Source of the DNA: Felixounavirus NRG857CP1
Sequence record: OZ035806.1
Length of the DNA: 64,000 bases
Direction: 5' to 3' (one strand)
Made by a program: the position numbers and the translations under genes
In this document: positions 1 through 64,000 of the stretch, in pieces
Numbering within the stretch: the stretch's first letter is position 1
How the letters are laid out: each line of letters opens with the position of its first letter
The notes under the pieces: generated by a model
Told to the model about the DNA's origin: nothing
Seen by the model: only the letters and a program-made list of their open reading frames with translations
The model's database searches: none

Positions 1-117
1 TACATGATTGAGAAAGTGTTCTTTAAGCTTGCAAGATACCTTGCGAGTAAAACAGACACACCTATTGATGATGAGTTCGTAGATAACTTAGAAAAAGCTT
101 TTAAGGGGGAGAAATAA

Positions 118-489
118 ATGAAGTGGCTAGAGGAAGCTTTTAAAAATAATATTGGTGTAATTGTAGTTGGTATTTTTAGTGTTATTGGGATGTATACCAC
201 GATGCAAGTTTCAAGTGGTAAACAAGAAGTGTCTGTCACAACAAAGTTACAGCAGCTAGATAATTATTCCAAAAGTAACTATTCAGCTATTCGTGATTTA
301 CAGTCTGACATGAGACTGATTCAGCTAGGGATGGAGAACCAGAAAGTTCAGTTAGAGAATGTTAAGGGTGAAAACGCAAAACTTACCAAAACTCTTGATA
401 AATTCTCTGACAGTGTGAATAATCTGGCTCAATCAGTATCAGCCCTCCAAGCTATTACTGAGAAGAACACAAAGAATACTGAGAAATAA
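118..489 (+). CDS. hypothetical protein with N-terminal hydrophobic segment and coiled-coil-like region
   Basis: 123 aa ORF; GGGGGAG RBS-like motif upstream; hydrophobic stretch IGVIVVGIFSVIGMY; followed by hairpin terminator. Confidence 0.45.
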   Translation: MKWLEEAFKNNIGVIVVGIFSVIGMYTTMQVSSGKQEVSVTTKLQQLDNYSKSNYSAIRDLQSDMRLIQLGMENQKVQLENVKGENAKLTKTLDKFSDSVNNLAQSVSALQAITEKNTKNTEK

Positions 490-493
490 AATT

Positions 494-526
494 TTAAGGC
501 TCCTTTTGACGGGAGCCTTTTTTGTT
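494..526. terminator. intrinsic terminator-like hairpin between convergent genes
   Basis: AAGGCTCC..GGGAGCC inverted repeat followed by T-run. Confidence 0.55.
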
Positions 527-527
527 T

Positions 528-1427
528 TTACTTACCTACTGACAAAGGTGCTTCAATCTTTCCTGCATGTTTGTAGTTGTTGATGCCACCAATAAAGTCA
601 CTTGCAGTAAGATGTTTTAAGTCACTTAAGGTGTTAAGTTGTACACCAATCTCAAAAGTAGGTGCATGGAACTCTTCATTGTTCATCAGTTCATAAACCT
701 GCTTCATATGGTTCTGGTAAATCTGAGTGTCTCCAAAGACACCTATCAAGTATCGTGGAGTGTATCCAGTCATCTTACAAAGAACTTCTAAGATGAAGCC
801 ATAAGACGCAATATTAAACGGAAGTCCTAAAAATGTGTCTACAGAACGCTGATACCATTGCAAATCTACTTCACCTTCGTTGGTGATATAAATCTGAAAC
901 AGAACATGACAAGGTGCTAAAGCCATCGAGTTTGCTGCAATATCTGCTGCATTCCAAGCATTAACAAGCATGTAGCGGTCTGTGATATCACCTTTCATCT
1001 TTGTTACTAAGGTCTCTAACTGGTCTACAACACAACCATTATGACCTTCAAAGTTTCTCCACTGAACCCCGTAGATTCTCCCACCTGCATCTTCTAACCA
1101 ATCTTGTTCAGAAGAATAATTAGAGCTTAACCAGCGTTTAAAATCATCTGACCAGATAGTCCAACGCTCCCCATCATTTTCACCCCAAGTACGATAACGG
1201 AGTTCACCAAGTTTATTCTCACCATTCAGGAACCATAAAGCTTCCCCAATAACTTGCCGTGTAAACACCTGTTTAGATGTTAAGAGTGGAAAACCAGTAC
1301 GCATATCAAAACGAAACTGTGGTGGAGCAAATGCAGAGATAACATCTCCAGTTCGTGTAGTACGCAGTTCACCAACGGATAAAACATGGTTCAGGATATT
1401 TTTGTAACTTGAATCTGCTTGTGACAT
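528..1427 (-). CDS. thyA: thymidylate synthase
   Basis: 299 aa; ThyA-like sequence throughout (reading-based call, no alignment run); adjacent to DHFR as in T4-type td/frd pair. Confidence 0.9.
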   Translation of the reverse strand: MSQADSSYKNILNHVLSVGELRTTRTGDVISAFAPPQFRFDMRTGFPLLTSKQVFTRQVIGEALWFLNGENKLGELRYRTWGENDGERWTIWSDDFKRWLSSNYSSEQDWLEDAGGRIYGVQWRNFEGHNGCVVDQLETLVTKMKGDITDRYMLVNAWNAADIAANSMALAPCHVLFQIYITNEGEVDLQWYQRSVDTFLGLPFNIASYGFILEVLCKMTGYTPRYLIGVFGDTQIYQNHMKQVYELMNNEEFHAPTFEIGVQLNTLSDLKHLTASDFIGGINNYKHAGKIEAPLSVGK

Positions 1428-1428
1428 A

Positions 1429-1974
1429 TCAAAAGTGTCCTTTTACTTGTGGAACATAAATTTCAAAAGTTGCTTTACCATCCTCTGATGGTTTTGACTG
1501 TACCTTTGTAAATACACGGTTATCATACAGCTTCTCAAAGAAGTTTTCAAAAGGTAAATGTACAGTGACCTCTTCAGTAACTTTATGGAAAACAGTATGG
1601 AACACTACATCAGCATATGGTAAAGCATTGACAAGGACACCTGCACCACCAATTACAAAGACATCTTCATCAATAGAGCTATCAAGATACTTCAAAAATG
1701 CTCCAAATGACTCTTTACTGGCTTTAGCATACATTACATCATCTTTGCCAAAGTCTATGCCTAAGTATGGTACAGAATTTGTTAAGACGAGGTTTGCACG
1801 TTCTGGTAATGGTTTACTGCCCAGAGTCTTAAAAGTCTCGTTACCCATGACTACTAAGTTATTTTTAGTGAGTCTCTTAAACTCTTGCATATCCTGTTTA
1901 TGTCGAGGCCACGGCATACCAGTTGGAGTACCAAACTCCCCATTTTCACCACTTGCAAAGATTAATTTAATCAT
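1429..1974 (-). CDS. folA: dihydrofolate reductase
   Basis: 181 aa; DHFR-like N-terminus MIKLIFASGENGEFG..PWP and VMGNETFKTL region; 1-nt gap to thyA. Confidence 0.85.
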   Translation of the reverse strand: MIKLIFASGENGEFGTPTGMPWPRHKQDMQEFKRLTKNNLVVMGNETFKTLGSKPLPERANLVLTNSVPYLGIDFGKDDVMYAKASKESFGAFLKYLDSSIDEDVFVIGGAGVLVNALPYADVVFHTVFHKVTEEVTVHLPFENFFEKLYDNRVFTKVQSKPSEDGKATFEIYVPQVKGHF

Positions 1975-2231
1975 TTTGTAAATCCTTTCTTAATGAACCA
2001 GTTGATAACATTCTTCACAGCTTTATTGCTATGGTAGATTAAGTGTGGTGTAGGTTGGTATGAACCATAAGCCCAGAAAGCAATGATTTCATTACATCCT
2101 GTACACCTTGTACTCTCTTCAGCAATATGACCGTTGACTATTTCACTTACCTCACCTTGTAAGTCTGTACACCCACAATGTGGACATCGGATAGGTGTTC
2201 CATCAGACTCATAGCAGTGTTCAATTTTCAT
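1971..2231 (-). CDS. small zinc-ribbon protein
   Basis: 86 aa; CPHCGC...CTGC cysteine pairs; overlaps DHFR start by 4 nt (operon coupling). Confidence 0.4.
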   Translation of the reverse strand: MKIEHCYESDGTPIRCPHCGCTDLQGEVSEIVNGHIAEESTRCTGCNEIIAFWAYGSYQPTPHLIYHSNKAVKNVINWFIKKGFTK

Positions 2232-2747
2232 TTATTTAACCTCAAAAACTGGCTCAAGAACCAATATAAAGTCTACACAGTCATCTTCTTCATCCAGAAT
2301 ACCATCAAAGTTCTTAGGAACGAAGTCGAAGAGGCTCATAACAAAACAGTCAGAAGTGACCTTGATAGTTCCTCCCATGTTCTCTACAGTCAACACTGTA
2401 CGACTTTCTTTTACCTCCCTCAGAAGATTACCCACAAAGTCATCTAAGAAGTACTTCATCAGTGACTTAAAACCTTTAGGGTAATCTGTACCAGAGTATG
2501 TTTCAATCTGAGGAACAAGCTTAACATTTATACTAGTCTTTGTTAAGAATGTATTAGAGAACATACTATCAGGTAACTTACAAACAGTCTTTCCAGTACC
2601 TTCATGTTCAATCTCAACAAAACCAGCTTCATCGCCACATGTAACTATTTTAAAAGATGCTTCATTCTCATAATGTGAAGCCATAAACTTTTTAAGCATC
2701 TCTTTAAGGAAATCTGCATGAGCATCTTGTAAGTAGATATCAATCAT
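2232..2747 (-). CDS. hypothetical protein
   Basis: 171 aa ORF in minus-strand operon, tightly packed. Confidence 0.4.
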   Translation of the reverse strand: MIDIYLQDAHADFLKEMLKKFMASHYENEASFKIVTCGDEAGFVEIEHEGTGKTVCKLPDSMFSNTFLTKTSINVKLVPQIETYSGTDYPKGFKSLMKYFLDDFVGNLLREVKESRTVLTVENMGGTIKVTSDCFVMSLFDFVPKNFDGILDEEDDCVDFILVLEPVFEVK

Positions 2748-2760
2748 AGTTAATCACCTA

Positions 2761-3120
2761 TTATGGGAACAGACACTTAATGTCGTCGTTTTTGAAAACA
2801 AAACTCGTGTAGTTATGACCGTCAACATCCAGCCAAACAGCCTGAACATCTACACCATCAAGATTCTGGTAAAGCTCTTTGATGAAGTGGTCTTTCACAA
2901 TCTGACTGCTAGTTGTTTCCAGCTTAATGTTCGAGATTGCTGAACCTACAGCCATATAGCCCATGACACGTTTCTTCTCAGTATGCTTAATCTTACCATC
3001 TTTGTAAGCCATAATGAGATTGGAGAGAATCTTCACACCATAATACTTTTCAAGGTGAGTGGGTACGCCATAAAAACCTAATGCGAAGTTTTCAGAGTGG
3101 ATAATGTTTTCACGTTTCAT
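2761..3120 (-). CDS. hypothetical protein
   Basis: 119 aa ORF in minus-strand operon. Confidence 0.4.
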   Translation of the reverse strand: MKRENIIHSENFALGFYGVPTHLEKYYGVKILSNLIMAYKDGKIKHTEKKRVMGYMAVGSAISNIKLETTSSQIVKDHFIKELYQNLDGVDVQAVWLDVDGHNYTSFVFKNDDIKCLFP

Positions 3121-3121
3121 A

Positions 3122-3421
3122 TTAATCTGCCAACCTTAAATTAAAATTAACACCAAATTTTTCACATACTTCCAACATATACTCAAGGGAAACATTCCCA
3201 GTGAGGTGGATTATGTTGGATACACGAGCCTGAGAGATACCACAAATTTTAGCAACTTGCTCTTGAGAAAGACCTCTGGATTTAATCTCTCTCTTAAAAC
3301 GATGTGCAACGAAGTCTCTCATTTCGTCTACATCCATTGGACAAATATAACTCTCCATTTCAGCCTCTCTATCAGCCTCCCAATCATCTTGTGGGGCATA
3401 AGGGTCAAAAACCTCATTCAT
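3122..3421 (-). CDS. helix-turn-helix (XRE-like) DNA-binding protein
   Basis: C-terminal RGLSQEQVAKICGISQARVSNI HTH-like segment; start chosen at internal Met (MNEVF) to limit overlap; track ORF extends to 3451. Confidence 0.5.
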   Translation of the reverse strand: MNEVFDPYAPQDDWEADREAEMESYICPMDVDEMRDFVAHRFKREIKSRGLSQEQVAKICGISQARVSNIIHLTGNVSLEYMLEVCEKFGVNFNLRLAD

Positions 3422-3626
3422 CTTTCTTCTTCCGTTTGCGTGAAGTGTCAATCAATGAATCTATGTTTGTAGCTCTAACCTTTTCACGTTCATCGTTAAG
3501 ATAATCATCAAGAGCCTTTTCAATCTGTGAATCATCTTGACAGATAACTGTAAAGACTGTAAATCCGTCTTTATCGTCAATTATCTTACCATAACCGCTT
3601 CTGGGATGTAACTTTTTAAGAGCCAT
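3414..3626 (-). CDS. hypothetical small protein
   Basis: 70 aa ORF, basic C-terminus. Confidence 0.3.
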   Translation of the reverse strand: MALKKLHPRSGYGKIIDDKDGFTVFTVICQDDSQIEKALDDYLNDEREKVRATNIDSLIDTSRKRKKKDE

Positions 3627-3627
3627 A

Positions 3628-4011
3628 TCAAATACCTGTGCAGCTTCTGTTTTCTAAGAAATACTCCACACCATACATAGCTTTTTGCATCAAATCTTCT
3701 TTAAACTGGATACGATGGTTGAGCATAGCCTGTACATCAATATCATCATGGTGCTTCTCTTTAATGTTTGCAGATTGCAGGAAATACTCTGCAAGAACAC
3801 GATATTGGTAGTCAGTCACCTTATCAGTCATCTCTGTCAAAGACTCTTCAGAGATTGGTTTAAGTAGCTCACCTTTAGATAGAGCAACACCTTTTACAAT
3901 ATGGCAAGTGTCTTCTGGAACACCTGATAAGTCCACATTTGGAAGTTCTGTTGCATTGACTGGTAAATTTATTGCCATAACCATTGCAGCAGCTAATAAA
4001 ATCTTTTTCAT
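3628..4011 (-). CDS. secreted/periplasmic protein with signal peptide
   Basis: MKKILLAAAMVMAINLPVNA-TE signal peptide-like N-terminus. Confidence 0.5.
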   Translation of the reverse strand: MKKILLAAAMVMAINLPVNATELPNVDLSGVPEDTCHIVKGVALSKGELLKPISEESLTEMTDKVTDYQYRVLAEYFLQSANIKEKHHDDIDVQAMLNHRIQFKEDLMQKAMYGVEYFLENRSCTGI

Positions 4012-4129
4012 AATGACCTCAAAGTTATATTAAATTTTGTATTACATTGAGTATAAAAATAAGCTATAACACCTGACTTGTCAACAGATTTTATAGCTTA
4101 TTTGGCAGATTTTTTATAAGGCTACTGCC

Positions 4130-4430
4130 ATCCTTCCATACATTACCTAACCAAGCCGAACATCACACAACCAGACCGAGCCGCACCCCGCCTTATTAAA
4201 AGACCCTCTTTAAAGACCTTTTAAAAAGGTGAGTCTCATTTTAATGTAGCTGAGACTAACTACCCATACCGAACCTCACCGCACCATACTACACCTGACA
4301 CCACCTTACACCACCGCACCATACCTGACCGAGCTACACATCACTTAAAAACCCTTTTCAAAGACTCTTAAGTGATGCTGGTGAGTACCCGTTGGTTTAT
4401 GCTGCTCAGTATACTCACCAAATTTTCTAT
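4130..4430. repeat. two tandem diverged repeat units (CA-rich tract + AAAGACC box + hairpin) in a 400-bp intergenic region
   Basis: unit 1 hairpin GAGTCTC..GAGACT, unit 2 hairpin GGTGAGTA..TACTCACC; both preceded by CCGAAC..CACCGCACC tracts and TTAAAAGACCCTCTTTAAAGAC / TTAAAAACCCTTTTCAAAGAC. Confidence 0.5.
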
Positions 4431-4431
4431 G

Positions 4432-4620
4432 TCAACAACTTTCTAATAAAGTTTTATGAAGATTTTGCTTAACAACCCGCCTCACATGCCTGTGCTCTTT
4501 CTTAATAAAGAGTGACCTCTTCTTGATAGAGCGCCTATTCTTGTAAGTATTACTAGGATACTTATCATGAACCGGACAACAGCTACCCGGATTGGTAAAC
4601 TTGATAATCTCTCTTTTCAC
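4432..4620 (-). CDS. small basic protein (uncertain)
   Basis: 62 aa, Lys/Arg-rich; low complexity; may be non-coding. Confidence 0.25.
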   Translation of the reverse strand: MKREIIKFTNPGSCCPVHDKYPSNTYKNRRSIKKRSLFIKKEHRHVRRVVKQNLHKTLLESC

Positions 4621-5720
4621 TATTCATAATCCCTAATAACTAACCCGACAGGGAACTGTAAAGAACCCTTACGAGTCATCTTCTGAAACTGAACCGTTAA
4701 AGGCTTCCCGATAAACTCTTCAGGATGTTCAGCAAGATACTGTTTCTTCTCGTGTGTAGTCTTCCATGAGACATCTACAAAGACGTTAGGAAGAGTCTCT
4801 ACAACGAACTTGCCATGACCACGTTTATCGGTCTTTACACCAGTCACTTTAAACTCTTCAGTGTGCATCTTCTTATGCTTAATCAAGAAGTATGAACGGT
4901 GACAACACTCATAGAAGGAGTCTTCAGAGATTGAGCGGTACATTGCACCTTCAAACTTAGCTTCAACCCACTTATCATGAGCTTCATCAAACTCTTCCCA
5001 AGAATTTACACGGATAGTCTGTACAGGAACCACTCTACAGGTATCCCCAAGCTCAACAATAGGTGAGTTATCAATAACTTCACGACGCTCAGGCCAAGAT
5101 TTTGAATTGTCACAGATATCATACCAGTAGAATTTAAGAAGGTGACGGTCTGGATTGTCAGCATTCTTAATCATAGATACAATATCTTCTAAGTCCCAGC
5201 CATGAGCATAAATCTCTCCATCAAAGTCTTCAACTTGCGGATGTAATTTAAGCAACAAAAGTAAGTCTGGGATTAGTTCTGCTGGAACGTTGTAAACAGT
5301 ATTCTCACGAGAATAAGCTGTGAAACTGACTGAATCAGCATCTCTTGAAATTCTACAACGTACACCATCCAGTTTTGGTTGAGCATCAGCAGGGAACTTC
5401 AGATACTTTGCATGACTAACCTTTGCAGCATCATGAGCAAGCTGTACACCTACCTTCTCAGTATTCTGTGCAGACTCTTTTGTGTAAGCATAACCTTTAC
5501 GGTCAACTTGCTTTTTATACTTAGCAGCAACTTCAAAGAGAGCTTGCTGTTCAGCGTTACGCTCATTCTTTTTACCGATGTTTTTCGGTTCTGCTGTGTA
5601 CTCTTCAAACATCATCTTGCCATTTTCTTTACCATAGGTTGTAATAACTTTGTCACCTACAGCAACGCATGACCAGACGTTGAAAGAGCCATCTTTATTT
5701 TGTTTGTATAGGATTGTCAT
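4620..5720 (-). CDS. ATP-dependent DNA ligase
   Basis: KLDGVRC adenylation motif (KxDG); start placed at internal Met with GAGG RBS (track ORF extends to 5753). Confidence 0.8.
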   Translation of the reverse strand: MTILYKQNKDGSFNVWSCVAVGDKVITTYGKENGKMMFEEYTAEPKNIGKKNERNAEQQALFEVAAKYKKQVDRKGYAYTKESAQNTEKVGVQLAHDAAKVSHAKYLKFPADAQPKLDGVRCRISRDADSVSFTAYSRENTVYNVPAELIPDLLLLLKLHPQVEDFDGEIYAHGWDLEDIVSMIKNADNPDRHLLKFYWYDICDNSKSWPERREVIDNSPIVELGDTCRVVPVQTIRVNSWEEFDEAHDKWVEAKFEGAMYRSISEDSFYECCHRSYFLIKHKKMHTEEFKVTGVKTDKRGHGKFVVETLPNVFVDVSWKTTHEKKQYLAEHPEEFIGKPLTVQFQKMTRKGSLQFPVGLVIRDYE

Positions 5721-5722
5721 TT

Positions 5723-5914
5723 TTATTCCTCTGAGTGATACCAAGTATTGCAAGCATTACATGCGTAAAGCTCTAAGTCATTTTTATCTGGTTTATGAAA
5801 ACAGTTTGCTCCGCAGTGGCAACGAAATGGCTTTCCACCAACTGTCAGGACGAAGGACTGAATCTTTCCATCAGGAGTCCGTACAGCATTTTTATACTTA
5901 TCTTCTTTGTTCAT
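5723..5914 (-). CDS. small zinc-finger protein
   Basis: 63 aa; CHC..C and CNAC cysteine/histidine clusters. Confidence 0.35.
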   Translation of the reverse strand: MNKEDKYKNAVRTPDGKIQSFVLTVGGKPFRCHCGANCFHKPDKNDLELYACNACNTWYHSEE

Positions 5915-6216
5915 TTCCTCTTGCCACCAATTTCTACGTCAATAACTTGAACATCACCAGCAACATCAAACTTATGAATGATGCTTTCCACAGTGTAAGT
6001 CCAACCATCAATGCGAACCAACTCACCTTCTCGTGGGACGATTGGGTTACGTTGAGCTACCGTTGTAGTAGAGTGAACAACATCATAACAATAGATATAG
6101 TTTACTAGGACTTCCATCGTGAAACCCTCACTCAATAACCGTAGTGTGTGATTGACCATTTTTGCCATAGCTATAAGATGTTGTTGTTTGGGAGTTTGGA
6201 CATCTGACAACAACAA
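5911..6216 (-). CDS. hypothetical protein
   Basis: 101 aa ORF, 4-nt overlap with downstream gene. Confidence 0.35.
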   Translation of the reverse strand: MLLSDVQTPKQQHLIAMAKMVNHTLRLLSEGFTMEVLVNYIYCYDVVHSTTTVAQRNPIVPREGELVRIDGWTYTVESIIHKFDVAGDVQVIDVEIGGKRK

Positions 6217-6364
6217 TATCTCTGCTTATAGCATCACCATGTAACTTGTATACTCTGCAATCTTGCATCTCTGGTGGGAGGCTGTAAGAAGCATTTTTAT
6301 CTTCATAAGAAGGGTTGCAGCCAGATAGAAAAATAACACCAAGCGCAATTACTGATTTCCACAT
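6128..6364 (-). CDS. lipoprotein (possible superinfection-exclusion type)
   Basis: start at internal Met; signal MWKSVIALGVIFLSGC with lipobox LSGC. Confidence 0.5.
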   Translation of the reverse strand: MWKSVIALGVIFLSGCNPSYEDKNASYSLPPEMQDCRVYKLHGDAISRDIVVVRCPNSQTTTSYSYGKNGQSHTTVIE

Positions 6365-6551
6365 AATACACCCCTGTTTACTGTTCACGATGCTCTACTT
6401 CTCTGTATGTACGTCGATAATGAATGATAAGTGGTGCTAATTCATTGCTTTTAACATTTGAGCGTAACAGTTGCCAGTCAAAACCTTTACCAACTCTTCC
6501 ATATAAATTAAAAAACTTAACTTTGCGTTTCATTTTCGGTATCTCCAATAT

Positions 6552-6779
6552 TCAGAGGTTAATATTAATACGTTCGCCCTTAAGGACTCCAGTACGGTCC
6601 CTTGCAATCTTACCATCAACAATAAGGATATGCGCAGACCTTAAAGAGTCATTATTAAAACCTTTTACGAACTTACTAGGCATCACTACAATAAGCATCT
6701 CCTGAATCAACTCTGGAGTATAGCAGTTATCATGAAGTTGTTGGATAACGTCTGCAAGTGTCATTTTTGATGTCTCCAA
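6552..6779 (-). CDS. hypothetical protein
   Basis: 75 aa ORF. Confidence 0.3.
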   Translation of the reverse strand: METSKMTLADVIQQLHDNCYTPELIQEMLIVVMPSKFVKGFNNDSLRSAHILIVDGKIARDRTGVLKGERININL

Positions 6780-6970
6780 TACTCAATGTCAATAAGTTCT
6801 TGTGCAATGCTTTTCAGATTACCTTTCAAGAAAACCTTCTCAGAACCTGAAAGAGATGAATTGTCAATTAACCTGTTCATTCTCTCAAACAACTTCTGCT
6901 TACGGTTCTTGATAGTTTCCTTTGAAGCGCCTTTCATCATCGCTGCATGGGTTCTTCCACGATGGCTCAT
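6761..6970 (-). CDS. hypothetical basic protein
   Basis: 69 aa ORF. Confidence 0.3.
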   Translation of the reverse strand: MSHRGRTHAAMMKGASKETIKNRKQKLFERMNRLIDNSSLSGSEKVFLKGNLKSIAQELIDIEYWRHQK

Positions 6971-7021
6971 AAGTCCTCCTATACAAGATATTGTATAAGG
7001 TACTCTTCCCTGAGCACCTTG

Positions 7022-7573
7022 TCAACTTAGTTTTGCAAACTCTCCGTGGAGTTTAATAGCAGCTTCACAGTAAGCTTTATGGGCTTCTTCTGGTGTGTCA
7101 AACATACCAAGATGATAGTTTTTACCTTGTAAACGTATCATTGCTCGAAACCTTTTACTTATCTTCTGTACACCTTTTGGCAACCCAGATGGGGACTCTC
7201 TTGACCGATTGCAAGAGTTTTGTGAAGCTGTACAAACCCTTAAATTCAAGTACCTATTGTCCCAACCGTCCCCATTCTTATGGTCAACCTGTAAGGTTTT
7301 ATCAGGTAGATATCCATCCATATACAAGATAACTAAACGATTTGCTTGGTAACCCCTTCCATCAATCAGCAACTGAACTGACTTGTGTCCATCAGTATTT
7401 GTTCTGTAGTTTCCAGCCCTCTTACCTCCAAATCTAGAGTTAAAGTTTGCATTACCTTCTCTAAACTTCCAAGTAAAGACCCCTGTTTCGGGGTCGTAGT
7501 CCAATAGCTCCTTAAGACGAATTTCTGTAATCATTTCAACACCATCAATGCACTTCCAACCAGCTCTTACCAA
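7022..7573 (-). CDS. HNH homing endonuclease with AP2-like DNA-binding domain
   Basis: QVDHKNGDGWDNRYLNLRVCTASQN HNH core; paralog of 17113..17637 (shared ETGVFTW, YxDG, LRVCT motifs); overlaps polymerase 3' end. Confidence 0.8.
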   Translation of the reverse strand: MVRAGWKCIDGVEMITEIRLKELLDYDPETGVFTWKFREGNANFNSRFGGKRAGNYRTNTDGHKSVQLLIDGRGYQANRLVILYMDGYLPDKTLQVDHKNGDGWDNRYLNLRVCTASQNSCNRSRESPSGLPKGVQKISKRFRAMIRLQGKNYHLGMFDTPEEAHKAYCEAAIKLHGEFAKLS

Positions 7574-10244
7574 CCTTACCTGTGCCAGTTACAAGCGTCT
7601 CACTCTTCAAACCTAAATTCTTAGATGCCTGACCATACATCCAGTCAGTTATGGCTTTAACTTCTTGAGTCATACTTTCTGGGCACTCCCAACTGTTTTC
7701 ATCGTGGTATGCCAGCAAAAGCCTAGCACCAATTGCTGGTTTTCGTCCATTTAATTTTGTCAACCCTTCTTCACATGCTCTTCTACAAGCAAGGTTAATC
7801 GCCTCATTTTGAATCTGAGCCTCTGAACCCATGAGCAAATAATTCAATAACTTATGTGGAGATTTACACCACAACCAAGCTCCAGCAACCTTTACAAAAC
7901 CCCCTTTAGAGATTGCAGCAGTCTTACCAAACACCTCTTCAAGTGCCTTTTTAGTTGCTTTGTAGTCAGCTTCCAAGTCATCTAGCAGCTTCTTAATTTT
8001 AGGCAAACGAATAAAGTAAGTCTGTTTAGTCAGTGCTCCTTCCTGAGTAGTTGCAGCTTTAATCGTCTTAGCAAACTTCTCATCACCTGCACCGAACAGC
8101 AGTGCATAGATACCATTCTTAGCTTTCTTACGACCTTTGCTAATCTCATGAAGAAGATTCTCATCCTGAGTAGCTCGACAAGTCAAGATATCCTGCTCAT
8201 CATTCAAGCTAAAGTAAATACTGTTCAGTGTATGTGCATCAGTCCCTGAATAGACAACGTACAGGTCATTCTCAGAGTCATAGCGAAGGTACTTATCAAT
8301 TTCTGGGTTGAGATACTCATCAAAATGTTTGCAGTAATAGCGTCCATCTTCTTGACGAATGAACTCAATCTCTTCTTTACCTTGCGTTACCGCTTTGGTG
8401 AAGTCTTTGTCACCCATAAAGTTACAAAGAAGAACTAGCTGGGCTGAGTTCATGTCTACAGAGACAACGTTAGTCCCTTCCTCACAAATCCACACTGCCC
8501 TCATTGGTTCCCCATAGACAGCAGCACCAGACGGTACGTTTACAATACCATATTGTGTCATACGTCCAGTTGAAGTACCAAACACCATTGCACCAGCACT
8601 AAGGCGACCATCAGGACGAATCTGGTTCAACCAACCTTTTTCATCATCCTTTGAGTTCTCAATAGTTCTGCGTCTGTGCATCAAAGTGTAGTATTTCGCA
8701 ATCTTCTGTCCAAGCTCACCTTCAATCGTATCATAAGATGATTCAGTAAGTTTTGGTGAAGTACGGATTAAGCAAGGCTCAAGCAAATCTGTGTACTTCT
8801 TCACAGACCAGTTATGCTCAATATACTGTACACCTTCGTGCTCAACATAGCTCAAACCACACCGCTCAACCATTTCCTGCCACTTAGGATGTTTTGTAAT
8901 CATCTTTTTATTGTCTTTGAAACGACAAACTTTGACAGGGCGACCATCTGAGTCTTTCTTGTAGTTCCAGTCATCTGGAATCCAACCAACTGATTTCAAG
9001 TAGTCTTTAACAACTGCTACCTGAGTCATACGAGAAACTTCAAACTCAATTGGTGTATACGGTGCATCAATCAAACCTGTGTAGCGACTTGACTCAAGTT
9101 CAAAGTGGTTAACAACGTGACTGTTATAGTACTTCACAGTTTTGACTGTTTTTACTGGCTTCCAGTCTTTGCATTTCTTACCAATCTTTGCATTCAACTC
9201 ATTGCAAATTTCACGAGCATCCTTCATTGCTACAAAACCCTCCTTGTACTCTTCACCAGTTACAGAGTTGGTTGGTGTATAGCAATTCCTTTTTTCAATG
9301 TTAAAAATCTTTGTAGTTGGCTTACCAAATGGTTTGATTTCATAAGTCTGCATCTCACCATTACGTACCTGCTGACGATACTTTGTCTTAGGGTACTTGG
9401 TAATTCTTTTCAGTCCATCTGCATGACCAAATGCTTCAACATACTCATTCCAAGCTTTTGCAAACTCTTCTCCAGTGACTTTACCTTTGGTCTTAATAGT
9501 TGGAGGTAGATGTGGTTCAACCTCTGAAGCAAGCTCATTAGTCAACTTGTCAAGTTCCTTTACATGGAACTCCATAAGCTCCTTATCAGCTTTCCAACCA
9601 TTGATAGCTTGTTGACTCATCCAGAAAGATGTTTCTTTAGCTCGCATGTAAGTTTCATAAGTGTCTATACCACACTTCTTAAGCTTGAGATACTCGTTAT
9701 CAAGTGCCCGTTTAGTTTTGGCGTTAATACGGATATCTTCTACAACACGAGTGAAGATTTCTGCATTCCACACACCCCAATGTTCAATCTCTGGTTTACG
9801 AACACCAACACGAGCACCCCATGCAGCCAAACCATGAGCACCTTTATAGCCCTTTGGAGTTGGTCTATCCATCCACTGAACACGAGACTGGATAAGAGAA
9901 TCCTGAAAGAAATTACTCCACGGTTTACACTTTGGATTATCAAAGTTCCATAAATCAGGTGCAATGTGATTGAAAACCCACCAGTCATAACCGAGACCAT
10001 TGTGGATGCAAAGACGTTTTGCCTTTAACGCAAACTCAATACCTTCACGTAAGCCACCCTTGATGTACTTAGTGTACTTGTGACCGAGGATAGGCTCATC
10101 TGTAAAGACCCATACAGGTGGCTCTTCATCGTCAGATTTATAGTCTGCGAAAGCCATTACGTGCACTTTAGTGAACTCAAGGAGTAAACCATCAGTTTCT
10201 GTATCACCAACTAAATGTAAGTTTTTAAAATCTACGTTTTCCAT
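7545..10244 (-). CDS. DNA polymerase, family A (Pol I-like) with 3'-5' exonuclease domain
   Basis: exo motif VGDTETDG; candidate motif B KKAKNGIYALLFGAG; motif C YHDE; start placed at Met with GAGGGA RBS (track ORF to 10274). Confidence 0.9.
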   Translation of the reverse strand: MENVDFKNLHLVGDTETDGLLLEFTKVHVMAFADYKSDDEEPPVWVFTDEPILGHKYTKYIKGGLREGIEFALKAKRLCIHNGLGYDWWVFNHIAPDLWNFDNPKCKPWSNFFQDSLIQSRVQWMDRPTPKGYKGAHGLAAWGARVGVRKPEIEHWGVWNAEIFTRVVEDIRINAKTKRALDNEYLKLKKCGIDTYETYMRAKETSFWMSQQAINGWKADKELMEFHVKELDKLTNELASEVEPHLPPTIKTKGKVTGEEFAKAWNEYVEAFGHADGLKRITKYPKTKYRQQVRNGEMQTYEIKPFGKPTTKIFNIEKRNCYTPTNSVTGEEYKEGFVAMKDAREICNELNAKIGKKCKDWKPVKTVKTVKYYNSHVVNHFELESSRYTGLIDAPYTPIEFEVSRMTQVAVVKDYLKSVGWIPDDWNYKKDSDGRPVKVCRFKDNKKMITKHPKWQEMVERCGLSYVEHEGVQYIEHNWSVKKYTDLLEPCLIRTSPKLTESSYDTIEGELGQKIAKYYTLMHRRRTIENSKDDEKGWLNQIRPDGRLSAGAMVFGTSTGRMTQYGIVNVPSGAAVYGEPMRAVWICEEGTNVVSVDMNSAQLVLLCNFMGDKDFTKAVTQGKEEIEFIRQEDGRYYCKHFDEYLNPEIDKYLRYDSENDLYVVYSGTDAHTLNSIYFSLNDEQDILTCRATQDENLLHEISKGRKKAKNGIYALLFGAGDEKFAKTIKAATTQEGALTKQTYFIRLPKIKKLLDDLEADYKATKKALEEVFGKTAAISKGGFVKVAGAWLWCKSPHKLLNYLLMGSEAQIQNEAINLACRRACEEGLTKLNGRKPAIGARLLLAYHDENSWECPESMTQEVKAITDWMYGQASKNLGLKSETLVTGTGKVGKSWLEVH

Positions 10245-10274
10245 TTTTACTCCCTCTAAAATCATTAACCTCAT

Positions 10275-10501
10275 ACATTACTGCAAAAAATTATAAAAAG
10301 CAAGTTGACAATGCACTTGACAAGGTGTTAATCTTTGCGAAGTGGGTTTTTACTTAAAAGGTTACTTAACAGTTTAACTATACAGATACTTTAAAACTCT
10401 TAAAAGATTATTTAATAGCTTTTAAAAAGCTTTAAAGTATAACGTATAGAATACGTTAAGATAAAAGATTAAAACTTAATAGTTACTTAAAAGAGGCTTA
10501 C
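10275..10501. promoter_or_regulatory. divergent promoter region between minus- and plus-strand gene blocks
   Basis: TTGACA...TTGACAAGGTG -35-like boxes with downstream TTAATCT; AT-rich; strand switch here. Confidence 0.5.
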
Positions 10502-10924
10502 ATGCAGAAAATGTTTGTTCACCCAGACATAGCTGACTTTGTGAGAGCTTTGCAGAAGTTGGAAGAACTTGACATTGCTGCTCAACGGGAATATGCTCAC
10601 CATCACAGGAGAATGGTTGATATACAACATGAAATAGAGTTGTCTGAAAACTATGAAGATGACTTAAAATGCTCTGTATTTGAGCATATGAAAGATGTTG
10701 CTACAGCGAGGCGTAAAGCTAAAGACACAGTTGCTTTACTAGATTCTCTTAAAAAGAGGTTGCAAAGTGGCACAGACCTGTGTAATCTAGCGTCACTGAT
10801 TAACGATGTTGAAACTTCTTGGGATAGGCACTATTATCCACGTTCTGAAAAGACACTTGACTTTTCTTCATCCGAAAACTTAAAATGTTCTAGAAAGAAA
10901 CTTAACCAACTGAGAGAGAAATAA
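10502..10924 (+). CDS. hypothetical protein
   Basis: 140 aa ORF, first gene of plus-strand block. Confidence 0.4.
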   Translation: MQKMFVHPDIADFVRALQKLEELDIAAQREYAHHHRRMVDIQHEIELSENYEDDLKCSVFEHMKDVATARRKAKDTVALLDSLKKRLQSGTDLCNLASLINDVETSWDRHYYPRSEKTLDFSSSENLKCSRKKLNQLREK

Positions 10925-10925
10925 T

Positions 10926-11726
10926 ATGAATATCGATGTAGAAAAGATGCTTGAAGAGAAAGGTGTTGATGAAGCATTCTTAATCAATGCCGTAGAAAGC
11001 ATGGCTATGATTCTTCGTGGTAATAACTACACAGAACAGTTTATGCCTGCAAGCTATAACTTGCCTGAAGACAAGTCTGATAACAGTGCTTTTGCAGAAC
11101 AGGTCAACATGATGCTTTGCGACAAAACACTTGCTTTAGCATCTATCGTTGTAGGTGTTGATGCTCTTGCAGAGTTCATTTTTTATGAGATGCAGAAAAA
11201 TGACTATATTGCCATGACCACTGAAGAAAAAGACTTGCTACTACTCGCAGGTAATGATGAACTAATTGACCTGTTAATTTCATCAACTAGTGCTGTTATG
11301 GCTGCTCTTGAGAAGCGCATGGAAGAGAAACTTTCACGATATGAAAAACTTGATTGGGGCGTAGAAGAATTAAACCCACGAATCAAAGAGATTATACAGC
11401 AAACTAAAGAGTCTTTGGAAGAAGCTGTTGAAAATGACTCTGTAGCTGATATAGAACCACTTCAGGTGAAAGTTGCGCTGATGATTCCAGCTATCTCCAC
11501 GATGATGAATATCGTTGCACTAATCCAACTTTCACAGATGATGGGTGTGAGTATTGAGTTCATTGAAGAGATGACTGGTGGCGTCAGTATGCAAGCAATC
11601 AATGATGTTTTGGTGAACATTGGTGCTTCCATCATTGAAGAGAAACTACGCATTAACTTCGGTGATGATTTTGTGAAGCAACTCTCAGCTATGGCTGAAA
11701 AAGAGTCTGCTGAGCAACTGAACTAA
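10926..11726 (+). CDS. hypothetical acidic protein
   Basis: 266 aa ORF; 1-nt spacing from upstream gene. Confidence 0.4.
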   Translation: MNIDVEKMLEEKGVDEAFLINAVESMAMILRGNNYTEQFMPASYNLPEDKSDNSAFAEQVNMMLCDKTLALASIVVGVDALAEFIFYEMQKNDYIAMTTEEKDLLLLAGNDELIDLLISSTSAVMAALEKRMEEKLSRYEKLDWGVEELNPRIKEIIQQTKESLEEAVENDSVADIEPLQVKVALMIPAISTMMNIVALIQLSQMMGVSIEFIEEMTGGVSMQAINDVLVNIGASIIEEKLRINFGDDFVKQLSAMAEKESAEQLN

Positions 11727-11740
11727 GTCTTTATAAATCT

Positions 11741-11768
11741 TACAAGCCTCCTTAGTTGGGGGCTTTTT
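11741..11768 (+). terminator. terminator-like hairpin
   Basis: AAGCCTCC..GGGGGCTTTTT. Confidence 0.4.
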
Positions 11769-11787
11769 AGTAATTAATGGAGATAAA

Positions 11788-12531
11788 ATGAGTAATATTA
11801 TAGCATTTACTGGAAAGGCGCGTTCTGGAAAAGACACCTCATGTTCTATTGTGAAGAACATCTTAGAGGATGAGCACGGCTACAATGTTGCAGTAATGGC
11901 CTTTGCAGACAACCTTAAACTATCTGCATCAAAGATATTTGACTTGACTTGGAATGACCTGTACGGTGAAACTAAAGAGACTCCGCAGGTATTTGACTTA
12001 TCATATCATGAACTGATGTTTAAAGTTACGGAAGCTATGGAGTTCACCTTCAGGGATGAACGTTACCATATGGACTTCAAGCTTATGTCAGAGTTAACCG
12101 GACGATTAATCATGGAGCTTAAGAAGGTTGCTAAACCGACTCTATTGACACGTCTGGGGTTTAGTAAAAAGTATAAATTCTCATCAAGACAAATTCAACA
12201 GATTTGGGGTACTGAAGTTGTCCGTAAAGTAATGGGCGACAAGTTCTGGTCTAAAGACCTTGAAAAAAGAATGGTTAGATTCCATGAAATGTGCTCACTT
12301 AGAAATCAATATGGTTTTGTCTTAATCAGTGATTTAAGATTTGACTCTGAAGCTGAATGGCTGAGTAGATTTGCACACCAAACTATTGAAGTAAAAAGAG
12401 ACAATGTGGACAAAGTTTCATCACATGTTTCAGAAAATGGAATTTCTACAAAATATGAGCGTGACATTATTCATAATAATGGTACTCTTGCAGACCTTGA
12501 GAACAAGCTAAGAGCCATCATTAAAGTTTAA
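11788..12531 (+). CDS. deoxynucleoside monophosphate kinase (T4 gp1-like)
   Basis: P-loop FTGKARSGKDT at N-terminus resembling T4 dNMP kinase. Confidence 0.65.
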   Translation: MSNIIAFTGKARSGKDTSCSIVKNILEDEHGYNVAVMAFADNLKLSASKIFDLTWNDLYGETKETPQVFDLSYHELMFKVTEAMEFTFRDERYHMDFKLMSELTGRLIMELKKVAKPTLLTRLGFSKKYKFSSRQIQQIWGTEVVRKVMGDKFWSKDLEKRMVRFHEMCSLRNQYGFVLISDLRFDSEAEWLSRFAHQTIEVKRDNVDKVSSHVSENGISTKYERDIIHNNGTLADLENKLRAIIKV

Positions 12532-12539
12532 AAGAGATA

Positions 12540-12740
12540 ATGAAGATGAGAGTAAAAGACAATTTTAAAGTTATTGACCACCGTTTAGTGGAACTCTCAT
12601 CTCTTTCCAATGAGGTAATGATTGAACGTCTTAAGAGAGTTGAATCACGAAGGAAAGAGATTGCAGATGAAATTCATGAACTGGACAAGATTGAAAATGG
12701 ATTGAAGGCAGAACTACAACGAAGAGGTGCTAATGTCTAA
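12540..12740 (+). CDS. small coiled-coil protein
   Basis: 66 aa ORF. Confidence 0.35.
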   Translation: MKMRVKDNFKVIDHRLVELSSLSNEVMIERLKRVESRRKEIADEIHELDKIENGLKAELQRRGANV

Positions 12741-14718
12741 AGGTCGTAAATTGAAAGAGGCTGGTCAGTTTGTTGGTCATTGCGCATGTCCACGTTGTGG
12801 TTCATCAGATGCTGGTTCAATCTATCACCATGACGATGATTCTTATTCAATGACTTGCTTTAGTTGTAACAAAGGTTTCCCAGAGTGGGATTTTGATAAA
12901 GGACAAATCGTGAGCACTTATTCTACTGGTTCAGACAATAAAAACCGTACTTTCCGTGGAATGGATTTAGACGATGTGAAAGAAAACCTTGAAGCAATGG
13001 ACTTAAAGGACAGGAAGATTCCTGCAAAAGTTCTTGAGCGTTTGGGTATCAAGGTTGACATTGACAGTGACGGTGAAATTGACGCACATTTCTACCCAAC
13101 TTACAAACGTAATGAAGATGGTAAGCTAGAACATGTTGGCTACCGTGTTCGTCACCGTTATCCCGAAGACCATCCAAAAGAACACCTACGTGGTAAGCTA
13201 AAAGATTTCTCAGGTGGTGTTGGAGACATTAAAGGTGAACTGGCAATGTTCGGTTCATGGATTGCTCCAGAAGGTGGTAACCGTCTATTCATCTGGGAAG
13301 GTGAGATGGAATGTGCGACAGCAATCTATATGACTTCTCTTGCGATTAAGGACAAGTCTCGTCGTAAGAATTACTGTCACGTATCTGTCCCATCAGGTGC
13401 AAACATTAAGTCTATCAAAGACAACTATCAGTACATCACATCATTTGATGAGATTTACTTGTGCTTTGATAACGATGAAGCAGGTGCTAAAGCTACCAAA
13501 GAGGCTGCTGGTATCCTACCTATTGAGAAGGTTCGTTTATTCCAGTATCCAGAGGGTGTAAAAGACCTTAACGAATGGTGGACAAAGTTCTATAAAGAGA
13601 AAGATACAGTTCTTGAAGGGTTTAAGCAGCGTATATACAATGCACCCCGTTACTGTCCTGCTGGTATCAAGAACTTCGCAGATGGTTTTGAGGCAATGAA
13701 GAATCGTGGTCAGATTCCATTGATTCCTTTCCCAGAATCATTCGGAGATTTGAACAGACTGACTTATGGTGGTTATGGACTAGGTGAGATTACAACTCTG
13801 GCAGCACCATCTTCAGTAGGTAAGTCAGCTTACACTCGTGAGATGATTTATTCAGCTTGGAAGGAAACCGATTACAATATTGGTGTAATTCCTGTAGAAG
13901 ATACCTACGAAGAGTTGATGGAGATGCTCTGTGCAATCCACCTGAGTAAGCAGATTTCCGAGATTCCTTATGACGAACGTGATTGGGATGAATTAAAGGA
14001 AGCACACGCAGAACTATCTAAAGGTCGTCGTATCCATATCGTTGACCATCAAGGGGCAATTGACCAAGATAACCTGCTGGAGTTTGTTGACTATCTTGTT
14101 AATAGTTTAGACTGTAAGATTATTATTCTTGACCCTATTACGTTGGCTCTGTCACGTTCTGATACGGATGAAGAGGAAGTATTGTCTGAACTATTGCGTC
14201 GTTGCAAACGCTACCAGTATGCACAGGTAAACGTCTGTCACGTTCGTAAGAGTGCAGGTGGTCAGAAGGCTAACTCTGAAGGTGGGGATATCTCTGAAGA
14301 GGATATTAAAGGCTCTGGTGCGTATTTCCAGATTTCTATGAACAACATTCTGTTAATGCGTAACAAGGTTGACCCAGACCCTGTTAAGAAAAACTTGACA
14401 AAAATCAAGCTAACTAAATGTCGCCGTCACGGTAAGTCAACGGGTATTGCTGGTCATACTTGGTACAATCCAGATACAGGACGCCTCATCAAAGCATCTG
14501 GTTGCGGAGTTGACATTGATGGTGCAGCAGAAAATATTCGCCAACAGTTTGGTATTGGTGAAGCTGAAGACCATTACGATGACTCTTTACCACATTATGA
14601 GGATGAAGTGTTTGACCGTGAGACTGGTGAAGTTTATACTGAAGAGCATCGTCAAAGCTCAACGATTCCACCTGTATTAAGTGAGGATGCAGATGACTGC
14701 CCATTCGAAACTGAGTGA
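12727..14718 (+). CDS. bifunctional DNA primase/helicase (T7 gp4-like)
   Basis: N-terminal zinc ribbon CPRCGS..CFSCNKG; TOPRIM-like EGEMEC..FDNDEAG; DnaB-type Walker A APSSVGKS. Confidence 0.85.
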   Translation: MLMSKGRKLKEAGQFVGHCACPRCGSSDAGSIYHHDDDSYSMTCFSCNKGFPEWDFDKGQIVSTYSTGSDNKNRTFRGMDLDDVKENLEAMDLKDRKIPAKVLERLGIKVDIDSDGEIDAHFYPTYKRNEDGKLEHVGYRVRHRYPEDHPKEHLRGKLKDFSGGVGDIKGELAMFGSWIAPEGGNRLFIWEGEMECATAIYMTSLAIKDKSRRKNYCHVSVPSGANIKSIKDNYQYITSFDEIYLCFDNDEAGAKATKEAAGILPIEKVRLFQYPEGVKDLNEWWTKFYKEKDTVLEGFKQRIYNAPRYCPAGIKNFADGFEAMKNRGQIPLIPFPESFGDLNRLTYGGYGLGEITTLAAPSSVGKSAYTREMIYSAWKETDYNIGVIPVEDTYEELMEMLCAIHLSKQISEIPYDERDWDELKEAHAELSKGRRIHIVDHQGAIDQDNLLEFVDYLVNSLDCKIIILDPITLALSRSDTDEEEVLSELLRRCKRYQYAQVNVCHVRKSAGGQKANSEGGDISEEDIKGSGAYFQISMNNILLMRNKVDPDPVKKNLTKIKLTKCRRHGKSTGIAGHTWYNPDTGRLIKASGCGVDIDGAAENIRQQFGIGEAEDHYDDSLPHYEDEVFDRETGEVYTEEHRQSSTIPPVLSEDADDCPFETE

Positions 14719-14970
14719 TAGTTATAAAAGAGAGGGGTTCACACCCTTCTTTGAAGAAAAAAGTTTAAATAAATTTCAGGAAGAGTGTTTGACAAAGATT
14801 GATAGGTTCTATAGAATGCTCCTTATGAAATGCGATGGGGAAGTTGAGATAAAAGAAGATTTCCACCAAAGCATGATTACAGTCATCATTGCGCTACCTC
14901 AGCATAATATTAGCTGGCTGTTTATAATTAAAGAAAATGTGTTTGAATATCAAGTATATCGGAGAATATC

Positions 14971-15120
14971 ATGAAACACTCTAAAGCATTTGAAAAAGTT
15001 TTTGGGGATTCCTTAAAAGCCACTGCTGGAAAACCAGCAAAATACTATGAAGAGAAACGTGTAAGAACTGGAAAAACTGCACGTAAAGCAGCTTCTAAAG
15101 ATAAGCACAACTTCCAGTAA
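14971..15120 (+). CDS. small basic protein (50 aa, below track cutoff)
   Basis: ATG preceded by GGAGAA RBS; not in ORF track because under 60 aa. Confidence 0.35.
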   Translation: MKHSKAFEKVFGDSLKATAGKPAKYYEEKRVRTGKTARKAASKDKHNFQ

Positions 15121-15192
15121 TTAGTATTTGACAATAGAGTATCAACAAATTAGAATTGGTACTCTTCATAAATTGAGATAGAGGTTTAAATA

Positions 15193-16050
15193 ATGTCTAA
15201 AGTTGTTAAAATGAAAGCTCCGGTAGAGAAGTACAACGGTACTGAACGTCAAACTCTGCGTTACCTGCTGAAAGATGTCTGGTTTTATTACCTGAACACT
15301 TCACCACGTCCGGGAAAAGGTAAGTCTATTGATAAGAAATTCCCAGGAAAAGATTGTAACTACAGTGTGTCAATTCTGGCAGAAGATGGTAACAAGCTGT
15401 TTAAAGAGTTTACTAAGTCTAAGAAAAACCCAGAAGGTTGGGATAAAGTTACTACTGAAGCAGTTGATGCAGATGACTTCGAAGAGAAGTTTGGTTGTAA
15501 ACCACCTTTTGAAGCAGACACTTACTACATCTTGAAAGTAAGTCGTGCAGCAGCTTATAAAGATGGTGCTGTATGGACAGCTAAACAGTCATTCCCTGTA
15601 ATGCTGATTGAAGAAGTAAATGGTAAGCGTGTAGCTGTTAAGCAGCCGATGAAGAAAATCAAAGCTCAAGCATCTGATAAACATGAAGATGACAAGAACT
15701 ATGATGTAATCCATCCAGATATTGCAGTTGGTAACGGTTCTTTTGGTAGTGTGATTCTTTCTACTCACTTCTACACTTTTGAGAACAATGTTCTGACAAA
15801 ACCTATTCAGGAACAGTTTATCATTGATACTCTTGTACCTTACACTGGTGGTAACGGTGCTAATGGCGAGCCTGAACTGGATGAAGATGAACTGGCTATG
15901 CTTGGTCTTGATGGTGTTGAAGATAACGGTGAAATCACTGAAGAAGACGCAACAGACCATAAACCTTCGAATGCTTCTGATGATGGTGATGATGAAGATT
16001 TACCAGACCCAGATGACGAAGAAGATGAAGACTTCGATACAGAAGACTAA
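15193..16050 (+). CDS. single-stranded DNA-binding protein (T7 gp2.5-like)
   Basis: 285 aa with highly acidic C-terminal tail DDGDDEDLPDPDDEEDEDFDTED; located between helicase and exonuclease. Confidence 0.6.
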   Translation: MSKVVKMKAPVEKYNGTERQTLRYLLKDVWFYYLNTSPRPGKGKSIDKKFPGKDCNYSVSILAEDGNKLFKEFTKSKKNPEGWDKVTTEAVDADDFEEKFGCKPPFEADTYYILKVSRAAAYKDGAVWTAKQSFPVMLIEEVNGKRVAVKQPMKKIKAQASDKHEDDKNYDVIHPDIAVGNGSFGSVILSTHFYTFENNVLTKPIQEQFIIDTLVPYTGGNGANGEPELDEDELAMLGLDGVEDNGEITEEDATDHKPSNASDDGDDEDLPDPDDEEDEDFDTED

Positions 16051-16112
16051 TCTCTAAAAGTTACTTTAAAGCCCCATACTAAGTACAGGGCTTTTTCATA
16101 TGGAGAGCCATA

Positions 16113-17159
16113 ATGGAGAAGTACACATTAACAAAACTTCCCGATTCAGTTACACATGTTTTTATTGACTCTGACAGTATTGCCTATAAAGGTGCTTGTG
16201 TAGTTGAGAAAGCAAAATATAAATATGTCAATAAACTCACAGCAGAAGAATCTGAACCATTTGATAATGCGAAAGATGCTGCAAGATGGTTAGCAGACCA
16301 GAGAATCCTTGTGGAAGAACTTGGCCTGACATTTGATGAAGATGAATGGGAAAGACAGACTTGGAAAGAAGCTAAGAGTGAAAAAGAAGCTATCATGGCT
16401 ACTCAACAGGTTCTTCAGGAATGGCTTAAGGTTGTTGGTAAAGAGAGAACTTGGGTAGGTTACTTAACAGAGAAAGGTGTGCATAAACATAAAGACATTA
16501 AAGGTCTTGAGCACCAATATCAAGGTAACCGTAAAGATGCTGTCACACCAACACACTTAGTTGCTTGTCGTGAATATCTTCTGTCAAGACCAGAGTTCAA
16601 ACTCTTAAGGGGAGGCTTCGAAGCCGATTCAATCGTAATTGCTAAAGCTGAAAAGATGGGTAAGAAAGCTGCTCTTATGAGTATTGACAAAGACCTTCGA
16701 CAAGCTGAAGGGACTTATTGTATTGATATGACTTATGAAAAATCACCACTAATTTTTATCGCTGATAATAATGTTGGTAATATCTGGGATTGCCCTATCA
16801 AATCAAAACCAAAAGCTGCAAAAACAGTTGGTGTAGGTTTTAAATTCTTGTGTTATCAGGCTGTTGCTGGAGATAATGCAGACAACTACTTCGGCCTAAA
16901 AGGTGCTGGTAAAGTAGCTGTGATGAATGCTTTAGAGGGTAAAGAGACCTACAAAGAGTGTCTTGACGCTATCTATGAACTTTATGCTAAAAAAGACTCT
17001 TATACCTATGTGTCATGGGATGGACAGACCGTTACAAAGACGCCGTTAGAGTTAATGGAACAGCATTTCTTCCTAGCTTATCAAGAGCGAAATAAATCAG
17101 ATATTTTTTCATTTGAAAAGTATGGTTGGACTCCAAATGTTGACTCAGCAGATACTTAA
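16113..17159 (+). CDS. 5'-3' exonuclease (T7 gp6-like)
   Basis: motifs VFIDSDSIAY, SIDKDL and AVAGDNADNYFGLKGAG parallel T7 gp6 DGDW, SCDKDF, GDITDGYSGIAG. Confidence 0.6.
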   Translation: MEKYTLTKLPDSVTHVFIDSDSIAYKGACVVEKAKYKYVNKLTAEESEPFDNAKDAARWLADQRILVEELGLTFDEDEWERQTWKEAKSEKEAIMATQQVLQEWLKVVGKERTWVGYLTEKGVHKHKDIKGLEHQYQGNRKDAVTPTHLVACREYLLSRPEFKLLRGGFEADSIVIAKAEKMGKKAALMSIDKDLRQAEGTYCIDMTYEKSPLIFIADNNVGNIWDCPIKSKPKAAKTVGVGFKFLCYQAVAGDNADNYFGLKGAGKVAVMNALEGKETYKECLDAIYELYAKKDSYTYVSWDGQTVTKTPLELMEQHFFLAYQERNKSDIFSFEKYGWTPNVDSADT

Positions 17160-17637
17160 AGAATATCTACACTATGACCCCGAAACAGGGGTCTTTACGT
17201 GGATAAAGAAATCAGCTAAAAGAACAGTTATAGGTTCCATTGCAGGTACACCACATAAGCGAGGTTATATTAGGATAAAAATTAAAAGAAAACCCTATAT
17301 GGCTCATGATTTAGCAATCCTGTACACAGACGGTTTCCTACCTAACAGAGTAGACCATCGAAATGGTATTACTAATGATAATCGGAGATTAAATCTAAGG
17401 GTTTGCACACAAGCTGAAAACTCTTGGAATAGAAGAACACACTCCAACAACACATCTGGAGTTAAGGGTGTATCTTTCTATAAGGCTAACCAAAAATGGA
17501 AGGCCAGAGTTATGACACACGGAGTATCTCACTTTCTGGGGTATTTTGACAGTATTGAAGATGCCAAAGATGCAGTCACAAAGAAAAGAGAAGAACTACA
17601 TAAAGAGTTTTCAAATCACGGAGAAGCTTATGAATGA
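17113..17637 (+). CDS. HNH homing endonuclease with AP2-like domain
   Basis: RVDHRNGITNDNRRLNLRVCTQAEN; paralog of 7022..7573; overlaps exonuclease 3' end. Confidence 0.75.
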   Translation: MKSMVGLQMLTQQILKEYLHYDPETGVFTWIKKSAKRTVIGSIAGTPHKRGYIRIKIKRKPYMAHDLAILYTDGFLPNRVDHRNGITNDNRRLNLRVCTQAENSWNRRTHSNNTSGVKGVSFYKANQKWKARVMTHGVSHFLGYFDSIEDAKDAVTKKREELHKEFSNHGEAYE

Positions 17638-18131
17638 AGATTAAAGGATTTGGCAATTGCCCTACCTACGGTCATTGGGTATCTTTATGTGGGGAAGTTG
17701 ACCCCACTAAACATTTTGGCTTTGTCTATTTAGTGCACTGTAAGAAGACTGGACAATATTATATCGGAAAGAAACAGTTTAACAGTGTGACCAAAAGAAA
17801 AGTTGCTGGGAAGACTCGGAAGAAGATAGTCACTAAGGAAAGTGATTGGATGACTTATGAGACTTCTTCTGAGTATATTAAAAAAGATATTGAGAGTTTT
17901 GGAAAAGAATTTTTTGACTTTTACATTATTCAGACCTACTACACAAAAGGTGGCCTAGTCTATGGTGAAGCAAACCTTCAACATAAATTCGATGTAATGA
18001 CAAAAAGGATTGACTCTAAGCTCAGACTCTTCTACAATGCCAATATTGCAGCAATTAAGTTTATCACTAAAGAAACTTATGAAGATGCTGAAAAAAGAAT
18101 CCATAAGGTAATGAAAGCAAATTGTGCTTGA
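17634..18131 (+). CDS. GIY-YIG-like nuclease (possible homing endonuclease)
   Basis: FVYLVHCKKTGQYYIGKK resembles the GIY..YIG motif. Confidence 0.4.
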   Translation: MKIKGFGNCPTYGHWVSLCGEVDPTKHFGFVYLVHCKKTGQYYIGKKQFNSVTKRKVAGKTRKKIVTKESDWMTYETSSEYIKKDIESFGKEFFDFYIIQTYYTKGGLVYGEANLQHKFDVMTKRIDSKLRLFYNANIAAIKFITKETYEDAEKRIHKVMKANCA

Positions 18132-18137
18132 TAACTA

Positions 18138-18401
18138 TTGAGAGAGAATAAAATGTTTAACAAAAGTAAAGCTGTGAGTCATGTAGCAAAAGTTGACAGC
18201 AAGATTGAAGAACTTGAGCGCATCCTTGCAAATGCTAGAGAGTCAATAATTAAAGAAGTTGAAGCTGTTGAGTCTCAAATGCAGCACCTAATGCTTAAAC
18301 GTCAAGAGCTACGTGAACATCTAGAATATATTGAAACACGAGAGCTAAAGGTTAACAAATATTTTAAGGAGTCCGAATGTTTAACTCAAGAGAATCAGTA
18401 A
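18138..18401 (+). CDS. hypothetical coiled-coil protein
   Basis: 87 aa ORF with AGAGAATAAA RBS region. Confidence 0.35.
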   Translation: MRENKMFNKSKAVSHVAKVDSKIEELERILANARESIIKEVEAVESQMQHLMLKRQELREHLEYIETRELKVNKYFKESECLTQENQ

Positions 18402-19132
18402 AAAACTGGAACCTTCGTTGTGGAAACACTCAAAAGCAACCTTACAGTGATGAGTATTGGGAATCTTTAAAATCTCAATCTCTGTGTATGCTTGAAGAAG
18501 CAAAAGAGCTTGTAAAAGCAATTGAAGAGAAAGACCCCATTGAGACACTGGATGCTCAGGCAGATTTGCAATATGTTCTTGACGGTTTGATTTATCTGTC
18601 ACAACATGACCATAACGGTGCTATGAAAGCTGTTTGCCATAATAATGACCTGAAGTACACAGATAACTATGAAGAAGCTTTAAAACGTCTTGCAGACATT
18701 GAAAAGCGTACTGGTCAAGAGTGTATTATCAGAATGTCAGTAGTTGATGGTAAAGAGTGGTATGCTATTGTTCGTGCAGCCGATGGGAAGATTATGAAGC
18801 AATCAAATCTCCCTAAAGTACAGCTTGGTGAATACATTGTAGAACTTGAAAGCCAAGAACTTTTTGTGGTAGTATCTGAGACATGCGTTATTTGCAAAGG
18901 TATTGTAGGTAGCTTAAAGGATTTGGGTGTAGATGGTTTTGTAGAAGTTAATCCAATTACCTCTAAAGCAGATAAAGACTTCTGTAAAGAGAACGGACTA
19001 TGGATTGCAGATATTGTCTACTATGATGGTGAGCAGTTCCATGTAACCTCATACCCGAAACTGAATTATGATGCTAATAACCTGAAGTGCTGGTTAAAAG
19101 GGGTTGGTTATAATGGATTCACAGAACATTAA
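18377..19132 (+). CDS. hypothetical protein
   Basis: 251 aa ORF. Confidence 0.4.
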   Translation: MFNSRESVKNWNLRCGNTQKQPYSDEYWESLKSQSLCMLEEAKELVKAIEEKDPIETLDAQADLQYVLDGLIYLSQHDHNGAMKAVCHNNDLKYTDNYEEALKRLADIEKRTGQECIIRMSVVDGKEWYAIVRAADGKIMKQSNLPKVQLGEYIVELESQELFVVVSETCVICKGIVGSLKDLGVDGFVEVNPITSKADKDFCKENGLWIADIVYYDGEQFHVTSYPKLNYDANNLKCWLKGVGYNGFTEH

Positions 19133-19436
19133 TAAAGAGGGTGTGGCTCAGAAGAGCCACTTCTCAAACTACAATATTTCTATGACGGTGTTTATGAATG
19201 ACCCGTTACTAGAAAAATATGGTGAGACTCCAGATACACTTCTGGACAATGAACAAGTTTTAAAAGCAGTCCTGTACAAATACGGTATTGATATTGAGAA
19301 AGAGTATTCTTTTGAAATCTGCCAACACAGAAACACTTTTGGTAAAGTTGTGATGGCTCCACTCTTTATGGGCGTAGAAAGGACTGACTATGGCTGGTTG
19401 TATCTGAAAAGAAACTTGGAGAAATACCGTGTCTAA
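19104..19436 (+). CDS. hypothetical protein
   Basis: 110 aa ORF. Confidence 0.35.
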   Translation: MVIMDSQNINKEGVAQKSHFSNYNISMTVFMNDPLLEKYGETPDTLLDNEQVLKAVLYKYGIDIEKEYSFEICQHRNTFGKVVMAPLFMGVERTDYGWLYLKRNLEKYRV

Positions 19437-19764
19437 AGCAAAAAAGCTATCTTATGATGACATTATCTCAGGTGCTAAGTTAGGTGTTGATAGTATCGGA
19501 CAAGATGTTAAGCACGGAGACACAGTCATGTACTGTGATGACCGAAGAGGTAGAAGTGCAATCTTGTTTGGAAGAATTGTTTGCAAGATGAGAGGTAATT
19601 ACGTTGTTGCAGACATGGATGTGAACGTTACACAAAAACTTGAAACAATTATGGATGCTAGCGCACCATCATGGTTCCTAAATTGTATGCACACCTCGTC
19701 AGTCACAAAAGTAAGTGATAAGTTTTACGATATGTGGCAGAATGAGCAAATTTTCAAGATTTAA
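19429..19764 (+). CDS. hypothetical protein
   Basis: 111 aa ORF. Confidence 0.35.
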   Translation: MSKAKKLSYDDIISGAKLGVDSIGQDVKHGDTVMYCDDRRGRSAILFGRIVCKMRGNYVVADMDVNVTQKLETIMDASAPSWFLNCMHTSSVTKVSDKFYDMWQNEQIFKI

Positions 19765-19767
19765 ACT

Positions 19768-19793
19768 ATGGAGCCTCTTCGGAGGCTCTTTTC
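19768..19793 (+). terminator. intrinsic terminator
   Basis: GGAGCCTC-TTCG-GAGGCTC followed by TTTT. Confidence 0.6.
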
Positions 19794-19810
19794 ATCTGTA
19801 GGATTCAAAA

Positions 19811-22045
19811 ATGATTAAGACAATTAAAAAATCAAACGGTACAGTAGTAAGCTTTGACCCAGAAAGACTGAATAAGTGGGCATCATGGGCAGATAAACGT
19901 GGGATTATCTGGTCAGAAGTCACTATGGAAGCCATGAAACGTGTCTATGAGGGTTGCACTACAAAAGAGATGCACCAAGCCATGATTGATGTTTGTGTTG
20001 ATAAACAAACTCAAGAGTACTCAGATATGGCTGGACGACTGCTTTTGGGTATTATCTACAAAGAAGCCTTTGGAGGCTTTACTAAGGTTCCTACGCTGGT
20101 TACCTTCGTTAAAAATATGGAGAGAGCAGGACTTTGGGAGAAGATGGATTATTCACAGGAAGAGCTTGAATACCTGCAAGGTTACATCGTACACTCAAAA
20201 GATATCTCTTACGGTTATGCAGTCTTGAAACAGTTCAGAGACAAGTATGGTATCCGTGATATTAAAACAGGAAGACTTTTTGAGTCACCACAATTTATGT
20301 TTATGGGTATGGCTATGAAAGCCTTTGAGAAGCAACCAAAGCACCGTAGACTGCAAGATGTTATCAAGCTGTACACTTACCTATCTGACCTGAAGATTAA
20401 TGCTCCTACGCCTTATTTAAATGGTTTAAGAGCTACTAAATCAGGTTATGCGTCATGCTGTTTGATTAAGGCGAATGATACTGCTGAATCTCTAGGTATT
20501 GCTGCAAAGGTTGCCTATGACATGACCACAAAGCAAGCTGGTATTGGGATGCTGATGGAGACTCGCACTATTGGTGATGGCATCCGTCAAAATACTATTG
20601 AACACATGGGTAAGCTGCCTTATTATAAGCTTGTACGTTCATCTGTAGAGGCAAACAAACAGAAGAGTCGTGGTGGTTCAGCTAATAACTTCTACACTGC
20701 TCTAGACCCGCAGATTGAAGATTTACTGCGTTTGAAGCACCCTACAACGGTTCCTTCTAAACGTATTAATGAGATGGACTACTCATTCGGCACAAACGAT
20801 TATTTCTGGCAGTGTGTTCAGTATGATACAGATTGGTTGCTATTCTCTTACAAAGATGCACCAAAACTCTATGACATGTTCTACACAGCATCTGCTGATG
20901 AGTTTGCTATGGCAGTTGGTCACGCAGTACATTCAGGAGTTAAGCACAGACGAGTAAAGGCTCGTGAAATTGCTAAGCTGTTTATTCAACAGCGTTATGC
21001 TACAGGTCGTGTGTATCCATTCTTCACTAACAATGCAAACACGCATACACCATTTAAAGAGTCATTGAAGATGTCAAATCTTTGTATGGAAATTGTGTTG
21101 CCAGTGTATGGTTTTGAGAAAGAGACAGACCTTTACAGAGATGATGCTGTGAAAGAGGATGGTGAGGTGGCTCTTTGCTTCCTAGCTAGTTTGGTTGCAG
21201 GGAGAATTTCAGAAGATGAATACGCTGACGTTGCTTATTATGCTCTTGCAATGGTTGACTCCGTTATTGACCTTATGGATTATCCGTATCCGTCGATGCG
21301 TAACCATGTTCAGAAGCGTCGTTCTGTTGGGATTGGCCTTACAAATGTGGCTCATTACCTTGCGAAGAACTACGTGAACTACTCTTCACGAGCAGGTAAA
21401 ACGAAGCTTCATGAGCTTGCTGAAATGCACTCTTACTATCTGCATGAAGCCTCTCTGAGACTTGCTAAAGAGCGTGGTGTTCCAGAGTACATGAAGTTCA
21501 CTAAGTATCCTGAAGGCTGGGTTCCTCCAAAGACAGCTAACAAGAAGATTGATGAAAAGCATGATGCAAAACTAAGATATGATTGGGATGACTTAGCACA
21601 ACGTATCAAAGAGAATGGTGGAATCCGAAACTCTGTATTAGAAGCTTACATGCCTAATGAGAGTTCTTCACTAGCAACTAATACGACAAATGGCTTGTAC
21701 CCAATTCGTGACTTTATTTTAACTAAAAAATCTGCAACTGGTAACGTACTGTTTATTGTTCCAGATTATGAAGAGTTGAAGTATGTTTATGAAATTGCTT
21801 GGGATATTGACACCTTTGATATGATTGATTGTTATGCAATTGTTCAAAAGTTCACTGGTCAAGCTATTTCTTCAGACTTCTATGTTGACTATGCAAAGTC
21901 TAAGAAGGTATCATTGGCTCAAGCTTTGAAGTACATGATTTATGCCAACTCAGTTGGTATGAAAACCATGTACTACCTTAACAGTCGCATTGGTGTAGGT
22001 AAATCTGCACTGCAAGATGCTTATTGCGAGGGTTGTGGTGTTTAG
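19811..22045 (+). CDS. nrdA: ribonucleotide reductase class I large subunit
   Basis: 744 aa; catalytic-site motif SNLCMEI; C-terminal CEGCG cysteine pair. Confidence 0.9.
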   Translation: MIKTIKKSNGTVVSFDPERLNKWASWADKRGIIWSEVTMEAMKRVYEGCTTKEMHQAMIDVCVDKQTQEYSDMAGRLLLGIIYKEAFGGFTKVPTLVTFVKNMERAGLWEKMDYSQEELEYLQGYIVHSKDISYGYAVLKQFRDKYGIRDIKTGRLFESPQFMFMGMAMKAFEKQPKHRRLQDVIKLYTYLSDLKINAPTPYLNGLRATKSGYASCCLIKANDTAESLGIAAKVAYDMTTKQAGIGMLMETRTIGDGIRQNTIEHMGKLPYYKLVRSSVEANKQKSRGGSANNFYTALDPQIEDLLRLKHPTTVPSKRINEMDYSFGTNDYFWQCVQYDTDWLLFSYKDAPKLYDMFYTASADEFAMAVGHAVHSGVKHRRVKAREIAKLFIQQRYATGRVYPFFTNNANTHTPFKESLKMSNLCMEIVLPVYGFEKETDLYRDDAVKEDGEVALCFLASLVAGRISEDEYADVAYYALAMVDSVIDLMDYPYPSMRNHVQKRRSVGIGLTNVAHYLAKNYVNYSSRAGKTKLHELAEMHSYYLHEASLRLAKERGVPEYMKFTKYPEGWVPPKTANKKIDEKHDAKLRYDWDDLAQRIKENGGIRNSVLEAYMPNESSSLATNTTNGLYPIRDFILTKKSATGNVLFIVPDYEELKYVYEIAWDIDTFDMIDCYAIVQKFTGQAISSDFYVDYAKSKKVSLAQALKYMIYANSVGMKTMYYLNSRIGVGKSALQDAYCEGCGV

Positions 22046-22100
22046 TTTTAATAACTATGAGGGTCGTAAAAGACCCTCTAAAAATAACTTTGGAGAGACC

Positions 22101-22358
22101 ATGAAAGATTTAATAGAAAAACATGAGCGACCTATATACTTGCTCCACAAGCCTCGGAAAACGATGTACTATGTGAGTAGTACAGATATGATGATAAAAC
22201 AAAAGGATGACTCATGGGTTGCTGGTATCTCTTACATCTCCACAGTAGATGGTAAAATCTATGCAAGACCTTATGAGATGTTTAACAAAGAAAATTGGGA
22301 AGTTTTAGACAGAAAACAAGCCTCAGAAATGATAAAGAAAGGAGAAATCACACTATGA
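22101..22358 (+). CDS. hypothetical small protein between nrdA and nrdB
   Basis: start moved to internal Met after nrdA stop and a GAGGGTC hairpin; track ORF begins at 22017 inside nrdA. Confidence 0.35.
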   Translation: MKDLIEKHERPIYLLHKPRKTMYYVSSTDMMIKQKDDSWVAGISYISTVDGKIYARPYEMFNKENWEVLDRKQASEMIKKGEITL

Positions 22359-23428
22359 TTAACCAGCACCCAATCTTTTTAGGTGGTGAGAGAAAAACTT
22401 TTGACTCACTCAATAAGCACTACCCAAAAATCTTTGAACTTTATAAACAACAAAAAGCACAAGATTGGTCAGAAGATGAGTTCCCTTTTGAACAATCACG
22501 TCTTGATTTTGAGAGTGTCCCAGCATCAATGTCAGGTGTAATGCTTGAGATTCTTAAGTGGCAATGGGAAGCAGACACTCAAGTTGCTAAGAGCTTGGCA
22601 TTTGCCTTTGCACCCTTTATCTCTGACGACATCTATGCAACTGCAATTATGAAGCAGTCTGAGATTGAAAACCTACATGCTCTTACTTACTCAGAGATTG
22701 TAAGACAATGTATTAAAAACCCTGAAACAATCTTAGATGAGATTAACCAGAATGTTGCTGTGCAAGACCGATTAAAAACTGTGAATCGTGTTCTCGAAGA
22801 ATTGCTGGATGAGGGTATAAACTATCGACTGAGTTATGTCCGTGACTCACTTCTGGACAAAGACCCTTTACACTTCCATAAAGTGATTCTAAAAGGTCTA
22901 TTTGCAGTGACTGCACTGGAAGGTATTTCTTTTATGGCATCCTTTGCATGTACTTTTGCACTTGATGCTCAAGATAAATTTCAGGGTATTGCTCAAGCTG
23001 TCCAGAAAATTATGCTTGATGAAATCCTTCACACTAAAATTGATATTGAAGTTTTAAAAGAAACTTTAAGAGATGATGAGTGGCAGAAAGCTTTTCAACA
23101 GATTCTTCCAGAGATTAAAGTAATCTTAGATGAAGTAGTTGAAAGTGAAGAGAAATGGTCGTATTATATCTTCTCCGAAGGACGTGCTGTAGTTGGCTTA
23201 AATACAAAGCTTCTTCATGAGTGGGTTTACTATAATGCTGCACCACTGTATGATATGTTTGGCATTCCCAGAGATTTTGTAGCTCCTAAAGAACCACCTT
23301 TGAAGTACATGATTAAGAAGATGGAAATTGATAAAGAGCAGAATGCTAATCAGGAGCAACAGAACGGTGCGTACCTATTGAATACTGTTGTAGATGATTT
23401 GAATAGTGGATTTTTAGAGGTTCCTTAA
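22355..23428 (+). CDS. nrdB: ribonucleotide reductase class I small subunit
   Basis: R2-like; start at Met with AAGGAG RBS (track ORF begins 22295). Confidence 0.85.
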   Translation: MINQHPIFLGGERKTFDSLNKHYPKIFELYKQQKAQDWSEDEFPFEQSRLDFESVPASMSGVMLEILKWQWEADTQVAKSLAFAFAPFISDDIYATAIMKQSEIENLHALTYSEIVRQCIKNPETILDEINQNVAVQDRLKTVNRVLEELLDEGINYRLSYVRDSLLDKDPLHFHKVILKGLFAVTALEGISFMASFACTFALDAQDKFQGIAQAVQKIMLDEILHTKIDIEVLKETLRDDEWQKAFQQILPEIKVILDEVVESEEKWSYYIFSEGRAVVGLNTKLLHEWVYYNAAPLYDMFGIPRDFVAPKEPPLKYMIKKMEIDKEQNANQEQQNGAYLLNTVVDDLNSGFLEVP

Positions 23429-23670
23429 TGACTTATGTAATTTACTCCAAAACTGGATGCCCTCAGTGTGAGACTGCAAAGAATTTTGCAAAAGCTCGTG
23501 GTATTGACCATGTTGTGAGAATGTTAGGGCAGGATTATGAACTGTCAGACCTGATGGATATTGCACAGATGCCAGTTCGTCAGATGCCATTCATCATGAA
23601 GACTGATGGTCAAAATCTAAAACCTGTTGGGATGCTACAGAATTTTATGGCAGAGGTGAATAATGCTTAA
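23428..23670 (+). CDS. glutaredoxin / NrdH-like redoxin
   Basis: 80 aa with CPQC active-site motif near N-terminus. Confidence 0.65.
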   Translation: MTYVIYSKTGCPQCETAKNFAKARGIDHVVRMLGQDYELSDLMDIAQMPVRQMPFIMKTDGQNLKPVGMLQNFMAEVNNA

Positions 23671-23869
23671 ACGCCTTTGGGAAGGTTTGGTTGTTGATGC
23701 ACCAGCCATTGTGATTGGTATGCTTGTTGTTAACCTATTTACTGATTTTGAACAAGGTTCATTGTTTGGAGCCATGCTATTATGGGTTATCTTTGAAATA
23801 TTAGAGATACAGCTAGGCATCACTGAAAAACTAAGAGAAATCTTTGCGAAGTTTTCTAAAAAGATTTAA
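23663..23869 (+). CDS. small hydrophobic protein
   Basis: 68 aa ORF, predicted membrane segments. Confidence 0.3.
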   Translation: MLKRLWEGLVVDAPAIVIGMLVVNLFTDFEQGSLFGAMLLWVIFEILEIQLGITEKLREIFAKFSKKI

Positions 23870-23874
23870 AATGA

Positions 23875-23900
23875 AAGGGTCTCTTCGGAGACCTTTTTAG
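23875..23900 (+). terminator. intrinsic terminator
   Basis: AAGGGTCTC-TTCG-GAGACCTTTTT. Confidence 0.55.
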
Positions 23901-23917
23901 CATGTAAAGGGGCAATA

Positions 23918-26062
23918 ATGAACAAAGTACAGATTATTAAAAAGAATGGCTCACTTGAAGAACCTGATATCAAAAAAGTTTTAGCAGCAGTCACAAAATC
24001 AGCTAACAGAGTTGGTTATAAAGAGCTTCCACCAGATGTTACTCAAGCTCTTGAGTCAGCATTTATGAGGATTCTGGTAAAGTCCACTAAGCAGAATAAT
24101 TTGCTAATTTCGGTAAATGATATTCACAGTATTGTTGAGGGTGCTTTGGCAGAAGTCAATCACGAGATTTATGAGTCTTACTCAACATATAGAAATTACC
24201 GTAAAGAAGTTGCTCAAAATTGGGATGAACTCTACCAGAAGACTAAAGATACACTCTTCTTAGGTGACCGTGAAAATGCTAACTTTGACAGTAGTTTAAT
24301 TTCTACAAAAGGTTCAATTATTCGTGGTTATCTGACTAAAGAAATCTTTAAACAGTACCATTTAACACCAGAGGAACTGGAAGCCATTGAAAAAGGATTT
24401 ATCTATATCCATGATTTAAGAGACCTGATTTTTGGTGGTATCAACTGTTGCCTGTTTGACATTGGTAAAGTCCTGAAAGGTGGCTTTGAAATGTCTGGCA
24501 TCGAATATTGTGAACCAAAGTCTGTGCTGTCGGCCTTACAGGTTATTGGTGACGTAGTTCTTTCAGCAACTGCACAACAATTTGGTGGCTTTACTTTAGC
24601 AGAGATTGATAAGGTACTTGTACCGTATGCTAAGAAGTCTCTACGCTATCATGCTGAGAAAGCAGCATCTTATGGTATTCCTAAAGAACATTACCACAAT
24701 TATGTCATGGAGCAGCTACAGATTGAACTGACTCAAGGTTTCCAGTCACTTGAAATGAAACTAAACACTGTACCTTGTAGCCGTGGGGATTTTGCATTCA
24801 CAACTTTGACATTCGGGTTACTTGACTCAGATATGTCCAATGAAGATAACCGACTGCAATATATGATTGCAAGTACCCTCCTAGATGTTCGTATGAATGG
24901 TCAAGGTAAGAGCAAGAAACCTGTTGTATTCCCTAAACTGGTTTATATTTATGACCAGAAGAGACATGATGAAAATATCTGTCAAAGTCACCTGTACAGT
25001 AAAGCTATTGAGTGTTGCTCTAAAGCAATGTATCCAGACTTCTTAAGTGTATCTGGTCATGGTGCTGTAGCAGAGGCTTTTGAGCGTTCTGGCAAGGTTA
25101 TTTCGCCGATGGGTTGCCGAGCGTTCTTATCTCCGTATCTTAACGAGAATGGGGAAGAGTTCTACGTTGGTCGTGCTAACATTGGTGCTGTATCTTTGAA
25201 CTTACCAATGATTTACCAGTATTCTAAAGAGAATGGTTTAGATTTCTGGAAAGAGCTTGATAAGTACCTAGAGATGATTCGTAGTTTCCACAAGAAACGT
25301 TACGAAATGATTGCTAATATGCCAGCAAGTTCTAACCCTCTTGCATTTACACAAGGTGGTCTGTACAAAGGAACTAAGAAGCCTACTGACAAGGTTGGTT
25401 GGGATATTGTGAAGTCCTTCACAGCTTCTTTTGGTGTTACTGCGCTTGATGAGCTATCTGTTCTTGCTGAAGGTAAACGACTTCATGAAGTTGGAAGCTG
25501 TAGTTTTGCATACGATGTTCTGGCATACATCAACATGAAAACTGAAGAGTTTAAAAATGAAGATGGCTTCTTATATGCCGTCTATGGTACTCCAGCAGAA
25601 TCACTTTGCGGAACTCAGTTAAAACAGTTCAGAGATATGTTTGGCGTTATCAAAGGTGTTTCTGATAAGGAATACTTTACAAACAGTTTCCATATGAATG
25701 TTGCAGCAGACATCTCACCATTTAAGAAGCAGGACTTAGAAGAGCCATTCTTCCATATCTGTAGAGGTGGTAGAATCCAGTATGTCAGGGTAGCTAATCC
25801 AGAAAACTTAACAGCACTTAAAAGTTGTATTACCAGAGGGATGTTGAAAGGTTTCTATCAGGGGCTTAACTTTGACTTAGCAATCTGTGAACATTGTGGT
25901 AACAGACCAAAGGCTGATGTTGAAGAATGTGAGGTTTGTCATTCACACGATATCTCTGTGATTAACAGGGTGTGCGGGTACTTGTCATTCACAAAAATTA
26001 AAGGTCAGTCTCGAATGAATGACGCTAAGATGGCAGAAATTAAGGATAGGGTTTCTATGTAG
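23918..26062 (+). CDS. nrdD: anaerobic ribonucleoside-triphosphate reductase
   Basis: 714 aa; C-terminal zinc site CEHCG..CEVCH and glycyl-radical motif RVCGYLS. Confidence 0.9.
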   Translation: MNKVQIIKKNGSLEEPDIKKVLAAVTKSANRVGYKELPPDVTQALESAFMRILVKSTKQNNLLISVNDIHSIVEGALAEVNHEIYESYSTYRNYRKEVAQNWDELYQKTKDTLFLGDRENANFDSSLISTKGSIIRGYLTKEIFKQYHLTPEELEAIEKGFIYIHDLRDLIFGGINCCLFDIGKVLKGGFEMSGIEYCEPKSVLSALQVIGDVVLSATAQQFGGFTLAEIDKVLVPYAKKSLRYHAEKAASYGIPKEHYHNYVMEQLQIELTQGFQSLEMKLNTVPCSRGDFAFTTLTFGLLDSDMSNEDNRLQYMIASTLLDVRMNGQGKSKKPVVFPKLVYIYDQKRHDENICQSHLYSKAIECCSKAMYPDFLSVSGHGAVAEAFERSGKVISPMGCRAFLSPYLNENGEEFYVGRANIGAVSLNLPMIYQYSKENGLDFWKELDKYLEMIRSFHKKRYEMIANMPASSNPLAFTQGGLYKGTKKPTDKVGWDIVKSFTASFGVTALDELSVLAEGKRLHEVGSCSFAYDVLAYINMKTEEFKNEDGFLYAVYGTPAESLCGTQLKQFRDMFGVIKGVSDKEYFTNSFHMNVAADISPFKKQDLEEPFFHICRGGRIQYVRVANPENLTALKSCITRGMLKGFYQGLNFDLAICEHCGNRPKADVEECEVCHSHDISVINRVCGYLSFTKIKGQSRMNDAKMAEIKDRVSM

Positions 26063-26069
26063 AATACAA

Positions 26070-26633
26070 ATGAATTACGAACTAATATATAATGCAATTA
26101 TTAAAAAGGCACATTCTGAAAGGGGTGTGCCTCTCACATACTACAAATGTCAAGGTAAGGGTTATGAAAGACACCATATCATACCAGTATGTCTAGGTGG
26201 CGATAAAATTAGTGGAGATAACATTGCTTTACTTACACCTAGAGAGCATTATATAGCTCATAAATTACTGGTTAAGATGTATCCAAACAATCATAAGTTA
26301 TGGTTTGCATGGAGCAGGTTAGCTCATGATGGCCTAGATAGGAAAATATCATCCAGAGACTATGAAAAGGTAAGGGCTTTAAACTCGAAAGCTCTATCGA
26401 TTGTGAATAAAGGTAGGGTTTTCACTGAAGAGCATCGAAGACGATTAGGAGAAGCTCAAATAGGTAATACAAAGTCAAAAGGTTGTAAAAGGTCTATGGA
26501 AACAAGGAAGAAGATGTCAGAAGCCGGAAAAAAGCCAAAGAAAAAGAAAACTTGCCCGCATTGTGGCATGACTGGTGGTGCTGGTAACATGACTCGATAT
26601 CATTTTGACAATTGTAAGAAAAAAAAAAAATAA
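26070..26633 (+). CDS. HNH endonuclease inserted between nrdD and nrdG
   Basis: YERHHIIPVCLGGD...NIALLTPREHYIAHK HNH core; C-terminal CPHCG zinc finger; start at Met after nrdD stop. Confidence 0.6.
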   Translation: MNYELIYNAIIKKAHSERGVPLTYYKCQGKGYERHHIIPVCLGGDKISGDNIALLTPREHYIAHKLLVKMYPNNHKLWFAWSRLAHDGLDRKISSRDYEKVRALNSKALSIVNKGRVFTEEHRRRLGEAQIGNTKSKGCKRSMETRKKMSEAGKKPKKKKTCPHCGMTGGAGNMTRYHFDNCKKKKK

Positions 26634-26654
26634 CCTTATGTAAAACTTGACAAG

Positions 26655-27041
26655 GTGGTGTGGGTCTTGATAGGCTTACATCACCTTTTTATTTGGAGTT
26701 ACATTATGGACTTGTGGCTTTATGTAGCAGTTTGTGGGATTGTATGTCTGATAATCTTATTTATTCTTGGAATAATGCGATTTAGAGACATCATACAGTC
26801 AGATTTTTTGCCTGAGTTTGCCATGATGGTTGGAGTTATTGCACTTTGTGTCTTGGCGGTGTTCTATTCATACAAAACTGTGATATGGATGAAGTCAAAC
26901 AATTGTGTAAAAACTCATCAACATCGTGAGGTTACTTATTTTGTGAGTGTACTTAGTGGGAACACCACTGTACTTGTCCCACAAACTTCTGTAGAGTATC
27001 TTTACACATGTGATAATGGTAAAACTATATGGTGGAATTAA
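26655..27041 (+). CDS. hypothetical membrane protein
   Basis: 128 aa, multiple hydrophobic helices; start codon uncertain. Confidence 0.3.
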   Translation: MVWVLIGLHHLFIWSYIMDLWLYVAVCGIVCLIILFILGIMRFRDIIQSDFLPEFAMMVGVIALCVLAVFYSYKTVIWMKSNNCVKTHQHREVTYFVSVLSGNTTVLVPQTSVEYLYTCDNGKTIWWN

Positions 27042-27244
27042 CAATGGCAACACTCTTAAAGGTATTGACACCCACACTACACATAGTAATCTTCTTCTTT
27101 GGGGTTAGTGTTATGGTATGGGGTTTTTCAGACCCACAATGGAGTTTCTCATATCATGGTCAGATGGATTTATGGTCATGCTTCAAACCATTTTTAGGGT
27201 TAGTCATAGCATTCAGTGCATTACCAACTAAGGTGAAATTATGA
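27029..27244 (+). CDS. hypothetical small membrane protein
   Basis: 71 aa hydrophobic ORF. Confidence 0.3.
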   Translation: MVELTMATLLKVLTPTLHIVIFFFGVSVMVWGFSDPQWSFSYHGQMDLWSCFKPFLGLVIAFSALPTKVKL

Positions 27245-27636
27245 TTAAGTTGAGTCAAAAACAGTTAGAGTGGATTAAAGATTATGCCTCAGAGTGTGGC
27301 TCTTGTGAAAAGAATCACGTAAGATACTCAACATTCCACACGGTCTTCACATTGTATATCGGCGACAATGTTCTAAGTGATTCTGTAGAAGATGGTGTAG
27401 CATTGCCTAATGAATTGCTTGACAAATTAGCTGTAGTCACTGGAACTTGGTCTGAAGAAGATGGTCACGAACTATCTGATGATGTTGTCTTCTACAGTCT
27501 TGAAAACATCATGAATCCAGAGTACATTATGCTAATGACTTGCGCACAAGATTGTGTACCATTACAAAACTTCATTAAAGAGCACTGTGAAGAATTTATT
27601 ACTAAACAGGTTCCTTGTCAGGTGGTGTTTGAATGA
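27241..27636 (+). CDS. hypothetical cysteine-rich protein
   Basis: 131 aa ORF. Confidence 0.35.
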   Translation: MIKLSQKQLEWIKDYASECGSCEKNHVRYSTFHTVFTLYIGDNVLSDSVEDGVALPNELLDKLAVVTGTWSEEDGHELSDDVVFYSLENIMNPEYIMLMTCAQDCVPLQNFIKEHCEEFITKQVPCQVVFE

Positions 27637-27695
27637 GTAAAACAATTCGAAGAAAAGGTTTAAAGAACGTTTATATTTATTGGTGAGGTAACTAG

Positions 27696-28181
27696 ATGAA
27701 TTACATGGAGATTAGGCCATTTGACACAGCTAATGGTGAAGGGGTTCGTGTAAGCCTCTTCGTAGCTGGTTGTAAGCATCACTGCGAAGGCTGCTTTAAC
27801 AGGGAGTCTTGGAAGTTTAATGCTGGTAAAGAGTTTACTTATGCAAACCTCTACGGTATCATTAAGTTAATGGATGATGAGGCCATCAGTGGGTTGTCAA
27901 TACTCGGTGGAGAGCCTCTGGATGATAGAAATATTCAAGAGGTTACCAACATATGCAAGCGTATTAAAACTGTTTATCCAGAAAAGTCTATATGGCTTTG
28001 GACAGGTTTTCAGTTACATGAAAAAATTCACCTTGATGTGATGAAATATGTTGACGTGGTGATTGATGGTAAGTATGATTCATCTAAACCAACAGTTAAA
28101 CCGTATCGTGGTTCAGATAACCAAAACCTCTGGAGAAAAGAGTACGGATGGCAAGGTGATTGTCAGTGGAGAGCAGAGTGA
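27696..28181 (+). CDS. nrdG: anaerobic ribonucleotide reductase activating protein (radical SAM)
   Basis: CKHHCEGC radical-SAM CxxxCxxC motif near N-terminus. Confidence 0.85.
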   Translation: MNYMEIRPFDTANGEGVRVSLFVAGCKHHCEGCFNRESWKFNAGKEFTYANLYGIIKLMDDEAISGLSILGGEPLDDRNIQEVTNICKRIKTVYPEKSIWLWTGFQLHEKIHLDVMKYVDVVIDGKYDSSKPTVKPYRGSDNQNLWRKEYGWQGDCQWRAE

Positions 28182-28261
28182 TTATTCTGGCAAATGGACT
28201 AAGGTATAACTCCAATTGGTATCACTGAAGAAGAACTTCATAAGTTCTGTATTAAACTTTA

Positions 28262-28543
28262 ATGAGAGAGGCTAAAATGGGAATTTTAGGTAATATGAAA
28301 GCTGGCTTCTTGAAGGCACTGGCAAAAGCAGCAGCAATCATTTCTATGACTGGAAAGCAGGTTGGTGTAGATGCTTCAGCAGTTGCACAAGTTCTTACAA
28401 GCCAAATTGAACAGCAACCTTACATCTATGTAGGCCGTGGCAAAGGTGGTAAGAAACAAGCCCACCGTCCGTCTGGTGCAGCAGCTATTAAACGAGCAGC
28501 CAAGAAAGCTCGTAACCGTAAACGTAATAAGAAGGCTAAATAA
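28262..28543 (+). CDS. hypothetical protein with basic C-terminal tail
   Basis: 93 aa; KKARNRKRNKKAK tail. Confidence 0.35.
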   Translation: MREAKMGILGNMKAGFLKALAKAAAIISMTGKQVGVDASAVAQVLTSQIEQQPYIYVGRGKGGKKQAHRPSGAAAIKRAAKKARNRKRNKKAK

Positions 28544-28545
28544 TC

Positions 28546-28866
28546 ATGAGCAAAGTTTATAACACTCGCAAATTACAGATTTTCGTACTGTGCCAGTTTA
28601 TGGCTAAAGAATACAACTTCTACTATTGCGGCACAGGTTTTATTAGTGATGATGATGGCTCATACCTTCCATTCAAAGAAGCTGTGAAGCTCTTTAATGA
28701 AGAGGAAAGCTCTAAGAAAGATATTGAAAAGGTGAAACTGACCTACAGCAAGAAAGATAAGAAGATTATCTGCCTAGATAACTTTGTAAAAGTTACTGGA
28801 AAAGCAAAAGAGCTTATGGATGAGAGTGAGATTCCATTCACAAGCCTCTTGAAAGTAGCTCAGTAA
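28546..28866 (+). CDS. hypothetical protein
   Basis: 106 aa ORF. Confidence 0.35.
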   Translation: MSKVYNTRKLQIFVLCQFMAKEYNFYYCGTGFISDDDGSYLPFKEAVKLFNEEESSKKDIEKVKLTYSKKDKKIICLDNFVKVTGKAKELMDESEIPFTSLLKVAQ

Positions 28867-28875
28867 ACAGATACT

Positions 28876-28900
28876 ATAGGGGAACTGTAAAGGTTCCCTT
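28876..28900 (+). terminator. intrinsic terminator
   Basis: GGGAAC..GTTCCC + TTTTT. Confidence 0.5.
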
Positions 28901-28917
28901 TTTATTTTGGAGGTAAA

Positions 28918-29433
28918 ATGTATCTGTCAAACCTGAAACGTTCGGTTGCAATGTCAGTTCTAAGACTCAGCTTTGATGAGCGTCAAGAATTTATAGACTC
29001 CCACAAATATGACCCTTCAAATTCTAATCACATGGTTCTTTGGAATCGTGATAACTTCCGTGAAAGAGCACTTGTCCGTTATTACCCACACTACACAATA
29101 GATAACCTGTATGAATGGTGTGTTGTGAAGAACACCATTGCAACACTGAACAATCTTTGCAGGTATACGGGTAAGCAAACATTTACACTAGGCCACCACA
29201 AACCTGTTACAAAGGGTGGTGAGCATCACTGTGCAAACTGGTTTATCCAGACTAAACTTGATAACCAGAAGCAAGGAGATAACCTTCTAAGCACACCTAA
29301 GATGACCTATGAAGAGCAAGAGAAATATATCAAAAACAATATGCCAGATGTGCTTGACAACAACTATACAGATTTGGCAATATCTCTCCTGTTGAAGTTC
29401 GAGACAGTTTATAGGGCAACTTACAATGGCTAA
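28918..29433 (+). CDS. hypothetical protein
   Basis: 171 aa ORF. Confidence 0.4.
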   Translation: MYLSNLKRSVAMSVLRLSFDERQEFIDSHKYDPSNSNHMVLWNRDNFRERALVRYYPHYTIDNLYEWCVVKNTIATLNNLCRYTGKQTFTLGHHKPVTKGGEHHCANWFIQTKLDNQKQGDNLLSTPKMTYEEQEKYIKNNMPDVLDNNYTDLAISLLLKFETVYRATYNG

Positions 29434-29704
29434 AGAAAAGTGGGAGATTTTACCATTAGTCAGTGAAGGTGGTAATGGTTGTGAGATGTACATGATACGT
29501 GGTCATGTCCCAGAGCCAATTGCACTTGAGATGGTAAACAACTTTACAGATGGTTCTTACAAAGACTTAGGCGAACCAACTGTCAAGCAACAATGGGTTA
29601 AACCTGTACCAGACAGCACAGGTAACTGTAGTGTACTTTATCACGTTGTAGACCCTGCAAAATGCAAATCTGCAATGGCAGTAACAAACGTAACTTTTGA
29701 TTGA
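29426..29704 (+). CDS. hypothetical protein
   Basis: 92 aa ORF. Confidence 0.35.
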   Translation: MAKEKWEILPLVSEGGNGCEMYMIRGHVPEPIALEMVNNFTDGSYKDLGEPTVKQQWVKPVPDSTGNCSVLYHVVDPAKCKSAMAVTNVTFD

Positions 29705-29715
29705 GAGAGAAAACT

Positions 29716-30597
29716 ATGAAAACATCTATCCGTGTTACAGTTCATTCACCAACTAAAGGGACTCATGAAGAAGAGTTTAACATCATCCAATTTCCTTCTG
29801 GTGAGATTGGTGGACACTTTTCGCCAGAGTTTGTTGATTTCACTGCTTATGCAGCATCATCCATCAACAATGTGATTATGATTGTAAAAGGTTATGATAA
29901 GGACACATTGTTTGCTGTGGCACTTGCTAAAGAAGCAATTGATGATTTAATTCCTCATGATTATGCTTTAAAGACTGTCATCTTTTACTACTTACCAAAT
30001 GCACGATATGACCGTCACATGTTTAAAGGCGACGCAGCAGCTTTAAAGGTTTTTGCTAAACAGGTAAATGCAATGGGATTTGGTGCAGTCTGTGCAGTTG
30101 ACCCTCACAGTTACGTTCCAGATAACCTGTTTAACTGCTTCCAGAGTATTCCTCAAAAGGAGATTGCAGTCCACTATGCAAATGACCCACTGGTTGATTA
30201 CTTAGTAGCCCCAGATGCAGGTGCTGCTAAGAAGGTTGCAGAGACAGCTAAAGAGGTGGATAAACCATATATCACAATGTCTAAGGTGCGTAACCTTAAG
30301 ACTGGTGAAATTACTGGTATGCGAATCCTTGATGATGTTGATTTGACAGATAAAACCGTCATGATTCTGGATGATATCTGTGATGGTGGTCGAACCTTCA
30401 TAGAAGCAGCTAGACATCTTCGTGAAGCAGGTGCAAAACGTGTGGAACTCTATGTAACACATGGTATCTTCTCTAAAGATGTTGAAAACCTTCTTGACAA
30501 TGGCATTGACCACATCTACACTACAAACTCTTTAGGGGAAGCTAAAGACCGTGGCTTAACACATTATGGTCAAGTTACTGTAGCAAACCTTGATTAA
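29716..30597 (+). CDS. ribose-phosphate pyrophosphokinase (PRPP synthetase)-like enzyme; candidate ADPR-pyrophosphate synthetase of NARP1
   Basis: phosphoribosyltransferase-type motif VMILDDICDGGRTF; PRPP-synthetase-like length; start at Met with GAGAGA RBS. Confidence 0.75.
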   Translation: MKTSIRVTVHSPTKGTHEEEFNIIQFPSGEIGGHFSPEFVDFTAYAASSINNVIMIVKGYDKDTLFAVALAKEAIDDLIPHDYALKTVIFYYLPNARYDRHMFKGDAAALKVFAKQVNAMGFGAVCAVDPHSYVPDNLFNCFQSIPQKEIAVHYANDPLVDYLVAPDAGAAKKVAETAKEVDKPYITMSKVRNLKTGEITGMRILDDVDLTDKTVMILDDICDGGRTFIEAARHLREAGAKRVELYVTHGIFSKDVENLLDNGIDHIYTTNSLGEAKDRGLTHYGQVTVANLD

Positions 30598-30606
30598 AAC
30601 TTTATA

Positions 30607-30630
30607 GGGGCTTAAAAGCCCCATTTTGAG
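30607..30630 (+). terminator. hairpin between the two NAD-pathway genes
   Basis: GGGGCTT-AAA-AGCCCC. Confidence 0.4.
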
Positions 30631-30642
30631 AGAGATTAAAAG

Positions 30643-32424
30643 ATGACTAAATCACTTTATGCAGTACCAGCAGGTTTAAACGCAGATGCTTACAAATCTG
30701 GTCACATTTACCAGTATCCTAGTGCAACAGAATACTTGATGTTCAACCTGACACCACGTAGTGATAAATGGTTTAACAGCCCTTTAGCAATTGACGGTGT
30801 AGTGGCTTTTGGTATTCAACGTTTTGTTAAAGATTACTTGATAGACCACTGGAATGCCACTTTCTTTGAACGTGATAAAAAAGAAGCCATTGATGAAATC
30901 TTAGAAGTCATGAATGGTGTTCTGGGTAAAGATGCTATCGGTCGAGAGCATTGGGAAGCACTTCACGACTTAGGTTATCTACCAGTTGAAGTATACGCTG
31001 TAGAAGAAGGCACAGTTGTTCCAATGCGTGTCCCGATGATTGTCTTTCAGAACACTGTTTCAGGTTTTCATTGGGTAGCAGGTTATCTGGAAGATGCTTT
31101 CTCTGCTGAAATTTGGAAGGCTTGCACCATTGCAACTATTGCATTGCATTACAAACGCATCTGTAAGAAGTGGGCTGAACTTACTTGTGACAATGACTTA
31201 CATTTACCTTATCAGTGCCATGATTTTGCTATGCGTGGTATGTCCGGCTTTACTGATGACGCATTTAACGCTGTAGGCCACTTAACCAGCTTTAAAGGAA
31301 CTGATAGCTTCCCTGCTGTGTATACGGCTAAACGAATCTATGGACAGCCTTACCCAATCTCTGATATTGGTAGCTCTGTACCAGCCACTGAGCACTCTGT
31401 AATGTGTGCAAACATTGCTTGGGAAGGTGGTAATGAGTTGATTGAAGAAGAAAGACGCTTTAAAGGTGAGTTACAAACCTTCCGTCGCTTCTTAACAGAA
31501 ACTTACCCAACTGGTATTGCAAGTGTTGTTTCAGACACTTATAACTTCTGGAGAACTGTGTCAGAAATTTTACCAGCACTTCGTAAAGAAATTATGGAAC
31601 GTGATGGCAAACTGGTAATTCGTCCTGACTCTGGAGACCCTGTACATATTGTCACAGGTTATAAAGCAATCCACTTAGAATGTGCTAAGAAGGCTTATTA
31701 TGAACATCTTAGCAAGCTGGAAGCTAGTGATACAATGCTAAGCTCTGTCCTGAACATGAAGCTTGAAAACATCAACTATGGTATTGCTGGATGGCTACTG
31801 TCAGAAGGCTACGAAATGGTTGTTGACAGAGAAGACTTTGAAGTTGCTGATACAGTGATGTTGAAAAATGCTTATATGGTTGGTTCTGCAAACGTTGTAA
31901 CACGTCCTATAGCTGAGATTGATGGAGCTATTAAGACTCTGTATAACATCTTTGGAGGAACTATTAACTCTAAAGGTTTTAAGGTACTTGATGAGCACAT
32001 TGGCCTTATCTATGGCGACTCTATCACGTTGGAACGTGCAAACGAAATCCTGAAGCGTCTGTATGAAATGGGTTTTGCAAGCTCTAACGTAGTTTTTGGT
32101 GTAGGTTCTTACACTTATCAGTACATGACTCGTGACACCTTTGCATTTGCTGTTAAAGCAACTCTTGCAAGCATCGGTGGTAAAGAGATTATGCTTGCAA
32201 AAGACCCTAAAACAGATAGTGGTGTTAAGAAATCTGCCTTTGGTGGTGTAGCACCTATGTGGGATGGTGATAAGCTGAAAGCTGTAGATGGCTACGGATT
32301 CCAGAGTTTTGCAGATGTACTTGACCACCCAGCTTGTGCTTTACGTTTAGTCTTTAGTGACTCTGAGCAGTTTGGTTACACAACTCTTGGTGATATTCGA
32401 AATAATATTGACAAGCAGCTTTAA
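30643..32424 (+). CDS. nicotinamide phosphoribosyltransferase (NAMPT/NadV)-like enzyme; candidate NARP1 nicotinamide ADPR transferase
   Basis: 593 aa; NAMPT-like from the N-terminus onward (reading-based call, no alignment run). Confidence 0.8.
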   Translation: MTKSLYAVPAGLNADAYKSGHIYQYPSATEYLMFNLTPRSDKWFNSPLAIDGVVAFGIQRFVKDYLIDHWNATFFERDKKEAIDEILEVMNGVLGKDAIGREHWEALHDLGYLPVEVYAVEEGTVVPMRVPMIVFQNTVSGFHWVAGYLEDAFSAEIWKACTIATIALHYKRICKKWAELTCDNDLHLPYQCHDFAMRGMSGFTDDAFNAVGHLTSFKGTDSFPAVYTAKRIYGQPYPISDIGSSVPATEHSVMCANIAWEGGNELIEEERRFKGELQTFRRFLTETYPTGIASVVSDTYNFWRTVSEILPALRKEIMERDGKLVIRPDSGDPVHIVTGYKAIHLECAKKAYYEHLSKLEASDTMLSSVLNMKLENINYGIAGWLLSEGYEMVVDREDFEVADTVMLKNAYMVGSANVVTRPIAEIDGAIKTLYNIFGGTINSKGFKVLDEHIGLIYGDSITLERANEILKRLYEMGFASSNVVFGVGSYTYQYMTRDTFAFAVKATLASIGGKEIMLAKDPKTDSGVKKSAFGGVAPMWDGDKLKAVDGYGFQSFADVLDHPACALRLVFSDSEQFGYTTLGDIRNNIDKQL

Positions 32425-32437
32425 AAGTATATGATAA

Positions 32438-32462
32438 GAGGCTCCTACGGGAGCCTTTTTAA
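32438..32462 (+). terminator. intrinsic terminator
   Basis: AGGCTCC-TACG-GGAGCCTTTTT. Confidence 0.6.
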
Positions 32463-32477
32463 TTTCTGGAGAAAACT

Positions 32478-32813
32478 ATGAAAATCAAAGAGATGAACAT
32501 CAACATTGTCTTAGAAGAACGTTGGGAGAACATCAAGAAGCCTGAAGATGGTCATAAGTTCCTTAACAAAATCTTGGTAGCAGCTAAAGAAGAACTGACT
32601 GGCAAGGTCGCAGCAGCAATCACAATAAAGGTCTGCGTAAAAGGTCTTCCGCAACATCACCAATTTGCACTTGACGAGTTTAAAGAGAGCTTCTACAATC
32701 CAAACAAACAGATGCTTGAAAGTAACTTTGCAGTGTCTACAAGTATTGTCCATGACAGAAGCTTTATCCTTTACAAGAATATGAGAGGTGAGTCATGCAA
32801 GCATATTGGATAG
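32478..32813 (+). CDS. hypothetical protein
   Basis: 111 aa ORF. Confidence 0.35.
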   Translation: MKIKEMNINIVLEERWENIKKPEDGHKFLNKILVAAKEELTGKVAAAITIKVCVKGLPQHHQFALDEFKESFYNPNKQMLESNFAVSTSIVHDRSFILYKNMRGESCKHIG

Positions 32814-32971
32814 AAATTTTACTGTCACTTGGTAGTGTAGCAGTATTTGTTTACCTCCTTTGTAAGTACTTTGCAGAGCACAAAAAATGTGACTACTGTA
32901 ATGGAGAGGGGTACATAAGGGCAGGATGTTGCCCTATGTGTGGTGGTTCTGGTAAAATGTTTAATAAGTAA
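32795..32971 (+). CDS. small membrane-anchored zinc-ribbon protein (58 aa, below track cutoff)
   Basis: N-terminal TM helix then CDYCNGEG...CCPMCGGSG. Confidence 0.3.
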   Translation: MQAYWIEILLSLGSVAVFVYLLCKYFAEHKKCDYCNGEGYIRAGCCPMCGGSGKMFNK

Positions 32972-32999
32972 TTTAACAGTAAACTGAGAGGAAAGTATT

Positions 33000-35366
33000 A
33001 TGCGCATGGTAAACGACCACGCAGAAGTGATTAAGAGTTCAACTTCTTTAGAGACGTCTCAAGCACAGATTACAATGACACCTGAAATGTTCAGCCTTTT
33101 GAGTTCTGGTGTATATACCTTTAAAGAAAGGGCAGTGATTCGTGAACTGTCATGTAACGCAGTAGATGCTCAGAAAGAAGCTGGAAAAGAGAATATCCCG
33201 TTCCATGTGCATTTACCTACTCGTTTTGAGCCTTACTTTGAAGTCCGTGATTTTGGAACTGGATTGACTCATGATAAAGTTATGAGTTTGTACCTAAACT
33301 ACGGGGCTTCTACGAAGAATGACTCTAATGATTACATTGGTGCAATGGGTATCGGCTCAAAATCTCCATTTGCAATTGCTCAGTCATTCACAGTATCTAG
33401 CTATGTTGACGGTGTTGTTAATAAGTACTCAGTTTACCTTGAGAATGGTATCCCTCAAGTAACTAAGCTTACTACCAACCCAACAAAGGAACCTAATGGC
33501 TTAGCTGTACGTGTAGCAGTTGCTGACCATCGTATCTCAAAATTCTTTGAAGAAGCTGGTCACGTATACTCATACTTTGCTGTAAAACCAGAAAGCAATA
33601 TCGAGTATGACGATGTATTAGCAGATATGAACGTCATTGCCCGTGAAGAAGGTGTTTATGATGCCATGATTCATAAGCAAAGCTGGCGTTCTAGTAGTAA
33701 CAGGACAGAGTTTAATGTGGTGATGGGTAACATTGCATACCCTGTTAACATGGAAGCATTACTTGGTGATGATTTCTTCAAAGTCTTGCCAGAATTTTTC
33801 CGTAGGAGCGTAGACCTTGTAAACATCTACATGCCTATTGGTTCAGTTGCTATTGCAGCTTCTCGTGAAGCATTGCAGATGAATGACACGACAAAAAATG
33901 TTATCATTGAGGCTACTAAAAAGATAACTGAAGCAATTACAAAGGATGTTATCAAGAAAGTTAATAGCCAACCTACACTCATGGATGCTGCACAGGCTTA
34001 TGCTGAGTTACGTTTGAACTCACGAGAGATGTTTAATGCTGTGTGTACAAAGCTAGAGTGGGGAGGTGTTAAGCTTGATTCTCTGGAAGAAGAATTACTA
34101 AACATTCGTCGTGGAATTATCTACGCAGAGGACGGCTCAGTCATCTATGAACGTGACGGCAAAGGTAATATTAAGGTTGACAGTAAAGGAAACAACATTC
34201 CTAAAGTGGACTACCTATACAATCCAGTTGCTTATGTTAAGTTCAACTCTTTAGAGAGTAAGATTCGTGCAACAGCACTTTCCTACACTCAAGAGGCGAG
34301 CATGTTCAATATCTTTGGTGCAATGCGTAAAAGTCAAATTGAACAGTTTTTGTTCGTGATTAATGACCGTCGCAATAAAAACGGTACTGAGAAGACTGTA
34401 GGACGCAATCAAATCTTGCGTGGTGCATGTCGAGATTATGCCAGTGAGTCGAATCTGTTTCACAGATACAATGGTATTGTGTTTGTATTCTCGACTGAAA
34501 AAGAGTTAGATGATTTAATCAATCTACATAAACTTGATAAAAGCTTGTTAAAGATTGTGAAAATGTCTGATAAGGAGCACCATTACCAGCGCAAAGAAGC
34601 TGTAAGGGGTGTTGTAAAACTCTGGAAAGCTGTTCCAGCAGAAGGTGTAGCTTCCTATAAAGAGGTTTCAGAGGACTTTGATACAATTGAAGAACCTCAG
34701 CTTTACATTAAGGCAGTTGGTGACACAGTTGATGGCGAATGTTTTTGCTCATCTCCAGAAGATGTAGCCAAGTCAGTTGCTAATGTTACAGGGAAGACAG
34801 TCTATGTTTTCCGAAAAGCAAATTGGAAAAAGATACCAGAAGACTGGATTGAAGTAGATGAGAAACTCTTGAACGACAGCTTAACTGATGTTCATTGGAT
34901 TAATCATAACAGGTATATGACACGTATCTATATGAATGGTGTCCTTGACCTTACAAGCAGTTGGATTATTGCCAGAAACTTTACGTTCAATAACAGGAAG
35001 ATTTCTCGTGGCTATTGCTATTCACGGGATACAAACAAAACTATCTTCCTAGAAGGAAATGAAGATGCTGTAGAGGCAATGTTCGGTAAAATCCAATACG
35101 TTGCTGCACCATTTGCATACACTTATACTATTAGTGTATTGAAAACTTTGAAAGACTGTCTTGACAATGATACAAAGCTTTACAAGAAAATTAAGAAAGC
35201 TGGTGACCGTATGGTCATTAAGGTGACAAACTACCTTTCAAAAAGAAAACAAGAAAACTTCTTGCTTTCTCATTTAGATTGGAATAAAGTGTCACCCATC
35301 GAAGTGAGTAAGTTCTTAGGCTTTGATGTAAAATGTGTTCCAGAAGGGACTACAATTTATGATTAA
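33000..35366 (+). CDS. rIIA-like protein with GHKL-type ATPase domain
   Basis: N-box RELSCNAVDA, G1 box VRDFGTGL, G2 box GAMGIGSKSPF; size similar to T4 rIIA. Confidence 0.55.
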   Translation: MRMVNDHAEVIKSSTSLETSQAQITMTPEMFSLLSSGVYTFKERAVIRELSCNAVDAQKEAGKENIPFHVHLPTRFEPYFEVRDFGTGLTHDKVMSLYLNYGASTKNDSNDYIGAMGIGSKSPFAIAQSFTVSSYVDGVVNKYSVYLENGIPQVTKLTTNPTKEPNGLAVRVAVADHRISKFFEEAGHVYSYFAVKPESNIEYDDVLADMNVIAREEGVYDAMIHKQSWRSSSNRTEFNVVMGNIAYPVNMEALLGDDFFKVLPEFFRRSVDLVNIYMPIGSVAIAASREALQMNDTTKNVIIEATKKITEAITKDVIKKVNSQPTLMDAAQAYAELRLNSREMFNAVCTKLEWGGVKLDSLEEELLNIRRGIIYAEDGSVIYERDGKGNIKVDSKGNNIPKVDYLYNPVAYVKFNSLESKIRATALSYTQEASMFNIFGAMRKSQIEQFLFVINDRRNKNGTEKTVGRNQILRGACRDYASESNLFHRYNGIVFVFSTEKELDDLINLHKLDKSLLKIVKMSDKEHHYQRKEAVRGVVKLWKAVPAEGVASYKEVSEDFDTIEEPQLYIKAVGDTVDGECFCSSPEDVAKSVANVTGKTVYVFRKANWKKIPEDWIEVDEKLLNDSLTDVHWINHNRYMTRIYMNGVLDLTSSWIIARNFTFNNRKISRGYCYSRDTNKTIFLEGNEDAVEAMFGKIQYVAAPFAYTYTISVLKTLKDCLDNDTKLYKKIKKAGDRMVIKVTNYLSKRKQENFLLSHLDWNKVSPIEVSKFLGFDVKCVPEGTTIYD

Positions 35367-35372
35367 AGTGTT

Positions 35373-35398
35373 TGACAAGGGGCTTTGAAGCCCCTTAA
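35373..35398 (+). terminator. hairpin after rIIA-like gene
   Basis: GGGGCTT-TGA-AGCCCC; overlaps a TTTGACAAGGGG promoter-like box. Confidence 0.4.
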
Positions 35399-35445
35399 AA
35401 TAGCATCACAAAATGATTTATTAACTAACAAGAGAGAGTAATAAG

Positions 35446-36555
35446 ATGACTACTAAAACTAAAGCACAGATTGACGCAGAAATTTACAAACTGGTTAAAG
35501 AGGGCAAGCTGACTAAAACCGCTATTGCACAGAAATTTAACACCTCAACCCGTTCAGTCGGTCGTGCTGTAGAGCGTCATGAAGCAACCTTAAAAGGGAA
35601 TAAGAAGGTGACTTCTACACCAGCTACGAAGACTTTGAAGCAAGTTGCCAAGACCTTTAAAAAGAAAGCTGGCAAACCAGTTGAAAAGGTCGTTAAAGAT
35701 GCTGTACAGAAAGCTCCAGTAAATAAACTACATGAAGCTATGCAGAAAGATGACAAGATTGAGTACATGATTACTGGTGACTCTGTAATTATGACTTACG
35801 GTTCAGAATCTGAAATTGTTGAGTCTACTCATCCGAACTATCAAGAGATTGTAGTTCATGTTGTGAAAGGTGAGTTCAAGAAAGCTTTCGAACTGATGAA
35901 CATTCGTAAGTCTATCGAAAACTTCACTCAGGGTGCTATCACAATCAAAGGTGACAAGTTATTCTACGGTGCTGTTGAGATGCGTTCTACTCTGGTTGAC
36001 CGTATTCTTCACATGATGAAGACTGGAGATAAAGGTTTTGAACGCCTTGTAATGTTCTTTGAAAAACTGATGGAAAACCCATCTAAAGATTCCGTAGAAC
36101 AACTTTGGGGCTTCGTATCTCACCTTGATGTTGAAATTGATGAAGAAGGCTACATCATTGGTTGGAAGAAAGTCTCTACTCGTGAAGGCAAGCTGGTTGA
36201 CTCCCACACCTACAGAGTACCTAATGATTTGGGTAACATTGTAGAAATGCCACGTTGGATGGTTGATAATAACCGTAACGTGACTTGCTCTCAAGGTCTT
36301 CACGTTGGTGCTTGGGATTATGTTCGCTGCTTCTCAGGTGATACAATTCTTAAGGTTCGTGTTCATCCACGAGACGTTGTATCCGTACCAACTGATTACA
36401 ACGATATGAAGATGCGTTCATCACGTTATGAAGTTGCAGCAATCGTTGATAATCAACGTAAAGTACTGAAAGCATGGGATGGTAAGACTGAAGCTTTACA
36501 TGTCATCGTTGGTACTGCTGGTGAACTTATCTCTCAGCGTAAACGTGAAAGCTAA
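35446..36555 (+). CDS. possible rIIB-like partner protein
   Basis: 369 aa gene immediately downstream of rIIA-like gene; position-based guess only. Confidence 0.3.
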   Translation: MTTKTKAQIDAEIYKLVKEGKLTKTAIAQKFNTSTRSVGRAVERHEATLKGNKKVTSTPATKTLKQVAKTFKKKAGKPVEKVVKDAVQKAPVNKLHEAMQKDDKIEYMITGDSVIMTYGSESEIVESTHPNYQEIVVHVVKGEFKKAFELMNIRKSIENFTQGAITIKGDKLFYGAVEMRSTLVDRILHMMKTGDKGFERLVMFFEKLMENPSKDSVEQLWGFVSHLDVEIDEEGYIIGWKKVSTREGKLVDSHTYRVPNDLGNIVEMPRWMVDNNRNVTCSQGLHVGAWDYVRCFSGDTILKVRVHPRDVVSVPTDYNDMKMRSSRYEVAAIVDNQRKVLKAWDGKTEALHVIVGTAGELISQRKRES

Positions 36556-36567
36556 TAAGTAATTTCT

Positions 36568-36593
36568 TAAAAGGCTGCTTCGGCGGCCTTTTT
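36568..36593 (+). terminator. intrinsic terminator
   Basis: AAGGCTGC-TTCG-GCGGCCTTTTTT. Confidence 0.6.
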
Positions 36594-36655
36594 TATTTGT
36601 GTTTTGTGCAGAGTGCTGTATAATTGTTGTCACGATAAACTAAACAGGAGAACCA

Positions 36656-37204
36656 ATGAAGAAATTGATTCTAGGTTTGTGCTTAATGTTTACAGCACAC
36701 TTATCTTATGCAGTTGACTGCCCAGAGCTATCAATTAGCCAAAAAGTAAACATGTTAAAAGCTTACCAGTATGGTGAGAATAACATGGGTAAAGGTTGGG
36801 GTATAACTCTAGCTGCTATAGCCTTACAAGAGTCAGAGTTAGGTCTGAAGGTAGAGAATAAAAAGACACATGATTATGGTATTTTCCAGAATCACTTGAA
36901 GACTGTTGTAAAGCGTAACAAAATTAGCCCTAATGTGGCTAAAAAGAAACTCTTAAAAGATTTTGACTATGCTGCGAAGGAAACGCACAAAGAACTTGAG
37001 TTTTGGACAAAGGTGCATGGTCAGCCAAAGTCAAAGAGGACTTTACAAAAAGTTTTAGCATCATATAATGCTGGGTATTCGTACAGAATCCCTAAAGCTA
37101 AGAAGTATTCTCAAGATGTCTATAACAACATGAAAGTTATTGCTCAATGTGAATTTGCAACAAACATTTCTAAGGTAAATCATGAAAAAATTAAGAAAGT
37201 CTGA
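36656..37204 (+). CDS. secreted lytic transglycosylase-like (lysozyme-like fold) protein
   Basis: signal peptide MKKLILGLCLMFTAHLSYA; ALQESELGL...DYGIFQ resembles the SLT E-S...G-x-x-Q signature. Confidence 0.45.
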   Translation: MKKLILGLCLMFTAHLSYAVDCPELSISQKVNMLKAYQYGENNMGKGWGITLAAIALQESELGLKVENKKTHDYGIFQNHLKTVVKRNKISPNVAKKKLLKDFDYAAKETHKELEFWTKVHGQPKSKRTLQKVLASYNAGYSYRIPKAKKYSQDVYNNMKVIAQCEFATNISKVNHEKIKKV

Positions 37205-37877
37205 TGAAGTACTGTGTCATGCTTATGACTTACATCCTCATGAGTTAGGTCTTGATTCCTGTGTATGGACTCCAGAACAGTGTAGGGATTTTGAAGACAC
37301 CGCAAGAGAGGTTGTATGTTCACTCGAAGAGTTCCACACATCAGAGCCAATTGTTAATGTTGTAGATAAAGAGACTGGACAAGCTATAGGTGTAAGTCGT
37401 GATAGCTTAGTCATAGTCAATAAAGACCTTGTAGAAAAAGGGAATCTCATCTTAGCAGATATTGATGGTGTTCTTACAAATTTTAATCACGAAGATTGTT
37501 CAACGGAATTGACTGACGGTTCATTCTCGCAGTATACCAATCTTCTTGATTCTGTAAGAGCAAAGCCGACGTATGTTTTCAATATCATTGATGCAATTGC
37601 TAATCATGCTGCTGTTGGACTCTTGACAGCGAGAGGTGAATCTCAGAGAATACCTACTGAGATGTTTTTAAGGCACAACATAGAGCATGACTACATGCTT
37701 TTTATGCGTGGTTTTGGAACTAACTCTATAAGTGCAGAAAGTTTGAAAGTGAGGATGATTCAGTCTTGCATCCTGCCTTACTTTAATATAGTATGTTTTA
37801 TAGAAGACACAGAGAAGAATGTGCAGAAGGTGAACAGAATCCTTCCACACATTAAAACCATGTTAGTTAAACATTGA
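37182..37877 (+). CDS. putative HAD-superfamily hydrolase
   Basis: ILADIDGVLTNF resembles HAD motif I DxDG(T/V). Confidence 0.35.
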   Translation: MKKLRKSDEVLCHAYDLHPHELGLDSCVWTPEQCRDFEDTAREVVCSLEEFHTSEPIVNVVDKETGQAIGVSRDSLVIVNKDLVEKGNLILADIDGVLTNFNHEDCSTELTDGSFSQYTNLLDSVRAKPTYVFNIIDAIANHAAVGLLTARGESQRIPTEMFLRHNIEHDYMLFMRGFGTNSISAESLKVRMIQSCILPYFNIVCFIEDTEKNVQKVNRILPHIKTMLVKH

Positions 37878-37887
37878 GAGAAAACTT

Positions 37888-38352
37888 ATGAACAATATCA
37901 TTACGGTAGCACTGGACGATACGGTAAACAAATCTGCAATAGTTCGTAAAATGATTCAAGGTAACTTTGAAGGTAAAATTTTTCGTGCTGTTAATGTAAA
38001 AGCTGATGGCAGCATTCGTGAATATCGTGCATTATTGAATGTTAAAAAACACGTAAAAGGTGCTGGTTCAACTACTGCACACAAAGAAAACCTGATGACT
38101 ATCTATGATATGGGCAAGGCTTCAGAGTTAGGTGCTGAAGGTATCGTTAAAGAAGGTGCTCCGTATCGCTCTTTCAATCTGGAAACTACTCTTATGCTTT
38201 CCTTTACAAGTGGTTCTAAAACAATCACTTATCTCTTTACTGATGCTGCAACGGTATCTGCTATTAAGGATAGCACTGTCAAAGCTGGCGTAGTTGCTGC
38301 TGCAAAAGCTTCTTCGATGGCTGCGAATATCCTTGCTAAAGTCCTCGGTTAA
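37888..38352 (+). CDS. hypothetical protein
   Basis: 154 aa ORF. Confidence 0.4.
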   Translation: MNNIITVALDDTVNKSAIVRKMIQGNFEGKIFRAVNVKADGSIREYRALLNVKKHVKGAGSTTAHKENLMTIYDMGKASELGAEGIVKEGAPYRSFNLETTLMLSFTSGSKTITYLFTDAATVSAIKDSTVKAGVVAAAKASSMAANILAKVLG

Positions 38353-38363
38353 GGTTAAGATAC

Positions 38364-38388
38364 AGGCTCCTTCGGGAGCCTTTTTCAT
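38364..38388 (+). terminator. intrinsic terminator
   Basis: GGCTCC-TTCG-GGAGCCTTTTT. Confidence 0.6.
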
Positions 38389-38404
38389 TTTAGGAGATTG
38401 TTAA

Positions 38405-38752
38405 ATGACATTTAAAGAGTTCTGTCAAGCTACTTTCATAATTGTTTTCTTAGTTGGTGCAGGTGTCTGGGGAGGATACTCTTACAGAGACTATCAAGTT
38501 GCTGAAACTGAGCTAAATAATGAGAAACTAATAAGTGTTGCTAAAGATGCTTATCAGGAAGGTTTAGCCACACTCAGCACCAATTACAAAAATGATTTGA
38601 AAGATGTGCTTGCTAAGAATAAGCATACAAAAGAGGTACTAACATATGAAAAAACTAAGCCAGAGTTTTATAATGTTTGTGTTACTGATAACTATGTCAG
38701 GGTGTTCAACGAACAAAGTGAGCAGTACATTCAAAAACTCCCAAGTAAGTGA
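38405..38752 (+). CDS. possible inner-membrane spanin (i-spanin-like)
   Basis: N-terminal TM helix FIIVFLVGAGVWGGY followed by charged helical region; 3' end overlaps a lipoprotein ORF in another frame. Confidence 0.4.
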   Translation: MTFKEFCQATFIIVFLVGAGVWGGYSYRDYQVAETELNNEKLISVAKDAYQEGLATLSTNYKNDLKDVLAKNKHTKEVLTYEKTKPEFYNVCVTDNYVRVFNEQSEQYIQKLPSK

Positions 38753-38915
38753 GGGTGATAAGTACACCCAAGAAGAATCACGGTATATCATCAAAGGCAA
38801 CACAGGCAGCGATGTAGCAGCAGCCCTTGAGTTCTATCGTGACGGCTTTTACCAGTGCACAATCAAAGCTAACAACCTTATTGACATGATTTTATTAGGG
38901 AATAAGCAGCAATGA
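38646..38915 (+). CDS. possible outer-membrane lipoprotein spanin (o-spanin-like)
   Basis: lipoprotein-like signal MKKLSQSFIMFVLLITMSGC; overlapped-gene architecture with upstream ORF. Confidence 0.4.
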   Translation: MKKLSQSFIMFVLLITMSGCSTNKVSSTFKNSQVSEGDKYTQEESRYIIKGNTGSDVAAALEFYRDGFYQCTIKANNLIDMILLGNKQQ

Positions 38916-39181
38916 CAGAGAATCAAGATACTTTTTACGTAGAAGGGTACTTACTGTTACCACGACCAAAAGAGACTTATATGCGAATTGATTTCTCACC
39001 AACCATTATGGATAATGTGATGTGCCATATCTTTATGCAAGGTGTCACAGCACAGCTTAAACATGTTGGTAAAGAGTGCAAAATAAAGGTTGACACTCAT
39101 CCAGAAATCAAAGAGAATCACTACACATGGTTCTTACCAGATTCTAAAGAAATCTTAGCAGTTCTTAAAACGAGGAAGTAA
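38912..39181 (+). CDS. hypothetical protein
   Basis: 89 aa ORF. Confidence 0.35.
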   Translation: MTENQDTFYVEGYLLLPRPKETYMRIDFSPTIMDNVMCHIFMQGVTAQLKHVGKECKIKVDTHPEIKENHYTWFLPDSKEILAVLKTRK

Positions 39182-39183
39182 CT

Positions 39184-39510
39184 ATGCAGATTAATGGAAG
39201 AGACTTTGTAGCCGTTTACTATGAGAAAGGTAAAGAAGTTGGCGTAGCACAAGTATCTTATGGCAATGGTAAGTGGCTATATGGAACAATCGCAGTAGTA
39301 GGAACAAGAAGTGATACAAAAACCTTTAAAGATTGTGTTGACCTTCTTGAAGAATCCATCCAGAATCATTGGTGTCTGATATGGATGACTGATAACGAAG
39401 TGATGGAGCGTTTCAAAAAGATTGATATCAACATTGACAGTATTGAGCATGTTGATTTATATGAACTAACTGAGAAGGTAAACTATGAAAGTAATACTAG
39501 CCAGAGATAA
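39184..39510 (+). CDS. hypothetical protein
   Basis: 108 aa ORF. Confidence 0.35.
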   Translation: MQINGRDFVAVYYEKGKEVGVAQVSYGNGKWLYGTIAVVGTRSDTKTFKDCVDLLEESIQNHWCLIWMTDNEVMERFKKIDINIDSIEHVDLYELTEKVNYESNTSQR

Positions 39511-39712
39511 AAAGACACGAAAACTTATAAGGTCAGCAGTATTCATTGGACGAAATGAGGTCATCCCATTTACAGCAAATGATGTGATAGCTTACAGGAA
39601 GAACTTAGTATTCACTGACTGCTTACGTGGCTTCATCTCTGAACCATTGGAAGACTTTAAAAGTCGTTGTGGTAAAGGTATCATCATTCAAGAGGCAATT
39701 ATTCATGGCTGA
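39485..39712 (+). CDS. hypothetical protein
   Basis: 75 aa ORF. Confidence 0.3.
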   Translation: MKVILARDKKTRKLIRSAVFIGRNEVIPFTANDVIAYRKNLVFTDCLRGFISEPLEDFKSRCGKGIIIQEAIIHG

Positions 39713-39905
39713 CTTCTGTAAAGACTGTTCTATCGAAATGTTCGGACGTGATACAGGTGACTTAAAAGGTCTTATCACTGAAGATGATTTTAAAGCTGGT
39801 TATGCAATGCCAGTAATCTGTGAAGGTTGTGGGTGCATCTGGGTAGACCATGAGGGGCAACGTGTAAAACCTTCAGAAGATAAAGAATCTTGGGAGAGAT
39901 GCTAA
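39627..39905 (+). CDS. small zinc-finger protein
   Basis: CKDC...CEGCGC motifs. Confidence 0.3.
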   Translation: MASSLNHWKTLKVVVVKVSSFKRQLFMADFCKDCSIEMFGRDTGDLKGLITEDDFKAGYAMPVICEGCGCIWVDHEGQRVKPSEDKESWERC

Positions 39906-40691
39906 ATGGGTATTGTAAAAATCATCAATGGTGATATCTTTGCTGCATTTGATAAAGGTAAGTTTGACATCATTGGTCATGGTTGTAACTGCATGAACCT
40001 AATGGGCGCAGGTATCGCTGACAAGATTTCTAAACTTTACCCAAAAGCATATGAGACCGATACAGAAGTTTATCTCTATGCAGGTGGTATAGGTCACAAA
40101 CCCTGTGAGAATTTACTAGGTAATTTCTCTGTAGCACGCTTAAAACAAGGTCGTATAGCTAACCTTTACACTCAGCTTAAGACTGGTAAAGATGCCCGAT
40201 ACAGTGCTTTAGAGTCATCTTTGAAACAGCTTAACAGATACTGTGAAGTCAATCAGTTGAAGAAAGTTGGTTTACCTATGATTGGTGTAGGTATCGGTGG
40301 ACTTGACCCTCAAGCCGTCACAGTTATCATCAATCAGGTGATGAAGAGTGTAGATGTTTATCTATATGTCTATGAAGGAGAGATGTACCACAAGTTACTC
40401 TCAGGTTGGAAGAACTACTGTGAACCAGAATACTTTGCAGGTGTAGCAGTGTTCACAGATAACGCAGTTACCCTCTTCAGACGAAGAAAAGGTAAGATAC
40501 ATCAAAGTAACCCTCCGGTTGAAAAGATGTCTCTAAGTAACGCTCTAGTTACCCACCTGTCAAAGAGCAATCACAGAATTGCTGTAACATTTGGTAGTGA
40601 TGCAGAAGCTTATATCTATGCAAGAACTGATGAGGATATTGAGGCAATCTTCTCTTCACCAGAAGTTACCTTCTTAGACGCAAAGAACTAA
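39906..40691 (+). CDS. macro-domain (ADP-ribose binding/processing) protein
   Basis: N-terminal INGDIF...IIGHGCNCMNLMGAGIADKI resembles macro-domain Gly-rich ADP-ribose pocket. Confidence 0.5.
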   Translation: MGIVKIINGDIFAAFDKGKFDIIGHGCNCMNLMGAGIADKISKLYPKAYETDTEVYLYAGGIGHKPCENLLGNFSVARLKQGRIANLYTQLKTGKDARYSALESSLKQLNRYCEVNQLKKVGLPMIGVGIGGLDPQAVTVIINQVMKSVDVYLYVYEGEMYHKLLSGWKNYCEPEYFAGVAVFTDNAVTLFRRRKGKIHQSNPPVEKMSLSNALVTHLSKSNHRIAVTFGSDAEAYIYARTDEDIEAIFSSPEVTFLDAKN

Positions 40692-40739
40692 GAAACTCTG
40701 TAGGATATCCACAATAGCCTAAGCCTTTCTTATCTGGTA

Positions 40740-41010
40740 AATTTTTCAGGTAAGGAGGGCTTTTTCATTTCAGATTTGTGCAGGTAGATTTCTCTACAGA
40801 ACTCTATAGAGAAAATTTTGAACTCCAAAGAGAAAATTCATTTTCAAACTGTGCAGGTAATCTCCAAAGAGCTTTTTCATTTTCAAAACGTGCAGACCCC
40901 GCTCAGGTCGGGCAAGAAAAATCATTTTAGAATTGTGCAGGTAGGTTTTTATAGACAGCCAGCCCAACCCCTCTCCCCCTCTTACTCCCCCTCTCCCCAA
41001 AAGTCAAGAG
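40740..41010. repeat. iteron-like direct repeat cluster followed by C-rich tract
   Basis: four copies of TCATTTTCAAA-NN-TGTGCAGGTA at about 40761, 40836, 40874, 40918; then CCCCTCTCCCCCTCTTACTCCCCCTCTCCCC. Confidence 0.55.
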
Positions 41011-41119
41011 AAAAATTTGTAGCGGATTGAAAAATAATTCTTGATTTGCGTTCTGTTTTGTGGTAGTCGTGCGCACCCGTTTCATTACAGTTTTGCCAAA
41101 AATATTTTTAAAATTTTTA

Positions 41120-41211
41120 TTGACTCTTTGAACGTGGTTATCTAATATTTACATCAACGGGGAGGGAATGACCTTTCCCACTAAATAAAATCCTAAACTG
41201 GAGATTCAAAA
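41120..41211 (+). promoter_or_regulatory. class I early promoter-hairpin-RBS cassette
   Basis: TTGACT-17-TAATAT then CAACGGGGAGGGAATGACCTTTCCCACTAA hairpin and TAAACTGGAGATTCAAAAATG. Confidence 0.55.
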
Positions 41212-41400
41212 ATGGCATCAAGAAAAATTAAAGTTGGCGATGAGGTTAACATTAAGCACGAATACTCTTACAAAATGCTAACTATACGCTCTTATAAGGT
41301 TTATCAGGTGGAAGCTATCCACAAAGATAATACTTTTTCCTTAAAAGGGTATAGCGAACGTTTCCCTGCTGAACTCTTTGAGAAATGGAGCGCGAAATAA
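41212..41400 (+). CDS. small early-type protein
   Basis: 62 aa; preceded by class I cassette. Confidence 0.45.
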   Translation: MASRKIKVGDEVNIKHEYSYKMLTIRSYKVYQVEAIHKDNTFSLKGYSERFPAELFEKWSAK

Positions 41401-41606
41401 TGCTTTACAGTCGTGAATTGATGGTTACAACTAACGTTAACACAAAGGTAAAACGTTTTTACATGCAAATTTGTGGCGTATGGTCTAGAATATCAGAAGC
41501 TGACTATTGCAACTATGTAGAAACAGCTATAAACTCTAATTGCTACCTTACAAGAAATACTAAGAATTTTACAAGGCAAACAGCGATTTACTATTACGAT
41601 AAATAA
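41385..41606 (+). CDS. small hypothetical protein
   Basis: 73 aa; overlaps upstream gene; alternative Met at 41400. Confidence 0.35.
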   Translation: MEREIMLYSRELMVTTNVNTKVKRFYMQICGVWSRISEADYCNYVETAINSNCYLTRNTKNFTRQTAIYYYDK

Positions 41607-41696
41607 AAAGTACTTTACATGGGGCTTATAGTTCGATAAAGTAAGCCCCAGATAAAGAGCTTTACCAAATTAACCCTTAAACTAGGAGATTCAAAA
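41607..41696 (+). promoter_or_regulatory. class II promoter cassette with inverted repeat spanning the -10 region
   Basis: TTTACA-17-TAAAGT embedded in GGGGCTTA..TAAGCCCC, then AGATAAAGAGCTTTACC and TAAACTAGGAGATTCAAAAATG. Confidence 0.55.
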
Positions 41697-42077
41697 ATGG
41701 CATATCGTGCACCTAAATTCATCAACAAAGACAACTTTCGCAACGCACTGGAGAAGTCACTTGATGAAAATTTTAAAGGCAACATTATCGTTGTTCACGC
41801 ATTCAATTTTAAGTATGATGTAAACGGGAATAGAATCAACCATTACACGGCAACCATGTTAGATGGCACACTATCAAGTGAAAAAGCTGTACTGAATGCA
41901 CTTGCTGGACGTGGTAAAAACCTGATAAAATGCGATAAGAGACGTTATCAGGGTGGCGCATATGGTTATGATGATGCTATTTATCATCTTGAAAATATGG
42001 GCTATCAAGTAGAAAAAGCTGGAGCATCACAAATCATCGGCAGTGACGGCTATGTGACAATTTTCAAAATTAACTGA
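41697..42077 (+). CDS. small early-type protein
   Basis: 126 aa; preceded by class II cassette. Confidence 0.45.
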   Translation: MAYRAPKFINKDNFRNALEKSLDENFKGNIIVVHAFNFKYDVNGNRINHYTATMLDGTLSSEKAVLNALAGRGKNLIKCDKRRYQGGAYGYDDAIYHLENMGYQVEKAGASQIIGSDGYVTIFKIN

Positions 42078-42079
42078 TA

Positions 42080-42172
42080 AAGTACTTTACAAGGGGCTTA
42101 AAAGTTGGTATCTTAAGCCCCAGATAAAGAGCTTTACCACTAAATCAAGTCCTTAAACTAGGAGATTCAAAA
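42080..42172 (+). promoter_or_regulatory. class II promoter cassette
   Basis: TTTACA..GGGGCTTAAAAGTTGGTATCTTAAGCCCC..AGATAAAGAGCTTTACC..AGGAGATTCAAAAATG. Confidence 0.55.
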
Positions 42173-42685
42173 ATGAAAACTGTAGACGCTACCTTTGAAG
42201 TTGTAAAAGAAAAATTTTCCATCATTTACGAAGCTGTTAATTGCTACGAAGCAAGCCATAACCTTGATAATTGGGAATTTACAGATGACCATCAAGGCGG
42301 TGTGACTGTTAAAAATCCTAACTATCAGCATAATGCATTTAAATATGCAATCCCTTTGCATTACAGCCTTAAACAGCTTTCTAGTGACTATGCAAAACAA
42401 GGCCGGGAAAATCCATCAAAAGAGGCTTACGCAAGCTTACAGAAAGAACTAGAAAGAGATTTAGAGGCTTCAGAGTACAACCTTGCCGCGAAAGTTGTGG
42501 ATGCAAACGGTAACACGGTTTTAGAAAGTTTTTATCTTGGTTATGCTTTCGATTGGTGCTATCGTGACGGCGATGATTTAGAGGATAGACTAAAAGAAGA
42601 GGTGAACAATTCAGACGCAGAATCTGAAGTATTAGAACGTTTGGAATCACTAAAAGATTCAGTGATGAATATCTTTAAGAACTAA
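42173..42685 (+). CDS. early-type acidic protein
   Basis: 170 aa; preceded by class II cassette. Confidence 0.45.
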   Translation: MKTVDATFEVVKEKFSIIYEAVNCYEASHNLDNWEFTDDHQGGVTVKNPNYQHNAFKYAIPLHYSLKQLSSDYAKQGRENPSKEAYASLQKELERDLEASEYNLAAKVVDANGNTVLESFYLGYAFDWCYRDGDDLEDRLKEEVNNSDAESEVLERLESLKDSVMNIFKN

Positions 42686-42687
42686 AT

Positions 42688-42777
42688 AGATTTCTTTACA
42701 CGGGGTTATCAAGCTGGTAGGATAGCCCCAGATAAAGAGATTTATCAAATAAAGTCCTTAAACTAGGAGATTCTAAA
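42688..42777 (+). promoter_or_regulatory. class II promoter cassette (diverged copy)
   Basis: TTTACACGGGGTTATC..GGATAGCCCCAGATAAAGAGATTTATC..AGGAGATTCTAAAATG. Confidence 0.5.
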
Positions 42778-43074
42778 ATGAAATTATCAAATCAAGTGCG
42801 TGAAAATCTAAGCAAATTACTCAACAAAATTGATTTCATTGAAACATCAAGGAATAGTCATGATGTTATGGAATGGTTACACGGCAAAATAAAAGGCCGT
42901 CGTGTAGTGATTTGCTTATGGAACAGTTGCAGGGAGTATAAAAAACCTGTATTGCAAGTTAATATCTATGATGATACTTTTAAAAGTCCTGTAAAGTCTG
43001 AAAGTGATTTACTAGATTCTTATGAGATAACTGTAAATGGCAAAGTGTCACGTAAAGAGGAAGCACTATGTTAA
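42778..43074 (+). CDS. small early-type protein
   Basis: 98 aa; preceded by class II cassette. Confidence 0.45.
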   Translation: MKLSNQVRENLSKLLNKIDFIETSRNSHDVMEWLHGKIKGRRVVICLWNSCREYKKPVLQVNIYDDTFKSPVKSESDLLDSYEITVNGKVSRKEEALC

Positions 43075-43400
43075 TGATGGGTATCACTGCAATCATTGCT
43101 ATTATGGCGCTATATAAGGCGTACAGCGCCTACAATCTGGCAAGTAAGGCAATCACGCAACAGGTCAATAATAGCCTTGTAATGAGTTTTCTGGAGCGTT
43201 TAAGTGATGAACAAATAAAACGGTTAGAAATGAGCTTCAGATTTCAATCAAAAACTTATCAAATCAGCGACATTTTCAAAGATAATTTTCAGCTTGTCGA
43301 TGATTATAACTCTCTGATAAATGCTTTAAATATCAGCGACTTAAAAGACTATTACACTATAATTGTCCAAGAACTGAACAAACGAAAAAATTTCTCTTGA
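43068..43400 (+). CDS. small protein with N-terminal hydrophobic helix
   Basis: 110 aa; MLMMGITAIIAIMALY; overlaps upstream gene by 7 nt. Confidence 0.4.
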   Translation: MLMMGITAIIAIMALYKAYSAYNLASKAITQQVNNSLVMSFLERLSDEQIKRLEMSFRFQSKTYQISDIFKDNFQLVDDYNSLINALNISDLKDYYTIIVQELNKRKNFS

Positions 43401-43404
43401 TTTT

Positions 43405-43490
43405 AGTTTTAAAAACAAGTAAATTACTAATCAACGGGGAGGGAATGACCTTCCCCACTAAGTAAAGTCCTTAAACTAGGAGATTCAAAA
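43405..43490 (+). promoter_or_regulatory. class I promoter-hairpin-RBS cassette
   Basis: GTAAATTACTAATCAACGGGGAGGGAATGACCTTCCCCACTAAGTAAA..AGGAGATTCAAAAATG. Confidence 0.55.
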
Positions 43491-43763
43491 ATGTACACTA
43501 CTAACAACGGTCGCACCTTAAACGTAACCCTACGCCACTATGTGAACGGTGTAATGCACTTCGAGGATTTACAAGCTGAGCAACATATCTTAGATTGGCA
43601 AGTAGCAGGACTCCAAAAAACTGCTACGGGATACGGTAAAAAGATTCCAACCAGTTGGAAAGTACACTACGAAGGACGTTTGCGCAGAATTTATCAGGAT
43701 GTGCAAAGCAATAGCGCATCGAGTTACATTATAGTAAAAGGCAAAAAACTGCATTTAATGTAA
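43491..43763 (+). CDS. small early-type protein
   Basis: 90 aa; preceded by class I cassette. Confidence 0.45.
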   Translation: MYTTNNGRTLNVTLRHYVNGVMHFEDLQAEQHILDWQVAGLQKTATGYGKKIPTSWKVHYEGRLRRIYQDVQSNSASSYIIVKGKKLHLM

Positions 43764-43849
43764 AGTACTTTACATGGGGCTTGGAAGTTGATATCTTAAG
43801 CCCCAGATAAAGAGCTTTACCACTCAATCCTAAATTGGAGAACTTAAAA
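43764..43849 (+). promoter_or_regulatory. class II promoter cassette
   Basis: TTTACATGGGGCTTGGAAGTTGATATCTTAAGCCCCAGATAAAGAGCTTTACC. Confidence 0.55.
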
Positions 43850-44254
43850 ATGGCTATTAATAACCGTGAATTATCAATGTTAAAAGCACGTTTGACCGTT
43901 AATCGAATCAACATTATGACATCATCAGCGCCTGATGAGACATTGCACAACATTATCGGAAAGATTCAAAGCGTTATTTTAGACGTTGAAAACGTAAAAA
44001 GTTCATTGGCTGACGTTGCAGCAGGTATCACGCTAGACGGTGCGCAATATGAAATGTCCGACATGTTAGGCAAATCAAAGGTAATGAATAAAGAGCTTGA
44101 TTTAAAGATGTTCCGATTTGCTGTTAAAGTATGGCTATCCGTCGAGTATGACGCTAATTTTGCAATCGCTGATTTCTTTGCCACTTGGTTACAACGTAAT
44201 TTGACAAATCACGATTTTCGTGATGTCTGTGATGCAATTTATGCAGAACTCTAA
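43850..44254 (+). CDS. small early-type protein
   Basis: start set at Met after GGAGAACTTAAAA RBS (track ORF begins 43835). Confidence 0.45.
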   Translation: MAINNRELSMLKARLTVNRINIMTSSAPDETLHNIIGKIQSVILDVENVKSSLADVAAGITLDGAQYEMSDMLGKSKVMNKELDLKMFRFAVKVWLSVEYDANFAIADFFATWLQRNLTNHDFRDVCDAIYAEL

Positions 44255-44262
44255 AAAATTTT

Positions 44263-44355
44263 GTTGACACTGGTTTTTAGATAGATTAAATTACACATCA
44301 ACGGGGAGGGAATGACCTTCCCCACTAAATAAAGTCCTAAACTGGAGATTCTAAA
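44263..44355 (+). promoter_or_regulatory. class I promoter-hairpin-RBS cassette
   Basis: TTGACA-17-TAAATT, then CAACGGGGAGGGAATGACCTTCCCCACTAAATAAA..GGAGATTCTAAAATG. Confidence 0.6.
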
Positions 44356-44559
44356 ATGGCTATTATTAACGGTTTAACCATTGAAACTACACACATCAAA
44401 GATATCAAAGTTGGCGATATAGTCCTTTCCCACGGCGTAGAAAAAACTGTCACTGCAAAGGATATCAAAGAGGATTCTTTCATGGGTAGGACTCTTTTCG
44501 GTGATTCTTATTGCTTAGGTTACCTTGCAGTTTTAAAAGTTGTCAAAAATAACAAATAA
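44356..44559 (+). CDS. small early-type protein
   Basis: 67 aa; preceded by class I cassette. Confidence 0.45.
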   Translation: MAIINGLTIETTHIKDIKVGDIVLSHGVEKTVTAKDIKEDSFMGRTLFGDSYCLGYLAVLKVVKNNK

Positions 44560-44561
44560 AG

Positions 44562-44643
44562 TACTTTACAAGGGGCTTATAAGTCTGTAAAGTAAGCCCC
44601 AGATAAAGAGCTTTACACAATCCTTAAACTAGGAGATTAAAAA
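44562..44643 (+). promoter_or_regulatory. class II promoter cassette
   Basis: TTTACAAGGGGCTTATAAGTCTGTAAAGTAAGCCCCAGATAAAGAGCTTTAC..AGGAGATTAAAAAATG. Confidence 0.55.
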
Positions 44644-45186
44644 ATGAAATGCTATCACGGAACTACTCAAGAAAATTTCCTCAACCTGATTAATAACGGT
44701 GATAAACCATCAGGCGCATGGAATTGTTCGGATATGGACGGCAATTTTTACGTGTATCCAGAAAATAAAATCTATGGCGACGATGAGGAAGAAATAGCAT
44801 CAGAGGGCATTCAGCAAGCTCTAGGCAATGCCACTATCACCGCAGCTTTTCAGATGAAGACTCAAAATATTGTTATCTTAGAACTCGATATTCCAGAGGA
44901 TGAGCTAAATGATGATTATTCTTGTGATAATATGTCGAGTGTAGCAAGTTTTACAGAGTACTTTGATGTAAATTGGATTAAAAAGGTCTATACAACAGAG
45001 TTTAACGCTATGTATTCACCTTTTTGTCTTCCTTCATTGGATAACCCAAATTTAAACTATCTTGATGAGTCTCTGGAGCTTCTTGCTAAAAGTGTTCAAC
45101 AGTCGGACAGTATTCAGGTTTTTTGTGACATCATGGATACACTGACAGGAAACATTGCAGAAGAGGATTTAAAGAGCTTTTTCTAA
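44644..45186 (+). CDS. early-type acidic protein
   Basis: 180 aa; preceded by class II cassette; followed by hairpin AGCCCC..GGGGCT. Confidence 0.45.
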   Translation: MKCYHGTTQENFLNLINNGDKPSGAWNCSDMDGNFYVYPENKIYGDDEEEIASEGIQQALGNATITAAFQMKTQNIVILELDIPEDELNDDYSCDNMSSVASFTEYFDVNWIKKVYTTEFNAMYSPFCLPSLDNPNLNYLDESLELLAKSVQQSDSIQVFCDIMDTLTGNIAEEDLKSFF

Positions 45187-45212
45187 AAACCTATGCAATC
45201 ACCTTATAAACA

Positions 45213-45238
45213 CTAATCAGCCCCTTGTAGGGGCTTTT
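45213..45238 (+). terminator. terminator-like hairpin
   Basis: CAGCCCC-TTGTA-GGGGCTTTT. Confidence 0.45.
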
Positions 45239-45252
45239 AGAGGGCTTAAATC

Positions 45253-45486
45253 ATGCTTACAACCATTTACCTCATCCTTTCCATCTGTAATGGTCATTCA
45301 TGTGATTTTAAAGGGCTTGAAGAGTTTACAGGAAGTAAAGAAAATGCTATTCAAGTTTGCCAGATAGCAAGACAAGACTATCCCGCTAGTGATGATATAC
45401 AATGTTACTTTAAGACAGAAGATGAAGACGGTATCTATTTTGACAGCGTAGATGGTCAGTATGAAATTATCATTGAAAAAGACTAG
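45253..45486 (+). CDS. small protein with signal-like N-terminus
   Basis: 77 aa; MLTTIYLILSICNGHSC. Confidence 0.35.
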   Translation: MLTTIYLILSICNGHSCDFKGLEEFTGSKENAIQVCQIARQDYPASDDIQCYFKTEDEDGIYFDSVDGQYEIIIEKD

Positions 45487-45489
45487 ACA

Positions 45490-45577
45490 AGCCTGATAAA
45501 AATCTGTAAATTGTCAATCAACGGGGAGGGAATGACCTTCCCCACTAAGTACAATCCTTAAACTAGGAGATTCAAAA
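45490..45577 (+). promoter_or_regulatory. class I promoter-hairpin-RBS cassette
   Basis: GTAAATTGTCAATCAACGGGGAGGGAATGACCTTCCCCACTAAGTACAA..AGGAGATTCAAAAATG. Confidence 0.55.
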
Positions 45578-45919
45578 ATGGCTTATGTAACCGTAATTAC
45601 CGATAAAGAAAATTCATCTTGGTCAACTCAAGTAAGTGATAAGATGTCACCTATGCAGTGCCTAAAATACTTTGAACAGTGGAACAAAGGCGAGGACACA
45701 AGCCCCTTTCAAGTGATGCAGATTATCCATGTAGATAACGAAGGGAATAAAACGGTTTTAAATAGTGAGTACTACGCAAGCCGTTTTGAAACGAGAAGTA
45801 AAACAATGAAGCTTTTACGTGAATCCGGTTACTCCCATATCGCCGCGCTAATCTGGGATGACCTGCTAAAAAACCAACGTATCAGCTATGTAAAACCTGA
45901 AAAAATATTCATCAGTTAA
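45578..45919 (+). CDS. small early-type protein
   Basis: 113 aa; preceded by class I cassette. Confidence 0.45.
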   Translation: MAYVTVITDKENSSWSTQVSDKMSPMQCLKYFEQWNKGEDTSPFQVMQIIHVDNEGNKTVLNSEYYASRFETRSKTMKLLRESGYSHIAALIWDDLLKNQRISYVKPEKIFIS

Positions 45920-46059
45920 TCAATAACTTACAAAAAACTTTTAAAAAAAATGTTGACAATACCCCTTGACATTGGTAACTTTGTTCGAGGGGGTTTATCT
46001 AAAAGGGATTCACTTAAAAGATTCTTTATAGATAAGCTCAAAAAATTACTTGCAATCAG

Positions 46060-46142
46060 CTATCAAAACAAGTAAATTACTAATCAACGGGGAGGGAATG
46101 ACCTTCCCCACTAAGTAAAATCCTTAAACTAGGAGAGTCAAA
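46060..46142 (+). promoter_or_regulatory. class I promoter-hairpin-RBS cassette
   Basis: AAGTAAATTACTAATCAACGGGGAGGGAATGACCTTCCCCACTAAGTAAAA..AGGAGAGTCAAAATG. Confidence 0.55.
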
Positions 46143-46673
46143 ATGAACAAGTTTAAAGCTATCAACTTCATTCGTTCAAATGCTGTAATGTCTAAGCCTG
46201 TAAAAGATACATATGAATTTCGTTGTAATGGGGTACACTTTGCAACCATCACTAAGTCAGAAAACGGGGCTTATTATGTACATCGTCGTAATGTTGCAAC
46301 CGTTGTAGTCTCTCACTTTATGCAAGCTGTAGCGGAATTATTACCGTTATTCTTAGAGATTTACTTAGATGAGTGTAAAAACGTTCACAACCACGTTAAA
46401 AACCTTTTAAACGGTTATAAAATGGCTTATGAACGTTCTATCAAGTCACTAAACAAGTTTTACAATGCACCTGCAAATACTGTTTCAATGGCTTATGATG
46501 TAAACGGTGAGTTAGTTAGTCTCTTTAAAGTGGAAGAAATTAAACTGTATAATCTACGTCCTAGTGGTTACTCTAAGACTCTTGGTGAAGGTTTAACGTT
46601 CAATATCAAGAACTTAGAAAAAACTTTAAAAGATATTGAAAAAGATATTGACGAGACACTTAAAAGTCTGTAA
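46143..46673 (+). CDS. early-type protein
   Basis: 176 aa; preceded by class I cassette. Confidence 0.45.
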   Translation: MNKFKAINFIRSNAVMSKPVKDTYEFRCNGVHFATITKSENGAYYVHRRNVATVVVSHFMQAVAELLPLFLEIYLDECKNVHNHVKNLLNGYKMAYERSIKSLNKFYNAPANTVSMAYDVNGELVSLFKVEEIKLYNLRPSGYSKTLGEGLTFNIKNLEKTLKDIEKDIDETLKSL

Positions 46674-46741
46674 ATTGTCAATCAACGGGGAGGGAATGAC
46701 CTTCCCCACTAAATAAAACCCTTAAACTAGGAGATTCAAAA
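46655..46741 (+). promoter_or_regulatory. class I promoter-hairpin-RBS cassette
   Basis: GTAAATTGTCAATCAACGGGGAGGGAATGACCTTCCCCACTAAATAAAA..AGGAGATTCAAAAATG. Confidence 0.55.
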
Positions 46742-46990
46742 ATGGCAACTATCCGCGCTACTGTTAACGAGTTCGGTTTTTCTTCTCTGGATGTTAAATT
46801 TGACATTGCAGGCACTGATAACGCCTTTGAAATGGTGAAATGTCTTATCAGTCAGACCATCAAAGATTATAATCCTTCGGATGAGTTCTGGGAGGAAACA
46901 AAACAAGAAGTTCTCAAGGATGGTTATACTTATCACTATTGGGGAGAAAAAATCGTCTCCCTGTACTACAACAAACAAGATTATAACTAA
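46742..46990 (+). CDS. small early-type protein
   Basis: 82 aa; preceded by class I cassette; last gene of plus-strand block. Confidence 0.45.
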   Translation: MATIRATVNEFGFSSLDVKFDIAGTDNAFEMVKCLISQTIKDYNPSDEFWEETKQEVLKDGYTYHYWGEKIVSLYYNKQDYN

Positions 46991-47029
46991 TCGACGCAGC
47001 GGGGCTATTTAGCCCCAGATACCTGAACA

Positions 47030-47055
47030 GCCCCTTAAAATGGGGCTTTTTTACG
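47030..47055 (+). terminator. intrinsic terminator closing the plus-strand block
   Basis: CAGCCCC-TTAAAAT-GGGGCTTTTTT. Confidence 0.6.
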
Positions 47056-47059
47056 TCTA

Positions 47060-48660
47060 TGTAATAGCCTCTATTCAATCCTTTTCCTTTCCTTTCCAGA
47101 ATCTATCCCACTGATTCAATAGAATCTTATCAGACCTTAAAAGCAATAACTCTATAGTCTACTCTATAACCTCTTATCAAATCAACTTAAATAAAAGCCA
47201 ATAACCCCAGAAAGGGGATGGCCCATTTAAACGCTCTATAAAGCTCTATAACAGCCTTATCAACCTAACTTAAGGGATTGCATTAACTCACCCTTAAAAA
47301 CCCTTTATAAAGCTTCTCAGAGCCTTAAAAGAATCTTATAAGGGTGTAAGCTTTATCATCTCATTAGTATTCTTGTGAATAACTAAACAACCCCTTGATA
47401 GTCACTAAAAAGTATGTTATAGGGGGCTTTAAAGTTACTTTGAAGTAGCTTAAAAGTTACGTAAAAGAGGTTATAAAGTTACGTAAATGCTAGCCCCCTT
47501 AACATTTTCTTAACAATTTCTTAACAAACCCTACATAGTTATGCTTTTAAGGCACTTGTTAGCAACTTGTTAGCCCCTTGTTAAATCTCTGTTAAGACCA
47601 TGTAAAAGCCTTGTAAGAGTCTTTGACATAGCCTTTAAAGCTCCTGTAAAGCTCTATAAAGAGGTGTTTGTACAGTTGGGGGGTAAATACTAGGAAGAGG
47701 CTTAAAAGGGCTTACAAGGAGCTATAGAGAGCTTTTAAGAGGTATGTTTAGAGAATCACTAAGAAAGAGAGGGAACGATAAGAAAAGAGTAGTGACCATG
47801 TTAATAGCTTGTTAAAAAGATTAAACACTTGTTAAAAACTTGTTAATTATCTTAACAAAATAACTCTTAAAAATTAACTTGTTAGCTCTTGTTAGTCATC
47901 TGTTAAGATTCTGTAAAGCCCATGTATCAACTGTTAAGAAACTGTTAAGCCCTTGTTAGCTCTGTTAAGAATCTGTTAAGACCTTTGAAGAGTTGTTAAG
48001 AAGATGTTAGAACTGTTGAGAGATTGTTAATGATATTTTAAAATTTTGCAAAGTACTTGTAAGGGAGCTGTTAAGGGCTACCAAGCAGATATACATCTTC
48101 TACAGATATTTTTGAGTTCCTTCAAAGACCCTAAAAAAATGACTTGATATTCCTATTTTATAAAAATTTTAAAATTCTGAATAATTACCTATACAGTCTT
48201 TTAAAAATACAGGCATAAACAGGCTTATAAGATACCTTGTTAGTACCGTGTTAGACCTTGTGAGATAAGGTCTGTAAAGATATTCCTGTTAAGTTTGTTA
48301 AAACAGTCTATATAGAGGCTTAGTAATACCTAGTGAACACCTATAGAGGGTAACATAGCTGACATAATGGGTTACTGTTAAGTAACACAGATAACCTAGA
48401 GATTAAGAGGTGTATAGGGGGCTTCTAAGAGGGTATAGAGAGATGGTTAAGGTGATTGTATAGGCTGTTAAGAAGGCTTGTTAGAAGAGTGTTTAGAAGG
48501 GCTATACAGAGGGGCTATTAAGACCACTAGATAGTTACTAAGATACTATATAGTACTATATAACTATATATAGAGAGTAAGCTTAAGAAGGTTGTTAAGA
48601 AGGGTAGATATTTTATTCACATATGATGGTGACCCAGAGGTTGGGACAACCGATGAAATT
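47060..48660. repeat. 1.6-kb non-coding, repeat-dense region between convergent gene blocks
   Basis: no ORF of 60 aa or more; dozens of (C)TTGTTA(A/G)(G/C) boxes, densest about 47500..48020 with roughly 10-11 bp spacing; also CTCTATA and AAGTTAC repeat families. Confidence 0.6.
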
Positions 48661-48664
48661 TTAT

Positions 48665-48690
48665 AAAAATTAAAAAGCCCCCAATTAAGG
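48665..48690 (-). terminator. terminator-like hairpin for the minus-strand block
   Basis: minus-strand reading GCCTCC..GGGGGC followed by T-run. Confidence 0.35.
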
Positions 48691-48706
48691 AGGCTCTTAA
48701 GATATT

Positions 48707-49312
48707 TTAAATCAGTGTTTCCAGAACTGTCTTCAGTGATGACTTGGTTGTCTGATAAAAATGAGTAAATCCATTGTTGTTATCGAATACCTGCATCATG
48801 ATATCATCTCCCTTGATTGGGTACACTCGGATATCATAGTGGAATCCATTAAAGATAGCAGAGCCATTACAGAATGAACTAAAGTCATCAACTGAGATGT
48901 ACTCTTCGTGACCTGTGATTTTTATACAGACACCTTTACTCGGTCTCTTAGGGTTGATATCTTCCATGATAGACATGCTCTGTCCACCAAGAGATACCAT
49001 AGTGACCACTTTACGGTTCTTCTGTTTAAAGTACATCTTAACTTTCTGTAAAGTGTCTTCATAGAACGGATAAGACCTTTCTACAAAGATTCCTTCAAGT
49101 GGCTCTTTACCATTTTCAACTTCTCTGTTATGCCGTACTGCAAAGATAATTTGTTGGAACCAGTCAAGATTTTCTTCGGAGAGTGCTTCCCGAATATCAT
49201 TCCAGTCAAGGACTAGGTAGTTGCCTTCAACATCTTTTAAGTTATCTTTTTCCATATCTATCACACCATTATCGTAAAACTTGGTAGTCTGGTACTGCAA
49301 ACTTGTTGTCAT
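48707..49312 (-). CDS. hypothetical protein
   Basis: 201 aa ORF. Confidence 0.4.
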   Translation of the reverse strand: MTTSLQYQTTKFYDNGVIDMEKDNLKDVEGNYLVLDWNDIREALSEENLDWFQQIIFAVRHNREVENGKEPLEGIFVERSYPFYEDTLQKVKMYFKQKNRKVVTMVSLGGQSMSIMEDINPKRPSKGVCIKITGHEEYISVDDFSSFCNGSAIFNGFHYDIRVYPIKGDDIMMQVFDNNNGFTHFYQTTKSSLKTVLETLI

Positions 49313-49733
49313 TGTTTTTAATGAGGTCTTCTTCTGTTACTAAGAATGTAAGACCACACAAGTGTGTATAGCGGCTATCATACTCAAATATTTTAAGTAA
49401 GTATTTACCATCATGATAGACAGATTCTACTACACCTTTTGCAACAATCTTTCCGGTCTTGAAGTCTTTAAGACGGTATACATTACCAACTTTAGGGACT
49501 GTTTTCACTTCAGGTTCTTTTAGCTTCTCACCAACTTCTACATCACCTAGTAAGTGAGAACTTTCAAACGCTACATATTGCATATAAGCTTCTGAGCATT
49601 CCCAGATAAAACAATGTACAAGAACCTTAGCAGCATGTCTTGAACAGCTCAACTTATCACAAATCTCTTTGTACATCTCATCTTTAGTTGAGTTGTCAAG
49701 CATTGCTTTTTGGACTACTTCTTTAATTTTCAT
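49269..49733 (-). CDS. hypothetical protein
   Basis: 154 aa ORF. Confidence 0.4.
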   Translation of the reverse strand: MKIKEVVQKAMLDNSTKDEMYKEICDKLSCSRHAAKVLVHCFIWECSEAYMQYVAFESSHLLGDVEVGEKLKEPEVKTVPKVGNVYRLKDFKTGKIVAKGVVESVYHDGKYLLKIFEYDSRYTHLCGLTFLVTEEDLIKNNDNKFAVPDYQVLR

Positions 49734-49785
49734 TTCGCTACCTTCTAAGTTTCTACAAAGGGGCTATCAAGTAACCCCTAAGTTA

Positions 49786-50010
49786 TTACTCAGACTTTTC
49801 AGTCTTCTTATCGGATTTCTTACTAGTCTTCTTCTCAGCTTTCTGTTCAGGCTCCTTCTCAGAAGTTGCCTTAATAACCATATCAAGAAGCTCTGATAAG
49901 TCACTCTTCAGCAAAGTAACAGGCTGCTCGTTGTAGAAGTTTTTGTCAAGATAAACTTTGAACTCTTCTATAGAAGGAAATCCAAAAATTGGTACAGGTG
50001 TCTTAATCAT
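49786..50010 (-). CDS. small protein with lysine-rich C-terminal tail
   Basis: 74 aa; C-terminus EKEPEQKAEKKTSKKSDKKTEKSE. Confidence 0.35.
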   Translation of the reverse strand: MIKTPVPIFGFPSIEEFKVYLDKNFYNEQPVTLLKSDLSELLDMVIKATSEKEPEQKAEKKTSKKSDKKTEKSE

Positions 50011-50086
50011 TACTTAGTTTCTCCATAGGCATCTTTTAAGATTGCCTTGTTAATCATTTCAGCGATTGCAAAACGAACACATACAG

Positions 50087-50620
50087 CTATAATTGTAGGT
50101 TGCATTCTTTACTTACCTCTTCAAGTTTAACCTCAGAGTCCTTGAGTCGTTTCTTATGAACTCTGAATCTCATTAGTGCGATGATGATACCAACTAAAGG
50201 GACAGCATACAAGTACCAAACATCATATACCTTTGCAGTAATCTGTGTAATGGTTAAGTCTTGAGCTATGGAACTGATTGCTGATACGGCTAGTAATGTT
50301 GCTAGGAAAAATGCCAGTACCATGACAATACTTAAACAACCTCTGGCATGGTGTTCATGCTTAATGCACTTATTCTTTTCGTCAACAACCCTGTTGTAGT
50401 CGTTTGTAAAGTCTCTGTAGAAAGCTTTCAAGTATTCTTTATTGTAGCCTTCAAAGCAACCTGTACCGTACCAATAATCACCACCAAAATGTGCTATGAT
50501 ACCAGTATCTCCATTTGGTTTTGTTACTCTTAGGGAAGTATGATGGCGAGTATCCTGATAATCTATCTTGTATCTTTCTTCGTAAATCATTTTCCAACCC
50601 CTCTCAATCGTTTGTTCCAC
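50087..50620 (-). CDS. hypothetical membrane protein
   Basis: 177 aa; two hydrophobic helices in C-terminal half. Confidence 0.4.
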   Translation of the reverse strand: MEQTIERGWKMIYEERYKIDYQDTRHHTSLRVTKPNGDTGIIAHFGGDYWYGTGCFEGYNKEYLKAFYRDFTNDYNRVVDEKNKCIKHEHHARGCLSIVMVLAFFLATLLAVSAISSIAQDLTITQITAKVYDVWYLYAVPLVGIIIALMRFRVHKKRLKDSEVKLEEVSKECNLQL

Positions 50621-50820
50621 TCAAGGTCAACAAGTCTTTGCAGGACTTTCCCTCTAGGTGTTACACCTTTTAAGTCTGCATCGTAGCAACGGTAAAAGTC
50701 ACCTTCAGCGTGTTTACCATAGCATTTTCTGATATTCTGACTTCTACGGTATTGTTCTAATAGAGACAGTCTGTAGTAATCTTCAACTGTAGTTAGTTTT
50801 TTCATTCTTTCACCACGCAT
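50587..50820 (-). CDS. hypothetical small protein
   Basis: 77 aa ORF. Confidence 0.3.
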   Translation of the reverse strand: MRGERMKKLTTVEDYYRLSLLEQYRRSQNIRKCYGKHAEGDFYRCYDADLKGVTPRGKVLQRLVDLEWNKRLRGVGK

Positions 50821-50888
50821 CTTCTTAAGAAACTAAAAAGGGAACTACCTCTCGATAGCCCCCATCATAGTTAACATTGTATATTTGG

Positions 50889-51470
50889 TCAAGAGTATTT
50901 TTTAGGCAGTAATGCGCTTCTCTTGTTACTCTCTTCACTCAATAGTGCGATAAAATCGTCACCTTTGCCTTTCCACGGGCTGAATGAAGGGATATGTTCA
51001 CGAATAGCCTCAATAACCGTCTTAAGTGCTGTATTTTTCATCCACCAGTCAGAATCTGCTGATGCTACAACATAGTACCCGCCATCATCAGTAAGGATTG
51101 GCTCTGAGATACATGGTGAAATCAGAGTGGTGATGATTGAACCATTGTTCATATAGTATGTACGCTTCATAACCTTTTCAAGAAGCTTGTGAAGGTCACC
51201 AAACAGTGTTACAAGCTCTTTGTGGTCAATGTCTTTTTCGAGATTTGCTCGATACTTCAAAAGTGCAGCATCAACTTCTCTGTCATTAAACTTGAAGTAC
51301 TGAACTTCCTCAACAAGACAAACACTGATGTTGTTAACATTCATAGTCAACTTGCAAACTTTTGCAGGAGAATTGATATTTGGTTGAAAAAGTGCAATAC
51401 ACCCTTCAATGTTTCCAAAATGTTGTACTAATGTCACTTGTGGAGTGATACTCTGTTGCTCTTCGGACAT
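50889..51470 (-). CDS. hypothetical protein
   Basis: 193 aa ORF. Confidence 0.4.
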   Translation of the reverse strand: MSEEQQSITPQVTLVQHFGNIEGCIALFQPNINSPAKVCKLTMNVNNISVCLVEEVQYFKFNDREVDAALLKYRANLEKDIDHKELVTLFGDLHKLLEKVMKRTYYMNNGSIITTLISPCISEPILTDDGGYYVVASADSDWWMKNTALKTVIEAIREHIPSFSPWKGKGDDFIALLSEESNKRSALLPKKYS

Positions 51471-51814
51471 TACAGTTTCCTCATTAAATACTTTTTAAGT
51501 TGTGTGTTAGGTTTCTCAAAAACTTCTATAGAAGATATCTTAACAGATTCACCACGCATACCTGTGTGTTTGAATATATAGTACTCTAACATCCCTATAT
51601 ACTTTGCTGGTAAGTCATGCTTGACATACACCGTTACAGAGTCTTCAAACTCAACAACCTTTGTACCATCTTTGTAGTTAAACTCTTTAGGATGGTCGTA
51701 GTTGTCGATATCGTACATTAAAAAGAGTCTTTTCCGTTGCATGTCAAGCTTATTGGTTAAAGACTCTTTGATGTCTGAGAAGTTTTTGTACACTGTGACA
51801 TGGAGCTTACTCAT
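51470..51814 (-). CDS. hypothetical protein
   Basis: 114 aa ORF, 1-nt overlap with neighbour. Confidence 0.4.
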   Translation of the reverse strand: MSKLHVTVYKNFSDIKESLTNKLDMQRKRLFLMYDIDNYDHPKEFNYKDGTKVVEFEDSVTVYVKHDLPAKYIGMLEYYIFKHTGMRGESVKISSIEVFEKPNTQLKKYLMRKL

Positions 51815-52100
51815 CGTTAAACTCTCTGACGAAGAAATAGTTGACTTTGTTATTACCTACCATAAGGTCAAAGCAGGTGTTCTCAAAAGGTTTGTTGTAG
51901 GCATCATATGACGTGTACGTATCAGCTACTTGTTTGGTATTGAGCTTTTTACTTGATGGATTTAAGAGGCCACCGTATAGTTTCTTGATAGCCTCTTCTA
52001 CAACAGACCAGATAATTTCGTCAGTAATTTCTTCGTACAGGTCAAGTTCACGCTCTAGTGAGAAGTCACAAATTGGGAAAATAACCTGTACTTTACTCAT
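51807..52100 (-). CDS. hypothetical protein
   Basis: 97 aa ORF. Confidence 0.35.
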   Translation of the reverse strand: MSKVQVIFPICDFSLERELDLYEEITDEIIWSVVEEAIKKLYGGLLNPSSKKLNTKQVADTYTSYDAYNKPFENTCFDLMVGNNKVNYFFVREFNDE

Positions 52101-52504
52101 TAACGAATAACCTGTGTGACTTGAATTGCTTCAGTTACGGACAATTCACCTACTTTCTCTTCTTTGATAAAAGTGAAGGTGAGTTCAACAGGTTCTTCTT
52201 CTTCTTCTTCTTGCTCAACTGGAACACCATTAAGCTCATCAAAGATTGATTTGGTTGTCCAGTCTTCACCACCATCTGGGTAGTGGATTGCGTAGAGAGG
52301 GAACTCCCTGTCAAACCAACCAAATACAGGGCAGCCATCTTCATCATCTCGCATTCGATGAAGGGTGCTTCCAGACCCTGTAAAACGAAGGAATAAATCT
52401 CCGTTGCACTTGAATATTACTGCGTCGGCAAAACCAATGTCTTCTCGACCATCATGGCCAAACGTGTCTACCTTTACTTGAATATCTCTAACATCTTTAT
52501 TCAT
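52100..52504 (-). CDS. hypothetical protein with acidic EEEEEE linker
   Basis: 134 aa ORF. Confidence 0.4.
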   Translation of the reverse strand: MNKDVRDIQVKVDTFGHDGREDIGFADAVIFKCNGDLFLRFTGSGSTLHRMRDDEDGCPVFGWFDREFPLYAIHYPDGGEDWTTKSIFDELNGVPVEQEEEEEEPVELTFTFIKEEKVGELSVTEAIQVTQVIR

Positions 52505-52895
52505 AAAAACCTCTCTCTGCTTGTTCGATTTTCGCTTTTAGAACTTCACACCGTTCAATGTGATATCTGGCTTCATGCTCATGTGTCGCCAAAGTTCTTT
52601 CAAGAATGGTTTTATAGTAACCTGCAAGCTGCTCTCTTGTCAATGGGTTCTCTGAAATAATATCAAGGCCACTTTCACCTAGAGTATTAAATTGTCCATG
52701 CTCATTTACATGGTAAGTCTCAAATTTGAATAAACCGTTATTAGCAGCCTCAATAGGTGAGAGTTCAACCAACTCAACGGTGAACATTGTATGTACCCTA
52801 TCACCAACTGTAACAATGTTACTTCCAATGATGCGTACAAGCGAACCATTACGAGTGTACTTAAAAGTCCCAAAGTCACTAGCCCAAAGCTTCAT
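52497..52895 (-). CDS. hypothetical protein
   Basis: 132 aa ORF. Confidence 0.4.
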   Translation of the reverse strand: MKLWASDFGTFKYTRNGSLVRIIGSNIVTVGDRVHTMFTVELVELSPIEAANNGLFKFETYHVNEHGQFNTLGESGLDIISENPLTREQLAGYYKTILERTLATHEHEARYHIERCEVLKAKIEQAERGFYE

Positions 52896-52904
52896 AATTT
52901 TCTC

Positions 52905-52935
52905 CTTAGAAAATAAAAAAGGCTCCCGAAGGAGC
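52905..52935 (-). terminator. intrinsic terminator downstream of lysozyme gene (minus strand)
   Basis: plus-strand AAAAAAGGCTCCCGAAGGAGCC = minus-strand GGCTCCTTCGGGAGCCTTTTTT. Confidence 0.55.
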
Positions 52936-52946
52936 CTATGAAGATA

Positions 52947-53411
52947 TTACTTTGGGTATACACTGTCAAGATAAATGTCAGCTTCCATTCTACGTCTGTT
53001 TTTCAGACCGTTTGAAGTGACCTTCTTACCCTTAACTGTAACCTTGTTCCACCACTGCATAGCTTCTGCACAACCTACCTTATTACCAGCATTGTGTCGC
53101 TTGATAAATGTAGAATCCTGCATAGCTGTGATACCGATGTTGTATGTTTCACTTACAAGTGCATCGAACTCATTCTGAGAAGTTGGAACCTTGATAGCTT
53201 TATTCACTGCTGCAACGAACTTCTCAACATCTGCAAGAAGATACTGTTCAGCTTGTTCGGCAGTAATTTTCATACCCATCTTAACAGGTTTTCCGTCAAT
53301 ACGGATTGTACCATACCCGATTGTCGGGATTCCGGCAGAGTCTTCGTAAGCCTCTAACTTCAGACCTTCAAAGAACTTAATAGCTTCTAGACCTTTTCTT
53401 GAGAGTTGCAT
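52947..53411 (-). CDS. lysozyme (T4 e-type, GH24-like endolysin)
   Basis: FEGLKLEAYEDSAGIPTIGYGT Glu-Asp-Thr catalytic triad spacing typical of T4 lysozyme family. Confidence 0.85.
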   Translation of the reverse strand: MQLSRKGLEAIKFFEGLKLEAYEDSAGIPTIGYGTIRIDGKPVKMGMKITAEQAEQYLLADVEKFVAAVNKAIKVPTSQNEFDALVSETYNIGITAMQDSTFIKRHNAGNKVGCAEAMQWWNKVTVKGKKVTSNGLKNRRRMEADIYLDSVYPK

Positions 53412-54292
53412 TATGCCTCCCCTGCTGGGTTAACTGTAACCGTTGCTGCATTAGATGTTACAGAGCCACCTGCGCCAGTAACTACACAGGTGTAGCTTCC
53501 TGCATCAGCAGTGGTTGCACCTTCTTTGGTGTAAGTTGCAGCAGTTGCATCGAGGATGTCTTCCTCACCTTTCTTCCATTGGTAACCTGTCGCACCTGTT
53601 GCCACAACATTCAGCGTTAAGGTCTCACCTTCAGTGATTTCTTGATTGGTTGGCTGTTGAGTGATAACTGGTAAAGCTTTCACAGTAACGGTTGCAGGGC
53701 TAGAAGTGACAGAACCACCTGCACCTGTTACAACGCAAGTGTATGAACCAGCATCAGAAGGTGCTACAGACTGTTTTGTGTAGGTTGCAGATGTGGCGCT
53801 AGTGATATTCTCACCATCCTTTTTCCATTGATATCCAGTGGCATTAGTTGCAATAATGCTTAGGGTAAGTGTACCACCTTCATTTACTGTTTGATTGGTT
53901 GGTTGCTGAGTAATTGATGGTGGCTTGATAGCATCCTTCAACTTAGCATTCAACATTGAGAATGGTTTAACTCTTGCCAACCATTCACAATAAACTGTAT
54001 CAACGTCTTTACCATTGATAATTGCATATTGTAAGTCCATGAAGAAGTCAGAGGTTCTCATTTGAGCACCAATGCTGTAAAGCAACTCATCACTAAATGG
54101 AACTTTGTAGTCTGGTTTGTAGTCAAACTCATCGACTTCTGCAATATCAGCTTCAGGCCAATACGAACTGTAGGTAAGCGGTAAAATAGCCTCTTGATAT
54201 GTTCTAAAATCATATCTCTTACCAGCCTTTACGTTTGCAATGAAGCCCTTCACAAACTCTTTGAAGTCTGGGTAAGTCTTTGCTTTAATCAT
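53411..54292 (-). CDS. protein with two tandem Ig-like repeats fused to a conserved N-terminal domain
   Basis: two about 80 aa repeats ITQQPTNQ..GYQWKK..GSYTCVVTGAGGSVTS..ATVTV; N-terminal 120 aa paralogous to 54289..54660. Confidence 0.5.
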   Translation of the reverse strand: MIKAKTYPDFKEFVKGFIANVKAGKRYDFRTYQEAILPLTYSSYWPEADIAEVDEFDYKPDYKVPFSDELLYSIGAQMRTSDFFMDLQYAIINGKDVDTVYCEWLARVKPFSMLNAKLKDAIKPPSITQQPTNQTVNEGGTLTLSIIATNATGYQWKKDGENITSATSATYTKQSVAPSDAGSYTCVVTGAGGSVTSSPATVTVKALPVITQQPTNQEITEGETLTLNVVATGATGYQWKKGEEDILDATAATYTKEGATTADAGSYTCVVTGAGGSVTSNAATVTVNPAGEA

Positions 54293-54660
54293 TTCTTTTT
54301 AGCCTCTAAATGTGCGTTTAGTCTAAAATAACCTTTGTGATGCGGAGATACGTCACCAACAACAATACCTTTAACCTTATAACCTTTACCAATTACATAC
54401 TGGATATCCATAAGGAATCTTCCAAGACCAACAATATGGAACATTGGATATAATAGATTCTCAGAGTCTGGAATATTGATTTCGGGTTTGTAGGTTCGAT
54501 GTTCGATTGTTGGTGTAATATCTTCTTCAGGCCATTTGCTGAGTCTCCATGTCAAAGGTGTTGGGATAACATCATTAAGGCTGTACCTTTCACCATTTTG
54601 CACGGAATTGACATAGGATTGTAGGAAGCAATAAAAGTCTTTTGCACTCTTAGCTTCCAT
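54289..54660 (-). CDS. paralog of the N-terminal domain of the Ig-like protein
   Basis: shared pattern DF..F...V..V..G.RY...WPE.DI...LLY...FMD.QY.I..G with downstream gene. Confidence 0.4.
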   Translation of the reverse strand: MEAKSAKDFYCFLQSYVNSVQNGERYSLNDVIPTPLTWRLSKWPEEDITPTIEHRTYKPEINIPDSENLLYPMFHIVGLGRFLMDIQYVIGKGYKVKGIVVGDVSPHHKGYFRLNAHLEAKKK

Positions 54661-54707
54661 TAAATATCCTTATAAATAGTTAAAGGGGCATCAGCCCCTA
54701 TTCACAC

Positions 54708-55298
54708 TTAAGCTTTGGTCTTAAGTAGGTTCTTAAGTTTTTTAAGATTCATACTCTCATCAAACTTAAAACCAAATCCATTGACATAATCAATGAACTC
54801 GGATTTCTTACTGAGTGACAATGCGTAACTCATATCAAAGTTCTTACTTGTTTCTGCGTCTGGACTAGAGTTCACATCAAATGAAATTTCCGTAGGCTCT
54901 TGCTTACTTTTTCTCATATTATCAACCAACAAACATGTATAGTTTGCTGGATAGAAATTTACACTACCATCAACGTAGCTGTACTTATTATTATGGATAA
55001 GGTTGGAAAAGACCTTAAGGAATGTTTCTGAGTCGTGGCAAACAAGTTTGAATTGGCTGCTCTCTCCAAGCGCAACTAATGAGTACGGACTTTCACTATC
55101 AAAGTCATAATTTGGATTTGATGCCGTTACTGTTACACGCATCAAGTTATTAGCAATGGTCTTCTGTTTAAAAGAATTTTGAACATAGTGAAGACCTCTA
55201 TCACACTGATTGACTAGCTCTTTAAGTAGGTCATTTGCATATGGCGAATTAATTGATACAGAGCCATCACTATTGTAATTAAAACTTACTGTTAACAT
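54708..55298 (-). CDS. hypothetical protein
   Basis: 196 aa ORF. Confidence 0.4.
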   Translation of the reverse strand: MLTVSFNYNSDGSVSINSPYANDLLKELVNQCDRGLHYVQNSFKQKTIANNLMRVTVTASNPNYDFDSESPYSLVALGESSQFKLVCHDSETFLKVFSNLIHNNKYSYVDGSVNFYPANYTCLLVDNMRKSKQEPTEISFDVNSSPDAETSKNFDMSYALSLSKKSEFIDYVNGFGFKFDESMNLKKLKNLLKTKA

Positions 55299-55525
55299 TT
55301 TTCAGTTCTCCTGCGATTTATAATTTTGCTGCAATAGAGAAACGAAGTAAACTCACTGGAAGAAACCATTAAGTGTTGTTCACTAGATTGAGCCATTGCC
55401 CTGAAATACATTCCAGTCAAAGCATCATAGTGACTATTCTTTCCAATTGAGGTTATATAGCCATGACTCTTTGCAGTTTGATATAAATCTATAATATCTG
55501 CGATTTCTAATTGGGAACTACACAT
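55292..55525 (-). CDS. hypothetical small protein
   Basis: 77 aa ORF. Confidence 0.3.
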   Translation of the reverse strand: MCSSQLEIADIIDLYQTAKSHGYITSIGKNSHYDALTGMYFRAMAQSSEQHLMVSSSEFTSFLYCSKIINRRRTEKC

Positions 55526-55689
55526 AGATAATCCTCTTGTCTTCTGTAATTTTGAAAGAACAGGTACAGACCAATTTCAGAGGATGAATAGTAGAGTAAC
55601 TCTACCCTTTTTGATTCCTTACAGTGATTGGTATTTTTACCTTTCTTCGGGTTGTTTGATTTTCTCATTAAGTCTCCTTTGTAGAACAA
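55507..55689 (-). CDS. hypothetical small basic protein (uncertain)
   Basis: 60 aa ORF, first of minus block. Confidence 0.25.
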   Translation of the reverse strand: MFYKGDLMRKSNNPKKGKNTNHCKESKRVELLYYSSSEIGLYLFFQNYRRQEDYLCVVPN

Positions 55690-55917
55690 GGCAGACCTAC
55701 AGCTTTAAGTAAGATGGTACAGTAATCCATACAACAAGTCAAGAACTATTGCAAGTTAAAAAAGTTGTTGACAAAGTACTTGACAAGGTGTAGGCTTATA
55801 AATACTTAGAAGATAACTTAAAAGGTTCCTCTAAAAAGGCTATTTAAACAGATATCTTTCTGGATATCTATCTTTTATCTTAAAAGCCTTTTAAGAGGTC
55901 TTATAAGAGGCATACCA
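55690..55917. promoter_or_regulatory. divergent promoter region
   Basis: TTGACAAAGTACTTGACAAGGTGTAGGCTTATAAATACT -35/-10-like boxes; strand switch. Confidence 0.5.
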
Positions 55918-56289
55918 ATGAAAAACAGAACAAACAAAGGCCAGTTTAAAAAAGGCCAGTCTGGAAACCCATCTGGAAGACCAAAAGGCTCTCGTAACAA
56001 AAGCTCACTTGTAAAAGCTCAACTGACCATTGATAATTCTGCTGAGTTTGCTGCAAAGTTGTTTGAGGCGATTGTTACAAGGGACGCTGCTAAGCTTGCA
56101 GAGTTCGGTTTAAACACAGATGACGTAACCATCAAGAGCATGATTGAGGTCGGTAAAACTATCATGACTCACTCAGCAGGTGAGATGAAAGCAATTGCAG
56201 CAGATACTAAGAAAACCCCTGATAATGGTGGTCAGCCACAGACAGATAACAAACCAACGTTCTCTGCTGTAGCTACTCTCAAAAAATAA
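55918..56289 (+). CDS. hypothetical protein with basic N-terminus
   Basis: 123 aa; MKNRTNKGQFKKGQSGNPSGRPKGSRNKS. Confidence 0.4.
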   Translation: MKNRTNKGQFKKGQSGNPSGRPKGSRNKSSLVKAQLTIDNSAEFAAKLFEAIVTRDAAKLAEFGLNTDDVTIKSMIEVGKTIMTHSAGEMKAIAADTKKTPDNGGQPQTDNKPTFSAVATLKK

Positions 56290-56371
56290 TTTTAAAAGGT
56301 GTTGACAGACTCTACAAAGTTGCTCTAAAGTCTGTCACATCAAACAACAAAATGAGAGAAGAGAGTAAAAT

Positions 56372-57787
56372 ATGAGCGAGTTATTTAAACATGCGCACCT
56401 TCATGCAGGTCGAACTGAAAATGGTGCTGTAAACCATACTTCATCAATGTCTGCTCTGGTAGACTTCTACAAAGCCGCTGGCTCAAGCCGTAGCAATGTA
56501 GAAATCTTACCAGACCTGTTCTACAAAGCTTTGCGTGAGGATGTTGATGTTGCAGTTCGTATTTTACTGCATATGCGAGATGTACGAGAAGGCATGGGTG
56601 AGCGTAAAGCTTTCCGAACTGTTTTACTTCAAGCGATTGAAGATAAAGTTTTAGAACCTACACAGGTTCTTCGCATTATGGATAAGATTGCAGAACTTGG
56701 TCGTTTTGATGACTTCAAAATCTTCGTAGGTACTCGTTTCGAGACAGATGCCTTCAAACATTTAGAAGCAGCATTACTAGACCCTGCAACAGCAGGTTTA
56801 GCAGCTAAGTGGTTGCCACGAGTAAAACCACGCCACAAACAGTTTGTAAAACGTTTCTGTAAATTTGCAAACTTAAGCGAGAAGGAGTATCGCACACTGT
56901 TATCTGCACTGTCTGATACGGTTGAGCAAAAAATCTCTGCTAATGAGTTTGGTAAGATTGACTACAGCAAGATTCCTTCACTCGCTGCTGCACGTTACCA
57001 AAAACTCTTTAACCGTAAAGATGGAGAACGTTACAAAGCTTACATCGAATCACTCTCAAAGGGTGAGGCTAAGATTAACGCTGGTGCTGTTTACCCATAT
57101 GATGTGATTAAATCTATCAAGCATGGTAATGCAGATGTTGCTAATGAGCAGTGGAAAGCACTACCAAACTGGATGGCAGAAGGTGAGAACATCTTATGTA
57201 TGACTGATGTCTCAAGTTCAATGTCTTTGGTGAACTTTGGTTCAATTACTGCCCTTGATATTGGTGTATCACTTGCCTTGTATGTAGCAGAACGCAATAC
57301 AGGTTGCTTTAAAGATGAGTTAATGGTCTATTCAACAAACCCTCATTTCATTGAACTGAGTGGTGATTTACGAAACCGTCATCGTCAGGTAATGCGTCAT
57401 GTTGAATATGGTTCAACTAACTTACAAGCAGCTTTTGACCGTATTCTTGAAATAGGTAAGAGAAACAACTTGACTCAGAAAGATATGCCAAGTAAGCTTA
57501 TCATCTTCTCTGATATGGAGTTCAATCAGGTTGATGGTGCAAATGGTCGTACAAACTTTGAAGCAATTCAGAGTAAGTACAAAAAAGCTGGATACGAAAT
57601 GCCACAACTAGTATTCTGGTACTTAGCAAACCGTAATGGTACTTGCGAAGTATCTGTTAAGGATAATGGTGTAGCAATGGTATCAGGGTTCTCTCCAGCC
57701 ACTTTAAAAGCTCTGCTTGGTGGTGAGAAGTTTGACCCAATCAGCGTAATGCTCAAAGCAGTAATGATTGACCGTTACATCTGGTAA
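56372..57787 (+). CDS. vWA-like (MIDAS DxSxS) domain protein
   Basis: 471 aa; ILCMTDVSSSM resembles von Willebrand A MIDAS motif. Confidence 0.45.
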   Translation: MSELFKHAHLHAGRTENGAVNHTSSMSALVDFYKAAGSSRSNVEILPDLFYKALREDVDVAVRILLHMRDVREGMGERKAFRTVLLQAIEDKVLEPTQVLRIMDKIAELGRFDDFKIFVGTRFETDAFKHLEAALLDPATAGLAAKWLPRVKPRHKQFVKRFCKFANLSEKEYRTLLSALSDTVEQKISANEFGKIDYSKIPSLAAARYQKLFNRKDGERYKAYIESLSKGEAKINAGAVYPYDVIKSIKHGNADVANEQWKALPNWMAEGENILCMTDVSSSMSLVNFGSITALDIGVSLALYVAERNTGCFKDELMVYSTNPHFIELSGDLRNRHRQVMRHVEYGSTNLQAAFDRILEIGKRNNLTQKDMPSKLIIFSDMEFNQVDGANGRTNFEAIQSKYKKAGYEMPQLVFWYLANRNGTCEVSVKDNGVAMVSGFSPATLKALLGGEKFDPISVMLKAVMIDRYIW

Positions 57788-57952
57788 AAAGTTTTAAAAA
57801 GGGTATTGACAATGTGTTTAATACCCTTTAATATGTCCTACATAGAAACGAAATGAGAGCTTTTCTAAGATACTGAAAAATATTTTAAAAAAGTTCTTGA
57901 CAACCACTAAAAAATAATGTTAAAGTGGTTACATAGAGTTTGAAAAGTTTAT

Positions 57953-58029
57953 CTCTGTTTAGCTCAGCTTGGTAGAGCGTTCCGTTTGGGGCGGTAAGGC
58001 CGGAGGTTCAAGTCCTCCAACAGAGACCA
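57953..58029 (+). tRNA. tRNA-Pro (anticodon TGG)
   Basis: manual fold: acceptor CTCTGTT/AACAGAG, D-arm GCTCAGCTTGGTAGAGC, anticodon loop TTTGGGG, T-loop GGAGGTTCAAGTCCTCC, CCA encoded. Confidence 0.7.
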
Positions 58030-58036
58030 AATTAAT

Positions 58037-58114
58037 GTTCCAGTAGACAAAACGGTAAAGTCACCACTCTTTCAAAGTGGATATTTGAGGGTTCAAATCC
58101 CTTCTGGAACGCCA
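58037..58114 (+). tRNA. tRNA-Glu (anticodon TTC)
   Basis: acceptor GTTCCAG/CTGGAAC; anticodon arm CCACT-CTTTCAA-AGTGG; T-loop GAGGGTTCAAATCCCTT. Confidence 0.7.
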
Positions 58115-58121
58115 GTTTTGA

Positions 58122-58194
58122 CAGAAGACCAATTACAGCAAACTTAATCTTATTCATCTGAAGCTAAATCGGACAAAGAAGAGATTTGGTCTGG
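58122..58194 (+). repeat. inter-tRNA spacer element A (CAGAAGACC..GGTCTGG family)
   Basis: 5' box CAGAAGACCAATTACAGCAA, 3' box TTGGTCTGG; arms AGACCAA/TTGGTCT can pair. Confidence 0.5.
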
Positions 58195-58205
58195 TCATTA
58201 AGAAT

Positions 58206-58282
58206 TGCGGGTATAGAGAAAGGGCGTCTCACATGTCTCATTAGCATGGTATCGGCAGGTTCGACTCCTGCACCCGCCTCCA
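58206..58282 (+). tRNA. tRNA-Met or Ile2 (anticodon CAT)
   Basis: T8A9, D-stem GAGA/TCTC, anticodon arm CATGT-CTCATTA-GCATG, T-loop GCAGGTTCGACTCCTGC; acceptor base 1-72 ambiguous. Confidence 0.55.
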
Positions 58283-58288
58283 ATTTTG

Positions 58289-58348
58289 CAGAAGACCGTA
58301 TGCAGCAATAAACTACTTTTTGCGGATAAAAGAAAAAACACGGTCTGG
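58289..58348 (+). repeat. inter-tRNA spacer element B (CAGAAGACC..GGTCTGG family)
   Basis: CAGAAGACCGTATGCAGCAA...ACACGGTCTGG; arm pair GACCGT/ACGGTC covaries relative to element A. Confidence 0.5.
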
Positions 58349-58359
58349 CAATGTATTAA

Positions 58360-58436
58360 GGTTAGGAAGCACATAAGGTATGTGCGGTCGCCTGTTAAGC
58401 GAATGGCACAGGGTTCGAATCCCTGACTAACCGCCA
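58360..58436 (+). tRNA. tRNA-Asn (anticodon GTT)
   Basis: acceptor GGTTAGG/ACTAACC, anticodon loop CTGTTAA, T-loop CAGGGTTCGAATCCCTG, CCA encoded. Confidence 0.7.
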
Positions 58437-58445
58437 AATTTAAAT

Positions 58446-58533
58446 GTGTCGTTATCCCGTAGATGGTAGCGGTGGGGACTGTAAATCCCTTGTCATTGAG
58501 ACTCGGTAGGTTCGACTCCTACACGGCACACCA
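58446..58533 (+). tRNA. tRNA-Tyr (anticodon GTA), long variable arm
   Basis: anticodon arm GGGGA-CTGTAAA-TCCCT; long variable arm; T-loop GTAGGTTCGACTCCTAC; CCA encoded. Confidence 0.7.
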
Positions 58534-58539
58534 AATAAA

Positions 58540-58616
58540 GGTTATGTAGTTTAACTGGATAAAATACTCCCCTGTCACGGGAGATGATGTGAGTTCAAGT
58601 CTCATCGTAACCGCCA
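58540..58616 (+). tRNA. tRNA-Asp (anticodon GTC)
   Basis: acceptor GGTTATG/CGTAACC, anticodon arm CTCCC-CTGTCAC-GGGAG, T-loop GTGAGTTCAAGTCTCAT. Confidence 0.7.
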
Positions 58617-58677
58617 ATTTTGAGAGGGCTATTTAGCTCCTCCCTTAAAGAGTTCTTACGAGTATTCTTTAAAGGAG

Positions 58678-58754
58678 CAGAAGACCAATTACAGCAAGTA
58701 CGTATGATATTTTCAAGCCAATTTAATTTTGAAAAAATTTAAAACTTGGTCTGG
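58678..58754 (+). repeat. inter-tRNA spacer element C1 (CAGAAGACC..GGTCTGG family)
   Basis: CAGAAGACCAATTACAGCAAG...AAACTTGGTCTGG. Confidence 0.5.
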
Positions 58755-58767
58755 CTCAACAAATTTA

Positions 58768-58899
58768 CAGAAGACCGTTTACAGCAAAACTTAAACAATC
58801 TATTTCTCCGGTAAAGAAAAGGCGAAGGTTCGATTCCTTCACTCGGCAGATGTCGAGTTGGTGTAATGGTAGCACTTAAGATGATAAACAACGGTCTGG
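58768..58899 (+). repeat. inter-tRNA spacer element C2, containing tRNA-like fragments
   Basis: CAGAAGACCGTTTACAGCAAAAC...AACAACGGTCTGG; internal GAAGGTTCGATTCCTTC T-arm-like and GTCGAGTTGGTGTAATGGTAGCAC D-arm-like pieces in non-canonical order. Confidence 0.45.
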
Positions 58900-58900
58900 T

Positions 58901-59044
58901 AATTATCTTTGTAGATAAGTTATTAAGCTTACCTGTGAGTATGCGACCACAAAGGGTGAAAGGGTAAATTCTAGATTTAAACCCAACAAGGCACATCGCT
59001 ACAGACCTTAAGCAAGTCTGGGTAGCTTATCTACAAAGATAATT
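58901..59044. repeat. element bounded by a perfect 19-bp inverted repeat
   Basis: left AATTATCTTTGTAGATAAG, right CTTATCTACAAAGATAATT, about 106 bp between. Confidence 0.55.
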
Positions 59045-59048
59045 TAAT

Positions 59049-59124
59049 GGAAGTGTAGCAGAATGGTGATGCGGCAGACTTTTAATCTGACAGGCGATGG
59101 GTTCGAATCCCTCCACTTCTACCA
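59049..59124 (+). tRNA. tRNA-Lys (anticodon TTT)
   Basis: acceptor GGAAGTG/CACTTCT, anticodon loop CTTTTAA, T-loop TGGGTTCGAATCCC; paralogous to tRNA at 60758. Confidence 0.6.
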
Positions 59125-59128
59125 ATAT

Positions 59129-59205
59129 GGTTCAGTCGCAGATAAGGTAATGCAGGGGTCTCATAAGCCCTATGAATGTGGGTTCGATTCCCATCTGAAC
59201 CTCCA
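59129..59205 (+). tRNA. tRNA-Met (anticodon CAT), three G-C pairs in anticodon stem
   Basis: acceptor GGTTCAG/CTGAACC, anticodon arm GGGGT-CTCATAA-GCCCT, T-loop GTGGGTTCGATTCCCAT. Confidence 0.6.
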
Positions 59206-59207
59206 AT

Positions 59208-59282
59208 TGTGGGTTAGCATAAATGGTAATGCAAACGGCTGATAACCGTTAGAAGAGGGTTCGATACCCTCACCTACAACCA
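59208..59282 (+). tRNA. tRNA-Ile (anticodon GAT)
   Basis: D-arm GCATAAATGGTAATGC, anticodon arm AACGG-CTGATAA-CCGTT, T-loop GAGGGTTCGATACCCTC. Confidence 0.7.
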
Positions 59283-59296
59283 ATTTCAATAAAGTT

Positions 59297-59326
59297 GTTG
59301 ACATTAAGATGTGACCACTTTATAGT
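59297..59326 (+). promoter_or_regulatory. strong sigma70-like promoter inside tRNA cluster
   Basis: TTGACA-17 nt-TATAGT (GTTGTTGACATTAAGATGTGACCACTTTATAGTAACT). Confidence 0.55.
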
Positions 59327-59649
59327 AACTGAAAATGATTCAGCATATGTATAATTCAAACACCAATACATGAGTGTTAGACGTAACACAATGTGGGGAA
59401 ATTTGTTGTACATGTTCTGAATAGTTTTCGTTGCGTAGCGTCTATTTTGCAAATTTAAAATAAATGCAAACGACAATGTTTTTCTGGCAGTAGCTTGATA
59501 GGCTAAACACCAGTGAGGTCTTCCAATCCCTCATCAAAGAATTTGGCGTACTCGCCCACGGTATGATTAATAAGGTGGGCAACATTCTAAAGGGTATCCC
59601 TTATGGGGCTTGGCTTAAATGCAATGAGTACCCTTTAAAATGTTAATTA

Positions 59650-59731
59650 CGGGGCGTATCTCAGCGGTCTTCTAAACCGCCGTTAACCGAGTAAGTGGAG
59701 TATGCGGGTTCGAGTCCTGCCGCCTCGACCA
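59650..59731 (+). tRNA. atypical tRNA-like gene, possibly tRNA-Arg (TCT)
   Basis: canonical acceptor CGGGGCG/CGCCTCG, T-loop GCGGGTTCGAGTCCTGC, hairpin GCGGT-CTTCTAA-ACCGC; D region does not fold canonically. Confidence 0.4.
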
Positions 59732-59746
59732 ATTTTGGATGAAATC

Positions 59747-60094
59747 ATGAAAACTTGTATTAGGTGCAAACTTAGCAAGGATGAAAGTGATTTCTACATG
59801 AAAGATGGTAGGAGAACTCATTCATACTGTAAAAAGTGTGTTAATGAGCAAACCATAGAAAGACAAAGAGCACTTAAACTTTCAGCTATTGAGTACAAAG
59901 GTGGGGTTTGTCATGATTGTGGTAAAAGGTATCATCCAGCAGTGTATGACTTCCATCATTTGAATCCTTCAGATAAAGATTTTAACATTGGTCATAGAAA
60001 AAGTCTTAAGTTCTCTCAGGAGCTAAAGGACGAACTTGACAAATGTGTTTTGCTATGTTCAAATTGCCATAGGGTAAGACATGCAAAGTATTAG
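59747..60094 (+). CDS. HNH endonuclease embedded in tRNA cluster
   Basis: CIRC..CKKC zinc finger, HH..N..H core, CSNCH; start at ATG just after tRNA (track ORF begins 59702 inside the tRNA). Confidence 0.7.
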   Translation: MKTCIRCKLSKDESDFYMKDGRRTHSYCKKCVNEQTIERQRALKLSAIEYKGGVCHDCGKRYHPAVYDFHHLNPSDKDFNIGHRKSLKFSQELKDELDKCVLLCSNCHRVRHAKY

Positions 60095-60231
60095 TTAGCA
60101 GATTGCTTAGACGACCTTATCGGGTCTCCGTGTAAGGAGGTGGTCTGTATCTCATGTTTTCCAGAACATGTAAATAATCTGAGAAGGGGCTTTACAGTGT
60201 TGAGATAATACGGTAAGCTTCGAATTATAGT

Positions 60232-60314
60232 ATGGGACGATGTTAAGACTCTAAGGCATGAGCAACGGCCTCCAAAACCGTTTCAAAGGGGTTCAACTCC
60301 TCCGTCCCATGCCA
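60232..60314 (+). tRNA. tRNA-Trp (anticodon CCA), extended D region
   Basis: acceptor ATGGGAC/GTCCCAT, anticodon arm ACGGC-CTCCAAA-ACCGT, T-loop GGGGTTCAACTCCTCC; D region about 7 nt longer than usual. Confidence 0.45.
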
Positions 60315-60327
60315 AAGTCTTATTAGG

Positions 60328-60415
60328 GGTAGGTAGCGGCTAATGGCAGCCAAACAGTCTTGAAAACTGTTGCCACTGTAGAGATACGGTGAGGGTTCGA
60401 CTCCTTTACTTACCG
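60328..60415 (+). tRNA. tRNA-Ser (anticodon TGA), long variable arm
   Basis: anticodon arm ACAGT-CTTGAAA-ACTGT; about 20-nt variable arm; T-loop GAGGGTTCGACTCCTTT. Confidence 0.7.
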
Positions 60416-60572
60416 CCTAATAAGATTTAAAGCCAAGCTTCATTCGGATGTTGCTTTGGTATACCGCGTGTATTGTTGTACGCACTGATAAAGCACCTAG
60501 TAGGTGTCACGGAGAAGAGATAATATCAAGCTCTCCAAAGGTTCTAGTCACCGGATTAAACAAGACTATGCA

Positions 60573-60596
60573 AAGACCTTTTTAGGTCTTTTTAGA
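60573..60596 (+). terminator. terminator-like hairpin in tRNA cluster
   Basis: AAAGACC-TTTTTA-GGTCTTTTT. Confidence 0.4.
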
Positions 60597-60672
60597 GGGC
60601 TTCTAAGGTTATTACAGCTTGTTGTGGAACCTTGTTGCTTAGGTTCTTAGAAGTTCTCTAAAAAGATTTAAT

Positions 60673-60750
60673 GGGAGATTGACGGTAATTGGTAAACCTA
60701 CCATCCTTAGAAGTTGGTGTTTGAGGGTTCGAATCCCTTGTCTCCTACCA
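60673..60750 (+). tRNA. tRNA-Leu (anticodon TAG), short variable arm
   Basis: acceptor GGGAGAT/GTCTCCT, anticodon arm CCATC-CTTAGAA-GTTGG, T-loop GAGGGTTCGAATCCCTT, A73. Confidence 0.5.
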
Positions 60751-60757
60751 AATTAAT

Positions 60758-60833
60758 GCAGGTGTAGCAAAATGGTTATGCGGCTGACTCTTAATCAGTA
60801 AGACGATGGGTTCAATTCCCTCCACCTGTACCA
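60758..60833 (+). tRNA. tRNA-Lys (anticodon CTT)
   Basis: acceptor GCAGGTG/CACCTGT, anticodon arm GCTGA-CTCTTAA-TCAGT, T-loop TGGGTTCAATTCCC. Confidence 0.65.
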
Positions 60834-60839
60834 AAAAAT

Positions 60840-60915
60840 GGGGTCATAGTTTATATGGTTAAAATTCGAGTTTTGCAAACTTGGGAACTGAGTTCAATTC
60901 TCAGTGACTCCACCA
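60840..60915 (+). tRNA. tRNA-Ala (anticodon TGC)
   Basis: acceptor GGGGTCA/TGACTCC with G3-U70 pair (Ala identity element); anticodon arm CGAGT-TTTGCAA-ACTTG; T-loop CTGAGTTCAATTCTCAG. Confidence 0.75.
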
Positions 60916-60921
60916 ATTAGT

Positions 60922-60996
60922 GCATCCATAGTTTAAACGGGAAAATTACAGTCTTCCAAACTGAGGTTGAGGGTTCGATTCCCTCTGGATGCTCCA
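60922..60996 (+). tRNA. tRNA-Gly (anticodon TCC)
   Basis: acceptor GCATCCA/TGGATGC, anticodon arm ACAGT-CTTCCAA-ACTGA, T-loop GAGGGTTCGATTCCCTC. Confidence 0.75.
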
Positions 60997-61003
60997 AATT
61001 AAT

Positions 61004-61079
61004 GCTCCTATCGTATAATTGGCTATTACGGTTGCCTTGTAAGCAACTTATCAGGGTTCGAATCCTTGTGGGAGCACCA
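61004..61079 (+). tRNA. tRNA-Thr (anticodon TGT)
   Basis: acceptor GCTCCTA/TGGGAGC, anticodon arm GTTGC-CTTGTAA-GCAAC, T-loop CAGGGTTCGAATCCTTG. Confidence 0.75.
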
Positions 61080-61175
61080 ATTCAGAGGTCAAGTGAAAGA
61101 CCGCTTTGAGTCAACTGAAGACCGTAACAAATTCCACGGAGTTGAGTTAGCGGCACAACTTCAGACCTCTTTCAC

Positions 61176-61250
61176 ACTCGCTTAGTTTATATGGTAAAAC
61201 ACCACCCTTACAAGATGAAGAAAAAGGTTCAAGTCCTTTAGTGAGTACCA
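61176..61250 (+). tRNA. tRNA-Val (anticodon TAC), weak anticodon stem
   Basis: acceptor ACTCGCT/AGTGAGT, D-arm GTTT..AAAC, anticodon loop CTTACAA, T-loop AAAGGTTCAAGTCCTTT. Confidence 0.5.
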
Positions 61251-61251
61251 T

Positions 61252-61329
61252 GTTCCAGTATCCCAATTGGCAGAGGATGCAAGCTCAAACCTTGTATTAG
61301 TGACGGTTCGAATCCGTCTTGGAACACCA
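61252..61329 (+). tRNA. tRNA-Leu (anticodon CAA), short variable arm
   Basis: acceptor GTTCCAG/TTGGAAC, anticodon arm GCAAG-CTCAAAC-CTTGT, T-loop GACGGTTCGAATCCGTC, A73. Confidence 0.5.
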
Positions 61330-61334
61330 ATTTT

Positions 61335-61410
61335 GCAGGATTAGTTCAAATGGATAGAGCAACAGTCTACGAAACTGTTAATAGGGGTTCGAATCCCTTA
61401 TCCTGCGCCA
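61335..61410 (+). tRNA. tRNA-Arg (anticodon ACG)
   Basis: acceptor GCAGGAT/ATCCTGC, anticodon arm ACAGT-CTACGAA-ACTGT, T-loop GGGGTTCGAATCCC. Confidence 0.75.
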
Positions 61411-61428
61411 GATAAGCAAGAGGAATTT

Positions 61429-61671
61429 ATGCAAACATTAATCGTCGTTGAACATGAAAATCCCAATAGTATTGAGTTTGTAAGGGTTCCCACTATAGAT
61501 ACCCACATTTTCTTAAAAGTCGGATGGGAATGCGACCCAATAAAAGTAGAAAGATTTATTGGTCATTGCTTTTGTGGAAGACAACTTAAAAGTGTCAATT
61601 TTGAGACAATGTTACCAGAAAGCTCAGAAACAAGTAATAATGCTTACCTCCTTACGAGGGTTAGACAATGA
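61429..61671 (+). CDS. hypothetical small protein in tRNA cluster
   Basis: 80 aa ORF with AGGAAT RBS-like sequence. Confidence 0.35.
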   Translation: MQTLIVVEHENPNSIEFVRVPTIDTHIFLKVGWECDPIKVERFIGHCFCGRQLKSVNFETMLPESSETSNNAYLLTRVRQ

Positions 61672-62225
61672 GATACTTAAAATATGCTTCATGGATTTTC
61701 TTAGCTTTGCTAGAACCACTTGCAGCAATACTAGCAGTTATCTTAGCACCTTTCGTAGTTCCATTCTACAGTGAGAAGAAAGGACATCTACCTTTTGGAT
61801 TCAGATGGATGGAGACCTATGACAACCCAATTGATGGTGATGAAGGTCACGTTAAAAGATGGGCTAATATTAGATGGATTGGTAAACTAGGTGTCTACAT
61901 GCAAAGAGTTGGATGGCTCTGGAGAAACAAAGCTTATAACTTCTCTTACCATGTGTTAGGAAGAGATGTAAAAGATGTTACTAAGTGGAAAGGTAATATC
62001 AACGTAAGTTCTAACCCTGAAGATAATCAGACTGGTTATCTCCTAATGTGGAACAGGAATGCTTGGGGATTATTCGCTTTTATCCCATCAATTAAAATCT
62101 TTGGTAAACAATTTTACTGGAGAATTTATATTGGATGGAAACTAAAAAGCGTTGTCCCAGAAGAAAGAGCATTCTCAAGGGAAAGAGTTATGTTGGCATT
62201 CTTTATTCATCCACTAAGAAAGTAA
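61668..62225 (+). CDS. hypothetical membrane-associated protein in tRNA cluster
   Basis: 185 aa; N-terminal hydrophobic helices; Trp-rich. Confidence 0.4.
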   Translation: MRYLKYASWIFLALLEPLAAILAVILAPFVVPFYSEKKGHLPFGFRWMETYDNPIDGDEGHVKRWANIRWIGKLGVYMQRVGWLWRNKAYNFSYHVLGRDVKDVTKWKGNINVSSNPEDNQTGYLLMWNRNAWGLFAFIPSIKIFGKQFYWRIYIGWKLKSVVPEERAFSRERVMLAFFIHPLRK

Positions 62226-62233
62226 AGATTTAA

Positions 62234-62309
62234 AGGGGATTAGTTTACAAGGTTAAAACCTCGGTCTTTGAAATCGAAGAAGTTGGTTCAATTCCAACAT
62301 CCCCCGCCA
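62234..62309 (+). tRNA. tRNA-Gln (anticodon TTG)
   Basis: anticodon arm TCGGT-CTTTGAA-ATCGA, D-arm GTTT..AAAC, T-loop GTTGGTTCAATTCCAAC, CCA encoded. Confidence 0.65.
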
Positions 62310-62311
62310 AT

Positions 62312-62390
62312 GCTCCATTACTCCAATTGGCAGAGAGGCCAGACTTAAAATCTGTGTTATGTATCGGTTCGAATCCGATATGGAGTACCA
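62312..62390 (+). tRNA. tRNA-Leu (anticodon TAA), short variable arm
   Basis: acceptor GCTCCAT/ATGGAGT, anticodon loop CTTAAAA, T-loop ATCGGTTCGAATCCGAT, A73. Confidence 0.55.
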
Positions 62391-62395
62391 AATTT

Positions 62396-62471
62396 AGCGG
62401 TATAGCATAACTGGCAATGCAGCAGTCTCTGAAGCTGTCTTATTAAGGTTCAAATCCTTATGCCGCTGCCA
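62396..62471 (+). tRNA. tRNA-Gln (anticodon CTG)
   Basis: acceptor AGCGGTA/TGCCGCT, D-arm GCAT..ATGC, anticodon arm GCAGT-CTCTGAA-GCTGT, T-loop TAAGGTTCAAATCCTTA. Confidence 0.6.
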
Positions 62472-62502
62472 CTTCTAAGGATTCTTACGAGAGTCCTTAA
62501 AT

Positions 62503-62578
62503 GTGGCCTTATCATAAATGGTAATGACCCATGCTGTGAACATGGTCTATACGGGTTCAAATCCCGTAGGTCACCCCA
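62503..62578 (+). tRNA. tRNA-His (anticodon GTG)
   Basis: anticodon arm CCATG-CTGTGAA-CATGG, T-loop ACGGGTTCAAATCCCGT, discriminator C73. Confidence 0.7.
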
Positions 62579-62583
62579 ATTTA

Positions 62584-62658
62584 TAGTCCAAGTAGCTTAT
62601 ATGGTTAAAGCGCGTGTCTGAAAAACATGAGAAGAGGGTTCAAATCCCACTGGACTAC
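62584..62658 (+). tRNA. tRNA-Phe (anticodon GAA)
   Basis: acceptor TAGTCCA/TGGACTA, anticodon arm CGTGT-CTGAAAA-ACATG, T-loop GAGGGTTCAAATCCCAC; junction between acceptor and D-arm ambiguous. Confidence 0.6.
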
Positions 62659-62676
62659 CAATTTCAAAGGTGCTTA

Positions 62677-63411
62677 ATGAAAGAGATGACAGAACAAGGT
62701 AAGGAGATTTTTAATCTCTTAAAAACTGGTAAAGGGTTTTCTAACCCCCTTATTACTGGTGCAGCAGTTCTCGGTGGAACCGTAGCTGCCTCTACATCAC
62801 TTGTAAGCTCTATTAGCTCTGTATCAGACCCTACAGTAAAGGATAAGCTTGTTGCTGCTGGACTTACAACAGTCCTTCTAAACAGCTTTACAACAAGCCT
62901 TACAAGCACTACAGCAACTACTAAAACTCTGACAGACTATGGTCAAAAGTCTATTGATGAGTTTTCATCACGTATGCAGGTAGCAAAGGGGTATTCCAAT
63001 GTTATGGGTGCAGCAGGAGAACAAGTTGGTTGTACACCATTCAGTGGTATCATGGGTGTTGCTACAGAGTATGGTCAAAAAGCTATTGATATGATGAACA
63101 GTACACTAGATAGTGTTAATGGTGTGTTAAGTGACTTGCAAGATGCTATTGATAAGGGTCTTGATACTGTTTCTGATTTAGCTAATCAAGCTGTTAGTAA
63201 GATTAATGAAGGTATTTCAAAGATTACAGCTTATGCAGATGAAGTTGTGCAGATGATTGAAGAAGAAGCTGCCCTTATTGCAGAGTACCTTAAAACGAAT
63301 ATCAATGGGTTCTTAGCAGGCATCTTACCAGACTGGTTTGATGATGCCTGTAAAACTGGTGTAATTGACACTATTGCAACACCAGAAATGAAGAGCGCAT
63401 TACAGAAATAA
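62677..63411 (+). CDS. hypothetical Ser/Thr/Ala-rich protein
   Basis: start at ATG after tRNA-Phe (track ORF begins at GTG 62614 inside the tRNA). Confidence 0.4.
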   Translation: MKEMTEQGKEIFNLLKTGKGFSNPLITGAAVLGGTVAASTSLVSSISSVSDPTVKDKLVAAGLTTVLLNSFTTSLTSTTATTKTLTDYGQKSIDEFSSRMQVAKGYSNVMGAAGEQVGCTPFSGIMGVATEYGQKAIDMMNSTLDSVNGVLSDLQDAIDKGLDTVSDLANQAVSKINEGISKITAYADEVVQMIEEEAALIAEYLKTNINGFLAGILPDWFDDACKTGVIDTIATPEMKSALQK

Positions 63412-63412
63412 T

Positions 63413-63505
63413 GGAAGATTAACCCTAAAAGGTAAGGGAGCAGTTTGCTAAACTGCCAGTAGCTGAGAAATCGGTGTACCAGTTCAAGTCTGGTATCTTC
63501 CTCCA
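63413..63505 (+). tRNA. tRNA-Ser (anticodon GCT), long variable arm
   Basis: acceptor GGAAGAT/ATCTTCC, anticodon arm GCAGT-TTGCTAA-ACTGC, long variable arm, T-loop ACCAGTTCAAGTCTGGT. Confidence 0.7.
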
Positions 63506-63509
63506 ATTT

Positions 63510-63585
63510 GAATCCGTGACAGAAATGGCTATGTGCCTGTCTGCAAAACAGGTTTATAAGGGTTCGAGTCCCTTCGGATTCTCCA
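63510..63585 (+). tRNA. tRNA-Cys (anticodon GCA)
   Basis: acceptor GAATCCG/CGGATTC, anticodon arm CCTGT-CTGCAAA-ACAGG, T-loop AAGGGTTCGAGTCCCTT, U73. Confidence 0.7.
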
Positions 63586-63629
63586 ATTTATTTTACTCTC
63601 TCTCAATTAAAATAATAATAATGCCCTGC

Positions 63630-63690
63630 TATAAGTATTCTTCCTTTCGCTACCGAAGAGTATTTTTAGACAGGGCTTTTTTACAGAGTT
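63630..63690 (+). terminator. terminator-like hairpin after tRNA cluster
   Basis: GCCCTG...CAGGGC followed by TTTTTT. Confidence 0.4.
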
Positions 63691-63807
63691 ATACTTTATA
63701 AGAAGCCTTATACAGTATGTCTCTGACGTACATTGTGGTTTCTCCTTGACGGTCTCTGTACCGTCTTTTTTAAGGGGAAACATGATTAACTATTTGGAGA
63801 AAACATA

Positions 63808-64000
63808 ATGAGCGAGACCATTTATAAAGAACTTTATGAAGCTAATAAGAAGCTAGAATTTATGCAGAATACTATCATGGCAATTGCAGACAGATTGTCT
63901 GTAGCAACAGGTATTGATATTAAAGAAGCATCTATGGATGCACTTCTTGATGCTGTTGATGCAAAGTTCGAAGTTAAGAAAGAAGAGACTGCTACAGACT
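63808..64000 (+). CDS. hypothetical protein, 3'-truncated by window end
   Basis: ATG preceded by GGAGAAAAC RBS; ORF runs to the end of the window. Confidence 0.4.
   Translation, partial: MSETIYKELYEANKKLEFMQNTIMAIADRLSVATGIDIKEASMDALLDAVDAKFEVKKEETATD

Follow-up and report, generated by a model that had tools for sequence, protein, structure and literature searches.

Two predicted VIPR-type guide-RNA genes without vipr or vap in a Felixounavirus genome, most likely a recent remnant of a type II locus

In the 64,000-nucleotide stretch of Felixounavirus NRG857CP1 DNA analysed here (hereafter the window; sequence record OZ035806.1), a gap of 420 bp containing two consecutive units is bordered by two minus-strand genes, namely a hypothetical ORF (3628-4011) on its downstream side and an ATP-dependent DNA ligase gene (4620-5753; Pfam PF01068). 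An earlier note on this DNA had described two consecutive units, each composed of a C/A-rich tract, a GGTCTTTAA-type box and hairpins, lying between two minus-strand genes, and in these respects its description is confirmed; the coordinates that it gave (4130-4430) cover both arrays, the tails and the spacers, and most, though not all, of the promoter P1. Read along the minus strand, the elements follow one another as P1, a hairpin that includes box A, 17 pentamers, a tail, a U-run with box B, 12 pentamers, a GGCAG/CTGCC hairpin, and a second promoter (P2). P1 (4408-4435, minus strand) is sigma-70-like (TTGACA-16-TATACT, 11/12 matches), lies just downstream of the ligase region, and is presumed to drive transcription of the first unit, termed vrRNA-1 below. 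The relatives read over the upstream intergenic region (AYO145A, Felix O1, Moogle, and VpaE1) all carry the same promoter sequence. P2 (4056-4084, minus strand; TTGACA-17-TATTTT), also sigma-70-like, is placed for ORF 3628-4011 and marks the 3' boundary of the region; its equivalent carries a promoter annotation in AYO145A. A terminator scan of the region found no canonical intrinsic terminator. Promoters do flank the region, but the repeated units themselves are not promoters, and the suggestion of a duplicated promoter/operator is not borne out. Between the ligase gene and the gap lies a 62-aa ORF (4432-4620, minus strand) encoding a basic, Cys-containing product with no match in a Pfam search; its stop codon falls inside the -35 hexamer of P1, and a small ORF is annotated at the equivalent position in VpaE1.

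The CA-rich tracts of the plus strand are the complements of two arrays of GGY-NN pentamers on the minus strand. The first (vrRNA-1; 4261-4345, minus strand) consists of 17 phased pentamers without a phase slip (AGTGA TGTGT AGCTC GGTCA GGTAT GGTGC GGTGG TGTAA GGTGG TGTCA GGTGT AGTAT GGTGC GGTGA GGTTC GGTAT GGGTA), with the guide NN in units 3-14. Its first two units are part of a leader hairpin and its last two are constant, which leaves ~13 guide units. The second (vrRNA-2; 4133-4192, minus strand) consists of 12 pentamers, likewise phased without a slip (GGCGG GGTGC GGCTC GGTCT GGTTG TGTGA TGTTC GGCTT GGTTA GGTAA TGTAT GGAAG), with the guide NN in units 1-10. Pentamers of the window have the form (G/A/T)G(T/C)NN. 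In vrRNA-1 the motif is imperfect, with GGY in 10/17 units and AGT, TGT or AGC in the others; a near-identical array is found in vipr-positive phages too, and the target match described below is retained.

Ordinary alignment of the two units is weak: the direct repeats fall into families 17-27 nt long that are 64-82% identical, and all that Tandem Repeats Finder detects within the tracts is a 24-nt period-10 stretch. Because conventional repeat finders return short matches only, the significance of the arrays lies in their strict 5-nt phase and not in unit-to-unit identity. The repeat similarity that the earlier note proposed is thus weak on formal alignment and significant in its phase. The motif GGTNNGGTNNGGTNNGGT, allowing at most one mismatch, occurs eight times in 64 kb, every time at these arrays (0.03 expected from shuffles), and a phase-aware search for arrays over the two strands of the entire window found just these two. 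Across 860 pentamers from 75 distinct arrays in 30 phage loci, positions 1-3 hold 0.94, 1.83, and 1.46 bits of information (G, G, T/C), and positions 4-5 hold 0.06 and 0.10 bits. Among relatives the NN bases and the array length (8-21 units) vary greatly, and the phase is always kept.

The vrRNA-1 tract is preceded by the box A leader/spacer hairpin (CATCACTTAA-GAGTCTTTGAAAAGGGTTT-TTAAGTGATG; 4339-4377, minus strand), an 18-bp inverted repeat whose 3' arm enters the first two vrRNA-1 pentamers; the stretch that contains it (4335-4400) folds at -19.6 kcal/mol (z = -3.7). The tract is followed by a 3' tail (4228-4265, minus strand) for which the alignment of 16 distinct internal tails, gapless throughout, supports an H-type pseudoknot, in which stem 1 (GUAG/CUAC, 4 bp) is interleaved with stem 2 (AGUCUCA/UGAGACU, 7 bp). 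Pairing in stem 2 is 100%, and 3/7 of its pairs show compensatory changes (GC/AU, UA/GC, CG/GC/GU/AU); the observed covariation score was reached by 0/500 shuffles, and no slid register approaches it. Stem 1 is uninformative because it is almost invariant. The covariation of stem 2 comes from our own alignment, and the putative pseudoknot as a whole rests partly on two preprints, both of which report a 3' pseudoknot (10.64898/2026.04.26.720920, 10.64898/2026.04.26.720927).

Between the two units lies a spacer (4193-4227, minus strand) with a U-run immediately after the tail and then box B (AAAGGTCTTTAAAGAGGGTCTTTTAA), a 26-nt box that is single in the window and is conserved between units in relatives; it may have a role in termination or processing. 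A box B hairpin predicted by folding was rejected, its 3' arm varying among relatives and its 5' arm showing no compensation. The two spacers (4193-4227 and 4339-4377, minus strand) have common half-boxes (GAGTCTTY…AGGGTYTTTTAA) resembling the rrn boxA, GCTCTTTAA; in Moogle the half-boxes are set apart by an insert of ~22 nt. The vrRNA-2 tail is of a terminal type, a simple GGCAG...CTGCC hairpin with an A-rich loop (4103-4130, minus strand), identified from the inverted repeat, folding, and comparison with relatives. Its folding is unremarkable (z = -0.7 for the 51-nt stretch folded), and it is conserved in all relatives. Direct sequence comparison shows GGTAG...CTACC in the corresponding tail ahead of vipr in relatives, where a C-G pair is replaced by U-A in a compensatory manner.

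The locus was matched by 259 phage records. Many relatives, AYO145A, garuso, dune, VpaE1, Moogle, and SUSP2 among them, have two genes of 588 nt and 441 nt inside the gap, with pentamer arrays on both sides of the gene pair and 3-5 arrays per phage; Felix O1 has a single array and neither gene. The 195-aa product of relatives is 97.9% identical to the phiSUSP1 gene, and it matches PDB entry 36pp ("SUSP1 Vipr protein") over its full length (E = 6e-128). VIPR consists of a phage-encoded RAMP-fold protein, Vipr (~20 kDa), and an accessory gene, vap; guide RNAs (vrRNAs) of 9-16 GGY/NN repeats and an invariant 3' tail flank vipr/vap, the model phage being SUSP1, of the Ounavirinae (bioRxiv 10.64898/2026.04.26.720920). 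The vrRNAs of SUSP1, ~100 nt in length, were seen by small-RNA sequencing and co-purify with Vipr; their NN dinucleotides recognise double-stranded DNA by pairing, passing over every third target base, and the natural targets of the SUSP1 clade lie in a satellite phage (10.64898/2026.04.26.720920). One Vipr protomer is bound per repeat, with the pseudoknot as a 3' cap (10.64898/2026.04.26.720927).

Because the gene that splits the same region in relatives matches SUSP1 Vipr, the arrays of the window are assigned to the vrRNA family, and the information profile of the 75 arrays reproduces the GGY/NN pattern of the VIPR preprint. Judged by sequence homology, the two units are guide-RNA genes related to the ~100-nt SUSP1 vrRNAs. 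"Small RNA pair", one of the options in the earlier note, was therefore essentially right, and "protein-binding array" holds at the RNA level, as one Vipr protomer per pentamer in Vipr-encoding relatives, and not otherwise. Nothing ties the adjacent HTH protein (3122-3451), which had been proposed as a partner, to the repeats; the note had seen the CA-rich tract and had missed that the pentamers are in phase, on which strand they lie, and that the gene for the cognate protein is absent. An Rfam scan of 3500-5000 with E up to 10 gave chance-level matches only, and Pfam found no families in Vipr, Vap or the neighbouring small ORFs. The Felix O1 genome paper lists other repeats and not these arrays, the PhageMaP paper on Bas63 does not mention the region, and the text of the VIPR preprint (10.64898/2026.04.26.720920) does not mention vipr-less Felixounavirus loci, the words "orphan" and "Felix" each occurring 0 times.

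Searches for the protein genes covered the window and the 84.4-kb NRG857CP1 genome. The window maps to positions 23085-84421 of the NRG857CP1 record OZ035796.1 (99.99%/99.8% identity, with one 2.6-kb insertion), and the first 23 kb of the window's own genome were covered through this 99.99%-identical proxy. With AYO145A Vipr as query, tblastn and phmmer returned nothing better than E = 0.26 (tblastn), and with a 146-aa Vap1 homologue the same searches returned nothing better than E = 0.2 (phmmer); neither query found anything in the 2.6-kb insertion. As a positive control, the Vipr/Vap queries score 99-100% identity in every vipr-positive locus. The locus therefore holds neither gene of a complete VIPR system and, because vipr and vap are absent from both the window and the proxy genome, is read as a probable vrRNA-only remnant. 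A blastn search with vipr and vap DNA against 5,426 complete E. coli genomes gave no match. The insertion itself (43498-46064), missing from the otherwise 99.99%-identical NRG857CP1 genome, is flanked by a direct repeat of ~85 bp (…AAAACAAGTAAATTACTAATCAACGGGGAGGGAATG…) and holds several small plus-strand ORFs of 72-181 aa; elsewhere in the window a cluster of 25 tRNA genes, typical for Felix O1-like phages, occupies 57953-63585 (plus strand). Vipr homologues of 23-44% identity occur in Gordonia, Mycobacterium, Pseudomonas, and Listonella phages. The 147-kb record "Staphylococcus phage SA1" (GU169904.1) contains a Felixounavirus vipr locus at 99.5% identity, which suggests a chimeric or contaminated record.

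Satellites were found with SUSP2 baseplate-hub DNA, and six copies were scanned, five from E. coli chromosomes (L008-L012) and one from IMG/VR (L038). The family is ~11-12 kb in length and occurs in 474 of the 5,426 complete E. coli genomes, where it is integrated at yciI/tonB or within a DUF72 gene that lies between yecD and yecN; it encodes a tape-measure protein, a large serine recombinase, and a baseplate hub like those of the Ounavirinae. The six copies contain neither vrRNA arrays nor vipr. NNxNNx patterns built under the skip rule were scanned against these six satellites, with shuffled guides as the null. In vipr-positive phages, 48/61 arrays match at least 80% of their NN bases, several of them perfectly, and these matches mostly exceed the best shuffled guide. 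The published 1-nt skip rule is thereby reproduced independently, by computation.

Both guides of the window have NN matches in these satellites. In all of IMG/VR just one exact match exists for the 22-base core of vrRNA-1, in the 682-aa tape-measure ORF of a satellite; 24 consecutive NN bases are matched (L038 10083-10132, minus strand) in frame, so that the skipped base is the codon wobble position of the tape-measure ORF. For vrRNA-2, 19/20 NN bases are matched at L009 8133-8167 on the minus strand (shuffle maximum 16), at a site that runs from the spacer through the ATG and over the first seven codons of a hypothetical satellite gene for 96 aa; the predicted target, on the plus strand of L009 8138-8167, is TTTTTACAATGACTCACACAGTTACGCGCC. 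The exact 20-base vrRNA-2 pattern has no match in IMG/VR, its target being found in E. coli chromosomal satellites only. Neither guide has a self-target in the window or in the proxy genome. The AYO145A copy of vrRNA-1 (L001 3783-3877) carries two extra pentamers (GGTGG TGTAA), and its tape-measure match is lost (20/34, within the null, vs 26-28/30 for the 17-unit copies); a 10-nt slippage appears able to break a guide, and the orphan copy of the window is a better guide than that of AYO145A.

Comparison with individual loci bears on how the arrangement arose. Two vipr-positive phages, dune and L026, carry the vrRNA-1 array, unchanged or almost so, as their first upstream array, and the array in the vipr-less L020 equals it exactly; the vrRNA-2 array recurs without change as the last one of the vipr-positive L031. 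Among the loci read, one other unit shares exactly the sequence that follows vrRNA-1, beginning with the constant GGTAT-GGGTA; once the remaining tails listed are excluded, we attribute it to the penultimate unit of L031. If an upstream and a downstream vrRNA underwent homologous recombination through their conserved tails, vipr, vap, and the vrRNAs in between would be lost and exactly the arrangement of the window would remain, which is the most likely origin of the locus. In our reading, the window at 4100-4435 (minus strand) is very probably the RNA half of a type II (SUSP1-clade) VIPR locus, without vipr and vap and most likely a recent remnant. It would comprise two tandem vrRNA genes, each a pentamer tract with a structured 3' tail. 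According to the two preprints, in Vipr-encoding phages one protomer binds each pentamer, hides its GGY and presents its NN, and the presented bases pair with DNA, skipping every third target base, to repress the target. The predicted target of both guides is a phage satellite found integrated in E. coli chromosomes: vrRNA-1 is aimed at its tape-measure gene, and vrRNA-2 at the translation start region of a small gene. In a single infection both RNAs are probably transcribed from P1 and lack their protein partner; transcribed and partnerless, they are therefore most likely a recent, undecayed remnant.

The alternative that retains most weight is that the orphan vrRNAs are functional and maintained, either loaded on Vipr from a co-infecting vipr-positive Ounavirinae phage or acting as decoys that titrate a competitor's Vipr; we judge it unlikely. 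The vipr-less state is common, accounting for 8 of the 22 complete IMG/VR loci (these eight with 1-2 arrays; the other 14 are vipr-positive) and for ~141 of the 259 GenBank records, Vipr being found in 118 Ounavirinae records; in the window P1, the tails, and the pentamer phase are all intact; and 7/13 orphan arrays still match satellites at >=80%, including matches of 22/22 and 19/20. Such frequency, together with matching orphans, could also mean maintenance. Satellites are, moreover, reported to bear vrRNAs of their own (10.64898/2026.04.26.720920); satellites with similar vrRNA tails were not found by blastn, because the vrRNA region had no match in the 5,426 E. coli genomes. Against maintenance, the arrays of the window are identical or nearly identical to arrays of vipr-positive phages and, because the same arrays sit in such phages, recent loss accounts for their integrity without selection. 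Orphan arrays also match satellites at >=80% less often (54%, 7/13) than vipr-positive arrays do (79%, 48/61; Fisher p = 0.08), and single-array vipr-less loci such as that of Felix O1 have poor GGY content (0.46) and a satellite match (16/22) that lies within the null, whereas two-array orphan loci such as the present one look freshly derived. Supply of Vipr in trans would need a co-infecting phage, because vipr-like DNA is absent from the 5,426 complete E. coli genomes and from the six satellites. We consider a recent remnant, transcribed without its partner, the most likely state, and use in trans a minority possibility. The broader proposition that vrRNA-only loci act as "guide cheaters" or decoys, their RNAs being loaded on the Vipr of another phage in co-infections, which are frequent in this phage group, with the presence/absence polymorphism of vipr-vap kept by recombination between tails, is unlikely to a similar degree.

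Far less probable is a cis-regulatory leader for the downstream operon, whether an antitermination site like the rrn/lambda nut sites or a TRAP-like attenuator. The sequence does present a hairpin, the boxA-like GGTCTTTAA, and a GU-rich tract (boxC) in that order, and GGTCTTTAA is one base different from the rrn boxA; a TRAP site consists of GAG/UAG triplets with 2-3-nt spacers, a similar 5-nt phase. The boxA core matches at 8/9 positions by eye; the GGTCTTTAA box occurs nowhere else in the window and the motif does not recur at other operon starts. ORF 3628-4011, which such a leader would serve, has its own near-consensus promoter, P2, after the units, and NN bases that are hypervariable and match foreign DNA are not predicted by a protein-binding leader. 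The homologous RNAs, furthermore, are experimentally Vipr guides.

A DNA-level element (a promoter/operator for the HTH protein, an R-loop-prone replication origin, or a GT-rich recombination hot spot) is scarcely credible: strong promoters on both flanks, a marked strand asymmetry with a G-rich non-template strand, and gene content that changes in relatives exactly at these repeats would suit it, but the covariation of tail stem 2 indicates a folded single strand and not a protein site on duplex DNA, the arrays occur at this locus alone and in every case on the transcribed strand (0 on the minus strand of 22 loci oriented with their arrays on the plus strand), the NN code matches satellite genes, and recombination between repeats is a consequence of their similarity and no evidence of a dedicated function. 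Candidate explanations that had been entertained earlier (boxA/nut, a TRAP-like attenuator, an R-loop origin, a RecA/Chi-like hot spot, a G-quadruplex, and an SD-like ribosome sponge) were all dropped, because the arrays proved homologous to characterised vrRNAs and their NN bases match satellite genes.

This class of RNA guide dates from 2026, is proposed to be older than CRISPR, and reads DNA by a gapped code. As the class and the phage lineage have already been published, no new kind of system is revealed here; the modest novelty is the vrRNA-only state with guides that still match. We add concrete predicted targets for both RNAs of the window, and the observation that about half of Felix O1-like phages, Felix O1 included, bear vrRNA genes without vipr/vap, several of which match satellites. 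This raises the question of whether such guides are leftovers of a recent loss or serve in trans. Repeated tails make the vipr-vap cassette easy to gain or lose and, if use in trans were true, it would amount to a shared or diverted anti-satellite defence, without the cost of the Vipr protein.

Among known systems, the rrn/lambda nut boxA resembles the locus in that GGTCTTTAA, one base from GCTCTTTAA, stands beside a hairpin and a GU-rich tract, a resemblance that is probably coincidental. The TRAP site of the Bacillus trp leader (11 GAG/UAG triplets) shares triplets phased at ~5 nt, each taken by one protein subunit, and this analogy, drawn without the preprints, had rightly pointed to an RNA-binding partner that is oligomeric; TRAP differs in its fold, in acting by attenuation as opposed to DNA targeting, and in spacer bases that are uninformative, and there is no homology. 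CRISPR arrays are alike in comprising tandem small guide-RNA genes with a variable targeting part, a constant structured handle, and RAMP-fold protein binders, and orphan CRISPR arrays likewise hold guides without effector genes. Unlike CRISPR, the vrRNA guide is non-contiguous (2/5 RNA bases read 2/3 DNA bases), and vrRNA loci have neither repeat-spacer units nor acquisition genes and match no Rfam family. The closest counterparts are the vrRNAs of type II VIPR, from which the window differs in having no vipr/vap in the locus or genome and two vrRNAs instead of 3-5. Its 17 and 12 units become ~15 and 12 when the two leader-hairpin units of vrRNA-1 are set aside, against the 9-16 units of VIPR. 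In other respects the two are alike: both belong to the Ounavirinae and sit at the same genomic position, with the DNA ligase gene on one side and the homologue of Felix O1 ORF87 on the other, both consist of GGY-NN tracts with a conserved, pseudoknot-bearing 3' tail and NN bases that match satellite DNA with a 1-nt skip, and one array of the window is identical to that of a vipr-positive phage.

Follow-up and report, generated by a model that had tools for sequence, protein, structure and literature searches.

The window analysed here is a stretch of 64,000 nucleotides of Felixounavirus NRG857CP1 (OZ035806.1), a Felix O1-like phage with E. coli as host that belongs to the Ounavirinae. Two adjacent, co-directional open reading frames separated by a spacer of 45 nt encode a PRPP-synthetase-like and a NAMPT-like protein (Table 1), as the initial annotation had stated, and their assignment to these families lies far beyond chance. 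The phosphoribosyltransferase-type motif quoted there was also found in the first protein. The window is collinear with the genome of phage Bas63 (MZ501086; accession taken from PMC11482910), and the two genes are syntenic with Bas63 genes 79-80. Neighbouring genes, from NrdG to rIIA/rIIB, follow in the same order as in Bas63 and are 90-99% identical to them. In public annotations of the orthologs, the products are named 'ribose-phosphate pyrophosphokinase' and 'nicotinamide phosphoribosyltransferase' in all cases.

Table 1. Features of the adps-namat locus and of the distant Macro-domain gene (coordinates of the window).
Feature	Coordinates	Strand	Basis
Terminator-like hairpin closing the upstream unit	28878..28900	+	9-bp stem, T-run; RNAfold -12.1 kcal/mol; kept in Bas63
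adps, predicted ADP-ribose pyrophosphate synthetase, PRPP-synthetase fold, 293 aa	29716..30597	+	Pfam, NCBIfam, PHROG, identity to Bas63 gp79
Adps N-terminal domain, codons 1-180, deeply diverged allele	29716..30255	+	Identity, dS/omega, allele counts
PRPP-type / PP-loop motif VMILDDICDGGRTF, aa 215-228	30358..30399	+	Alignment to ICP1 Adps and E. coli Prs
Intercistronic stem-loop GGGGCT-TAAA-AGCCCC, then ATTTTG, in the 45-nt spacer	30607..30622	+	Sequence, fold
namat, predicted nicotinamide ADP-ribose transferase, NAMPT fold, 593 aa	30643..32424	+	Pfam, NCBIfam, PHROG, Bas63 gp80, PDB
Selectivity-clamp loop (SCL) PRSDKWF, aa 38-44	30754..30774	+	Alignment with SPbetaL1 Namat
Insertion of ~85 aa, aa 343-427	31669..31923	+	HMMER match split into 5-342 and 428-586
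Selectivity-clamp helix (SCH) GSYTYQYMTRD, aa 488-498	32104..32136	+	Alignment, published consensus
Intrinsic-terminator-like hairpin, 12 nt past the Namat stop	32436..32459	+	10-bp stem, 5 GC pairs; RNAfold -16.6 kcal/mol; Bas63 identical
Candidate accessory gene, Macro-domain protein, 261 aa	39906..40691	+	Pfam PF01661 3.7e-7; PHROG 335 'phosphatase' 4e-112

The adps reading frame begins with the ATG at 29716 after a Shine-Dalgarno-like stretch (GAGAGAGA), in agreement with the Bas63 annotation; an in-frame TTG at 29701 is a possible alternative start. The product matches PF00156 (2.9e-12), PF14572 (4.1e-10) and PHROG 619 (5e-96) and, at the subfamily level, passes the cut-off of TIGR01251 (121.9 against 113; 2.5e-35). 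On the other hand, its scores against the NCBIfam equivalogs of Prs are all far under the cut-offs, the best being 104 bits of 296 for NF002095, followed by NF002320 (90 of 297). It shares 78% identity (229/293) with Bas63 gp79, 32% with ICP1 Adps and 24% with E. coli Prs. By these identities, PHROG and NCBIfam scores, the protein appears to fall in the phage Adps clade and not among the cellular Prs. A search of the PDB gave only canonical and archaeal PRPP synthetases; such structures cannot split Adps from Prs, because the ICP1 Adps structures are absent from the copy searched.

Ten of the 11 functional positions known from the ICP1 Adps structures are kept in the window protein (ICP1 numbering in brackets): F26 (F18), R97 (R87), H131 (H121), D167 (D161), K190 (K185), D219 and D220 (D212, D213), C222 (C215), D223 (D216) and F228 (F221). 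They include the catalytic lysine of the beta-hairpin (K190), the acceptor residues R97, H131, D167, D219 and D220, and the adenine-stacking phenylalanine F26, which comes from the neighbouring protomer. The eleventh position, F92 in ICP1, is M102, and methionine also occurs in the validated Bas63 Adps. A first MAFFT alignment placed Thr16 opposite ICP1 Phe18, as if the adenine-stacking residue were lost; this was rejected after L-INS-i alignment with Achelous Adps, which assigned F26, a residue within QFPSGE, matching the PRPS 'flag' motif RFSDGE. Residues D219 and D220, which bind ribose, and the loop C222-T227 of the donor site lie within motif VMILDDICDGGRTF. Its PP loop, DDICDGGRTF, has an Asp-Gly step in common with those of ICP1 (DDICDGAASF) and Achelous (DDISDGGASF), whereas E. 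coli Prs has Asp-Thr-Gly (DDMIDTGGTL); the published rule of a remodelled donor site shared by Adps homologs is only loosely comparable, because CDGGRT stands in the window and CDGAAS in ICP1. According to the alignment, the window protein, which ends in VTVANLD, lacks the alpha11-alpha12 module found at the C-terminus of canonical Prs and has no counterpart of the E. coli Prs tail EAIRRISNEESISAMFEH. This absence was called 'a defining evolutionary signature' of Adps (PMC13586617).

The second protein matches PF04095 (6.4e-35), PF18127 and PHROG 448 (9e-202), passes the cut-off of PRK09198 (468.7 against 405; 1.9e-140) and is 98% identical to Bas63 gp80 (583/593). Among solved structures, the best PDB matches are 9W5W and 9W5X (E 7e-128, 431 bits), the NAD+ and NAM complexes of SPbetaL1 Namat, respectively (PMC12774641), and true Nampts follow far behind (Xcc, 1e-52 and 182 bits; human NAMPT, about 1e-40; mammalian, 144 bits). 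The catalytic core is intact, F195, R198, D221, H251, R327 and D329 corresponding to F189, R192, D215, the catalytic His, R306 and D308 of SPbetaL1. By the published rule for the SCL, adenine is stacked by an Arg in the third position or, where Lys or Tyr stands there, by the residue that follows, with Bas63 Namat as the Lys example (PMC12774641). In the window, K42 aligns with R40 of SPbetaL1, W43 is predicted to stack on adenine, and S40-D41-K42-W43 are the same in Bas63. The SCH consensus GSX-Phi-X-Phi-X-Phi-TRD is found only in Namat enzymes (PMC12774641); the window helix contains Y490 and Y494 as adenine-stacking aromatics and Met as Phi3, where Asn or Val is usual, and resembles GSFTYQYNTRD of SPbetaL1 Namat, not GGALLQKVDRD of Xcc Nampt. 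The catalytic core and both clamp elements of a Namat are present. The insertion of about 85 residues is missing in SPbetaL1 Namat and all Nampts and occurs in the validated Bas63 gp80. As a tblastn query, it retrieved only 253 records, all of the Ounavirinae type, and it is specific to this subfamily.

NAD+ reconstitution pathway 1 (NARP1) was discovered in Bas63 genes 79-80, whose deletion makes the phage sensitive to SIR2-HerA and is accompanied by a fall in NAD+, and ADPR-PP is formed only when these genes are present (bioRxiv 10.1101/2024.02.11.579819). In an independent screen, plating was reduced 1e4-1e6 for the Bas63 pair (PMC11482910). The in-vitro enzymology was carried out with the SPbetaL1 and ICP1 homologs, and Bas63 Adps was never purified (bioRxiv 10.1101/2024.02.11.579819). 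The chemistry and anti-defence phenotype proposed below are thus borrowed from Bas63, SPbetaL1 and ICP1, and by analogy we infer the same activity for the window allele of Adps as for the characterised Adps. Adps would convert ADPR and ATP to ADPR-PP and AMP, and nicotinamide would then displace the pyrophosphate of ADPR-PP on Namat, giving NAD+ and PPi. In this way, NAD+ would be rebuilt directly from ADP-ribose and nicotinamide, with neither an NMN intermediate nor host salvage enzymes, and the phage would survive NAD+-depleting bacterial defences. The cost in undefended hosts would be low, because the pathway is expected to be active only upon accumulation of ADPR.

The same two folds could serve canonical salvage, in which a true PRPP synthetase and a true Nampt/NadV supply NMN, converted to NAD+ by host NadR/NadD, as a general provision. 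The names given to the orthologs in public records and the TIGR01251 and PRK09198 cut-offs passed by the window proteins agree with it. In vitro, Namat enzymes also make NMN when given PRPP (PMC12774641; bioRxiv 10.1101/2024.02.11.579819), and some canonical activity is therefore possible for the window Namat. However, when both donors were offered, the only product of Namat was NAD+, the SPbetaL1 homolog made ADPR-PP and no PRPP-synthetase-type product, and the effect of Bas63 was independent of host pncC and nadR, SIR2-HerA being overcome in the pncC nadR double-deletion host (bioRxiv 10.1101/2024.02.11.579819). Moreover, the window Namat bears an adenine clamp not present in Nampts, both marks of a class I PRPP synthetase (an equivalog score and the C-terminal filament/allosteric module) are missing from the window Adps, and E. 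coli already has prs. Canonical salvage is, in our opinion, very improbable.

Still less probable is a pathway of the NARP2 or NARP3 type, in which the partner of the NAMPT-like enzyme is a phage-encoded NMN adenylyltransferase (the KVP40 case) or NadR/PnuC encoded elsewhere in the genome. The genome does extend beyond the 64-kb window, and about 20% of phage Namat/Nampt homologs form a separate clade acting with Nmnat (bioRxiv 10.1101/2024.02.11.579819). NARP3 consists of a PnuC-like transporter and a NadR-like bifunctional enzyme (PMC13464706). None of the 48 open reading frames of the window matched CTP_transf_like, NadR, PnuC or Nudix when compared with Pfam, so that within the window neither the Nmnat or Nmnat-Nudix partner of NARP2 nor either component of NARP3 was found, and both pathways are excluded there; the Bas63 annotation, over the 49 kb covered, does not list any of these genes either. 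In addition, the adjacent Adps gene defines the NARP1 clade, and the SCH carries a Namat-type signature.

Adjacent, co-directional genes of the Adps and Namat clades, which distinguish NARP1, are present in the window. Based on orthology, synteny, purifying selection (omega of 0.04 for Namat and of 0.125 and 0.07 for the N- and C-terminal halves of Adps) and diagnostic sequence signatures, it may be concluded that the pair is very probably a NARP1 module orthologous to Bas63 genes 79-80. The initial annotation had arrived at the same reading and had pointed to the lack of an NMN adenylyltransferase gene nearby, both of which hold. Its statement that sequence alone does not tell PRPP synthesis from ADPR pyrophosphorylation is now only partly true, because structure-derived signatures have been published for Namat (PMC12774641) and for Adps (PMC13586617); they can be looked for in a sequence and are found here. 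As for the defences it listed, type I Thoeris, DSR1/2 and SIR2-HerA, as well as SEFIR, were shown to be countered in the paper describing NARP1, but CBASS variants were only predicted there. The novelty of a 'candidate' module was overrated: the system is already known, and the pair is the direct counterpart of the one in which NARP1 was discovered, a textbook case. A literature search found no paper joining Felixounavirus with NARP1.

Adps and Namat appear to close a short transcription unit ended by the hairpin past the Namat stop. Together with the upstream hairpin, it brackets four genes (gp77-like, gp78-like, Adps and Namat), and these boundaries are suggestive only, because promoter and terminator consensus scans gave nine terminator-like sites against 9.2 in shuffles, which is no enrichment. 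The stem-loop between the two genes, kept in Bas63 with one loop change, failed the terminator scan and might act as a leaky terminator or affect mRNA stability. A motif, TATAGGGG, ahead of two hairpins was seen four times against 0.76 expected; four copies were also reached in 1 of 100 shuffles, and the candidate was set aside as too weak.

The main departure from Bas63 lies in the N-terminal domain of Adps, a domain that forms the hexamer core and is a source of adenine-binding residues. Its identity to Bas63 is 68% at the amino acid level and about 61-80% at the nucleotide level, while the C-terminal domain is 95% identical and the flanks 91-99%; dS reaches 1.84 in the N-half (omega 0.125) against 0.39 in the C-half and 0.20 in Namat. 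Among 252 Ounavirinae records, the domain is dimorphic: 155 have the window type (>=90% identity), 97 belong to the other class (60-80%) and none is intermediate. The window type is thus the majority form in the Ounavirinae, and Bas63 Adps is a minority allele; no direct test of a window-type domain was found in the literature. It might be supposed that this domain is functionally different in acceptor range, oligomerisation, regulation or escape from an Adps-targeting host factor, so that the module would be NARP1-like and non-equivalent. The strict dimorphism and the high dS of the N-half would fit such a difference, as would the lower identity to Felix O1 of the window domain (71%) than of the Mooglevirus one (76%) and the divergence of Adps from Bas63, second only to that of rIIB in the neighbourhood. 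However, the five alleles compared do not differ at any of the 11 positions mapped for substrate binding or catalysis, omega corresponds to ordinary purifying and not to diversifying selection, and the window-type allele is always accompanied by an intact Namat. Recombination mosaicism is also commonplace in these phages, and relatives have homing endonuclease genes at the adps locus. Functional non-equivalence is considered very unlikely.

A Macro-domain gene is located 7.5 kb, or about ten genes, downstream of the pair, with rIIA, rIIB, PNK and others between it and Namat. Its product belongs to the family of Adpp (ADPR-1''-phosphate phosphatase): it shares 29% identity (E 1e-14) and 16 invariant motif residues with Achelous gp176, and the identity of gp176 to the validated Adpp of Vibrio phage Gary is 98.7%. 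In Achelous, phiPsa374, GEC_PNG3 and Acinetobacter phage phi1_092033, representing four phage groups unrelated to one another, homologs adjoin Namat or Adps, and the family is found in phages without NARP1 too. With the family profile, OARD1/BT1257-like macrodomains in the PDB (about 1e-17) rank above Poa1p (1e-8), so that specificity for ADPR-1''-phosphate is not established by sequence; a single-sequence structure model was unusable (mean pLDDT 34.9). The NARP1-AP arrangement requires a Macro gene inside the NARP1 operon, and the operon of the window contains none, this gene being the nearest. The unlinked gene suggests a split NARP1-AP. Tentatively, with rather less than even confidence, we propose that Ounavirinae run such a pathway, in which the Macro protein would convert ADPR-1''-phosphate, produced by RES-type/aRES NAD+ phosphorylases, to ADPR feeding Adps and Namat. 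If this is true, Ounavirinae phages would also resist aRES. Such phages would have escaped the published survey, because Macro genes were counted there only up to a distance of two genes from NARP1, giving 15% of NARP1 phages (bioRxiv 10.64898/2026.01.28.702374).

Summarizing these data, three small new points are added to a known system: the diverged N-domain allele of Adps, the Ounavirinae-specific Namat insertion and the unlinked Macro gene of the Adpp family. As in about 250 sequenced phages of the Felix O1 type, an NAD+ reconstitution pathway is probably present in the window phage, and the practical gain is a corrected annotation, since public records keep the names of the canonical enzymes. 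It may be predicted that this phage plates on hosts with SIR2-HerA, DSR1/2, type I Thoeris or SEFIR, which would be useful in choosing therapeutic and typing phages. Given the unlinked Macro gene, NARP1-AP capacity and hence aRES resistance may exceed operon-based counts. In our opinion, this and the fact that the experimentally studied Bas63 Adps represents a minority N-domain allele of the subfamily could matter more than the main finding.

Among known systems, Bas63 genes 79-80 are the closest. They share with the window pair the genus, the position (downstream of NrdG and of four small genes, ahead of rIIA/rIIB), the lengths of both proteins, the spacer with its hairpin, the terminator after Namat, the 85-residue insertion and both clamp elements; they differ in the N-domain allele of Adps and in an extra small gene after Namat (bas63_0081), which the window lacks. 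ICP1 Adps (F1D1Q1), with crystal and cryo-EM structures in complex with ADPR/ATP and ADPR-PP/AMP (PMC13586617), is likewise a PRPS-like protein of two domains without the alpha11-alpha12 module. Its differences, besides the low identity, the F92 to Met change and the PP loop discussed above, are F223, replaced by Glu in the window, and a shorter N-terminal region. Namat of the Bacillus phage SPbetaL1 has an identical catalytic core and a nearly identical SCH, but the window enzyme uses Lys-Trp in the SCL instead of Arg40 and is longer by 11 residues after the catalytic His region, in addition to the 85-residue insertion. The NARP1-AP operon found in Vibrio phage Gary consists of Adps, the Macro phosphatase Adpp and Namat; the window encodes a Macro protein of the same family, but its gene is outside the operon and the product carries an extra C-terminal region of ~100 aa. 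NARP2 of KVP40 (Nampt/NadV and bifunctional Nmnat) and the cellular Prs/NadV route share the PRPP synthetase and type II phosphoribosyltransferase folds and the end product NAD+, but NARP2 proceeds from PRPP through NMN and needs an Nmnat, whereas the window combines an adjacent Adps with a Namat bearing the adenine clamp and contains no Nmnat.

Exactly two open reading frames on the + strand were found within 29716-32424, and the initial annotation, which had described there an adjacent pair of PRPP-synthetase-like and NAMPT-like genes, proved correct in every detail of the frames, the families and the motif. The first product, Adps (ADPR-PP synthetase), matches Pfam Pribosyltran and Pribosyl_synth, NCBIfam TIGR01251 and PHROG 619 (5e-96), and the motif quoted in that annotation, VMILDDICDGGRTF, is located at its residues 215-228. 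The second, Namat (nicotinamide ADPR transferase), matches NAPRTase and NAMPT_N, NCBIfam PRK09198 (1.9e-140) and PHROG 448 (9e-202). An in-frame TTG is also present at 29701 in front of Adps, but a purine tract, GAGAGAGA, precedes the ATG, which is the start annotated in relatives.

Features of the NARP1 region and other genes considered (window positions unless a sequence is named)
Feature	Position	Strand	Details
Homing-endonuclease gene	7022-7573	-	free-standing
Homing-endonuclease gene	17113-17637	+	free-standing
Homing-endonuclease gene	17634-18131	+	free-standing
MazG-like nucleotide pyrophosphohydrolase	18377-19132	+	PF01503; PHROG 2144
Homing-endonuclease gene	26019-26633	+	free-standing
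Terminator-like hairpin	28878-28900		precedes gp77-like gene; also in Bas63
gp77-like gene	28918-29433		upstream of gp78-like gene
gp78-like gene	29426-29704		followed by Adps and Namat
Adps	29716-30597	+	293 aa; ATG start at 29716
Stem-loop	30607-30622		6-bp, GC-rich, conserved; in 45-nt Adps-Namat spacer (30598-30642)
Namat	30643-32424	+	593 aa
Namat insertion	31669-31923		aa 343-427, about 85 aa; absent from SPbetaL1 Namat and all Nampts
Strong hairpin with T-run	32436-32459		12 nt after Namat stop; also in Bas63
Macro-domain protein	39906-40691	+	261 aa; PF01661 (3.7e-7); PHROG 335 'phosphatase'
Homing-endonuclease gene	59702-60094	+	free-standing
Spacer HNH gene, Felix O1	L016 1215-1706		between Adps and Namat
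Spacer HNH gene, ekra	L015 991-1079		between Adps and Namat

A 3.5-kb query around the pair matched 258 phage records, nearly all Felix O1-like, with hosts in Escherichia, Salmonella, Shigella and Citrobacter; the only match of 100% identity was OZ035796.1 (Felixounavirus NRG857CP1). NrdG upstream and rIIA and rIIB downstream fit a Felix O1-like origin, as do the genes elsewhere in the window for thymidylate synthase, DHFR, DNA ligase, dNMP kinase and RNR subunits. The BASEL phage Bas63 (JohannRWettstein), with accession MZ501086 (PMC11482910), is the phage in which NARP1 was first found, as genes 79-80 (bioRxiv 10.1101/2024.02.11.579819). Bas63 is itself a Felixounavirus and is collinear with the window over >45 kb at about 89-96% nucleotide identity; bas63_0079 and bas63_0080 are equal in length to the window genes and have the same neighbours on both sides. 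Namat is identical to its counterpart at 583/593 positions (98%) and Adps at 229/293 (78%). Neighbouring proteins are 90-99% identical. A small indel hotspot lies downstream of NARP1: directly 3' of the Namat terminator, a 345-nt gene, bas63_0081, is present in Bas63 and missing from the window (32425-32477 versus 25456-25858 of the Bas63 sequence, L003).

Deletion of the Bas63 gene pair lowered plating on SIR2-HerA about 20-fold and led to NAD+ collapse; ADPR-PP (m/z 720.01) was seen only when the defence system and the pair were both present, and the effect persisted in a host without pncC and nadR (bioRxiv 10.1101/2024.02.11.579819). In an independent knockout screen of the pair, plating dropped by 1e4-1e6 (PMC11482910). 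Given ADPR-PP and PRPP together, Namat formed NAD+ as the sole product (bioRxiv 10.1101/2024.02.11.579819).

It had been supposed that sequence alone cannot separate ADPR pyrophosphorylation from canonical PRPP synthesis; this holds in part, but with the structural signatures of two 2026 papers Adps can now be told from PRPP synthetase (Prs), and Namat from nicotinamide phosphoribosyltransferase (Nampt), to some extent on sequence. The hallmark of Namat is an adenine 'selectivity clamp' of two elements, of which the loop element, SCL, gives a further stacking residue (PMC12774641). The first element is present in the window as G488-SYTYQYM-TRD498 (GSYTYQYMTRD, versus GSFTYQYNTRD in SPbetaL1 Namat), unlike the GGALLQKVDRD of a genuine Xanthomonas Nampt. 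The SCL, S40-D41-K42-W43, is of the Lys-then-aromatic type exemplified by Bas63 itself (PMC12774641), and the catalytic core F195, R198, D221, H251, R327 and D329 is fully kept. The top solved-structure matches, 9W5W and 9W5X (E about 7e-128), are SPbetaL1 Namat (PMC12774641), with Xanthomonas Nampt (1e-52) and mammalian NAMPT (about 1e-40) weaker. The insertion of about 85 aa occurs only in Ounavirinae (Felix O1-like phages; 253 records) and is compatible with activity, because Bas63 Namat has it too; a second insertion, of 11 aa, follows the catalytic His region.

For Adps, structures of the ICP1 enzyme with ADPR/ATP and with ADPR-PP/AMP are available (PMC13586617), and its functional residues were placed on the window protein by refined alignment. 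F18, R87, H121 and D161 correspond to F26, R97, H131 and D167, the essential K185 to K190, and D212, D213, C215, D216 and F221 to D219, D220, C222, D223 and F228. The sole mapped difference, F92 to Met102, is shared with Bas63 Adps, validated in vivo. The C-terminal alpha11-alpha12 module, whose loss is according to the authors a defining signature of the Adps family (PMC13586617), was not found in the alignment of window Adps, and the protein scores far below every cut-off of the NCBIfam equivalog models for true ribose-phosphate diphosphokinases. The PP-loop 'rule' of Adps allowed a loose comparison only.

Window Adps is a mosaic, its N-domain being a recombinant, deeply diverged allele. Versus Bas63, codons 1-180 (29716-30255) show 68% amino acid identity, dS 1.84 and omega 0.125, and codons 181-293 95% identity and dS 0.39, with dS of 0.20 for Namat. 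Among 252 Ounavirinae records, N-domain identity to the window is at least 90% in 155 and 60-80% in 97, with none between, and therefore the window type is the majority allele. The second class includes Felix O1, Bas63, ekra, Mooglevirus and Suspvirus; thus, the experimentally studied Bas63 belongs to the minority. N-domain identity to Felix O1 is 71% for the window versus 76% for a Mooglevirus protein. The mapped functional residues are identical in all five alleles compared, and this, together with purifying selection, suggests that the window-type allele has the same function as the Bas63 type.

The boundaries of the transcription unit were called from consensus matches alone, and the window has no more terminator-like sites than shuffled sequence. 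In Felix O1 and ekra an HNH (T7 gp3.8-like) homing-endonuclease gene sits in the Adps-Namat spacer, and so the junction is a homing site; homing there may drive local mosaicism. The window's own homing endonucleases are of HNH-AP2, HNH_3, SegE-like GIY-YIG, NUMOD3 and weak HNH types, and they are placed differently from those of Bas63: in Bas63 nrdD itself contains one, but in the window one lies behind nrdD and two behind the exonuclease gene. Small ORFs at 41110-46761 are preceded by intergenic cassettes that fall into repeat families (4-6 copies, 43-104 nt). Each has in order a TTTACA-like box, a GGGGCTT...AAGCCCC hairpin, AGATAAAGAGCTTTAC and CCTTAAACTAGGAGATTCAAAAATG, the last being a ribosome-binding site with start codon. 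The cassettes resemble promoter/leader modules reiterated along an array of early genes, and their hairpin core is similar to that of the Adps-Namat spacer.

The pair is located in an anti-defence neighbourhood (28918-29433, 33000-35366, 35446-36555). In the knockout screen, Bas63 gp77, 90.6% identical to the window protein, counters retron Ec67, and rIIA and rIIB (98% and 82% identical, respectively) counter QatABCD (PMC11482910); in this region only one protein is more divergent than rIIB. The MazG-like gene, of nucleotide metabolism, could matter for signalling or defence in the host.

Of the other NAD+ routes, NARP2 requires Nmnat (bioRxiv 10.1101/2024.02.11.579819) and NARP3 a PnuC-like transporter and a NadR-like enzyme (PMC13464706). 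A Pfam scan of 48 window ORFs found no Nmnat, PnuC, NadR or Nudix domain, which agrees with the earlier remark that no NMN adenylyltransferase lies nearby, and no Nmnat, PnuC-like or NadR-like gene is annotated in a 49-kb stretch of Bas63. On these ORFs and this stretch, both routes are very unlikely.

In RES-type defence (aRES), NAD+ is turned into ADPR-1''-phosphate, a product that NARP1 is unable to use; a Macro-domain phosphatase, Adpp, encoded in 15% of NARP1 operons, restores ADPR, and the extended pathway is named NARP1-AP (10.64898/2026.01.28.702374). That survey counted a gene only if it was at most two genes away from the operon (10.64898/2026.01.28.702374). The window Macro gene is unlinked, 7.5 kb downstream of the pair. 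The N-terminal 160 aa of its product show 29% identity (E 1e-14) to Achelous gp176, which is encoded between Adps and Namat and shares 98.7% identity with the validated Adpp of Vibrio phage Gary. Family members also adjoin Namat in Pseudomonas phages phiPsa374 and GEC_PNG3 and in one Acinetobacter phage, and 16 motif residues are invariant across nine members. A 'split NARP1-AP', with this gene acting as Adpp, is plausible but, in our opinion, somewhat doubtful for the window phage; caution is advisable because T4-like (tk.4) and KVP40-like phages that lack NARP1 have members of the same family, the family profile is closer to OARD1/BT1257-type macrodomains than to Poa1p, and Ounavirinae proteins have an extra C-terminal extension of about 100 aa, found only in them. 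If true, such an arrangement would be missed by operon-based surveys.

Orthology and synteny with Bas63, the Namat clamp, the Adps residues and the missing alpha11-alpha12 module bear out the original NARP1 reading. The remaining value lies in the corrected annotation, the majority Adps allele and the unlinked Adpp-family gene. It may be concluded that the pair is, with high probability, NARP1 working as described for Bas63, SPbetaL1 and ICP1, and it is not novel, because the system has been published before and this is its type lineage.

Follow-up and report, generated by a model that had tools for sequence, protein, structure and literature searches.

A 520-bp non-coding gap in the genome of a Felix O1-like phage holds four direct repeats on one strand, and we propose, at a probability of about two in three, that they form a DNA-level docking array for a sequence-specific DNA-binding protein. 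This reading was reached because the element occupies a single locus, is non-coding, gives no RNA-structure signal, and combines an invariant core with a preserved spacing. Judged from its sequence, the array is a cis-acting DNA element, neither a gene nor a structured RNA. It would belong to a familiar kind of element, the protein-binding repeat array, with an unusual unit length and a notable G-quadruplex-prone neighbour. The preliminary description of this DNA had suggested a replication origin or a binding array for a phage regulator: a generic protein-bound DNA array fits the data, and the specific origin part is neither shown nor excluded. The complete proposal, a protein-bound array that serves as an origin, is possible, with the odds against it.

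Felix O1 and its relatives have long been used in diagnostics and biocontrol, and Bas63 now serves as a model for engineering. To our knowledge, none of the Felix O1-like phages has a mapped replication origin, packaging recognition site or temporal transcription switch. The Felix O1 genome paper describes the temporal regulation as unknown and lists direct repeats of at least 24 bp, among which this array does not figure (PMC3185647). The literature that we searched held no description of the array, of an origin or of transcription start sites for Felix O1-like phages, and no experimental replication, binding or transcription data for the region; the array thus appears to be undescribed. Being both unique and conserved, it is a concrete target for identifying the reader protein, the start of replication and the insulation of the early block.

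The array lies between a terminator and the early genes

The stretch of DNA that was analysed (the window, 64,000 nt) is 100% identical in this region to Felixounavirus NRG857CP1 (OZ035796.1, a complete genome of 84,421 bp) and shares 90-98% identity with many Felix O1-like coliphages and Salmonella phages. The replisome genes are T7-like, with a PolA-type polymerase and a fused primase-helicase. The DNA polymerase gene (7545-10274, minus strand) is followed by the primase-helicase, nucleotide-metabolism, NAMPT, rIIA and rIIB genes and then by those for polynucleotide kinase and the spanins, and a macro-domain "phosphatase" gene (39906-40691) lies directly before the gap that holds the array (40692-41211). 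Beyond the gap, a run of about 17 small genes without an assigned function, each with its own promoter, extends from 41212 to ~47000 (the first gene at 41212-41400), and a cluster of 25 tRNA genes is found at 57953-63585.

As had been claimed from the letters of the sequence, the gap is non-coding and precedes the first strong promoter: no conserved ORF was found in 40692-41211, and a strong sigma-70-type early promoter (TTGACT-17-TAATAT, 41120..41148, plus strand), which is conserved in relatives, drives the first small gene. At the left side of the gap, a terminator scan placed the intrinsic terminator of the upstream operon at 40721..40772 on the plus strand, with a 17-bp stem, a loop and a TTTTTCATTT tail. 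This tail doubles as the left part of site 1 of the array, so that copy 1 overlaps the T-tail. The pairing of the stem is preserved despite sequence changes (GCCCTCC..GGAGGGC in Sf13, GGCTGCC..GGCGGCC in phiWec174), and since the stem uses G-U pairs, the terminator works only on plus-strand RNA.

Between the array and the early promoter lies a highly conserved non-coding block (41000..41075) with two weak divergent promoter-like motifs that have exact 17-nt spacers, namely TTGACT (41007-41002) with TAAGAG (40984-40979) on the minus strand, in or near the block, and TTGATT (41041-41046) with TAGTCG (41064-41069) on the plus strand. By sequence the two motifs could be read as weak promoters that diverge from each other; each of them fails the consensus scan on account of a G instead of a T at the last position of the second hexamer. 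The minus-strand TTGACT-17-TAnnnN motif is kept in the Felix, Susp and Moogle types, and a better promoter (TGnTAGCCT) is present in the VpaE1 type. Within the repeats themselves, no sigma-70 promoter passed the scan on either strand, and manual checks also found none.

The array consists of four tandem units of one kind

All four of the imperfect direct copies that had been announced for 40740-41010 were found there, all on the plus strand. They share the core TCATTTY-N2-A-N3-GTGCA, the full site pattern being TCATTTY-N2-A-N3-GTGCAGGTA, and start at 40765, 40838, 40877 and 40922, with start-to-start spacings of 73, 39 and 45 bp. The array is built of four tandem units of 37-45 bp in one orientation, 71-82% alike, and each unit is composed of a short G/C-containing box, a run of five A/T and then the invariant core. 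Site 1 (40760..40786, plus strand) reads CTTTTT-TCATTTCAGATTTGTGCAGGTA, with its core copy at 40765-40786. Unit 2 (40820..40859) joins GAACTCCAAAGAG, AAAAT and TCATTTTCAAACTGTGCAGGTA (site 2, 40838-40859), unit 3 (40860..40898) joins ATCTCCAAAGAG, CTTTT and TCATTTTCAAAACGTGCAGACC (site 3, 40877-40898, with a degenerate 3′ end), and unit 4 (40913..40943) joins CAAG, AAAAA and TCATTTTAGAATTGTGCAGGTA (site 4, 40922-40943), all of them on the plus strand. Between sites 1 and 2 there is a decayed unit (40789..40819), which carries two copies of the near-palindrome TCTNTANAGA and corresponds to the intact site b of the Erwinia phages, where a full site is present in a 37-bp period. A small GC hairpin (CCCG..CGGG, 40898..40912) between sites 3 and 4 is lineage-specific: GAGAAAAATCAGGTC or another CTCCAAAGGG box takes its place in relatives.

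A second, interleaved repeat family, AAAGAG(C)TTTTTCAT, had also been described. This did not hold up, since the "second" repeat (AAAGAGCTTTTTCAT) is actually the left part of the same 37-45-bp unit and not a separate family. The five-base A/T block to the left of the cores alternates between AAAAA and TTTTT among the units, a flip that is easier to reconcile with a reading of DNA shape than with a reading of RNA sequence.

The motif is confined to this locus, and chance does not account for its copies. When the 22-mer was searched with up to three mismatches, two matches were found, against 0.00 expected from shuffled sequence; GTGCAGGTA occurs three times in 64 kb, all in the array, against 0.37 expected; and the relaxed pattern CATTT-N5-8-GTGCA occurs four times in the whole 84,421-bp OZ035796.1, all in the array and on one strand. 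Neither the other early promoter cassettes, which are near-identical, nor any other part of the 84-kb genome contains the motif. A promoter or operator class that is reused elsewhere in the genome was thereby ruled out, and the single locus is in keeping with a cis site present once per genome. A search of 5,426 E. coli genomes and 72,556 plasmids for homologous host or plasmid DNA gave no match. Pattern scans of IMG/VR and of metagenomes for the array outside the Ounavirinae gave only Ounavirinae-like contigs plus chance matches, the latter being Ala/Ser-rich coding repeats and one AT-rich satellite (L104).

Cores and spacing are conserved across phage lineages

When the gaps of wV8, Felix O1, mistaenkt (Suspvirus), Sf13 (Mooglevirus) and phiEa21-4 (Kolesnikvirus) were aligned, TCATTT and TTGTGCA were invariant at each site and the linkers had changed. 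A survey of 29 IMG/VR loci located via the macro protein, plus GenBank relatives, showed that a four-site layout of 73-77 / 39-41 / 45 bp is common to Felixounavirus, Suspvirus and Mooglevirus, and that the Erwinia Kolesnikvirus phages have four sites with a regular 37/37/39-bp period. The Erwinia period shows that the ancestral form is a ~38-bp tandem array, of which the Felix type has one decayed unit (between sites 1 and 2); ancestrally the array had five units. The copy number of the sites among relatives is three to five, and the phiWec174-type phages lack site 2. In the comparison of the window with phiEa21-4, the array is among a few nucleotide-alignable stretches in 3 kb of synteny. 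It is also the most conserved non-coding sequence that we noticed in the region.

The most distant example comes from an 88-kb contig retrieved with the IMG/VR pattern scan (L066), whose macro protein is 37% identical and in which TCATTTYAAWWWYGTGSATWG is present four to five times directly after the macro gene. An invariant core with preserved spacing is found in at least five lineages, and in every lineage, L066 included, the array stands between the macro gene and the first early promoter. Absence of the repeats from related phages, which had been put forward as the result that would speak against the proposal, was clearly not observed: the relatives that were checked, from Felixounavirus to L066, carry the array. 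Directly 3′ of GTGCA, the Felix, Susp and Moogle types have the four bases GGTA, and Kolesnikvirus and L066 have TAGG or TAGA. Because these bases vary by lineage and the hosts are all Enterobacterales, the reader protein is more likely to be encoded by the phage than by the host, which argues for a co-evolving phage protein as the putative reader rather than a host factor.

Coding and RNA-level readings of the repeats

Protein-coding repeats (HFQxVQV on the plus strand, M..LH.LK on the minus strand) were rejected on account of inconsistent frames and indels. The spacings of 39 and 45 are divisible by three, so that sites 2-4 are crossed by open frames on both strands, which is the point in favour of a real small ORF. 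Against it, the frames are not kept between genera, the indels are of other lengths (wV8 lacks 2 nt between sites 3 and 4, and the Moogleviruses have insertions of 2 and 4 nt, none of them divisible by three), and no start codon with a ribosome-binding site is present in the array. Sites 1 and 2 are always out of frame, and the stop-to-stop frames over the array differ between genera. ORFs have been annotated over the array in wV8 (gene 13, plus strand) and, on the minus strand, as mistaenkt_18, Sf13 gp58 and ORFs of Panisse and Coenus, and no conservation of frame was found among these annotations; the small ORFs called across the array in several GenBank records are probably spurious. A non-functional relic was weighed together with the real ORF, and we give the two very little probability. 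In the former case, tandem duplications of the 3′ arm of the terminator and its T-tail would have been kept by chance, and the arm with its tail (CAGGTAAGGAGGGCTTTTTCATTT) does resemble the inter-unit junction (CAGGTAATCTCCAAAGAGCTTTTTCATTTT); but the cores are invariant and the linkers vary where the flanking proteins have diverged to 37-70% identity, and a neutral relic would not survive this.

An improbable alternative is an element that acts as RNA, with the repeats working as a multi-site sponge or decoy for an RNA-binding protein or a nuclease, as in tandem-repeat type III antitoxin RNAs and phage pseudo-antitoxins. The RNA would come from read-through of the upstream operon or, as antisense RNA, from the weak minus-strand motif at 41007-40979. 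The known ToxI arrays and phage pseudo-ToxI are, like the array, tandem direct repeats of ~36-45 nt on one strand in phage intergenic DNA; the unit of 37-45 nt falls within the range of type III antitoxin repeats, and all units share one strand. In L066, moreover, no clear terminator is seen by eye between the macro gene and the array, so that the repeats would be co-transcribed there, and the minus-strand promoter-like motif with its 17-nt spacer, kept across types, would be consistent with an antisense source. The array nevertheless differs from ToxI in that its repeats are imperfect and irregularly spaced, the terminator stands before and not after them, and an upstream promoter, a covariance-model match and a known cognate toxin are all lacking. 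Rfam gave no match at the gathering thresholds or at E up to 10, antitoxin RNAs included, and neither strand folded into a more stable structure than its dinucleotide shuffles (z of -0.86 for the plus strand and +0.67 for the minus strand); the only convincing RNA structure at the locus is the terminator. In this phage that strong terminator precedes the array with no promoter in between, and the minus-strand motif fails the consensus promoter scan. The units are alike only to the extent given above, and the A5/T5 flip would wholly change the RNA. An unstructured RNA that carries repeated protein-binding motifs would still be compatible with these results.

A putative protein-bound array as a candidate origin

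In the mechanism that we propose, a sequence-specific protein would occupy the four cores as tandem monomers. The single nucleoprotein complex so formed on each genome would lie directly behind the terminator of the long operon for replication, rII and lysis functions, with the first early promoter following ~180-350 bp further downstream. This complex would mark a DNA replication origin ~7 kb (8%) from the right physical end, and the adjacent G/C-skewed tract (a G-quadruplex-prone strand, possibly an R-loop) would aid strand opening or priming. An origin of replication is the leading candidate function of the array, by analogy with known systems, and is still a doubtful one. Direct repeats beside a strand-asymmetric tract in a silent gap between terminator and promoter are an origin-like layout, and T7 shows that the origin of a DTR genome can lie near one end; T7-type replisomes, on the other hand, initiate from transcripts and not from iteron-bound initiators.

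The iteron origins (lambda ori, SPP1 oriL, T4 oriE, plasmid oriV/oriR) share with the array the same-orientation, asymmetric cores of ~20 bp, the single non-coding locus per genome, and the conserved cores with drifting linkers. The core found here is asymmetric, 18-22 nt long and present in four plus-strand copies, where at least three direct copies of an asymmetric site of 17-22 bp in one orientation are taken as the mark of iterons. The period is different: classical iterons recur every 21-24 bp, i.e., ~22 bp per unit and about two helical turns, and such a spacing was not found in the array (73/39/45 bp here, 37/37/39 bp in the Erwinia phages), whose 37-45-bp unit is about twice the classical period. 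In contrast to these origins, the array has no recognisable initiator gene, outstanding AT-rich element or DnaA-box cluster beside it, and a G/C-skewed tract is found where an AT-rich element is expected. Pfam searches of the flanking genes for an initiator or DNA-binding domain found none, the upstream gene having only the Macro domain; the nine downstream small proteins that were scanned gave no Pfam match, and their PHROG matches were all of unknown function; a novel initiator may be among them. The DNA that is easiest to melt near the array (41079-41120, z of 2.4-2.7) falls outside the 15 regions of lowest stability in the window. Stability is lowest at 10373-10500 and in the terminal-repeat area, and on this account both may be competing origin sites; the gap at 10275-10502, which separates the DNA polymerase gene from the primase-helicase operon, is much more AT-rich and carries repeats.

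A cluster of DnaA boxes was rejected as an explanation of the repeats, because boxes (TTATNCACA, with up to one mismatch) are not enriched in this phage: three are found in 40-42 kb, against 94 in the 64 kb. The repeat cores read ACCTGCACA and agree with the DnaA box at 6/9 positions, and those of the Erwinia phages read CTATGCACA and agree at 8/9 positions. GC skew follows the direction of transcription only and gives no origin signal. The repeats also bear a partial resemblance to the UP element and OmpR half-sites, and were compared with the motifs of IHF, Fis, CRP, CsrA and boxA; none of these comparisons was relied on.

The polypyrimidine tract that had been reported after the repeats was located at 40958..40999, and it is C-rich on the plus strand (27 C and 2 G in 43 nt) and G-rich on the minus strand. 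The minus strand carries a predicted canonical G-quadruplex motif, GGGGAGAGGGGGAGTAAGAGGGGGAGAGGGG (40968-40998), which is the sole one in the 64-kb window when such a motif is defined as four runs of at least three G with loops of 1-7 nt. The R-loop or G-quadruplex origins (ColE1 RNA II, mitochondrial CSB II, T4 oriF/oriG) have in common with this locus a purine/pyrimidine-asymmetric tract, and the G-rich strand here would be the transcript of the leftward promoter-like motif. This motif is weak here, however, and several relatives that bear the array lack the tract or have it on the other strand: it is kept in the window-type Felixounavirus, in Suspvirus and in Mooglevirus, the VpaE1-type relatives have a G-rich stretch on the plus strand in its place, and the phiWec174-type and Erwinia phages lack the canonical G-quadruplex motif. 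Since the G-quadruplex tract is missing from the latter three groups, it cannot be essential to the role of the array.

A possible boundary or regulatory array

The same putative protein-bound array could act on transcription instead of replication, in that a phage protein on the four sites would either form a roadblock or insulator that backs up the terminator and keeps the upstream operon out of the early block, or act as a distal switch by which the early promoter cluster, 180-350 bp downstream, is turned off or enhanced. As an addition, the C-rich RNA of a read-through transcript could be a Rho loading site. This alternative is unlikely in itself, and nearly as likely as the origin. The array starts inside the tail of the terminator and ends upstream of the first early promoter, and the constancy of this position after the macro gene in every lineage, L066 included, also speaks for it. 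The plus-strand composition of the C tract is that of a Rho utilisation site, and the resemblance of the conserved 41000-41075 block to a weak divergent promoter pair would also be in keeping with regulation. However, operators normally overlap their promoter, and the sites of the array are at least 180 bp upstream of the -35 box; a regulator usually has further targets, and the motif is absent from the other early cassettes and the rest of the genome; and the plus-strand G-rich tract of the VpaE1 type does not match a Rho site on that strand.

Position near the right end and the T5 analogy

Measured from the right physical end, the array lies ~7 kb (8%) into the linear genome, and in many end-oriented records its distance from that end is 6-7.6 kb. 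Felixounaviruses have short direct terminal repeats, of 581 bp in Pr103Blw, as obtained with PhageTerm (PMC8303462), and of 608 bp in UAB_Phi87, as obtained by Bal31 digestion and run-off sequencing (PMC4837284). The 581-bp repeat of Pr103Blw maps to 47493-48074 of the window, 6.5 kb to the right of the array.

By analogy with the injection stop signal (iss) of T5, the array could be an entry-pause element that marks the inner border of what would be the first ~8% of the genome to enter the cell, and halts or paces DNA entry until the small early genes are expressed, a reading that we consider highly improbable. In both cases conserved untranslated repeats lie ~8% from one end and border, on its inner side, a block of early host-takeover genes whose transcription runs toward that end, and the non-coding DNA is better conserved than the genes beside it; here the array is at the inner edge of ~17 small genes with strong host-type promoters. 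T5 has large pre-early genes of the A1/A2 type, and the early block of this phage (41212 to 47000) has no ORF above 180 aa, thus no protein of A1 size. The stop signal of T5, a repeat region that is conserved and untranslated, lies 7.9% from the end (bioRxiv 10.1101/866236). That region is, however, far larger (1.2-1.7 kb), lies within a 10-kb terminal repeat, is dominated by inverted repeats or palindromes and contains eight paired DnaA boxes, whereas the array consists of 250 bp of direct repeats, with a 0.6-kb terminal repeat 6.5 kb away and no enrichment of DnaA boxes. The 8/9 match of the Erwinia-phage site to the DnaA box would favour the analogy, and the 6/9 match of the sites of this phage, in which DnaA-like boxes are not enriched, speaks against it. 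Furthermore, the searched literature contained no report of two-step entry for Felix O1-like phages.

A small chance is given to a more specific statement, that the locus is a dedicated cis-acting control point ~8% from the right end, either an origin that combines the protein with a G-quadruplex or R-loop, or a T5-like entry-pause. If this were true, in the form of an origin with an iteron-bound protein or of an entry-pause, it would be the first mapped essential non-coding element of the Ounavirinae and would identify a new family of DNA-binding proteins; in the entry-pause version, the terminal small host-takeover genes would act before the rest of the genome arrives.

The C-rich tract as an assembly breakpoint

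A genome terminus, terminal repeat or concatemer junction at the array was ruled out by the position of the terminal repeat of the relatives, 6.5 kb to the right. Several records nonetheless end close to the C tract. Two IMG contigs end at the same base within it, and in one of these a Nextera adapter follows directly; the record of Andreotti terminates in a fold-back artefact at the edge of the tract; EC106 begins ~30 bp from the array; and another contig and TH10 end just past the tract. The clustering of these ends is explained by adapter read-through and the fold-back artefact. The G-quadruplex-prone tract is a recurrent assembly breakpoint, which could pass for a genome end.

Assembly breaks at the C-rich tract

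In Felixounavirus records the C-rich tract that adjoins the array is a recurring false 'genome end'. This G-quadruplex-prone tract (40958-40999) is a break point for independent assemblies, which stop or start either inside it or next to it. The database contigs L010, L011 and L032 and the TH10 record (MT446388.1) end at or near the tract, and the records of Andreotti (MN850610.1) and EC106 (ON210138.1) start there. Two contigs break off at one and the same position, and one of them runs on into Nextera adapter. The Andreotti record ends in a fold-back chimera, which bears a repeat_region annotation. When the window was compared with the 84,421-bp NRG857CP1 genome (OZ035796.1), the first 40 kb were found to be identical and the final base was the same, but the window was ~2.66 kb longer; an indel lies somewhere between about 40000 and 60000 of the window. 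Another record, GU169904.1 (147 kb, labelled Staphylococcus phage SA1), matches the window's Felixounavirus region with 91-97% identity at its positions 127995-129979, and is probably chimeric or contaminated.

Elements flanking the array and a competing origin candidate

A near-consensus DnaA box is located at 40705-40713, between the stop codon of the macro gene and the terminator. It reads ATATCCACA in the window vs ATATTCACA in most relatives. The Felix and Susp types have kept the box; Sf13 and the Erwinia phages have not. A replication origin candidate that competes with the array is the divergent gap at 10275-10502, with the DNA polymerase gene (- strand) on one side and the operon of the primase-helicase gene on the other. 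This gap is the least stable DNA in the window; ACTTAA(AA) repeats occur in it, as does a near-palindrome of 27 nt.

Related and unrelated repeats

Between the small early genes lie promoter cassettes of a repeated type (41586-41700, 42066-42178, 42680-42784, 43747-43859, and further ones), whose -35 and -10 boxes have a GC hairpin (GGGGCTTA..TAAGCCCC) between them. The cassettes correspond to the 57-bp direct repeats reported in Felix O1 and to the DR features of wV8, and they have the AAAGAGCTTT motif in common with the array units. In the distant relative L066 (88 kb), ~170 bp dense with TTAACA/TTAACAT (reverse-complement 5600-5770) come after the array and ahead of the first early promoter; Felix-type phages do not have this second repeat family. 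The unrelated metagenome contig L104 carries at 2007-2214 a 45-bp tandem repeat (4.7 copies) that includes TCATTTCACAAATGTGCAA; this region is AT-rich and satellite-like, with little coding capacity, and its likeness to the array motif is probably due to chance.

The terminal-repeat region

The match to the Pr103Blw terminal repeat, together with its right flank (47493-48600), ranks with the window's most AT-rich DNA. It is where genes read to the right meet genes read to the left, so that at each genome end there are genes transcribed outward.
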